Origin: Haloferax volcanii DS2
GTDB taxonomy: Archaea; Halobacteriota; Halobacteria; Halobacteriales; Haloferacaceae
Length of the DNA: 32,000 nt
Assembly (NCBI RefSeq): GCF_000025685.1
Contig: NC_013967.1
Coordinates: forward strand, 1,680,001 to 1,712,000
Direction: 5' to 3'
Shown here: in pieces, positions 1 to 32,000 of the stretch
Position numbering within the stretch: the first letter of the stretch is position 1
Layout: each line of letters begins with the position of its first letter
Position numbers and translations under genes: made by a program
The notes under the pieces: generated by a model
What the model was told of the DNA's origin: nothing
The model's input: only the letters and a program-made list of their open reading frames with translations
Databases searched by the model: none

Positions 1-906
1 GACCGACCGCTTTTCGCCCTCGGCGAGGTGTTTCTGGCCGATTCGACCGGCGACATGGGCATCGAGGCCGACCTGTTTGCCGAGGCCGCGGAGCGCGCCG
101 GCGAGGCGGGCGTGCCCGTCACGGTCCACGCCGAGGACGCCGACCTGTTCGACGAATCGGCCATCGAGGGCGACCTCGGCGGGGTCGGCCGCGACGCCGA
201 CGCCGACGCGTGGAGCGCCTACCGCACCGCCGGGGCCGAGGCGGTCGCCGTCGAGCGCGCCGTCCGCGTCGGCGGCGAGACCGGCGCGCAGATTCACATC
301 GCCCACACGAGCACGCCGGAGGGCGTCGACGCCGCCCGCGACGGCGGCGCGACCTGCGAGGCGACGCCGCACCACCTGTTTCTGTCCCGCGACGACCTCG
401 ACGAGTTGGGCACCTACGGCCGGATGAACCCGCCGCTCCGCTCCGAGGCGCGCCGCGAGGCCATGTTCGAGCGCCTCGCCGACGGCCGCATCGACATGGT
501 CGCCACGGACCACGCGCCGCACACGCGCGAGGAGAAAGAACGGTCGCTCCTCGACGCCCCGAGCGGCGTCCCCGGCGTCGAGACGATGGTGCCCCTGCTT
601 CTCGGCGCGGTCGTCGCCGGCGACCTCACCGCCGAGCGCGTCCGCGACGTGGTCGCCGCGAACCCCGCCGACGTGTTCGACCTGCCGCGCAAGGGCCGCA
701 TCGAGGCGGGCGCGGACGCCGACCTCGCGCTGTACGACCTCGACGCCGCCCGCGAGATTCGCGGCGCGGACCTCCACTCGAACTGCGAGTGGACGCCGTT
801 CGAGGGCCACACCGGCGTCTTCCCCGAGTGGACGATGCTCCGCGGTGAGTTCGTCTGGGACGGCGACGAGTTCGGCGCGGTCGCCGGCGAGAACGTCCGC
901 GACTGA
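1..906 (+). CDS. pyrC: dihydroorotase, C-terminal part (5' end lies outside the window)
   Basis: Frame 1 is open from base 1; track ORF 28..906 is the in-window part. The translation carries dihydroorotase-like segments: HIAHTSTPEG, CEATPHHLFL, MNPPLR, VATDHAPHTREEK. Confidence 0.85.
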   Translation, partial: DRPLFALGEVFLADSTGDMGIEADLFAEAAERAGEAGVPVTVHAEDADLFDESAIEGDLGGVGRDADADAWSAYRTAGAEAVAVERAVRVGGETGAQIHIAHTSTPEGVDAARDGGATCEATPHHLFLSRDDLDELGTYGRMNPPLRSEARREAMFERLADGRIDMVATDHAPHTREEKERSLLDAPSGVPGVETMVPLLLGAVVAGDLTAERVRDVVAANPADVFDLPRKGRIEAGADADLALYDLDAAREIRGADLHSNCEWTPFEGHTGVFPEWTMLRGEFVWDGDEFGAVAGENVRD

Positions 907-925
907 GCGCAGTTGCGGCCCGAAT

Positions 926-1369
926 TCAGAACCGCGCGGCCGCGGCCTGCGCGCCCCTCCAGCCGACGCCGATGAGCACCGCGAGCGGCGCTGTCAGAGC
1001 GACCAGCGAGACGGCCGACACGGCGACCCCGCCGAGTGCAGACGATGCGACGACGGTCGCGAGAAAGCCGCCCACGGCGAGCGCCGGGGCGACCAGCGCG
1101 TACGCGAACAGCCAGCGCTGTCTGCGAGTGAACCGGACGCCGTATCCCGGTCCCGGCGGGATGAGCAGGCCACCAGCGAGGAGGACGAAGCCGGCGACCC
1201 CGAACACGAGGAGGAAAAAGCCCGCGAGCCCGTGGGCGAAACCGTCGCTTCCGGGCGGCGGCGGGGGCATCGTGACGGCGGTCCGCCAGACGAACGCGAG
1301 AAGCGCGACCCCGGCCCCGGCGACGGGGAGTTGGAGCGACCCGAGGACCGCGCGGAGTGACCATCGCAT
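926..1369 (-). CDS. small integral membrane protein, function unknown
   Basis: Internal ATG (cat at 1367-1369) of track ORF 926..1660. From MRWSLRAV onward the sequence is dominated by hydrophobic helices (LLAFVW, FFLLVFGVAGFVLLAGGLL, ALVAPALAVGGFLATVVA). The upstream part of the ORF is Arg-rich and unlikely to be coding. Confidence 0.6.
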   Translation of the reverse strand: MRWSLRAVLGSLQLPVAGAGVALLAFVWRTAVTMPPPPPGSDGFAHGLAGFFLLVFGVAGFVLLAGGLLIPPGPGYGVRFTRRQRWLFAYALVAPALAVGGFLATVVASSALGGVAVSAVSLVALTAPLAVLIGVGWRGAQAAAARF

Positions 1370-1495
1370 CGGGCCGACTGTCGGCGGGGAGACAGATAGC
1401 AGTTCCGCCGTCGGGTGTCGGGACCCCCGCCGGACCGGACGAACCCGACGCAAGCGAATCTTTTTCCCGTCCGACTCCCCGAGGGAGTGACACGC

Positions 1496-2023
1496 ATGAC
1501 CGACGAGCGGACGCCGCCGCGAGGCCGCGACCCGAACGCGGACGCCGACGAACCGCATGCACTCACGGGACTGCTGTCGTTCTGGGAGACGGTCGTGGAG
1601 GACGCCGAGGCGACCGCGGCCGAGTACGAAGACGAGGGTTGGGAGACGCTCGTGCTCCATCCCGGCGACGTGTCGGTGTTGCCGCCGGCGAACCTGCCGG
1701 AGGCGACGGAGCGCGTCGGCTTCGACGTGCTCGTCCCCGGAAGCGAGTTCGAGTCGCTGTCGTCGTGGGTCGAGTCGGCCGAGTTCGACCGTTACGACGT
1801 GTACCGCGCCCGCGAGGATGACACCGTGTTCGTCGTCTCGGTCGTGCAGGACGCCGCGGCGTCGAAGGCCGTCGTCGTCCCGCTGTACTACGAGCTGGGC
1901 GAGGTGGACGCGATGGCGACGAAGGCGCGAAAACAGGACGAACTCCGGCTCTACGTTCGGCCGGTCGAGGCGGACCGACGCGTCGAGTTAGTCCAGTCGG
2001 AACCGGACCCGCTTTTCCCCTGA
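1496..2023 (+). CDS. acidic cytoplasmic hypothetical protein
   Basis: ATG at 1496 inside track ORF 1415..2023. Composition is acidic, halophile-type (EDAEATAAEYEDEGWETLVLHPGD...). A T-rich TATA-like stretch (aatcttttt) lies about 30 bp upstream. No motif recognised. Confidence 0.65.
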   Translation: MTDERTPPRGRDPNADADEPHALTGLLSFWETVVEDAEATAAEYEDEGWETLVLHPGDVSVLPPANLPEATERVGFDVLVPGSEFESLSSWVESAEFDRYDVYRAREDDTVFVVSVVQDAAASKAVVVPLYYELGEVDAMATKARKQDELRLYVRPVEADRRVELVQSEPDPLFP

Positions 2024-2085
2024 CTGCGAGTCGGCGCGGCGTCGGTCCGGGGTCGAAGCCGTGGGGTCGCACGGACCGCGGGGCG

Positions 2086-2775
2086 TCACTCCTCGTCAGA
2101 CAGTTCCTCTTGCCGCAGTTCCGTGCTCGCCTCGCGGACCTCGCGCATGACGCTCGAAATGCGCTCTTCGGCTTCGAGTTCCTCTTCGACCGAGAGGTCG
2201 ACGCCCTCGACTTCGAGCAGGAACTTGGCGATTTCCGTCACCTCGTACATCATCTCGTCGAGTTCCTCGGCCGTGAAGAACCCCGACATCGCGCCGTAGA
2301 GGAACGTCGCGCCCGACTTCCGGACCTTGTCGCGGAACGCAGACCGGGCCTGATTGACCGCCTGCGGCGTGTAGGTATCGGTCATGAAGGGGACGAGTTC
2401 GGGGAGGTTGTTCCCGATTTTCGTCATCTCGACGCCCGTCTCGGTCCGGAAGTCGGCGCAGAGTCGCGCGATTGCCCACTCGCGGGCCGTCACGTAGGTC
2501 CGCTCGCGGAGGAAGTCGTTGACGCGGTCGTACTGCGCGCCGTCGACCTTCTTGAACCGGGCGTACTTCTGTACGTCCTCGGGAACCGCGTCGTCGGCGT
2601 CGGCTCCGGCGTCGTCTCTCGGTTCCGCGCCCGCAGTCTCCGAGTCGGTGGCCGGGTCTACTGGCTCCGTGTCTCCCGCCGCTTCGTCCGCCGCCGCTCG
2701 CGGGTCCGCGTCGGGGCGAGCCGTCTCCTCGGCGTCGCTCGCGCCCGTCTCGAACTCGTCGGACTCGTCTGTCAT
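2086..2775 (-). CDS. conserved haloarchaeal hypothetical protein with a very acidic N-terminal tail (possibly DUF5806-like; recalled from memory, unverified)
   Basis: ATG at 2775 (MTDESDEF) inside track ORF 2086..3240. The ordered C-terminal part reads YARFKKVDGAQYDRVNDFLRERTYVTAREWAIARLCADF...; the rest of the long ORF upstream is antisense to usp. Confidence 0.7.
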   Translation of the reverse strand: MTDESDEFETGASDAEETARPDADPRAAADEAAGDTEPVDPATDSETAGAEPRDDAGADADDAVPEDVQKYARFKKVDGAQYDRVNDFLRERTYVTAREWAIARLCADFRTETGVEMTKIGNNLPELVPFMTDTYTPQAVNQARSAFRDKVRKSGATFLYGAMSGFFTAEELDEMMYEVTEIAKFLLEVEGVDLSVEEELEAEERISSVMREVREASTELRQEELSDEE

Positions 2776-2895
2776 ACCGCGGGCTACCGCGGCACGGCCG
2801 AAAAGGGTTCCGCGACGCGCGGTCCCCCGCTGGCGGGGATGTCGCCCCCCGTTTCCGGGTAAGGGTTTTCTATCGCGCCCGCGAGATTGGGAATC

Positions 2896-3264
2896 ATGAA
2901 GGTACTGCTCGGAATCGGTGGCAGCGACGATTCCATGCGGGCGCTCGAAACGACGGTCGAACGGACGGCCGAGGTCGGCGACGACCTCACGGTCGCCATC
3001 GTCGACAACCCGTCCGGCGAGCGCTCGCGCGAGGAGATGGAAACGCGGGTGACGGAACTGCTCGACGAGCGCGGCGTCGACGCGACCGTCCGCGCGCTCG
3101 ACGGCGACCCGGGGAGCGCCCTCGTGGACCTCGCCGAGAACGAGGGGTTCGACCAACTGGTGCTCGGCGGCGGCGAGACGAGTCCGATGGGGAAGATACA
3201 GATCGGCAACATCGCGGAGTTCGTCCTGTTGAACTCCCACGTGACCGTCACCCTAGTACGATGA
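2896..3264 (+). CDS. universal stress protein (UspA family)
   Basis: MKVLLGIGGSDDSMRALETTV ... GFDQLVLGG...MGKIQIGNIAEFVLLNSHVTVTLV is a typical Usp fold signature. ATG at 2896; the track start 2887 is TTG. The stop overlaps the next gene (ATGA at 3261-3264). Confidence 0.8.
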   Translation: MKVLLGIGGSDDSMRALETTVERTAEVGDDLTVAIVDNPSGERSREEMETRVTELLDERGVDATVRALDGDPGSALVDLAENEGFDQLVLGGGETSPMGKIQIGNIAEFVLLNSHVTVTLVR

Positions 3265-3815
3265 GCGACCGAACGTTCTCCGACGCCGTCGCCGACCCGT
3301 ACGACGCGCCGCCGCTGTCGTTCACCGACGGGGAAGACCGCACCATCGAGGTGCGCGCGCACGACGGCTCCGACGAGGAGTTGGAGGCGCTCGTCGAGAT
3401 GTACGACGCGTTCGACCCCTCGGACCGCGCGCAGGGCATCCCGCCGGGCCGCGAGGACCGCATCCGCGACTGGCTGGAGAACATCCTCGACGAGGACTGC
3501 CTGAACGTCATCGCGTGGGACGGCGACGAGGTGGCCGGTCACGCGACGCTCGTCCCCGACGGCGACGCCTACGAACTCGCCATCTTCGTCCACCAGACGT
3601 ACCAGCGCGCCGGTATCGGCACGCGGCTCATCAAGGCGCTGCTCGGCTACGGCCGGGTGTCCGGCGTCGAGAAGGTGTGGCTCACGGTCGAGCGCTGGAA
3701 CCGCGCGGCGGTCGGCCTCTACCAGACCGTCGGCTTCGAGACGAGCGACGCCGAGAGCTTCGAGTTGGAGATGACCATCCGACTCGCCGAACCGCCGGAC
3801 GACGAGGGCGGCTGA
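3261..3815 (+). CDS. GNAT family N-acetyltransferase
   Basis: Acetyl-CoA binding motif Q/RxxGxG/A is present (HQTYQRAGIGTRLI), followed by WLTVERWNRAAVGLYQTVGFE. Translationally coupled to the upstream usp. Confidence 0.85.
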   Translation: MSDRTFSDAVADPYDAPPLSFTDGEDRTIEVRAHDGSDEELEALVEMYDAFDPSDRAQGIPPGREDRIRDWLENILDEDCLNVIAWDGDEVAGHATLVPDGDAYELAIFVHQTYQRAGIGTRLIKALLGYGRVSGVEKVWLTVERWNRAAVGLYQTVGFETSDAESFELEMTIRLAEPPDDEGG

Positions 3816-3866
3816 GGGCGGCGGCGAGCCGCGACAACGACCAACGATTCAGGATTCAGACAGGAT

Positions 3867-4322
3867 TCAGACCGAAAGCACGGGCTGGCTGGCGTACAGG
3901 AGGACGTACTCGGCGGCCTTGGCGAGCACCTCGCCGGGGTCGCCCGAGACGGGCTCTCGGGGCACGACGATGAAGTCCGCGTCGAGTTCTTCTGCGGTGT
4001 CGAGGACGACGCTGCCGGGGTGGCGGAGCTTGCTCGTCCGCGAGAAGCCGTAGGCGACCGACGTGGTGACGGGCACGTCGGCGGTCTCTGCGAGCGCCGA
4101 CACCGTGTCGGTGACGGCCTTGCTGTCCTCGGCGACGGCGTCCTCGTCGACGACGCCCTGCTCTATGGCGCGGACGACGTCCTCGCCGAGGACGTGGACG
4201 GCGTGGACCGCGGCGTCGTACTCGGCCGCGACGGCGGCGGCGTACTCCGCCGCGCGCGTCGCCTCCTCGCTTTGGTCGACCGGCACGAGAACGAGGTCGA
4301 TAGAGAGCGGGCGCGGTGACAT
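3867..4322 (-). CDS. universal stress protein (UspA family)
   Basis: ATG at 4322 (MSPRPLSIDLVLVPVDQSEEA...) inside track ORF 3867..4358. The C-terminal ...DFIVVPRE...GEVLAKAAEYVLLYASQPVLSV is Usp-like. Confidence 0.8.
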   Translation of the reverse strand: MSPRPLSIDLVLVPVDQSEEATRAAEYAAAVAAEYDAAVHAVHVLGEDVVRAIEQGVVDEDAVAEDSKAVTDTVSALAETADVPVTTSVAYGFSRTSKLRHPGSVVLDTAEELDADFIVVPREPVSGDPGEVLAKAAEYVLLYASQPVLSV

Positions 4323-4423
4323 GTCCCCACCTGCGTCGGGGGACGACAAAAAACTCACCCCACGGTCCCGCCGGCCGGCCGCCCCAGACTGGTTTTATGC
4401 CGCCGCGCCGTGAACCCGAAGCC

Positions 4424-4885
4424 ATGTTCGACACCATCGTCATCGCCACCGACGGCTCGGCGAGCGTCCGCCGGGCGGTCAGCGTCGCCGTCGACCTCGC
4501 AGAGCGGTTCGACGCGTCGGTCCACGCGCTGTACGTCGTCGACGCCGGCGACGTGGAGACCGCGCCGGACCGACTCCGCGACGAGATGCGCGACGCGCTC
4601 ACCGAACGCGGCGAGGAGGCGCTCGCCGAGGTCGAGGCCGCGACCGACCGCGAGGTGACCGTCGCGGTGCGAGAGGGCCGCCCCGCCGCCGAGATTTCGA
4701 ACTACGCCCGCGAGGTCGACGCCGACGCCGTCGCCATGGGAACCCGGGGCCGCCACGGCGAGAACCGCTTTCTCATCGGCAGCGTCGCCGAGCGCGTCGT
4801 GCGGACCTGTCCGGTGCCGGTGCTGACGGTCCGCCAGCTGGAGGAGGGGACGACGGACTCCCTGCTGAGCGACGAGGCGGCCTGA
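4424..4885 (+). CDS. universal stress protein (UspA family)
   Basis: ATG at 4424 (MFDTIVIATDGSASVRRAV...). The motif AVAMGTRGRHGENRFLIGSVAERVVRTCPVPVLTV is the classic Usp G-x2-G-x9-G-S ATP-binding region. Divergent from the usp at 3867..4322. Confidence 0.85.
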   Translation: MFDTIVIATDGSASVRRAVSVAVDLAERFDASVHALYVVDAGDVETAPDRLRDEMRDALTERGEEALAEVEAATDREVTVAVREGRPAAEISNYAREVDADAVAMGTRGRHGENRFLIGSVAERVVRTCPVPVLTVRQLEEGTTDSLLSDEAA

Positions 4886-4988
4886 GCGGGCCGCGTGGCT
4901 CGGTTCGGTCACGGCCCGCGGGACGTTCGGCGCGGTCTCCGCCGACGGAATCGGGAGGAGTTTTCCCCGTCGCGCCCGAGTTCGGCGT

Positions 4989-6278
4989 ATGGAAGACGAG
5001 CTCATCGACAGTTCTCAGCTCTCGCTCCCCCGCAAGTCCGTGCTCCCCGGAGCCGGCTTCTTCTACCCCGAGTCGTTCGACGAGGAACGCGCCGAAGAGC
5101 GCGCCAAGGCGAAACTCGAAGACGCGTCGGTCGCGGTCGTCACCGACACCGACGCCGACGGCCTCGGCTGCGTCGCCCTCCTCCGGGAGGCGTACGACGC
5201 CGCCCTCGACGTGGCCGACTTCGAGGAACGCATCGAGGAGAAACTCGCAGACGACGAAGGCGACGAGGACGAGGACGAGGACGACGAGGACGAATCGCCC
5301 CTCAACGAGGAAGCGGAAGAAGAGCGACCGAAATCGCCGGTCGCGCTGATGGGGTCGAGCCCGTACTCGCTCGAAGACGACCTCCAGCGCGTCGCCGACT
5401 ACGCCCCCGAGGGCGTCGAGGTGTACGTCTGCGACCTCTGTCCGGACAAGTTCGAGTACGTCGAGGAGGAACTGGCCGCGCTCGTCGAGACCGCCGGCGA
5501 GATTCACTGGTACGACCACCACCAGTGGAAGCCCGAGGTGGCCGAGGCGGTCCGCGATGCCGGCGTCGACCTCGTCGTCGGTGAGTCCGACGAGGAGTGT
5601 TCGACCGACGTGACGCTCCGCGAACTCGACTACGAGTTCGACGAGCGCTTTTCGGAACTCGCGGCCGTCACCCGCGACCACGACCTCTGGCTGAACGAAG
5701 ACGAGCGGAGTCAGGACCTCGCGGACTACGCCTACTGGACCTCGAAAGAGGAGTACGTCGCCGTCGTCGGCGCGTACGGCGCGGACCTCCCGCCGGTCGT
5801 CGAGGAGTACATCGCCCACCGCCGCGTCGAAAAGGAGAACCTTATTCAGGCCGCCGTCGACCGCGCCGAACTGAAGACCGTCGGCGACTGGACGGTCGGC
5901 GTTACCTACGGACGATGCTCGCAGAACGAGGTCGCCGACGCCCTCCGCGAGGCGGGCGCGGACGCGGCGGTCGTCGTCAAGCCCGCCGGAAGCGCCTCCA
6001 TTCGCGGCTCCGACGACTTCGAGCGCTGTCACGAGGTCGCGGACCTCGTCAACGGCGGCGGCCACCCGAAGGCCGCCGGCTGTAAGCCCGACATCTACGA
6101 CGACATGCTCGACTACGCTCACCACTGGACGACGCAGGGCGCGACGACGAAGCGCGTCATCCTCCGGGCGTTCGAGCAGGTCGCAGACGCGGTCGCGGAG
6201 GCGGAAGCGGAAGCCGCGGCCGACGCGGAAGCCGACGATGACGCCGAAGACGACGAAGGCGTCGAAACCGAGCGCTAA
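4989..6278 (+). CDS. DHH/DHHA1 family phosphoesterase (archaeal RecJ-like)
   Basis: DHH-type motifs VVTDTDADGLGC and DHHQW are present, with the DHHA1 motif GGGHPKAAG near the C-terminus. It also has an acidic low-complexity insert and an acidic tail. Confidence 0.8.
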   Translation: MEDELIDSSQLSLPRKSVLPGAGFFYPESFDEERAEERAKAKLEDASVAVVTDTDADGLGCVALLREAYDAALDVADFEERIEEKLADDEGDEDEDEDDEDESPLNEEAEEERPKSPVALMGSSPYSLEDDLQRVADYAPEGVEVYVCDLCPDKFEYVEEELAALVETAGEIHWYDHHQWKPEVAEAVRDAGVDLVVGESDEECSTDVTLRELDYEFDERFSELAAVTRDHDLWLNEDERSQDLADYAYWTSKEEYVAVVGAYGADLPPVVEEYIAHRRVEKENLIQAAVDRAELKTVGDWTVGVTYGRCSQNEVADALREAGADAAVVVKPAGSASIRGSDDFERCHEVADLVNGGGHPKAAGCKPDIYDDMLDYAHHWTTQGATTKRVILRAFEQVADAVAEAEAEAAADAEADDDAEDDEGVETER

Positions 6279-6323
6279 CGGCGAAACTAAACTCGAGACG
6301 CGGCGTCGAAAAACGGGGGTCGG

Positions 6324-6752
6324 TTACGCGTCGTCGACGACCCAGCGGTCGGAGTACGTCGTGCCGCAGGTACACTTGGCGTAGGCGTGGACCACGTCGC
6401 CCTCCTCGTAGATGCCGCCGACCTCCTCGTTTTGCGCCTCGGCGAACGAGAAGATGAACTTCACCTCGTGGTTCTCCTCGGCGGCCGCCTCGGGGCAGGT
6501 GCCGCCGCTCAGGTCGTCGTCGATGTCGCCGTCGTTGCCCATGGCGGTCTGGGCGAACTCCATGGCGTCCATGCCCGTGCCGGCCGCGAAGGCGCGGCGG
6601 CCGTCGTCACCGGGGACGACGAGGACGTAGCCGTTGTCAACTTCGACGCCCATGTTCGGGAGTTTGCCCTGACTGTCGAGGTACTCGTGGGTGAGATAGA
6701 GCGCCACGTCGTCGAGGCGCTCGCCTGCGAGATACTCCGTTACCTTGCTCAT
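6324..6752 (-). CDS. conserved acidic hypothetical protein
   Basis: Clean ATG start at 6752, halophile composition, 142 aa, C-terminal CxC (AKCTCGTTY). No motif I can name. Confidence 0.6.
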   Translation of the reverse strand: MSKVTEYLAGERLDDVALYLTHEYLDSQGKLPNMGVEVDNGYVLVVPGDDGRRAFAAGTGMDAMEFAQTAMGNDGDIDDDLSGGTCPEAAAEENHEVKFIFSFAEAQNEEVGGIYEEGDVVHAYAKCTCGTTYSDRWVVDDA

Positions 6753-6806
6753 ACCCCGCCTAGGGCGGTCGGCGCGTAAAAGCGGCGTGTCTCGGAGTCC
6801 GACCGG

Positions 6807-7244
6807 TCACTCGTCGGACGGGCCGAACTGCTCCGCGATGCTCGAAAGCGAGTCGTTCGGCCGTTCGGTGATGCGGTACACCTGCCGGACACCCGGAACC
6901 CGGAGGCCGTACTGGTAGCCGTCGTCCAGTTCGTCGAGTTCGACGGCGTCGCCGTCGGCCCGGTCGTGTTCGCGGCACCACTCGACGAGTCGATTCTCGC
7001 CGTCGTTCGGGGTGCGCGCGAGGCGCTTGTTGTCGTACGCGCCGCGAATCACGAGTCCCGAGGCGTCGGCCGAGAGACGGGCGTGGTAGGCGGTGCCGCC
7101 GAGGTGGAGGCGGACGAAATCGCCGTCGGCGGCGGTCACGTCGTCGGGGACGCGCAGGCAGGGGCGACGGGTGCCGCCGCTTCGGGCGATGTTCGCGCGG
7201 AACGTCTGGACCGACGGATGGTCGGAGGGCAGTTGCTCTGGCAC
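6807..7244 (-). CDS. hypothetical protein
   Basis: 145-aa ORF with a GTG start (cac at 7242-7244) and no in-frame ATG nearby. The composition is plausible and it fills a gap between flanking genes. No motif recognised. Confidence 0.55.
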   Translation of the reverse strand: MPEQLPSDHPSVQTFRANIARSGGTRRPCLRVPDDVTAADGDFVRLHLGGTAYHARLSADASGLVIRGAYDNKRLARTPNDGENRLVEWCREHDRADGDAVELDELDDGYQYGLRVPGVRQVYRITERPNDSLSSIAEQFGPSDE

Positions 7245-7268
7245 GGGGAAGAGAGGAGCGAGACGGCG

Positions 7269-7670
7269 TTATTCGTCGGCTTCTTCGTCGTCGCCCTCAC
7301 CGAAGGCGGCGGCGACGTCGCCCTCGCCGGCGACGACCTTCGCGTTGATCTGGACGGTCTCGTCGGAGACCTCGCGGCCGCGGACGGTGACGCGCTTGCG
7401 CTCGCCGTCGCGGGACGGCTTGTAGCCGATGCCGTCTTCGGCGAGGATTTCCTTGAGCGCGCCGCCGGGTACGTCGGGGTGCATCGGTCGGCCGGCCTTG
7501 TCCGAACCGCCCGTCAGTTCGAGCGTGAAGCCGTCGAGACCGACGGCCGCGCCGTCGACCTCGTCACCGAGGTCGCGGCCGAGGAATCGGTTTGCGTCCT
7601 GTCCTTCGACGTCGACTTGGTAGGTCGCACCGGAGTCGGGGTCGGCGACGACGACCATGAATTCTGCCAT
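7269..7670 (-). CDS. rps6e: 30S ribosomal protein S6e
   Basis: [40 protein letters not shown]...[14 protein letters not shown]...RKRVTVRG matches the archaeal S6e pattern. ATG at 7670 inside track ORF 7269..7733. Confidence 0.9.
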
Positions 7671-7690
7671 GCGCGGATGAAAACGGTCGC

Positions 7691-7700
7691 GGATAAAAAG
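7691..7700 (-). promoter_or_regulatory. TATA-box-like element for rps6e (leaderless-type spacing)
   Basis: The minus strand reads ctttttatcc, centred about 26 bp upstream of the rps6e ATG (7670). Confidence 0.35.
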
Positions 7701-7824
7701 TACGTCGAAAGCGCGTCTCGGGACCGCACCCACCGAATCGGGGTGAAACGGCCGAATTCGGCGTCCTCAGGGAGAACGGAGAATTTAGATAAGAGTTAAC
7801 ATTCAACATGTCGTACACCGTAAC

Positions 7825-8127
7825 ATGAGCAAGGATATCGACACGCGTGGGGTCGTGGCCCTCGTCAAAGCCAAATCGAGGGCGCTGGTCGGCCCCGAGC
7901 CGACGGACCTCGTCGAACGACGCCCGGCGGAGTTGGTCGAGCGCCGGACAGAGGCGTTGGTCGAGGCGGAGCCGACGACGCTCGTCGAACCCCGGCCGAC
8001 AACGCTCGTAAAACAGCGACGCCACGAATGTCCCACCTGCGGCTACAAGTCCGAAGAGGCCGTTCACGAACGAGTCTGCCCGGAGTGCGGCGGGACGCTT
8101 CGCAACGCCGGCACGGGTCGGGACTGA
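7825..8127 (+). CDS. small zinc-ribbon protein with an N-terminal array of octapeptide (xxxxLVxx) repeats
   Basis: ATG at 7825. The C-terminus has CPTCG-x13-CPECG (a four-Cys ribbon). The N-terminal two-thirds is built from in-frame 24-nt repeats. Confidence 0.6.
   Translation: MSKDIDTRGVVALVKAKSRALVGPEPTDLVERRPAELVERRTEALVEAEPTTLVEPRPTTLVKQRRHECPTCGYKSEEAVHERVCPECGGTLRNAGTGRD
7849..8016 (+). repeat. seven tandem 24-nt units inside the CDS, encoding GVVALVKA/KSRALVGP/EPTDLVER/RPAELVER/RTEALVEA/EPTTLVEP/RPTTLVKQ
   Basis: Units read directly at 7849, 7873, 7897, 7921, 7945, 7969 and 7993. The invariant core is (c/t)t(c/g)gt(c/a), encoding L-V at positions 5-6 of each unit. Confidence 0.7.
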
Positions 8128-8223
8128 GTCGCAAGCGGCGGAGTCCACGAGGAGGCACAGACACGACGTTCGCGGTGGTTCGTGCTCGCCGCACCGAGAA
8201 GACAGAGACGGCGCTGCGGCGGG

Positions 8224-9318
8224 TTAAAACCCGTCTTCCCACCGGAACGTACCGTTCCGCTGGACGACCTCGCCGTCGACCTCGATGCGCGAGTCCTCGC
8301 TCATGTCGGTTATCATGTCCGTGTGGACCGCGGACTGGTTGCCGTCTTCGCCCTCCGGGAGACACGCGCCGTAGGCTCGACCGACCGCGAGATGGACGGT
8401 GTCGCCCATCTTCTCGTCGAAGAGGATGCTGTCGGTGAAGCGGTCGATGCCGCGGTTCATGCCGATGCCGAGTTCCCCGAGTCGGCGCGCGCCCTCGTCG
8501 GTGTCGAGGATGCCGGCCAGCGCGTCCTCGCCCGCGCCCGCGGAGAAGTCCACGACCTCGCCGCCCTCGAACGTCAGGTGGACGTTCTCGACGCGCTGAC
8601 CCTCAAGCGTCATCGGCACGTCGAAGAACACCTCGCCCTCGACGGCGTCTTCGACGGGTGCGGTGAACACTTCGCCCGACGGGAGGTTGTGGGAGTCGTA
8701 GGCGACCGACGCCGCGGAGTTGACGGCGGTCCGCCCCTCGATGGACATCGTGAGGTCGGTGTCGGCCTTGACGATGCGGACCTCCGACCCGGCGTCGAGC
8801 ACGTCTTTCATGTTCGCCATCTCCTCGGCGAGTTCCGACCAGTCGCGGAGAATCGCGTCGTAAACGAAGTCGGCGTACGCCTCGAACGACATGCCCGCCT
8901 GCTGGGCCGCCGCGCGGGTCGGATGGACCGTCGAGACCCAGTCGGTGTCCATGCGCGCCTCTTTGACCTCGCTCGTGGCGCGGCCGTAGGCCTGCTGCGT
9001 CTCGGTCGGTACGTCGGCGGTCGCCGCCGTGTTGCGGGTGCCGCCGAGAAAGAGCACCGAGTCGGCGGCCTCGTAGAGGGCGAGTTCGTGTTCGGGAAGT
9101 TCGAAGTCGCCGTCGTGCGCGCGGAGGTACGCCCGCTGGACCTCCTCGGAGGCGTACGTCGTGACGACGTTCGCGCCGCGCTCGCCGAGGGCGTCGGCGA
9201 CGGCGACCGCGAGGTCGTGGGCCTCCTCGCCGACGGAGACGACCACGTCGTCGCCGGTCTCGATTCGCGCGCTCCAGTCGACGAGCACCGCGGCGTGCTC
9301 GTGGATGCGTTCGTCCAT
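8224..9318 (-). CDS. aminopeptidase, M29 (AmpS/PepS-like) family
   Basis: ATG at 9318 (MDERIHEHAAVLVDWS...). The sequence SGEVFTAP...LGELGIGMN...DEKMGDTVHLAVGRAY...HTDMI is the thermophilic-metalloprotease (M29) pattern. The track ORF start at 9492 is an upstream extension. Confidence 0.85.
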   Translation of the reverse strand: MDERIHEHAAVLVDWSARIETGDDVVVSVGEEAHDLAVAVADALGERGANVVTTYASEEVQRAYLRAHDGDFELPEHELALYEAADSVLFLGGTRNTAATADVPTETQQAYGRATSEVKEARMDTDWVSTVHPTRAAAQQAGMSFEAYADFVYDAILRDWSELAEEMANMKDVLDAGSEVRIVKADTDLTMSIEGRTAVNSAASVAYDSHNLPSGEVFTAPVEDAVEGEVFFDVPMTLEGQRVENVHLTFEGGEVVDFSAGAGEDALAGILDTDEGARRLGELGIGMNRGIDRFTDSILFDEKMGDTVHLAVGRAYGACLPEGEDGNQSAVHTDMITDMSEDSRIEVDGEVVQRNGTFRWEDGF

Positions 9319-9486
9319 ACGCGACCCTCGCGCGCGGCGGTAAAAACGTCGGCGGCTGCGGGCGCGAGGTCGCCCGCCTTCGGTCACAGTCACCCGAAGG
9401 CGGGCAGGCGACGCGAGTCGACGCGACGACGACCGCGCACGCGCCAAACCACAACCACTACCACCCCCCGCGGACGATGCCGACGC

Positions 9487-10386
9487 ATGCAACTAGGCGT
9501 CATCGGCCTCGGCCGGATGGGGCGCATCGTAGTCGACCGAGTGCTCGATGCCGGGCACGAGGTCGTGGCCTTCGACCTCTCGGCGGAAGCCGTCGCGGCG
9601 GCCGCCGACGCGGGTGCCGAACCCGCGGACAGCGTCGCCGACCTCGTCGACCGGCTCGGCGACGACAAGCGAATCTGGCTCATGGTCCCCGCGGGCGACG
9701 CGGTGGACGCGACCCTCGACGACCTCGACCCGCACCTCGACGGGGACGACGTGGTCGTCGACGGCGGCAACTCCCACTTCGAGGAGTCCGTGCGGCGCGC
9801 CGAGGCGTGCTCGGCGGCCTACCTCGACTGCGGGACCTCCGGCGGCCCCGCCGGTGCCGAACTCGGCTTTTCGCTCATGGTCGGCGGCCCGCAGTGGGCC
9901 TACGACGAGCTGACCCCCGTCTTCGACGCCGTGGCGACCGGCCCCGACGGCCACGGCCACATGGGCGACTCCGGCTCCGGCCACTACGTGAAGATGGTCC
10001 ACAACGGCGTCGAGTACGCGCTGATGCAGGCGTACGGCGAGGGCTTCGAACTGCTCGCCGAGGGTCGCTACGACCTCGACCTCGAATCGGTCGCCAAGAC
10101 GTGGAACAACGGCGCGGTCATCCGCTCGTGGCTCCTCGAACTCTGCGAGGAGGCGTTCCGCGAGGAGGGCAGCGACCTCGGTGACGTGGACGACCACGTC
10201 GCGGGCGGCTCGACCGGCACGTGGACGGTCCAAGAGGCGCTCGAACAGGAGGTCCCGGTCCCGCTCATCTACCAGTCGCTCGCCGAGCGGTTCGGCTCCC
10301 GCGCCGACGACCGCTTCTCCCGCCGCCTCGCCAACCGGCTCCGGTACGGCTTCGGCCGGCACGAGGTCGCGCGGAAAGACGACTGA
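9487..10386 (+). CDS. gnd: 6-phosphogluconate dehydrogenase (decarboxylating), short Gnd-like form
   Basis: ATG at 9487 (MQLGVIGLGRMG, a Rossmann motif). GHYVKMVHNGVEYALMQAYGEG is the 6PGDH signature. The 734-aa track ORF 8182..10386 is this gene fused in frame to the antisense of the aminopeptidase. Confidence 0.9.
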   Translation: MQLGVIGLGRMGRIVVDRVLDAGHEVVAFDLSAEAVAAAADAGAEPADSVADLVDRLGDDKRIWLMVPAGDAVDATLDDLDPHLDGDDVVVDGGNSHFEESVRRAEACSAAYLDCGTSGGPAGAELGFSLMVGGPQWAYDELTPVFDAVATGPDGHGHMGDSGSGHYVKMVHNGVEYALMQAYGEGFELLAEGRYDLDLESVAKTWNNGAVIRSWLLELCEEAFREEGSDLGDVDDHVAGGSTGTWTVQEALEQEVPVPLIYQSLAERFGSRADDRFSRRLANRLRYGFGRHEVARKDD

Positions 10387-10566
10387 CGCGGCCGCGAACT
10401 ACCGGCCGTGCCCGGCGACGCTCTCGGCGCGCCCGAGACGGACGCCGTTCTCGCCCCCGATATTGTGGGAACCCCGGTGAAACCCTCGTCTCGGCGGCGA
10501 AATCGACCGCCCGCGGGTGCCGCCACAATCACAATTTCCTTAACCCCTCCCTCCATATCCGCCGGT

Positions 10567-11148
10567 ATGGCAGTCATCAGTATGGTGGGTGTCGGGGCCG
10601 GATTGGTCCTGGTACTCCTCGCCGTCGCCCTGCACTACTCGAAGGGCACCGGCTGGGAGCCGACCGCCGACATCACACAGGAGGTCCTCGAACGCCGCGC
10701 GGCGACCGTCGCAGAGACCGACTTCCCCGAGCCGATGAACCGTTCTATCGGGGGGGGCGGCGGGGTCGCCGCGGTCGGAGCCGGCGAAGAGGGCGCCGAA
10801 CTCGAAGGTGAGGAGGCGGAAGAAGAACAGAGTCCCGCCGACATGCCCGAAGACGAAGTCGAGTACTTCGAAGTCGAGTTCGTCAAGCAGGGCGAGACCA
10901 TCGAGCTGGCGAGCAACGAGACGGTGCTCGACCAGGGCGAAGACGCCGGGATGGACCTCCCCTACGCGTGCCGACAGGGTTCCTGTGTCTCCTGTGCCGC
11001 GAAGATTACCGACGGCCCGGCCGAAGAGTACATCACGCACCACACCCAGGAGACGCTCTCCGACGAGGAGATGGACAACGGCTACACGCTCACCTGCGTC
11101 GCCTACCCGAAAGCCGACTTCGCCATCGAGACCGGCGAAGCGCCGTAA
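10567..11148 (+). CDS. plant-type [2Fe-2S] ferredoxin domain protein with an N-terminal transmembrane helix and acidic linker
   Basis: ATG at 10567. The N-terminus MAVISMVGVGAGLVLVLLAVALHY is hydrophobic. It is followed by a Gly/Glu-rich linker, then CRQGSCVSC...LTCVAYP (C-x4-C-x2-C...C cluster ligands). Confidence 0.85.
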   Translation: MAVISMVGVGAGLVLVLLAVALHYSKGTGWEPTADITQEVLERRAATVAETDFPEPMNRSIGGGGGVAAVGAGEEGAELEGEEAEEEQSPADMPEDEVEYFEVEFVKQGETIELASNETVLDQGEDAGMDLPYACRQGSCVSCAAKITDGPAEEYITHHTQETLSDEEMDNGYTLTCVAYPKADFAIETGEAP

Positions 11149-11337
11149 CGCGACGACCGCAGCCACCCACCTTTTCTCGCGACGCCACCCATCCCGGTGA
11201 ACCGCGGTCGCCGCTCGTGCGGCCGACCGCCCCGCCACGACTCGCCCAGTTGCACTCGTTCGGTGTGCCGGGACGTTCCAGCGTTCGAAGACGCCTATCG
11301 ACGCTTTCAAACGGTCTCCGCGTGTCTCACCTGTTCA

Positions 11338-12804
11338 GTGTCCCTCCCCGAAGGAGGTTCCCTCACCGAAGGCGACCTCAAACGGCCGATGTTCGAACTG
11401 GCGTGGCCGATTATCGTCACCGAACTCCTCCAGGTGGCGTACAACCTCGCGGACACCGTCTGGCTCGGCCGGCTCTCGACCGACGCCGTCGCCGCCATCA
11501 GCCTCGCGTTTCCGCTCATCTTCCTGCTCATCTCCGTCGGTGGCGGCTTCACCGTCGCCGGGAGCACGCTCGTCGCGCAGTACACCGGCGCGAAAAGCGA
11601 GGGCTCCGCCGGGACCGTCGCCGGGCAGACGCTCACGTTCATCACCGTCATCGCCGTCGTCGTCGGCGTCATCGGCTTTTTCGCCACCGACGCGATGCTC
11701 GGCGTCCTCCCGAGCTCGGAGGCGACCGCCGGGCAGGTCATCCCCCTCGCCGGCGACTACATGCGGGTGTTCTTCCTCGGCCTGCCGTTCCTCTTCGGCT
11801 TCTTCGTCTTCTCCGCGCTCATGCGCGGCTACGGCAACACCCGCGCCCCGATGGTCGTGATGTTCATCAGCGTCGTCATCAACATCGTCATCGACCCGGT
11901 GTTCATCTTCGGCTTCGACGCCAACCCGCTGTTTTCGATGCTCGGAGTAGAGGGCTTTCAGGCGAGCCTCTTCGCCGCCACGGGTTTCGACGGCTTCAAA
12001 GTCGCCGGCGCGGCGTACGCGACGGTCCTCTCGCGCGCCGTCGCCACCGTCATCGGCATCTACGTCATCTTCGGGACGAGCGCCGGCCCCGACGTGCAAC
12101 TCGCCGACTTCCGCCCGCAGTTCGAGTACATCAAGCAAATCGTCGATATCGGCGTCCCGAGCGCCATCGAGCAGTCCGCCACCGCCCTCGGCTTCATCAC
12201 ACTCACCGCGATGGTCGTCACGTTCAACCCCGAAGTCGTCGCCGCGTTCGGCCTCGGCAACCGCCTCACGTCGCTCGTGTTCCTCCCGGCGCTCGGCCTC
12301 GGGCGAGCGACCAACACCATCGTCGGCCAGAATCTCGGCGCACAAAAACCGGAGCGCGCCGAGAGCGCCGTCCGGCTCGCCGCCAAGGTCGGCGCGAGCG
12401 TCATGCTCGTCACCGGCGTCCTCGCCTACATCTTCGCCGAACCCATCGTCGCGTTCTTCCTCCAGACCGGGACGGCCTCGGCCGCCCAAACCATCGACCT
12501 CGGCGTCGAGTACATCCGCATCCGCGCGGTCGAGTTCGGCTTTATTGGCGTCCTCCAGGTCATCCTCGGCGCGTACCGCGGCGCGGGGAACACGAAAACC
12601 GCCCTCGGCTTCTCGCTTTTCGCGCTCTGGTTGGGCCGCGTCCCCATCGTCTACCTGCTTTCGTTCCAGTTCGGCTTCGCCGAGACCGGTATCTGGCTCG
12701 GAATGGCCGTCGGACAGATTCTCGGCGCGATTGCGGCCACGGCGTGGTTCACCCGCGGGACGTGGAAACACAGCGTCGTCGACGCCGACGCGGTCGGAAC
12801 GTAA
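11338..12804 (+). CDS. MATE family efflux transporter
   Basis: WPIIVTELLQVAYNLADTVWLGRLSTDAVAAISLAFP plus about 12 hydrophobic segments. The start is uncertain: in-frame GTG at 11338 (VSLPEGGSLTEGDLKRP...) or ATG at 11389. The track start 11197 gives an implausible Arg/Cys-rich leader. Confidence 0.85.
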   Translation: MSLPEGGSLTEGDLKRPMFELAWPIIVTELLQVAYNLADTVWLGRLSTDAVAAISLAFPLIFLLISVGGGFTVAGSTLVAQYTGAKSEGSAGTVAGQTLTFITVIAVVVGVIGFFATDAMLGVLPSSEATAGQVIPLAGDYMRVFFLGLPFLFGFFVFSALMRGYGNTRAPMVVMFISVVINIVIDPVFIFGFDANPLFSMLGVEGFQASLFAATGFDGFKVAGAAYATVLSRAVATVIGIYVIFGTSAGPDVQLADFRPQFEYIKQIVDIGVPSAIEQSATALGFITLTAMVVTFNPEVVAAFGLGNRLTSLVFLPALGLGRATNTIVGQNLGAQKPERAESAVRLAAKVGASVMLVTGVLAYIFAEPIVAFFLQTGTASAAQTIDLGVEYIRIRAVEFGFIGVLQVILGAYRGAGNTKTALGFSLFALWLGRVPIVYLLSFQFGFAETGIWLGMAVGQILGAIAATAWFTRGTWKHSVVDADAVGT

Positions 12805-12866
12805 TCGGCCGCCGGCGCGGGTTCCACAACGGTTTTACGTCGGTGACGTGTAGCTCCCTCCGCTGA

Positions 12867-12939
12867 GGGCCCGTAGCTCAGTGGACAGAGTGCTTGGTTC
12901 CGGACCAAGATGCCGCGGGTTCAAATCCCGTCGGGTCCG
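12867..12939 (+). tRNA. tRNA-Arg (anticodon CCG)
   Basis: Hand-folded cloverleaf: acceptor gggcccg/cgggtcc, D stem gctc/gagt, anticodon stem cttgg/ccaag with loop ttCCGga, T arm gcggg-ttcaaat-cccgt, discriminator g. Length 73 nt, no encoded CCA. Confidence 0.95.
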
Positions 12940-12940
12940 T
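12910..12940 (+). repeat. attL: 3' part of tRNA-Arg that is repeated at 20811-20841
   Basis: atgCcgcgggttcaaatcccgtcgggtccgt versus atgTcgcgggttcaaatcccgtcgggtccgt. That is 30/31 identical, with 27 exact (12914-12940 = 20815-20841), in direct orientation. Confidence 0.8.
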
Positions 12941-12970
12941 TCTACCCTTAGACGCTCCGCATTGACCGTA

Positions 12971-13013
12971 CAGAGGCGTCCTTGGTCCGGAACCAACCAC
13001 TCCGTCAACTGAG
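12971..13013 (-). repeat. inverted, degenerate partial copy of tRNA-Arg (D arm plus anticodon arm)
   Basis: gaggcgtccttggtccggaaccaaccactccgtcaactgag aligns to the reverse complement of tRNA positions 12877-12916 with about 35/41 matches, including a 16-nt exact run (cttggtccggaaccaa, 12981-12996). Confidence 0.5.
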
Positions 13014-13565
13014 ATTTGAACACTCTGCGTGACGCGCCTTACCGCCGTCGTGGCTTCCGCTAGATTCGAACACGGTACTCTACAAGTAGATTTCTCAAGA
13101 TAAACAGAACCAAAGTCAGAGATGGATCACTACATCTGAATCACCGGATTATCTCTGCGTCACGGCCACTCCATAAGGCGGGCTTCCGTCCGAGGGTGTT
13201 TGCCCCCACTCCGCTACCACTCCGTGGGTCCCACCTCTCCCTCTGGGTCCGGGTCCCGCCGCCCGCTCCCGCCATCTCGGGAGAGCAAGGAGTGTCTGAA
13301 TGAATATGTGACTAGCAAAACCGCGAGTACAATCAGAACGTAGTCCCACCGAATGTGATGCTCAAAGCTGTGGGTCCGAACAACTCGTTCAGTCACGTTC
13401 TCTTGGAGTGGGTTCATACAACGCCCACCTCACTTCTCGGCATCGTCTGAACGTAGACCGAGATCAGAAGGATAGCTATCGAGATAACCCCGAGTCTGAA
13501 CCCCGGTGACGTGAGTCCAGAATTAGGTGACGCCAGCTTACTTGGTGCTTTCTCAAAGGGCATGG

Positions 13566-13763
13566 CTATACCACCACCTCAAGCAAACCCTCACAATGTG
13601 GACACCGAAGGTTCCCAGACCGCCCATCTCGGTAGTGTTCGAGAATTCGTCTAATGAGTTCAGAATTAGATACCCCAAGTCGTTCTGACTCACGATTTAG
13701 GAACTCACACATAGCATCATCCGTCTTCGTTCCGACCGATATGGAGCCAAAGCATTGAGACAT
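13566..13763 (-). CDS. small ribbon-helix-helix (CopG-like) regulator with a C-terminal CxxC
   Basis: 65 aa with a clean ATG. SISVGTKTDDAMCEFLNRESERLGVSNSELIRRILEHY fits the RHH beta-strand/helix/helix pattern. Ends in CPHCEG. Confidence 0.6.
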   Translation of the reverse strand: MSQCFGSISVGTKTDDAMCEFLNRESERLGVSNSELIRRILEHYRDGRSGNLRCPHCEGLLEVVV

Positions 13764-13781
13764 AGTAAATAAACAATTGTG

Positions 13782-13808
13782 CTTGTACTATATACAAGTT
13801 TGCTTGTA
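13782..13808. promoter_or_regulatory. candidate promoter/operator of the RHH gene
   Basis: Palindrome cttgta-ctata-tacaag (13782-13798), with its tatata core about 27 bp upstream of the ATG at 13763. The half-site gcttgta is repeated at 13781 and 13802 (21-bp spacing). Confidence 0.3.
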
Positions 13809-14288
13809 TACGGTGCGTACTCGACCGTACACAAAGTTTGAGTAACCGTGACTTTAAGTACCTCAAATCACGAGGTCCGGTATCGCGGTTCGCTCCGCGC
13901 CGGACACCTCTGTCGGAACCCACACGGAGATACCCTACGTTCATTTGACCGAGCGACCGACCGACCCGGAATAACCGAAAACCTCACCCACCAGGGTAGG
14001 AAGACGGACCACGGGGAGGGAGGGAGTGAAGGGACTACATGAACATGGGACAACCCGGATGGAAACGACAAGGAACACGGACATACCCAACCCACCGATA
14101 CGCGGTAACGGAGGGAGAGGGAGAGGGGATATTTTCTATACCATACAAATATTACTGTGGTGCATTATAACGCCTCTGTCTGTCGGTTTTCTATCTCGCG
14201 CATGACGAGCAAAACACACCAAAATTCAAGAAAGCGTTATATACAAGTCCCGTAGCGAGAGAATCTATATACTCATACGGATCTGGTT

Positions 14289-14480
14289 TCAGATACCGTA
14301 TAACTCTCCACGTTCCAAGGCACGACTGATTGTACGGCGAGAACAGCACAGTTCCTGAGCCGCTGTACGCTTACTCAGTTCCTCTTTCCGTACGCTATCG
14401 AGAACAGCAACCACACGGTCGTATTGTGCGCTCTCTATGAGTCTTCCATCGTCTTTCTCGAATCCGATTGGAGCAGGTCC
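14289..14480 (-). pseudogene. serine recombinase (resolvase/invertase), C-terminal HTH fragment separated from its N-terminal part by an IS
   Basis: Encodes ...GPAPIGFEKDDGRLIESAQYDRVVAVLDSVRKEELSKRTAAQELCCSRRTISRALERGELYGI (resolvase-type HTH). It joins in frame with 15936..16397 once the IS and one target duplication are removed. Confidence 0.8.
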
Positions 14481-15925
14481 CATCCGTTCTAGTTTAACGA
14501 AGAATCCAGTTGCTGTCTGTTGATTTGATATCGTCGCAACTACCTGATTGAGAAACCCGGTGGGAAGTATGACCTACAGCCCACCGGATTCGGTCATAGT
14601 TGACCGGATTCAAAGAGCGTTTCCCTCTGATGAGTTGCGCGAGCGCGCTCGCGCAACGAATCTCGTCCAACGAGAGCGGAAATTCGACATCGTTGCGCTG
14701 TTCTACACACTCTCGTTTGGCTTCGCTGCTGGCTCAGACCGCTCTCTCCAAGCATTTCTCGAACGCTACGTCGAGATGGCTGACTGTGACGAACTCTCCT
14801 ACGCATCGTTCCACGACTGGTTCGAACCAGGATTCGTTGCACTCCTTCGAGAGATTCTCGATGACGCAATCGAGAATCTCGATACCGGACGAGAAGATTT
14901 GAACGGCCGTCTCGAACGCTTTCGAGACGTCCTCATTGCTGACGCAACCATCGTTTCGCTGTACCAGGACGCCGCTGATATCTACACAGCAACCGGCGAC
15001 CATCAAGCCGAACTGAAACTTCACCTCACCGAATCTCTCTCGACTGGGCTCCCGACACGATTCCGGACAACCGATGGGACGACTCATGAACGGAGTCAGC
15101 TACCCACCGGTGAGTGGGTAGCTGACGCCCTCATCTTGCTCGATTTAGGCTTCTACGACTTCTGGTTGTTCGACCGAATCGACCAGAACGGCGGGTGGTT
15201 CGTCTCCCGGGTGAAGGACAACGCGAACTTCGAGATCGTCGAAGAACTGCGAACGTGGCGAGGCAACAGCATTCCGCTGGAAGGAGAGTCGCTGCAGGCC
15301 GTCCTTGAGGACCTGCAGCGACAGGAAATCGACGTCCGCATCACGCTTTCATTCGAGCGCAAACGAGGGTCGGGCGCCAGCGCGACCCGGACGTTCCGAC
15401 TGGTCGGCCTGCGCAACGAGGAGACCGACGAGTACCATCTGTATCTGACGAATCTGGCGAGAGAGGACTACAGCGCGCCCGATATCGCGCAGCTCTATCG
15501 GGCGCGCTGGGAGGTCGAACTGCTGTTCAAGGAGCTGAAGTCGCGGTTCGGCTTGGACGAGATCAAGACGACCGACGGCTACATCATCGAGGCGCTGATC
15601 ATCATGGCCGCAATTTCGTTGATGATGAGTCGTGTAATCGTGGATGAGTTACGGTCGCTCGAGGCAAGACAGCGAGAGGGCGAAGCCGCCGCAGACGCCG
15701 ACTCGTCGGCGTCGCGGCTCCCTCGGCGTCGCTGTTCGCTCGCCGTGGAACGCCACGGTCATCTAATCCAGTTGTATCTCATGATCGAGTTGGGCTACGA
15801 ACTGCCGGATTTGGACGAGCTGTTGCTGTGGGCGTCACGAAATCCAAATCCACACAGAGATCGGTTACGTGAGCAGGTTGAACGAGGTGAGTTCGGCTTT
15901 GATCGCTACTAAACTAGAACGCATG
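14481..15925 (+). mobile_element. IS4-family insertion sequence (ISH8-like), about 1445 bp
   Basis: Terminal inverted repeats are catCcgttctagttta (14481-14496) and the reverse complement of taaactagaacGcatg (15910-15925), 15/16 matching. It is flanked by a direct duplication gagcaggtcc (14471-14480 and 15926-15935), or 11 bp if the preceding g is counted. Confidence 0.85.
14569..15912 (+). CDS. IS4 family (ISH8-group-like) DDE transposase
   Basis: 447-aa ORF from ATG 14569 (MTYSPPDSVIVDRIQRAFPSDELRERARATNLVQRERKFD...) with LYRARWEVELLFKELKSRFGLDE, the Y-x2-R-x3-E-x6-K region typical of IS4 transposases. The stop lies inside the right IR. Confidence 0.9.
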   Translation: MTYSPPDSVIVDRIQRAFPSDELRERARATNLVQRERKFDIVALFYTLSFGFAAGSDRSLQAFLERYVEMADCDELSYASFHDWFEPGFVALLREILDDAIENLDTGREDLNGRLERFRDVLIADATIVSLYQDAADIYTATGDHQAELKLHLTESLSTGLPTRFRTTDGTTHERSQLPTGEWVADALILLDLGFYDFWLFDRIDQNGGWFVSRVKDNANFEIVEELRTWRGNSIPLEGESLQAVLEDLQRQEIDVRITLSFERKRGSGASATRTFRLVGLRNEETDEYHLYLTNLAREDYSAPDIAQLYRARWEVELLFKELKSRFGLDEIKTTDGYIIEALIIMAAISLMMSRVIVDELRSLEARQREGEAAADADSSASRLPRRRCSLAVERHGHLIQLYLMIELGYELPDLDELLLWASRNPNPHRDRLREQVERGEFGFDRY

Positions 15926-16397
15926 GAGCAGGTCCATGATGATACTCGGGATTCGCCTGACGGGCCGCTATGCCCTCTCGCGTGTTCATCCGTTTCACTC
16001 GCGCCTCCCACTCCGCGAACGCTCCGAGCATCTGCATCTGTAGTCTGTGCATGGGTTGTTCGTCGCCATCCCCGAATGAGAGACCATCCCTGACGAAATG
16101 TATCGTCGCTCCCGACTCCATGACGCGAGAGACGGTACGATCCAAATCTTGGAGTGACCGAGCGAGACGGCTAATCTCATGGACAACCACCGTATCCACC
16201 TCTCCCGCCTCTACGTCGCCCATGAGGCGCTTGTAACCCTCTCGGGAGGTGTTTGTACCTGTTGCCTTGTCTCGGTACACCTGAAGCTCTGAGAGGGCCA
16301 CATCGAGTTCACTCTGAGAGTAAGTAGTAGTGGACTCAATCTGCCGGTCAAGATTCTGCTCAGGAGTAGAAACACGGCAATAACAACCGACCTTCAT
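15926..16397 (-). pseudogene. serine recombinase (resolvase/invertase), N-terminal catalytic fragment truncated by IS insertion
   Basis: MKVGCYCRVSTPEQNLDRQ... contains the catalytic-Ser motif, followed by ...TVVVHEISRLARSLQDL...FAEWEARVKRMNTREGIAA. The reading frame runs into the IS after HHGPAP and terminates there (track ORF 15909..16406). Confidence 0.85.
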
Positions 16398-16543
16398 GCC
16401 CACCACTTAGCACTTAAAAAGGGTAGCCTTTACGCCCAGACTGTGCGAGAAGGACCGTAACTGCATCCGATCCAGACGGGAAGTCCATACCTGATTTCAA
16501 CCCATCTACAAGTTTTTAAGACCCTATTCCATTGTCAAACGGT

Positions 16544-16835
16544 ATGGGAAATAGCGATATGGATCTTGAAGCCGAGGAATTGAGGCTTATTGATCTACTG
16601 GGTGAACGAACCCGTATCTTCCGTGTTCCGATCTTCCAAAGGGAGTATAAGTGGAAACAGAAGCAACGTTCCGAATTATGGGATGATATTGAAACGATAG
16701 GTACTGAGGCAAAGCCTTCTCACTTTGTCGGACAGGTTATTCTTGTAGAAGATGAGAGGAAGTCCGACGAAGACGTAGACACATACAAGATTGTAGATGG
16801 CCAACAACGACTGACTACATTTTCTATACTAGTCT
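16544..16835 (+). pseudogene. GmrSD-like type IV restriction enzyme, N-terminal DUF262 fragment (interrupted by ISH3-family IS)
   Basis: FRVPIFQREYKWKQKQRSELWDDI...HFVGQVILVE...IVDGQQRLTTFSIL is the DUF262/ParB-like NTPase motif set. ATG at 16544; the track start 16532 is TTG. The ORF is cut at 16835/16836. Confidence 0.8.
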
Positions 16836-18225
16836 CAGTACCTCACAAAGCATCCTCGGCTAGCTGTTTCTGAAGCCTGAGTTCTGTGTCGGAGCGGTTG
16901 CATTGACGGTCTCGACGGGAGAATCATGGACGAATCGGTGGAGAGCTGTCGCTGTCGGCGGCGGTCAGCCGCTGACGCGACAGCGTCGCCACTCACACCG
17001 CTGGCTAGCCCGGTCAAGAGTTACCGGCTAAACCGGTCGTCTGGTGGCCGGTTCGCGGGGACGGCCCGACGCACCGCGAGGGCCGTCCACGCTGCCCGTC
17101 GAATCAAGTTGGTGAATTCCTTGTACGACCACTCCCAGAGGCGACGCCCGCCTCGGCGGGGCGTCGCCACGTACTCCCAGTGCAGATACCGCCACACGTT
17201 CTGTAACAGCAAACTCACCACGACGTACAACAGCCGTACGACCGGATTCTGTGTCGTAGTCGTCGCAATCGTTTGCTCGGAGAGTCGGTAGCTCGCCTCG
17301 ATACCGAAGCGTTTCGCGTAGTGGTATCGAGCGTCTCGTGGTGAGTTGATGAACGGCGCGTCAGCGGCGTAGCCGTGACGCGCCACGCCATGTTCGTCGT
17401 ACCGTCCGTTCTGGTAGGTACAGTCGATGTAGACGGGAAACTCGACGGTCCAGCTGTGACCGTCGAGTTTCGCTGTCAGACTGTGCTGAATCACGCGACT
17501 CCACCCTTCTGAGAGTTCTCGCTTGATCGTTCGTCCCCAGCGGACGATCGGCATGACGTACGCGTGGTTGTGCGCCTGAAGCAGCGTCAAACACTTGCTG
17601 TCGTAGAATTCGCGGTCAAGATAGACGGCCTTGACACCGAGGTCAAGGCCGTCGAGAATACCGAGGAACTCTGCGAGGACACTGCTGGCGGTGTCGCCGT
17701 CTTCGAGACGGCGCACCGCCAGCGTGTAGCGTTTGTTCTTCACGCGTGCGTACAGTGTCGCGTACGCGTGGAACGCGGTGGTTCCACGTTTGCTTGGGAG
17801 TGATAGAGACCGTCCGTGTCGTCTTCGTCACCATAGTAGGGCCGCAGGTGGAGGTCTGCGCAGACCTCCCCGCAGGACGTCGAGAACGTCCTTCTGGAGG
17901 AGCGTGTTCCCGATTTGTTCGAGCGTCTCGAGGTCGAACTTGGTGCGGAGATGGTAGAGAACCGAGTTTTCGTGAGGTGCATCTTCGCTTCTCTTGCAGA
18001 GTGTAGAGACCGAGGTCCCGTCGGCGCAGGCGCCGACGAGGACCTCGTAGATGTCTTCAGCACCGATTTCAGCGTTTTCACCGAGAGTGAGTGCAACTTC
18101 CTCGTCAAGGGAGTTGACGAGGAAGTTAAGGAGCTGGTCCTCGTGGATTGAACCGTCTGCTTGCTTGGTATTAGACACACCTTCAGCAAGCGGACGTCTC
18201 AACTAACCAGCTTTGTGATGTACTG
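16836..18225 (-). mobile_element. ISH3-family insertion sequence, copy A (1390 bp, degenerate transposase)
   Basis: The ends are cagtacCtcacaaagc (16836-16851) and gctttgtgAtgtactg (18210-18225), 16-bp IRs with 1 mismatch. There is a perfect 5-bp target duplication agtct (16831-16835 and 18226-18230). It is closely similar, though not identical, to copy B at 24636-26036. Confidence 0.85.
17021..18202 (-). pseudogene. ISH3 family transposase, disrupted by two frameshifts
   Basis: Homologous to the intact 397-aa ORF of copy B but spread over three frames (17828..18202, 17740..18189, 17021..17743). Relative to copy B there is an 8-nt deletion at about 17866-17869 and a 1-nt deletion near 17791. 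Confidence 0.8.
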
Positions 18226-18230
18226 AGTCT

Positions 18231-19651
18231 GCGCAATTCGAGATGCTGCAGATCTCCACGATAACAAAAACGTAGAGAGCATACTCACGACACATGATAA
18301 GAACGGAGACGAAATACGAACTCTCCACCTCCTTGATGGAGACGAAGAAGCATACCAACATCTCTACGATGGAAGCCCAGAGCTGATTGAAGAGGATCAC
18401 CGAATCCGTGAAGCATACGATTTCTTCAAGCAGAAGCTATCTGATCTGGATACCGATGAACAAATAGACCTTCTCAAGAACGTCGTCAACAATGTTGATT
18501 TAGTTCGGACTTCGTGTGGTAGTATGACTGCGGCGTACCAAGTGTTTCAAACACAAAACGACCGTGGGCTTGCGTTATCTCCGCTTAACCTCGCTAAAAC
18601 AAAACTCCTAGAAGAGGCGAGTCTGGTTGGACTGAACGAGGAGTCCGTTAGACGCCGTTGGGAAAACATTTCCACCCGGTTAGAAGAAAACGACCAGGTG
18701 AGCAGCGCAGCCCCCCGAAGAGCGTTTACGCACTACTTGATTGTCGACGAAGAATACGACGTTCGGAGTAGAGTGACCACCAAAGACTTCTACCGGACAT
18801 TCGCGGCTGCTTTGGACAAGCATGAGGGGGCAACAGAGATACGTCGATTCATCTCAAAGCTTGAGGACTACACAGACAGGTACATAGATATCCACGAAGG
18901 AACCGTTCGTAAATATCAGCGTAACAAGAGGAGTTTGATTAACGACCAAATGAGGTTCTTCCAGAGCAAGAATTCTCATGCTCCGGTTGTTCTCTTGTAT
19001 CTTGTCGAGAACATTGATACAGCGGACGAGATGGAGAATTTACTGCGATTAGCGAACAAGCTGAATGTCCGTCTGAACTTGCAGGATGCTGCGCCAGCTT
19101 ACCATCGAGACAGCATGTACCAACTTGTAACTAAGCTCATCGATAGTAAGCAGTCCAAGTGGGAGGATGAAGCAGAAGATCTAATAAAAGAACGTACCGT
19201 CAGCGACAAGCAGTTAAAAGAGATATTGAAAGGCCGAGAGCTTCCGAACAGCCGCTTCACCCGTTTCCTGCTCCGTGCTCTGGAAGAGGATTACTATAAC
19301 GCTGGCTCTCGTGAGACCAGAATTGACCTTGACCAAGTCGATCTTGAGCATATCGCACCGCTTAGCTCTCTTTCATCGGAGAGATATAGCACATGGGCAG
19401 CGGTCTTCAATCATAATGAGGAACGCTTTGATCACTACAAATCCAGACTTGGAAACCTTACGCTACTTGCAGACCGGCAGAATTCGAGAGTAAGGAATGG
19501 CTCGTATGCTGAGAAGTGCGCTGAGTACGAGCAGTCAGATATTACCATGACTCAGAGAATTCCAGACAATTATCCTTCCTGGGGCTTTGAGACGATAGAA
19601 GACCGTACCCGGACGATTGCTCAAGATATCGTGAATTTGTGGGGTGTGTAA
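18231..19651 (+). pseudogene. GmrSD-like type IV restriction enzyme, remainder (DUF262 C-part plus DUF1524 HNH-like nuclease domain)
   Basis: Continues the frame of 16544..16835 exactly (…FSILV|CAIRDAADLHDNKN…). It contains QVFQTQNDRGLALSPLNLAK and the DUF1524-type nuclease region DLEHIAP...LGNLTLLADRQNSRVRN. Track ORF 18524..19651 is its distal part. Confidence 0.8.
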
Positions 19652-19698
19652 GACCTAGTTCAAAAATAGGCTAAAGGTTGCTGTGGATACCGTCCTAT

Positions 19699-20727
19699 TC
19701 AGATATTGTTTAGGTAGCCTCTCCGTTGTTCTACCTTCTGTTCCTCGGTTCTCTGATCGTAGTGCTTTGAGAGAACTTGCTGACCAACGTTCATACGGTC
19801 GCTAACAACTTTCTCAGGAACATCACGAGAGAGGAAGTGCGTGATACTCCCTCGCCTCACGTCGTGCGGAGAGACTGAGGACGGGCACTTACTGGCACTC
19901 TTTCGGTGATCATCCAGAGCCTCACACGTCGCAACCTCACGGCCGTGTGGGCACTCTCCCGTGTATTCACACGGTCTTGTGAGACGGTACACGTTCTCCC
20001 GTATAGCCGTCCGAGACACACGCCCCTGAGATGTAGTGAATAATGGCTCACGGCCGTAGTCATCACTCATATCGGGACGCACATTCTCTATCCAGTCCGT
20101 AAGCACTTCACACGTATCCGGTCGGAGTGCAACTAGTCTCTCCCCCTCAGAACCATTCTTGAGTGGTGTGTCTTGCTCCGGCCTGTGGTGCAGTCTGATT
20201 CGGGCTTGTGGTTCATCGTAGTCCTGTAAGTCAAGCCCGCGTGCCGCTCCGAGACGGATTCCAGTCCGCCAGAGTAGGAGTAGAAGCGTATGCTGGAAAG
20301 AAGCGTACTGGAAGCGTTCTAGGCGATTCAGAATCTTTGTGGCTTCCTCATTCGTGAGTATAGTTTTCTTGTGGTCTTCGTTAGGCGAGAGAGACGGAGA
20401 GACAACAGACTCACACAGATTGTTCCTCACGGCGTCAATCCTCTCACAGAAGCGAATAAACACCCGTATCGTATCCATCTGAGTCTTCAGACTCACGTTA
20501 GATAGATTTCCTACCTCACGTCTCCAAAGGCGATACTGATGCATCCTCCGTCCACTCAGGACATTCAGATTCTCTATGTCTTGTTCATCACACCACCGTT
20601 GGAAGTAATCCAAGCGGTATCCGTGGGCCTTCAGCGTCGCCTTCGATACCTCTGTTTCTCGTTCTTGTAGGTACATCTCGACCGCTGTTGATGGGTCGAT
20701 AGGTTCCAAGTCGTGTTGGTCTGGCAT
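19699..20727 (-). CDS. tyrosine recombinase / phage-type integrase
   Basis: ATG at 20727 (MPDQHDLEPIDPSTAVEMYLQERE..., a SAM-like N domain). The catalytic region has TGIRLGAARGL (Arg box), HDVRRGSITHFL (H-x-x-R) and LSKHYD (catalytic Tyr). Its 5' end lies about 85 bp from attR. Confidence 0.85.
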   Translation of the reverse strand: MPDQHDLEPIDPSTAVEMYLQERETEVSKATLKAHGYRLDYFQRWCDEQDIENLNVLSGRRMHQYRLWRREVGNLSNVSLKTQMDTIRVFIRFCERIDAVRNNLCESVVSPSLSPNEDHKKTILTNEEATKILNRLERFQYASFQHTLLLLLWRTGIRLGAARGLDLQDYDEPQARIRLHHRPEQDTPLKNGSEGERLVALRPDTCEVLTDWIENVRPDMSDDYGREPLFTTSQGRVSRTAIRENVYRLTRPCEYTGECPHGREVATCEALDDHRKSASKCPSSVSPHDVRRGSITHFLSRDVPEKVVSDRMNVGQQVLSKHYDQRTEEQKVEQRRGYLNNI

Positions 20728-20810
20728 GGTTCTGTTTGGGAAGCCAGACTGAAACAGCGATACGTGCAATAGCACGCCCACAGACCTTGTTTTTGAGTTT
20801 ATTTCATACA

Positions 20811-20841
20811 ATGTCGCGGGTTCAAATCCCGTCGGGTCCGT
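20811..20841 (+). repeat. attR: displaced copy of the tRNA-Arg 3' end
   Basis: See attL. This is a 30/31 direct repeat of 12910-12940. It is not preceded by the remainder of a tRNA. Confidence 0.8.
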
Positions 20842-20846
20842 CCAAA

Positions 20847-20851
20847 TTTTT
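20847..20851 (+). terminator. T5 run immediately after attR, likely the ancestral tRNA-Arg terminator
   Basis: The sequence is gtccgtccaaaTTTTTgg. Oligo-T tracts are the usual archaeal termination signal. The intact tRNA at 12939 is no longer followed by one. Confidence 0.3.
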
Positions 20852-20907
20852 GGCGTTTTCTATATGTAGAAAACGTCCGACTCACGTCTTCTACCGGCAG
20901 GTCTCAT

Positions 20908-20927
20908 CGCGGGTATATATACTCGCG
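20908..20927 (+). promoter_or_regulatory. TATA box embedded in an imperfect palindrome; candidate promoter/operator of the three-gene operon
   Basis: cgcgGgtatatataCtcgcg has 10-nt arms with one mispair per arm position 5. It lies about 90 bp upstream of the ATG at 21014. Confidence 0.35.
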
Positions 20928-21013
20928 AGCAGGGGCCGAAAAAGAGTCCACCACGAAACGGAACGCGGGTCGCCGCTGTCTTGCGGTCGGGCCGGGCCAA
21001 CGGGGTGGTCGGC

Positions 21014-21250
21014 ATGATGCTGCTCGACTCGGAGAGCCGAAAGAGCAGCTGTCTCAACTGCGGGTCACACGTCACCCGCGACTTCCGCCGCGTCTACGGT
21101 GACCGCGAGGACCGCGCGCACCGCTGTCACGAGTGCGATACGCTGGTTCGCCTACAGCGCGGTTCCGCGGGCGGTCTCGACGTTCCGATTCCGGACCCGT
21201 GGGACGGTGCTCCCGGTCGGCACGGCGGTAACCCGGAGCGGTGGCAATGA
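21014..21250 (+). CDS. small zinc-ribbon protein (CxxC-x21-CxxC), paralogue of the chromosomal gene at 28467..28622
   Basis: MMLLDSESRKSSCLNCGSHVTRDFRRVYGDREDRAHRCHECDTLVRLQRG... ATG at 21014 inside track ORF 20981..21250. The stop overlaps the next start (ATGA). Confidence 0.65.
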   Translation: MMLLDSESRKSSCLNCGSHVTRDFRRVYGDREDRAHRCHECDTLVRLQRGSAGGLDVPIPDPWDGAPGRHGGNPERWQ

Positions 21251-21342
21251 CGGTTCGCTGTCCGTCCTGCAGCCGCGACAGCGACTGCATCTTCCGCTGT
21301 GAGTACTGCGGCCGCGATCTCGCGGAGGAGGACCGGCGGTGA
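21247..21342 (+). CDS. 31-aa zinc-ribbon micro-protein (absent from the ORF track)
   Basis: atg acg gtt cgc tgt ccg tcc tgc ... translates to MTVRCPSCSRDSDCIFRCEYCGRDLAEEDRR. Its ATG overlaps the upstream stop (ATGA, 21247-21250) and its TGA overlaps the downstream GTG (GTGA, 21339-21342). Confidence 0.5.
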   Translation: MTVRCPSCSRDSDCIFRCEYCGRDLAEEDRR

Positions 21343-22970
21343 GTTCCGTCGCGAGCGCGCCCCACGAGACGCGCGGTGATCTCCTCTACGACGAATACGG
21401 TTCGTCGCCGTACTGGGCGGTTCGCCAGCTGTACAACCACATCGACGGCGGTATCTCGAAGATCGAGATAGAAGTTCCCCGCCTCGAGGAGGACGGAACC
21501 GAGACGTGGGGGGTCTCGATGGGCTTCCACCAGTCGGGTCTGTCTCCGCGTGAGGCAGATACGGTGAACTCGCTTCTCGAGTACGACATCAACGCGTACG
21601 GTGAGGGAGAGCGGAAGCTTCCAGTCTGTGTGCAGCCGCGACTCGCGTGGTCCGACGAGAACCGTCCTGATAGCGTTCCTGCGACGCTTGGGCCTGCCAC
21701 GAACGTGAAACTGCAGAACGTCGTGAATCTGGAGTTAGACGAGATACCTCACGTCTTCAAGTGGGTGATGCGCCGCGTGTGCGAGAAAGTCGGCTTCGAC
21801 TGGTCGCGCAAGTATTTCGCCGAAGACCCACACAAGTTCTCGACGATAACCCAGCACGAGCGGTACCTGCGGATCGACCGCGATCAAGCGAAGAAGTTGG
21901 TCAGGCGCGACGGCGTCTTCATGCGGTTGTTCATGCTCTCGGCCGACATCGAGGGCTCGCACGTCGTCTACGATTCGAACAACGAGGACGTAGTCGGCTA
22001 CAACCACCAGCTCCGGCTCGATCGGTCGGCTATTGCTGATCTCTTCCCGAACAGCCAGCACCGTCCTCGAGGACTACAGCTGAAGCACTACCACCCGCAG
22101 TACGTCCGAGAAAGTTCGGACGGTGACCCGCTGTACCACCCGAAACTCGGCGCGCTGTACAAGAAGAACCTGAACCGCGATCAGGCGGTCGCGTGGGACG
22201 ACCGGCACGATCTGGTCGGCGACCTGGAAGAGAAATTGCTGAACGTCCTGTCGTGGGCGGACATCCCGACTCGACCCGGCATGTGGTTCGTCGCTGACGA
22301 CCACTTCAGCGCGGTCGCGTCCGGTCGGACCATCGCGCTGTGGGACGATCCGACGCCGCAGATCGAAGCGTCCCAGGAGTCAGTCATCATGCGCACGCTC
22401 TCGCGTCTCTCAGACACGGATCGCGACGTGCTCAAGCACTTGGCACTCACCGACGGCGGAACGAGAGTCGGTGAACTCGAGGACGGTACCGGCTGGTCCT
22501 CCACGACGATCTACCGCGTTCTGCAGCGGCTCTCTGGGCTTCTCGAGAACGACGGCGGAGTCGTGAAGTGGGTCTCCTCGAAGATCGCGCAGGAAGTGCG
22601 CGAGCTGGTGAGTATCGCCGACGACGTGGTAGACTCGGTCGCCGGTCGGATCGAGAACGTACTGAACGTCGACCCGCGCGACCTAGAGCGGTCTGGTCGT
22701 GCCCTGCAGAACTGGCTGAACCGCTACGGCGCGGAGGTTGTCGCCGGAATGGACGACCGTGACGACCGCGTGCGGATTCGTATCCGGACGGTGCTCACTC
22801 AGTCGAAGAACTCCACGGCGACCGGCGAGTACCTTCCCGACGTGCTCGAGGAGGGATACAGCGCGTGGTGTGACGCCGGACTCGACTCGCGGCGGTTCCT
22901 CAACGCGATTGTGACCTATGACCGGGCGTACGGTCCCGTGCAGAACACGGTCGCTCGGAAGCACCTGTAG
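21339..22970 (+). CDS. 543-aa protein of unknown function with a winged-helix-like DNA-binding segment
   Basis: Long ORF with a GTG start coupled to the micro-ORF. The segment DRDVLKHLALTDGGTRVGELEDGTGWSSTTIYRVLQRLSGLLEN (about 22420-22570) resembles MarR/TrmB-type wHTH. There is no P-loop and no catalytic motif I can recognise. Confidence 0.75.
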   Translation: MSSVASAPHETRGDLLYDEYGSSPYWAVRQLYNHIDGGISKIEIEVPRLEEDGTETWGVSMGFHQSGLSPREADTVNSLLEYDINAYGEGERKLPVCVQPRLAWSDENRPDSVPATLGPATNVKLQNVVNLELDEIPHVFKWVMRRVCEKVGFDWSRKYFAEDPHKFSTITQHERYLRIDRDQAKKLVRRDGVFMRLFMLSADIEGSHVVYDSNNEDVVGYNHQLRLDRSAIADLFPNSQHRPRGLQLKHYHPQYVRESSDGDPLYHPKLGALYKKNLNRDQAVAWDDRHDLVGDLEEKLLNVLSWADIPTRPGMWFVADDHFSAVASGRTIALWDDPTPQIEASQESVIMRTLSRLSDTDRDVLKHLALTDGGTRVGELEDGTGWSSTTIYRVLQRLSGLLENDGGVVKWVSSKIAQEVRELVSIADDVVDSVAGRIENVLNVDPRDLERSGRALQNWLNRYGAEVVAGMDDRDDRVRIRIRTVLTQSKNSTATGEYLPDVLEEGYSAWCDAGLDSRRFLNAIVTYDRAYGPVQNTVARKHL

Positions 22971-23286
22971 CCGGTGGCCGTCTGAGTGGCAACACTCTCG
23001 GCCAGTTCCTTCTTTTATATACTACGCTCCGATTTTAGGCTGAACCCTGTTTTCGGGTGGAGTTTCAATTCTCCGTGAGCGGCCGTGCTCGAGGAGATCG
23101 AGCGGGTGCTCTCCCGCTGGATGGGAAAGCCCCCTTAGGGAGTGTGACTAACGTCACAACTGGGGAAAAATAACCCTCCGCCTCCGCATCTCCACCTGAT
23201 GCACGCGAAAGGGGTCTCAAAATGTCGTGCCTATTCGGGCGACGCGTAGCGCCCCATTTATGTTCAATTGCTGTGGACTCGGAGTA

Positions 23287-23676
23287 GTGAGCGACGAACT
23301 CCCCACCGCCAAAGAGATCTTAGCGACTCACGAGCTTGTGGAAGAGCATTGGGATCTCAAGTATCGTGGGACGCGCGTCGCTGCCCCGAGGTTGAAATTC
23401 AAACGACTACTCAGAAGGGTCTCGGAGTCCGAACCGGTGTACCCCCGCGCCGCTGCACTTCTGCGCGAAATCGCAACGGAGCACTACTTCGAAGACGGAA
23501 ACAAGCGGACTGCATGGCTGACGATGCGCGACTACCTGGACCGCCACGGGGAGAAGCCAGCAGACACAGGAGAGACTGCGGTACAGGTGATGAAGCGAAT
23601 TCGCCGTTTCGACACCGAAGAACTCGCTATCTGGCTGGTAACAGGAGATCTCGATCACGATAAACTCGAGCCGTGA
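23287..23676 (+). CDS. Doc (death-on-curing) / Fic family toxin
   Basis: The Doc-type Fic motif H-x-F-x-D-G-N-K-R is present (EHYFEDGNKRTAW). The N-terminus LPTAKEILATHELV is Doc-like. The start is ambiguous: GTG 23287, ATG 23260 or the track start GTG 23227. Confidence 0.8.
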   Translation: MSDELPTAKEILATHELVEEHWDLKYRGTRVAAPRLKFKRLLRRVSESEPVYPRAAALLREIATEHYFEDGNKRTAWLTMRDYLDRHGEKPADTGETAVQVMKRIRRFDTEELAIWLVTGDLDHDKLEP

Positions 23677-23723
23677 ACCACGGAAAGACTCAAGCCGATC
23701 TACTTCGTTGATTTATTCAATCA

Positions 23724-23825
23724 ATGAGTCTCTCTCACCCCGACGAGGAATCCGACGACCACGAAGAGCGGATTGCTCGGTTCATCGAAGAGGACTTCGA
23801 GCTGCTCGACGCGCTTCACGAGTAA
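23724..23825 (+). CDS. 33-aa acidic helical micro-protein downstream of Doc (absent from the ORF track); speculative antitoxin candidate
   Basis: An ATG-initiated ORF, MSLSHPDEESDDHEERIARFIEEDFELLDALHE, sits 48 bp after the Doc stop on the same strand. Confidence 0.35.
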   Translation: MSLSHPDEESDDHEERIARFIEEDFELLDALHE

Positions 23826-24183
23826 CTCCCGAACGAATTTCCTCACCTGTTTTGACGGCAGTAGAAGACTGAGCGATAGCTGTTTCCAGAACCAGTCGCG
23901 TCTTTCAGAGTGACCTTTGACCCACGTCGATCTCGCAGCTCCTCGAGCACACCAACATCCGAAATCGAGTCGTCACCGGGAACCGACCACCACCGGAACC
24001 CCGCCAAACTGAACCATATAGTAAGTAATTATACGCCGCCAAGGGGGTGTGTGGTGGTGGCCGTTGCTCGAAGTGTGCGCGGTCTAGTAATTTTACGTTT
24101 GACACCGACCACGGCCTGTATTCGTGGTTGGTGACTTAGGAGATAGAACTAAGTAGGATTGGGTGGCCGGTGAGGTGTCAGCA

Positions 24184-24411
24184 ATGGTATTTCGAAAGCT
24201 CCGGAACCACGACGGCACCCCGCTTGTTGCACTCGACCGTGACGATCTCGTCCTCGACGGCGTCATCGCTGCTGATGAGGATGAGCGCGAGGACCAGAAC
24301 ATGCACGTTCAGCGGTTGGGCAAAGGCGTCTACGTCGTTCGTCCGGTGCCGGAAGACGGACCGATCCAGCCGCTACACGAGACTGAGCTGTTGCAAGGGT
24401 TGGTCAACTAA
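24184..24411 (+). CDS. 75-aa hypothetical protein (weak resemblance to AbrB/SpoVT-type swapped-hairpin N-terminus)
   Basis: MVFRKLRNHDGTPLVALDRDDLVLDGVIAADEDE...; ATG at 24184 within track ORF 24163..24411. The assignment rests on pattern only. Confidence 0.45.
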   Translation: MVFRKLRNHDGTPLVALDRDDLVLDGVIAADEDEREDQNMHVQRLGKGVYVVRPVPEDGPIQPLHETELLQGLVN

Positions 24412-24452
24412 AATCAGCCTCGAGAAACGATTTCTGATCCAATATTCAAATC

Positions 24453-24632
24453 CTACTTATCGTACAGGTCTAGAATATGCTCTTCTTGAAATCCCATCCC
24501 AAGAATAATACGCTGAATCTGTTCATCTTGGTCGGCCTTGAGATTCGTGTCGAGAACAGCTAATATGATACCTGAAGATAATGCTCTCAATAGACTCATC
24601 TGAAAACTTATGAATTCAAGAATACGATCCAT
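24453..24632 (-). CDS. 59-aa hypothetical protein whose start codon abuts the ISH3 copy B insertion site
   Basis: MDRILEFISFQMSLLRALSSGIILAVLDTNLKADQDEQIQRIILGMGFQEEHILDLYDK. Its ATG (cat 24630-24632) overlaps the IS flank atact. The track ORF 24453..24698 extends artificially into the IS. Confidence 0.3.
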   Translation of the reverse strand: MDRILEFISFQMSLLRALSSGIILAVLDTNLKADQDEQIQRIILGMGFQEEHILDLYDK

Positions 24633-24635
24633 ACT

Positions 24636-26036
24636 CAGTACATCACAAAGCCTGTTAGTTGAGACGTCTGCTTGCTGAAGATGTGTCCAAGCAACCACAG
24701 CAAGCAGACGATGAAATCCACGAGGACCAGCTCCTTAACTTCCTCGTCAACTCTCTTGACGAGGAAGTTGCTCTCTCACTCGCTGAAAACGCTGAACTCG
24801 ATGCTGAAGACATCTACGAGGTCCTCGTCGGCGCCTGCGCCGACGGGACCTCGGTCTCAACGCTCTGTGAGAGAAGCGAAGATGCACCCCACGAAAACTC
24901 CGTTCTCTACCATCTCCGCACTAAATTCGATCTAGAAACGCTCGAACAGGTTGGCAACACGCTCCTCCAGAAAGACGTTCTCGACGTCCTTCCCCAGCAG
25001 GTGGAGGTCTGCGCAGACCTCCACCTGCGGCCCTACTATGGTGACGAAGACGACACGGACGGCCTGTATCACTCACAAGCGAAGCGTGGAACCACCGCGT
25101 TCCACGCGTACGCGACGCTGTACGCACGCGTGAAGAACAAACGCTACACGCTGGCGGTGCGCCGTCTCGAAGACGGCGACACCGCCAGCAGTGTCCTCGC
25201 AGAGTTCCTCGGTATTCTCGACGGCCTTGACCTCGGTGTCAAGGCCGTCTATCTTGACCGCGAATTCTACGACAGCAAGTGTTTGACGCTGCTTCAGGCG
25301 CACAACCACGCCTACGTCATGCCGATCGTCCGCTGGGGACGGGCGATCAAGCGAGAACTCTCGGAAGGGTGGAGTCGCGTGATTCAGCACAGTCTGACAG
25401 CGAAACTCGACGGTCACAGCTGGACCGTCGAGTTTCCCGTCTACATCGACTGTACCTACCAGAACGGACGGTACGACGAACATGGGGTGGCGCGTCACGG
25501 CTACGCCGCTGACGCGCCGTTCATCGACTCACCACGAGACGCTCGATACCACTACGCGAAACGCTTCGGTATCGAGGCGAGCTACCGACTCTCTGAACAA
25601 AGTATCGCGACGACCTCGACACAAAATCCGGTTGTACGGCTGCTGTACGTCGTGGTGAGCTTGCTGTTACAGAACGTGTGGCGGTATCTGCACTGGGAGT
25701 ACGTGGCGACGCCCCGCCGAGGCGGGCGTCGCCTCTGGCAGTGGCCATTCAAGGAGTTCATCAACATGATCCGACGGGCAGCGTGGACGGCCCTCGCGAC
25801 GCGTCGGGCCGTCCCCGCGAACCGGCCACCGGACGACCGGTTCCACCGGTAACTCCCGACCGGGCTAGCCAACGGTGGGAGTGGCGACGCTGTCGCGTCG
25901 GCGGCAGCCGCCGCCGACAGCGACGGCTCTCCGCCGATCCGTCCATGATTCTCTCGTCGAAACCGCCAGTCCAACCGCTCCGCCACAGAACTCAGGCTTC
26001 AGAAACAGCTAGCCGAGGACGCTTTGTGAGGTACTG
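24636..26036 (+). mobile_element. ISH3-family insertion sequence, copy B (1401 bp, intact transposase)
   Basis: IRs are cagtacAtcacaaagc (24636-24651) and gctttgtgAggtactg (26021-26036). The flanking pentamers atact and atatt match at only 4/5 positions. Confidence 0.85.
24683..25852 (+). CDS. ISH3 family transposase
   Basis: A single ORF: ...EIHEDQLLNFLVNSLDEEV...LHLRPYYGDEDDTDGLYHSQAKRGTTAFHAYATLYARVKNKRYTLAVRRLEDGD...YAKRFGIEASYRL. There is no in-frame ATG, so the likely start is GTG 24683 (MSKQPQQ...) or TTG 24659 (track). Confidence 0.85.
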   Translation: MSKQPQQADDEIHEDQLLNFLVNSLDEEVALSLAENAELDAEDIYEVLVGACADGTSVSTLCERSEDAPHENSVLYHLRTKFDLETLEQVGNTLLQKDVLDVLPQQVEVCADLHLRPYYGDEDDTDGLYHSQAKRGTTAFHAYATLYARVKNKRYTLAVRRLEDGDTASSVLAEFLGILDGLDLGVKAVYLDREFYDSKCLTLLQAHNHAYVMPIVRWGRAIKRELSEGWSRVIQHSLTAKLDGHSWTVEFPVYIDCTYQNGRYDEHGVARHGYAADAPFIDSPRDARYHYAKRFGIEASYRLSEQSIATTSTQNPVVRLLYVVVSLLLQNVWRYLHWEYVATPRRGGRRLWQWPFKEFINMIRRAAWTALATRRAVPANRPPDDRFHR

Positions 26037-26124
26037 ATATTATGGGGGACGTGAACGGGGTACAAAGCAGGAGGGGGCAGCGAAAATAAACGCTTATCAG
26101 TATCCCCACTTAAAGAAAATTCGA

Positions 26125-26198
<74 letters not shown>

Positions 26199-26288
26199 TT
26201 TCTACTCCGAACAACCGTGAGGAGTGAAACGGCTTCGAGAGATTGAACCCGACCAGTCGCGCACAGCGAAGCGAGCACGTCTGGGCCC

Positions 26289-26315
26289 GGTTCAAGTCCC
26301 TCCCAGCCCGTTTCT
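26289..26315 (+). repeat. second copy of the tRNA-Lys 3' end (att-like remnant)
   Basis: ggttcaagtccctcccagcccgtttct is identical to 26177-26203 (27/27) in direct orientation, 85 bp downstream of the tRNA. The upstream part cannot fold as a tRNA. Confidence 0.75.
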
Positions 26316-26584
26316 GCGACGAAGTACGTGCGGAGTGACACGGCTTTCTGATTCCTACGTCTCCGAGTGATAGCTTCATCAAGCCGTGTTGCACATTGCG
26401 TTGGCTACTTCCACTCCGTGGCTGTCGCTCTCGTCAAACTGGCACTTGTGAGAGTATCTTTCTATAAGGAGAGAACCCCGCCGCTTAGGGCGGGAGTGAA
26501 TCCGACACTTCCCACGCAATCACCGTCGATTGCAGGCGGGATATGCAACGACAGGTCGGCTGACCCCGGCCTGCGATTTTTCGG

Positions 26585-28384
26585 TTATTCGAGGTCGAGG
26601 AGCATCGCGGCCTCGTCGAGGAATTCGGCGTAGACCGACATCGCGTCCTCGATGGGTTCGGGTTCGGTCATATCGACGCCGGCGGTTCGGAGCACGTCGA
26701 GGGGGTACTCGCTGCCGCCGAGCGCGAGCGCCTCGCGGTAGTCCGCCGCGGCAGACTCGCCTTCCTCGCGGATGCGCTCGACGATGGCCGCCGCCGCGGA
26801 GATGCCCGTCGCGTACTGGTAGACGTAGTAGTCGTAGTAGAAGTGCGGAATCCGCTCCCACTCGCGGGCGATGCGGTCGTCGGTCGCCGCGGGCTCGTAG
26901 TACGTCTCCTTCAGGTCGCCGTACAGCTCGTCGAAGCGGTCGGGCGTGAGCGCGCCGTCGTTCTCGATTATCTCGTGAATCTGGAGTTCGAAATCCGCGA
27001 ACATCGTCTGGCGGAACAGCGTCGAGCGGAACCGTTCGAGGTACTCGTCGAGGACGTGCATCCGGAGTTCGTCGTCGTCGACGTTCTCCAAGAGGTACTC
27101 GGTCAGGAGCGTCTCGTTGACCGTGGAGGCGACCTCGGCGGTGAAAATCTCGTAGCTCGCGTCGTGCCACGGCTGGGCGTCGTTGGCGAGTTCGGAGTGC
27201 ATCGAGTGGCCCAGTTCGTGGGCGAGCGTGAACATCGACGCCGAGTCGTCCTGGTAGTTCATCATGATGAACGGCTGGGTGTCGTAGGTGCCCGCGGAGT
27301 ACGCCCCGGAGCGCTTGCCGCGGTTCTCGTACACGTCGACCCAGCGGTCGTCGAGGCCCTCGGCCATCCGCTCCTGATAGGCCTCGCCGAGCGGTTCGAC
27401 GGCTTCGACGATGTACTCTTTCGCCTGCTCGTACGGAATCTCGGGGCCGTGGTCGCCGGTGAGCGACACGTACAGGTCCCACATCCGGAGTTCGTCCGCG
27501 CCGATGGCCTCGCGCTTCAACTCGGCGTGGCGGTGGAGGTGCCCGAGGTTGTCGCGGACGGTGTCGAGCAGGTTGTCGTACACCTCGACCGGGACGTTGG
27601 GGCCGTCGAGGGCGGCCTCGCGGGCGGTCTCGTAATCGCGGATGCGCGCGGTCTTCACGTCCTTCTTGACGCTGTTTTTCAGCGAGGTGCCGACGGCGTT
27701 GCGAACGTCGGCCCAGCGGTCGTAGAACTCCTCGTGGACGGTCCGGCGGAACTCGCGGTCGGGGTGCTTCTGGAGCTTCGTGAAGTTGCCCTGCGTGATT
27801 TCGACCGACGTCCCGTCGGGCTTTTCGACGGTCGGGAACTCGAGGTCGGCGTTGGCCAGCATGGAGTAGATGTCGCTGGACGCGCCGGTCACCTCCGAGA
27901 GGTCGGCGAGAACCTCTTCGACCTCCGCGGAGCGGGTGTGTTCTTTCGTCCGGAGCACGTCGTCGAAGTAGTGCTCGTAGGCGTCGAGTTCGGGCTCCTT
28001 TTCGACGAACTCGGCGACGCCGTCGCGGCCGAGTTCCTGCAGTTCGGGGTCGAGGTAGCTGACCGCGCTACGGGCCTTCGACGCCAGCGCCTCGGCGCGA
28101 CCGGCCTGCGCCTGGTACTCCTGGTTCCGGGTGTCTTGGCTGCTGCGGAGGTTCGCGTAGGAGACGACCATCGACACCTCGCGGAGCACCGACTCCATCG
28201 TCTCGAAGAGTTCGAGGAGCGTCTCGGGGTCCTCGGTGGCGCGGCCCTCGTAGCTCGCCAGTTCGGGAACGCGCTCTGCGACGTCCTCGTACGCCGCCTC
28301 CCACTCCTCGTCGGAGGCGTAGATGCTGTCGAGGTCCCACTTGTACTCCTCGTCGATGTCGCTCCGCTCGGGAACCGAACTCAT
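26585..28384 (-). CDS. pepF: oligoendopeptidase F (M3B family)
   Basis: 599 aa with a clean ATG. The zinc motif HELGHSMH (HExxH) is present, with surrounding M3B-type sequence (FTLAHELGHSMHSELAN..., YYVYQYATGISAA). Confidence 0.9.
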   Translation of the reverse strand: MSSVPERSDIDEEYKWDLDSIYASDEEWEAAYEDVAERVPELASYEGRATEDPETLLELFETMESVLREVSMVVSYANLRSSQDTRNQEYQAQAGRAEALASKARSAVSYLDPELQELGRDGVAEFVEKEPELDAYEHYFDDVLRTKEHTRSAEVEEVLADLSEVTGASSDIYSMLANADLEFPTVEKPDGTSVEITQGNFTKLQKHPDREFRRTVHEEFYDRWADVRNAVGTSLKNSVKKDVKTARIRDYETAREAALDGPNVPVEVYDNLLDTVRDNLGHLHRHAELKREAIGADELRMWDLYVSLTGDHGPEIPYEQAKEYIVEAVEPLGEAYQERMAEGLDDRWVDVYENRGKRSGAYSAGTYDTQPFIMMNYQDDSASMFTLAHELGHSMHSELANDAQPWHDASYEIFTAEVASTVNETLLTEYLLENVDDDELRMHVLDEYLERFRSTLFRQTMFADFELQIHEIIENDGALTPDRFDELYGDLKETYYEPAATDDRIAREWERIPHFYYDYYVYQYATGISAAAAIVERIREEGESAAADYREALALGGSEYPLDVLRTAGVDMTEPEPIEDAMSVYAEFLDEAAMLLDLE

Positions 28385-28466
28385 GTCGGGTACTGTGACG
28401 CGCGCGGCTGGTAAGCCTTATCAATCGACCGGCGAAGCGGGGACGAGGAGGGCGGCCGCGTCGCGG

Positions 28467-28622
28467 TTAGTGTCGGGTCGCTCTCGCTTCTCGGACCTGC
28501 GAACCGTCCCGGACTAAGTCCTCACAGTGCGGACAGACGCGGGGGGCGTCCATGCCCTCCGGGGCGAACACCCTGACGTAACCTTCCGTGACGAAAGAAT
28601 TGCAGTTCTGACATGTAGGCAT
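28467..28622 (-). CDS. small zinc-ribbon protein (CxxC-x22-CxxC)
   Basis: ATG at 28622 (MPTCQNCNSFVTEGYVRVFAPEGMDAPRVCPHCEDLVRDGSQVREARATRH) inside track ORF 28467..28736. Confidence 0.65.
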   Translation of the reverse strand: MPTCQNCNSFVTEGYVRVFAPEGMDAPRVCPHCEDLVRDGSQVREARATRH

Positions 28623-28768
28623 GGCGGTCGTGCGTACCACGTCAACTGAGTTAGATGTTGTGGGCGATTTTCGGCATCCGACACCGACCCCGACCGCGGC
28701 AGGTCGCCCGAGTCGACGCGGCCCCCGGCGGCGCAAACCACTTTGACCGGCGGGCGTGTGGAACTGCC

Positions 28769-30103
28769 ATGGACGACCTCTCTCCCGCGGTCCGCGAGGC
28801 GTTCGCTCGGACGTGGGTCGACGACCGCCCGTGGGCGTTCCTCACCGACTTGACCGCCATCGGCGACCGGATGGCCGGCGGGCCGGGCGACCGACGCGCG
28901 AGCACGCTCGTCGCCGACGCCTTCACCGACGCGGGCGTCCGGCGCGTCGAGTTCGACCCCTTCGAGATGGCGCGCTGGACCCGCGGCGACACGACGCTCG
29001 ACCTCACCGCACCCGACGAACGGCGCTTCGAGGCCGTCGCGCTTCCGTACGCTCCCCCGGCGACCGTCTCCGGTCCCCTCGTCGATGTCGGCTACGGCAC
29101 GCCGAGCGAAATCGACGCCGCCGACGTGGACGGCGCGCTCGTCGTCGCCAGCACGACCACCCCCGCCGGCGGCCGGTTCGTCCACCGGATGGAGAAGTTC
29201 AACTACGCAATCGGCGCCGGCGCGGTCGGCTTCGTCTTCGTCAACCACGTCCCCGGCCAACTCCCGCCGACCGGGGCGCTCCGCTACGACGAGGAGGCCG
29301 CCGCCCCCGCGGTCGGCGTGAGCGCCGAAACCGGGTCGTGGCTGACCGACTACGCGGCCCGCGGCGGCGAAGCGACCCTCGCGGTCGGCGCCGAGACGAC
29401 GCCCGGCGAGAGCCGGAACGTCGAGGGTCGCGTCGGCCCCGACACCGACCGCGAACTCCTCCTGTGCGCCCACTTCGACGCCCACGATATCGCTGAAGGC
29501 GCGCTCGATAACGGCTGTGGCATCGCGGTCGTCGTCACCGCGGCGCGACTCCTCGCCGAGATGGACCTCGCTCTCGGCGTACGCGTCGTCGGCGTCGGCG
29601 CGGAGGAACTGGGGCTAACCGGCTCCGAACATCTCGCGGACCGCCTCGACCTCGACCGCGTCGCCGCCGTCGTCAACGTCGACGGCGCGGGTCGGTTCCG
29701 CGACCTCGTCGCCCACAGCCACACCTCGGAGGCGACCGCCGCGGTGGCGACCCGCGTCGGCAACGAGACACGCCACCCGGTCGACATCGAACCCGAACCG
29801 CACCCGTTCAGCGACCAGTGGCCGTTCGTCCGCGCCGGCGTCCCGGCGCTCCAACTCAGGAGCGAAAGCGGCGAGCGCGGCCGCGGCTGGGGCCACACCC
29901 ACGCCGACACCCGCGACAAGGTCGACGACAGAAACGTCCGCGAACACGGGATGCTGACCGCACTTATCGTCCGCGAACTCGCCGCGACCGCCGCCGACGG
30001 GGAGATTCCCCGACTCGACGACGAACTCGCCGCGGCGTTCCGCGACGCCGACTTCGAGACGGGAATGAAGGCGGCGGGCATCTGGCCCGACGGCTGGGAG
30101 TGA
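28769..30103 (+). CDS. M28 family metallopeptidase (aminopeptidase-like)
   Basis: ATG at 28769 (MDDLSPAVREAF...). Metal-ligand regions are LLCAHFDAHDI, GAEELGLTGSEH and HTHADTRDK, with a PA-domain-like middle part. Confidence 0.8.
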   Translation: MDDLSPAVREAFARTWVDDRPWAFLTDLTAIGDRMAGGPGDRRASTLVADAFTDAGVRRVEFDPFEMARWTRGDTTLDLTAPDERRFEAVALPYAPPATVSGPLVDVGYGTPSEIDAADVDGALVVASTTTPAGGRFVHRMEKFNYAIGAGAVGFVFVNHVPGQLPPTGALRYDEEAAAPAVGVSAETGSWLTDYAARGGEATLAVGAETTPGESRNVEGRVGPDTDRELLLCAHFDAHDIAEGALDNGCGIAVVVTAARLLAEMDLALGVRVVGVGAEELGLTGSEHLADRLDLDRVAAVVNVDGAGRFRDLVAHSHTSEATAAVATRVGNETRHPVDIEPEPHPFSDQWPFVRAGVPALQLRSESGERGRGWGHTHADTRDKVDDRNVREHGMLTALIVRELAATAADGEIPRLDDELAAAFRDADFETGMKAAGIWPDGWE

Positions 30104-30112
30104 GTCCGGCGG

Positions 30113-30439
30113 TCAGTCGCGCGCGGGCGACTCGGTGTCGTCTCCTCTGTCGCCGCCCGAGTCGCGCCCCTCGCCGCCGTCGTCGCCGTCGCTGACTTCG
30201 ACCGTTAGCTCCGCCGCTTCGAGCGCGCGTTCGGTCGCGGCCTCGACGACCATTCCGGCCCCGATGACGACGTAGAACATCCCGTAGACGAACGTCGGCA
30301 CGGCCACGAGGAGATAGAGTGCGAGGCCGGCGATACCCGTCGTGCCGGCGAGAAAGCCGCCGACGGCGTTGCCGACGCCGATGATAAACAGGCCGAAGAC
30401 GATGCGGAGGGTGGCGTCCCACGCGGCGGACCGATCCAT
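30113..30439 (-). CDS. small membrane protein with an acidic C-terminal tail
   Basis: ATG at 30439 (MDRSAAWDATLRIVFGLFIIGVGNAVGGFLAGTTGIAGLALYLLVAVPTFVYGMFYVVIGAGMVV...). About three hydrophobic helices. Confidence 0.55.
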   Translation of the reverse strand: MDRSAAWDATLRIVFGLFIIGVGNAVGGFLAGTTGIAGLALYLLVAVPTFVYGMFYVVIGAGMVVEAATERALEAAELTVEVSDGDDGGEGRDSGGDRGDDTESPARD

Positions 30440-30558
30440 GCGTGAGCCGACGGCGAGCCGCGTGATGTGTCTACTGGTCGATACGCGGCGCGGGGGCGCG
30501 GTGCGGACCCGCGGTGAAGGTCGCGGGGTCGCGGGAGTCGCGGGGGTTCTCCCGCGCG

Positions 30559-31206
30559 TCAGCACACCGCGAGCAGTTCGTCGAGCGAGTCGAGTTCGTA
30601 GGTCGGCTCGGCGGCCAACTGGTAGCCATCGCGGTGCGGTCGGCGGATGAACGCCGAGTCGATGCCGGCGCGGTCGGCCGCGACCACGTCGACGTTGCTG
30701 TCACCGACGTAGAGCGCCGAATCGACGCCGAGTTCGCCCATGGCGCGCTCGATGTAGTGCGGGTCCGGCTTCTTCACCCGCGCGCCCTCGACGGTCGGGT
30801 CGCGGCCGTAGGCCACCTCGAAGCGGTCACCGATGTCGAACACGTCCAGAATGTGCTCGATGGTCGCGTGCTGGTTGTTGCTCACGACCGCCAGCGGGTG
30901 GTCGATGTCGTCGAGGGCGGCCACGTCGTCGTACAGCGGTTTCGTCCCGTTTTCCAGACACGCCCGCTGGGTCGCCGCGGCGTGGGTCTCGTGGTGCGAC
31001 CAAAAGTCGTCGACCGGCACGTCGTGGACCGCGCAGATGCGGCGCAGGCGTGTGAGGCCGCCGTTGATGACGCCGTCGACCGTCTCGGTCGTCGGCTCCA
31101 CGTCGAACTCGTCGAACGCCCGCCTGACCGCCTCCCGCTGGACTTCGAGCAGCGTCGGCTTCGTCAGCACGCCGTCGTTGTCGAAGATGACAGCGTCGTA
31201 GCACAT
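30559..31206 (-). CDS. HAD family hydrolase
   Basis: HAD motif I is present in MCYDAVIFDNDGVLT (DxDGxx). Motif IV-like YVGDSNVDVVAADRAG is also present. Confidence 0.8.
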   Translation of the reverse strand: MCYDAVIFDNDGVLTKPTLLEVQREAVRRAFDEFDVEPTTETVDGVINGGLTRLRRICAVHDVPVDDFWSHHETHAAATQRACLENGTKPLYDDVAALDDIDHPLAVVSNNQHATIEHILDVFDIGDRFEVAYGRDPTVEGARVKKPDPHYIERAMGELGVDSALYVGDSNVDVVAADRAGIDSAFIRRPHRDGYQLAAEPTYELDSLDELLAVC

Positions 31207-31293
31207 GGTCGAATCGTTCGGCCTCGACCGACGATAACGTTGCTATGTGCGACCCCAACCGCTCCGGAGGGCTATTGACCCCTCACGCGTCGG

Positions 31294-32000
31294 TCAACCG
31301 CGGTCTTCGCCGTCGCCGACGCGTCTGGCATCGCCCGCCCGCTCGACTCCCTCGCGGATGCGCGAGCCGACGCGCCAGCCGATACGGTCCGCCAGCGCCC
31401 GCTCTTCGAACGCCGCCGCGGCGCTCTCGGCGGCCATCGCGTCCACGTCGAACTCGACTTCCGGGTAGTCGACCGCCGTGAGAAGCAGGGGCGTCGGCGG
31501 CGCGGGTGCGATGCCCTCGGGGCCGTCGAGGTGGTCGGGACCGAGCGCATCGTCCACCTTCGAAAGTGGGGCCGCGTCCGACCCGACGGCGCGGACGAGC
31601 GAGACGAGTCGGCGGACGAGTTCGCGGGCGAAGCCGCCGGCCTCGACGCGCACGAGGAGGAAGTCGCCGTCGCGGGTCAGGCCGCCGTCGATGGCGCGGA
31701 CCGTTCCGTGGTCGTCGGGCGTGAGGTTGCGGAAGTCGTGGTCGCCGCGGCAGGCGTCGAAGGCGGCTTTCGCCCGGTCGTCGTCGAACCCCTCCGTCGG
31801 CGCGTGGAGGTCGTAAACGTACTCGCGGCGGGTCGGCCAGTGCCGGGCGTGGAAGTCGTCGGGGGCGTCGGCGTCGGCCCACGCTCGGACCGTCCCCGGT
31901 AGCTCCGAGTTCAGCGCCCGCGGCGTACACCAGTCGGGACACTCGAATGCGACGGTCTGGGCGAGCGCGGAGACGCCGGCGTCGGTCCGCCCGGCGGCGG
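31294..32000 (-). CDS. truA: tRNA pseudouridine synthase A, C-terminal part (5' end outside the window)
   Basis: The minus-strand frame is open from the window edge. It reads ...GRTDAGVSALAQTVAFE... (the TruA catalytic-Asp motif), then ...FRNLTPDDHGTVRAI...LLVRVEAGGFARELVRRLV. Track ORF 31294..31653 is only its distal part (first GTG). Confidence 0.8.
   Translation of the reverse strand, partial: AAGRTDAGVSALAQTVAFECPDWCTPRALNSELPGTVRAWADADAPDDFHARHWPTRREYVYDLHAPTEGFDDDRAKAAFDACRGDHDFRNLTPDDHGTVRAIDGGLTRDGDFLLVRVEAGGFARELVRRLVSLVRAVGSDAAPLSKVDDALGPDHLDGPEGIAPAPPTPLLLTAVDYPEVEFDVDAMAAESAAAAFEERALADRIGWRVGSRIREGVERAGDARRVGDGEDRG

Follow-up and report, generated by a model that had tools for sequence, protein, structure and literature searches.

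A Rep-Arvir replication module and its zinc-ribbon genes in a tRNA-Arg-integrated element of Haloferax volcanii DS2

We have analysed an operon of three small and large ORFs in a 32,000-nucleotide stretch of the Haloferax volcanii DS2 chromosome (hereafter, the window). With a probability of roughly 0.9, this operon is the replication module of a small element integrated at tRNA-Arg(CCG), related to temperate betapleolipoviruses such as SNJ2 and to the pL6-type plasmids. The finding is real but it is already known. The large protein is identical in sequence to H. volcanii D4GSU5, which is classed as IE (integrative element) in Table S5 of Wang et al. (NAR 2026, PMC13107129). Since replication by its family, Rep-Arvir, was characterised experimentally in the same 2026 paper, the system is not new, and the original prediction, which presented the operon as the best candidate for an undescribed system, has to be withdrawn on that point. 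That said, a reading made from the DNA alone had picked out a real functional module. Its first hypothesis, that a decayed integrated plasmid or provirus had left its replication-initiation module here, was correct, as the Rep-Arvir family membership and a cognate origin now indicate.

Three chained ORFs and their zinc-ribbon products

The three ORFs lie on the forward strand and are chained exactly as predicted. ZnR1 (21014-21250) encodes 78 aa from its ATG, or 81 aa from an alternative GTG at 21005, ZnR2 (21247-21342) encodes 31 aa, and rep (21339-22970) encodes 543 aa from a GTG start. The stop and start signals overlap by 4 nt at both junctions, with ATGA at 21247-21250 between ZnR1 and ZnR2 and GTGA at 21339-21342 between ZnR2 and Rep. 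ZnR1 is a four-Cys zinc ribbon (Cys 13, 16, 38 and 41) and ZnR2 is a CPxC...CxxC micro-protein with five cysteines (5, 8, 14, 18 and 21), of which four make up two CxxC pairs and one is additional. Haloferax sp. DFSO60 (L004), with about 80% DNA identity over this part of the sequence, retains the three ORFs, their two overlaps and every cysteine of ZnR2. The dN/dS ratios from this comparison are 0.05 for the ZnR1 core, 0.07 for Rep and 0.22 for ZnR2, a value that rests on 27 codons only. These ratios indicate that purifying selection acts on all three ORFs.

The 5′ leader of the operon (20842-21013, forward strand) is a putative promoter region. It contains CGCGGGTATATATACTCGCG at 20908-20927, which is an 18/20 palindrome centred on TATATATA and corresponds to the box inside a palindrome that had been noticed at this position. 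It is followed by a GGAACGCGGGTCGCCGCTGTCTTGCG block (20960-20985) and an SD-like ACGGGGTGGTCGG (21000-21012), both of which are conserved in SNJ2 and other distant elements. Conservation of the TATATATA palindrome is confined to Haloferax. We considered this palindrome as an origin or DUE and rejected it in favour of a downstream origin, because the downstream elements are conserved family-wide whereas the palindrome is not. We have also dropped the idea of a structured RNA leader: when folded as RNA the leader is no more stable than its shuffles (z -0.47). A search of 20700-23400 against Rfam gave no match.

This arrangement recurs in related elements. An ORF overlaps the candidate Rep start codon in 33 of 38 related loci, by 4 nt in nearly all of them. 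Genes with CxxC motifs overlap rep from upstream in SNJ2, HRPV-3, HRPV9, pL6 and many chromosomal loci, and the overlap was already noted in 2018 (PMC5974055). ZnR1 matches the Pfam family DUF7563 (E 9e-20) and phrog_7550 (E 9e-34) and is a homologue of SNJ2 ORF25 (61% identity, E 1e-27); its homologues are found upstream of rep in 13 of the 38 loci. A second DUF7563 gene, a chromosomal paralogue of ZnR1, is located at 28467-28736 in the same window. ZnR2 is the positional equivalent of SNJ2 ORF20, HRPV-3 ORF10 and pL6 F2.

The 'small CPxCG-related zinc finger proteins' of haloarchaea are an abundant class, reportedly treated by Tarasov and co-workers in 2008. Both ZnR2 (CPSC...CEYC) and ZnR1 fit this class. 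What sets them apart is that they are fixed parts of a mobile-element replication operon and translationally coupled to Rep. Halfvol1, from the same species, has a Rep homologue (HVO_0279) and a small CPxCG zinc-finger gene (HVO_0280A) that are up-regulated in one published cluster.

What might these small genes do? They would be the upstream cistrons of a single polycistronic message, with the 4-nt overlaps coupling their translation to that of Rep. One tentative possibility is that the zinc-ribbon ORFs, ZnR2 above all, are mainly translated leaders that set Rep translation through this coupling, much as the tap leader peptide sets repA translation in plasmid R1, and are not stoichiometric partners of Rep. 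Conservation is much stronger for the 4-nt NTGA junction at the start of Rep than for the kind of protein encoded upstream of it: of the 33 loci in which an ORF overlaps, a C-x(2-4)-C motif occurs in only 18, and five have an unrelated 'FVRASRLYD' peptide instead. In addition, an SD-like GGAGGAGG sits within the 3′ end of ZnR2. In SNJ2, Rep together with the origin suffices for replication, and nonsense mutations in the upstream ORFs abolished replication (PMC13107129), which in our view could come from broken coupling. However, the plasmids with RepSNJ2 alone were unstable (PMC13107129), the cysteine ligands and the peptide of ZnR2 are under purifying selection, and ZnR1/DUF7563 is strongly conserved from Haloferax to SNJ2. 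The converse proposal, that the zinc-ribbon micro-proteins are obligate stoichiometric partners of Rep-Arvir initiators and not passive leader cistrons, is one that we regard as rather doubtful. It would explain why about half of the elements have a Cys-rich ORF overlapping rep despite no sequence conservation. Such partners might, for example, aid origin melting or recognition, or recruit a host helicase or primase.

The Rep protein and its downstream origin

The 543-aa product of rep has a DUF7845 domain at residues 4-325, a MarR-like wHTH at about 350-411 and an alpha/beta C-terminal domain at about 446-543. The match to DUF7845 in Pfam (PF25227) has an E-value of 1.7e-92 and aligns residues 4-325 with profile positions 2-314 of 315, and PF25227 is present in all 52 of the Rep homologues. 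The protein also matches phrog_3288 (PHROG 3288) over its full length (E 6e-176), and tblastn searches find the ORF9-like gene of ten betapleolipoviruses, of Haloarcula virus Harhisp1 and of the lemon-shaped virus LSV-48N. HRPV-3 ORF9, SNJ2 ORF19 and the F3 protein of plasmid pL6 are among its homologues. These homology searches assign the large protein to a characterised Rep family, the outcome that had been named beforehand as speaking against an undescribed system.

DUF7845 proteins are the "Rep-Arvir" rolling-circle replication initiators, and RepSNJ2 is the tested member (Wang et al., NAR 2026, PMC13107129). RepSNJ2 and the 210 bp that lie downstream of it suffice for autonomous replication; ssDNA intermediates were observed, and mutations were introduced into the hairpin and the inverted repeat (IR) of the origin (PMC13107129). 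Nicking with covalent attachment, ssDNA intermediates and autonomous replication have each been demonstrated for SNJ2 only (PMC13107129). Residues Y283, E25, E303 and G410 of RepSNJ2 are essential and D207 is dispensable (PMC13107129).

These residues can be compared with those of the H. volcanii protein. K249, H250 and Y251 (codons 22083-22091, forward strand) align with K281, H282 and the catalytic Y283 of the KHYYM motif in SNJ2, and K249 and Y251 are invariant in alignments of 50, 53 and 24 sequences. The SNJ2 residue E25 aligns with a conserved E10, and D207 with Q172. The E303 column has Gly271 here and a Gly in 22 of 24 aligned family members, so the alignment does not bear out one of the published catalytic residues; its place could be taken by other acidic residues that are invariant or nearly so (E55, E81, E174, D263 and D320). 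In the TDGG linker, D372-G373-G374 align with the SNJ2 residues that include the essential G410. Here G374 is invariant in the alignments of 50 and 24 sequences, and G373 is invariant in the latter and at least 90% conserved in the former. By analogy with RepSNJ2, the N-terminal 325 residues are the catalytic tyrosine endonuclease domain, which is unrecognisable by eye; the earlier description of the protein as having no nuclease motif was mistaken in substance.

Fold searches recovered one part of the protein and not the other. The HTH_IclR profile matches residues 363-399, and the full-length AF2 model gave only MarR-type wHTH matches in a Foldseek search of the PDB (MarR/ArsR-family structures, probability 1.0), which bears out the winged-helix-like segment predicted near residues 360-410. 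A profile of the Rep family also matched PDB sequences at the HTH level only. For the separately modelled N-domain, Foldseek returned nothing significant from the PDB, the 50 best matches listed did not include RepDE (4CWC), and BFVD gave only unnamed matches with a TM of about 0.3. An NCBIfam search gave nothing useful.

Rep-Arvir proteins are proposed to work like the bacterial Rep_trans initiators, with a tyrosine nickase on a TBP-like fold and an origin that combines a bind-site IR with a nick-site hairpin, and the kinship is claimed at the fold level only (PMC13107129). In our AF2 model the N-domain consists of two beta-alpha-beta4-alpha repeats with the tyrosine on a strand of the second, and this order of elements fits the description of Rep_trans (pT181 RepC, pC221 RepD/RepDE; PF02486). 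The Rep_trans/TBP relationship was not recovered by our own fold searches with Foldseek against the PDB and BFVD, and Rep has no match to Rep_trans (PF02486) in Pfam at E<=0.1. The H. volcanii protein further differs from Rep_trans in having KHY in place of YxxK (motif III), and in its extra wHTH and C-terminal domains.

The presence of a wHTH raises the possibility of an ordinary MarR/IclR-type transcriptional regulator operon. Most database records do name the protein a 'MarR family / helix-turn-helix transcriptional regulator' and PHROG 3288 is labelled a transcriptional regulator, names that arise because the wHTH is the only domain recognisable by sequence. However, the wHTH covers just 60 or so of the 543 residues, most invariant polar residues, the catalytic tyrosine among them, lie in the conserved 325-residue N-domain, and mutagenesis in SNJ2 shows a replication function (PMC13107129). 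We therefore consider a regulator operon very unlikely.

A putative bipartite origin is found 13-188 nt 3′ of rep, beyond the region first singled out. Its first motif, which also marks the end of the operon (22983-23021, forward strand), begins with TGAGTGGCAACACT (22983-22996), which is identical in SNJ2, and continues into a T-rich stretch about 40-50 nt past the stop codon. The SNJ2 transcript ends in a T-rich stretch about 40-50 nt past its rep stop (PMC13107129). An inverted repeat, AGCGGG-N6-CCCGCT flanked by ATC and GAT (23097-23122, forward strand), is the candidate equivalent of the Rep 'bind site' IR of SNJ2. This assignment is by position only, because the sequence of the IR is not conserved between elements, as was also found by Wang et al. 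(PMC13107129). The putative nick site of the double-strand origin is a hairpin, TGTGAC-TAAC-GTCACA (23143-23158, forward strand), that lies 173-188 nt past the rep stop and is preceded by a conserved CCCCTTAGGGAG. The distances of motif 1, IR and hairpin from the stop codon all match those in SNJ2.

The hairpin is widely conserved. A TAA-loop hairpin is found 171-225 nt 3′ of rep in 31 of the 38 loci, and its stem covaries across these 31 (e.g. pair 20-27 occurs as GC, CG, AU and UA). Stem cells are paired in 97.6% of cases, compared with at most 46.4% when the partner is slid, although the former percentage is inflated since the hairpins were collected by a search requiring a perfect stem of at least 4 bp. 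The positional conservation and the flanking CCCCTTAGGG motif are not inflated by this requirement.

By homology to RepSNJ2, the expected binding site of the MarR-like wHTH of Rep is the inverted repeat that lies about 130 nt 3′ of rep itself, and the DUF7845 domain would nick the TAA loop of the hairpin (23143-23158) via Tyr251 and remain covalently attached. Host polymerase and helicase would then copy the circle.

The host element and its relatives

The operon is not preceded by an ancestral tRNA flank, as had been supposed, but by the att site of its own element. This is a 31-nt direct repeat (20811-20841, forward strand, 30/31 identical) of the 3′ end of tRNA-Arg(CCG) at 12910-12940. It forms both the left edge of the Rep element and the right edge of a second island (12941-20810), which was inserted in tandem between the tRNA and the Rep element. 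In H. mucosum (L005) an intact tRNA-Arg lies directly 5′ of the same operon, and the element reads tRNA-Arg, ZnR1, Rep, a forward-strand integrase (15028-16029) and attR (16083). A same-strand tRNA gene is found 5′ of rep in 25 of 33 genomic loci.

The right-hand side of the H. volcanii element is truncated. An 82-aa DUF8053 protein (24163-24411, forward strand) is encoded by the last gene shared with intact relatives, and this gene marks how far the element reaches before an IS; homology to the relatives ends at the IS transposase gene (24659-25852, forward strand). The integrase and right att site of the H. mucosum and H. massiliensis elements are missing: the window contains no same-strand integrase, and a search that allowed up to 3 mismatches found no att copy to the right of the Rep element. 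The sole integrase in the window (19699-20730, minus strand) belongs to the upstream island. We considered whether an inversion between the two inverted IS copies (17021-18202 and 24659-25852) could account for this minus-strand integrase, and rejected it because the att repeat and the operon are oriented with respect to tRNA-Arg just as they are in H. mucosum. Equivalents of SNJ2 ORF21-24 are absent here and present in H. mucosum.

The closest functional comparison is with SNJ2. RepSNJ2 (SNJ2 ORF19) shares the order of DUF7845, MarR-like wHTH and C-terminal domain, together with the KHY catalytic tyrosine, the N-terminal Glu and the TDGG linker, and SNJ2 has its bipartite origin at an equal distance downstream. 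In its orf26-orf19 replication operon the first cistron is the DUF7563 zinc ribbon ORF25, corresponding to ZnR1, its last small cistron is a 4-Cys zinc ribbon that overlaps the rep start by GTGA, and the operon lies at the att-proximal end of a tRNA-integrated element, all as in H. volcanii. The two Rep proteins are, however, only about 30% identical over about 55% of Rep (tblastn) and have 543 and 659 aa, and the H. volcanii operon is reduced to three cistrons with Gly in place of E303. The H. volcanii element also has neither virion module nor cognate integrase, thus the excision-dependent switch of SNJ2 cannot operate here.

The pL6-family plasmids of Haloquadratum carry an F1-F2-F3 'replication module' (Dyall-Smith & Pfeiffer 2018, 2024; PMC5974055, PMC11431627), in which F3 is homologous to Rep (24.5-25.9% identity), F2 has CxxC motifs and a 4-nt overlap with the F3 start, and the same TAA-loop hairpin lies 171 nt 3′ of F3. 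In contrast to the chromosomal H. volcanii element with its att site on the left, pL6 replicons exist as free plasmids in multiple copies and have no integrase. Their F2 protein has 297 aa and its own wHTH, compared with 31 aa for ZnR2, and they have a divergent R4-R7 module with an AAA+ ATPase, R6, whereas no ATPase gene is found here. In HRPV-3, ORF11, ORF10 and ORF9 (44, 80 and 545 aa) are likewise chained by 4-nt overlaps, ORF10 has a CPVC motif, ORF9 is homologous to Rep and the same hairpin lies downstream. The small HRPV-3 ORFs show no sequence homology to ZnR1 or ZnR2, and the ORF9-like genes of HRPV-3 and other betapleolipoviruses belong to complete viral genomes that include VP and NTPase genes.

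Could the cassette then be part of an intact, inducible pleolipovirus provirus, as opposed to a remnant or an integrative plasmid? Close relatives of Rep do occur in betapleolipovirus-type proviruses: tblastn with all HRPV-3 proteins located the VP/ORF3-ORF6 block at five loci (L007, L024, L027, L029 and L034), one of which (L024) has the same set of DUF7563, small zinc ribbon and Rep. In the window and in three other Haloferax loci (L004-L006), by contrast, the same search matched ORF9 only, with no homologue of an HRPV-3 structural or NTPase gene. Just 1.7 kb or so separate the origin from the IS, occupied by Doc and the 82-aa protein, and the cognate integrase and right-hand att copy are gone. 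H. volcanii has four named proviruses, but these have other att tRNAs and do not include this locus, which the authors of PMC13107129 class as an IE. All this makes an intact provirus highly improbable.

The original alternative, in which two zinc ribbons and a wHTH protein would form a novel complex for DNA-sensing defence or regulation, drew on the DNA-binding wHTH and on a GmrSD restriction gene and a Doc toxin nearby, but is already effectively refuted: PADLOC finds nothing for ZnR1 or ZnR2 and only a weak wHTH-level match of Rep to Csa3 (E 0.0016), the GmrSD gene is part of the other island, inserted in tandem, and is interrupted by an IS, the orthologous elements of three other Haloferax species lack Doc, and the replication function of the family has been demonstrated, with a cognate origin present here.

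Returning to a replication module, is it still in use? In intact relatives the operon occupies the end nearest the tRNA and the integrase the opposite one, so that excision and circularisation would join an integrase-borne promoter to the operon, as has been shown for SNJ2 (PMC13107129). The H. volcanii cassette is most likely a stranded, normally silent remnant, because the element has lost its integrase and its right att site and an IS lies at 24659. This reading is weakened by the fully intact Rep, origin and small ORFs, and by the conserved TATA-like palindrome, with its TATA box at 20914-20921, which is possibly an independent promoter. There is a smaller possibility that the stranded rep and origin are still active, and that the cassette can nick the chromosome or serve related elements such as Halfvol1 in trans.

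Implications for Haloferax volcanii

These results show that the genetic model H. volcanii DS2 harbours, beyond its four named proviruses, a fifth element remnant with an apparently intact Rep-Arvir gene and origin. The remnant is relevant for researchers who build SNJ2-type vectors or 'provirus-free' strains. It also includes the 31-aa ZnR2 gene, which is missing from the automatic annotations of the H. volcanii genome. Rep-Arvir genes are recurrently coupled to Cys-rich micro-ORFs, as is already documented, and H. volcanii is a tractable organism in which to study this coupling.

The ZnR1-ZnR2-Rep operon and its relatives

Three ORFs are chained on the forward strand: ZnR1 (21014-21250; 78 aa; Cys 13/16/38/41), ZnR2 (21247-21342; 31 aa; CPSC...CEYC and one further Cys) and the 543-aa Rep (21339-22970; GTG start). 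They lie where the original prediction placed them; both overlaps (ATGA and GTGA) are confirmed, as is the palindrome at 20908-20927 around TATATATA (18/20). The trio, with identical overlaps, also occurs in Haloferax massiliensis and Haloferax sp. DFSO60. Compared with the latter, which shares about 80% DNA identity across the ZnR1-ZnR2-Rep stretch, the ZnR1 core has a dN/dS of 0.05, Rep one of 0.07 and ZnR2 one of 0.22, the last over 27 codons only. Because the arrangement is kept and dN/dS is low, we regard all three ORFs as genuine genes on sequence grounds, including the 31-aa ZnR2, which is absent from the automatic gene calls of the H. volcanii genome. Two non-coding leader blocks upstream of ZnR1, GGAACGCGGGTCGCCGC-GTCTTGCG (20960-20985) and ACGGGGTGGTCGG(C)RTG (21000-21012), are conserved as DNA between Haloferax elements, SNJ2 (about 120-170 of its rep locus, L037) and other distant elements, e.g. 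L015 and the pleolipovirus-type provirus L007. The second block resembles a Shine–Dalgarno sequence plus start codon, which supports ATG 21014 as the start of ZnR1.

Residues 4-325 of Rep match DUF7845 (Pfam, E 1.7e-92), residues 363-399 give a weak HTH_IclR match (Pfam), and PHROG 3288 covers the entire protein (E 6e-176). A tblastn search with Rep recovers the ORF9-like genes of HRPV-3, HRPV9-13, HGPV-1, HHPV3/4 and SNJ2, the Haloarcula virus Harhisp1, the lemon-shaped virus LSV-48N and the F3 gene of the 6-kb Haloquadratum pL6 plasmids. Earlier papers (PMC10599561; PMC11431627) treated it as a putative replication protein of betapleolipoviruses 'with no homology to any known replication protein'. 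The family has since been characterised and named Rep-Arvir (Wang et al., NAR, April 2026, PMC13107129). In that work SNJ2 ORF19 (RepSNJ2) and 210 bp of downstream DNA gave autonomous replication, ssDNA intermediates were found, and Y283 (in KHYYM), E25, E303 and G410 were essential. The N-terminal DUF7845 domain was reported to be TBP-like and a distant relative of Rep_trans nickases. The Rep of the window is sequence-identical to H. volcanii DS2 D4GSU5 (WP_004041727.1), which stands in Table S5 of that study as an integrative element ('IE'); the gene is therefore already catalogued, not new.

ZnR1 belongs to DUF7563 (Pfam; phrog_7550) and is 61% identical (E 1e-27) to SNJ2 ORF25, the first cistron past attP in the SNJ2 replication operon. 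Of 38 loci, 13 carry a homologue upstream of rep, HRPV9 and true proviruses included. An 89-aa ORF in chromosomal DNA beyond the low-GC islands (28467-28736, reverse strand) also matches DUF7563 (Pfam, E 2.7e-13), so the ZnR1 family is not confined to mobile elements. ZnR2 has no detectable homologues outside Haloferax, yet its position is conserved: SNJ2 ORF20 has a C-terminal four-Cys ribbon and a GTGA overlap with a candidate GTG start of orf19, HRPV-3 ORF10 (CPVC) overlaps ORF9, and pL6 F2 overlaps F3. An ORF overlaps a candidate rep start in 33 of the 38 loci, with a C-x(2-4)-C motif in 18 of the 33. This pattern of overlapping CxxC genes upstream of rep was described in 2018 by Dyall-Smith and Pfeiffer (PMC5974055). 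At five loci of the comparison set (L018, L028, L030, L033 and L035) the overlapping ORF is a Cys-free 'FVRASRLYD' peptide; the FVRASRLYD(V/A)E type appears to be a second, unrelated rep-coupled partner. The same motif opens SNJ2 ORF24 (N-terminus; L037 400-732) and one ORF of locus L009. In SNJ2 a nonsense mutation in any of orf19-26 abolished genome amplification, and Rep plus ori alone replicates but is unstable (PMC13107129). Since these cistrons are translationally coupled, we infer that the nonsense mutations may work through polarity on Rep.

A probable origin downstream of rep

The 240 nt past the rep stop are conserved among Haloferax loci and hold every origin element mapped in SNJ2, just beyond the stretch covered by the original prediction. 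The first motif, TGAGTGGCAACACT (22983-22996, forward strand), is identical in SNJ2 and is followed by a T-rich stretch about 40-50 nt past the stop. Next come an inverted repeat, AGCGGG-N6-CCCGCT (23101-23118, or 23097-23122 with flanking ATC/GAT pairs), and a hairpin, TGTGAC-TAAC-GTCACA (23143-23158), directly preceded by CCCCTTAGGGAG and beginning 173 nt past the stop. The SNJ2 counterpart is TGGC-TAAG-GCCA, 186-197 nt past the stop, and 31 of the 38 loci examined have a TAA-loop hairpin 171-225 nt past rep. Its stem varies (GTGGC, GTGAC, GTGCC, GTGTC, GTCGC and GTCCC), the 3' arm matches each variant, and at one position of the stem all four Watson-Crick pair types occur. Paired cells make up 97.6% of the hairpin alignment and no more than 46.4% with the partner slid; hairpins were collected only if their stem was perfect over 4 bp or more, which biases the percentage paired upward and leaves position and flanking motif unaffected. 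Folded as single-stranded DNA, the region forms exactly the inverted-repeat and TAA-loop hairpins (z = -2.95).

Integration at tRNA-Arg(CCG)

Between 12.9 and 26.1 kb of the window the GC content drops from about 70% to about 50-63%. The final 31 nt of the tRNA-Arg(CCG) gene (12867-12939) recur as an att repeat at 20811-20841. In H. mucosum an intact tRNA-Arg, whose upstream host synteny corresponds to window 5866-12940, directly precedes the same operon, and an integrase reads towards an att copy 7.5 kb further on. From this arrangement we conclude that the Rep cassette forms the end nearest the tRNA of an integrative element of its own, and that the 7.9 kb at 12941-20810 is a second element inserted in tandem. 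Such a position at an element end is general: a same-strand tRNA gene lies upstream of rep in 25 of 33 chromosomal loci. This end-of-element position agrees with SNJ2, where excision and circularisation put an integrase-borne promoter in front of the rep operon (PMC13107129).

Homology to intact relatives ends past an 82-aa DUF8053 gene (24163-24411), where an IS follows (24659-25852). Neither a same-strand integrase nor another att copy for the Rep element is present in the window, nor is there any pleolipovirus virion or NTPase gene. For these reasons the cassette is best read as a stranded integrative-element remnant with rep, origin and small ORFs intact. It is distinct from the four named H. 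volcanii proviruses (att tRNAs Pro-TGG, Ala-CGC and Arg-TCG). The DUF8053 protein is kept in Haloferax elements and pleolipovirus-type proviruses (L004, L005, L006, L024, L027 and L032), lies close to the integrase end in the latter, and may be part of these elements' regulatory region.

What the original prediction observed is accurate, and the first of its two hypotheses, the replication module of a decayed integrated plasmid or provirus, is right. For the other, a novel DNA-sensing defence or regulatory complex, PADLOC shows no defence-system signature in the trio. The claim of an undescribed system fails, since the large protein falls in a characterised Rep family, its linkage to overlapping CxxC genes has already been published, and the gene itself is catalogued.

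The upstream island carries an IS4-type DDE transposase (14548-15912), a serine recombinase/resolvase (15909-16406, reverse), a GmrSD restriction gene in N-terminal (16532-16873) and C-terminal (18524-19651) pieces split by an IS remnant (17021-18202, reverse), and a tyrosine integrase (19699-about 20730, reverse) 43% identical to that of the H. mucosum Rep element. The IS remnant and the IS at 24659-25852 (forward) are inverted copies of one transposase gene. The left copy is fragmented over overlapping reading frames. The right copy, intact at 397 aa, lies exactly where intact-element homology ends and may be responsible for the missing integrase end. Directly past the origin is a Doc/Fic toxin gene (23227-23676), which the orthologous elements in H. 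massiliensis, H. mucosum and Haloferax sp. DFSO60 lack (homology gap 23212-23916). It is preceded by no obvious gene for a Phd-type antitoxin; an acidic 33-aa ORF follows (23724-23825). At tRNA-Lys(UUU) (26125-26198) a 35-nt, 91% direct repeat of the 3' end, 112 nt on (26289-26323), looks like a scar, or an att pair, of a further integrative element that is very short or has been excised.

In the H. mucosum locus (L005 16083-18051) the 15-nt att core TCCCGTCGGGTCCGT, which bounds the 7.5-kb Rep element, occurs in four copies, with two more cassettes of about 1 kb beyond that element. The first holds two adjacent small reverse-strand ORFs (16263-16664 and 16668-16934), a possible toxin-antitoxin pair. 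The four cores and successive cassettes indicate that tRNA-Arg(CCG) is a serial integration hotspot in Haloferax. In Haloferax sp. DFSO60 (L004 8474-11632) the ZnR1-ZnR2-Rep trio has a same-strand integrase gene about 160 nt upstream, and another integrase gene stands about 7 kb past rep. Integration in tandem may thus rebuild the integrase-rep operon junction that SNJ2 forms only upon circularisation.

Catalytic residues across the Rep-Arvir family

AF2 models Rep with confidence: the full-length model has a pLDDT of 85.5, and that of the N-domain alone 91.5 (pTM 0.90). The N-domain model consists of two beta-alpha-beta4-alpha units, with Y251 ending a strand of the second, and fits a TBP-like architecture. 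Fold searches gave only MarR-type matches for the wHTH and nothing convincing for the N-domain; the Rep_trans relationship comes from PMC13107129 and was not recovered here.

We aligned SNJ2 ORF19 with 24 family members. E25 corresponds to window E10 (at least 90% conserved), K281-H282-Y283 to K249-H250-Y251, retaining the catalytic Tyr, and D408-G409-G410 to D372-G373-G374, retaining the wHTH linker; K249, Y251 and G374 are invariant in all family alignments built. D207, dispensable in SNJ2, is Q172. E303, reported as essential and metal-coordinating (PMC13107129), corresponds to G271 (22149-22151). This column is Gly in 22 of the 24 members, and Glu occurs only in SNJ2, pL6 and HRPV9, so one published catalytic residue is not family-wide. 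The acidic residues E55, E81, E174, D263 and D320, invariant or nearly so, are candidate replacements for E303, and the published catalytic triad may not be valid across the whole Rep-Arvir family.
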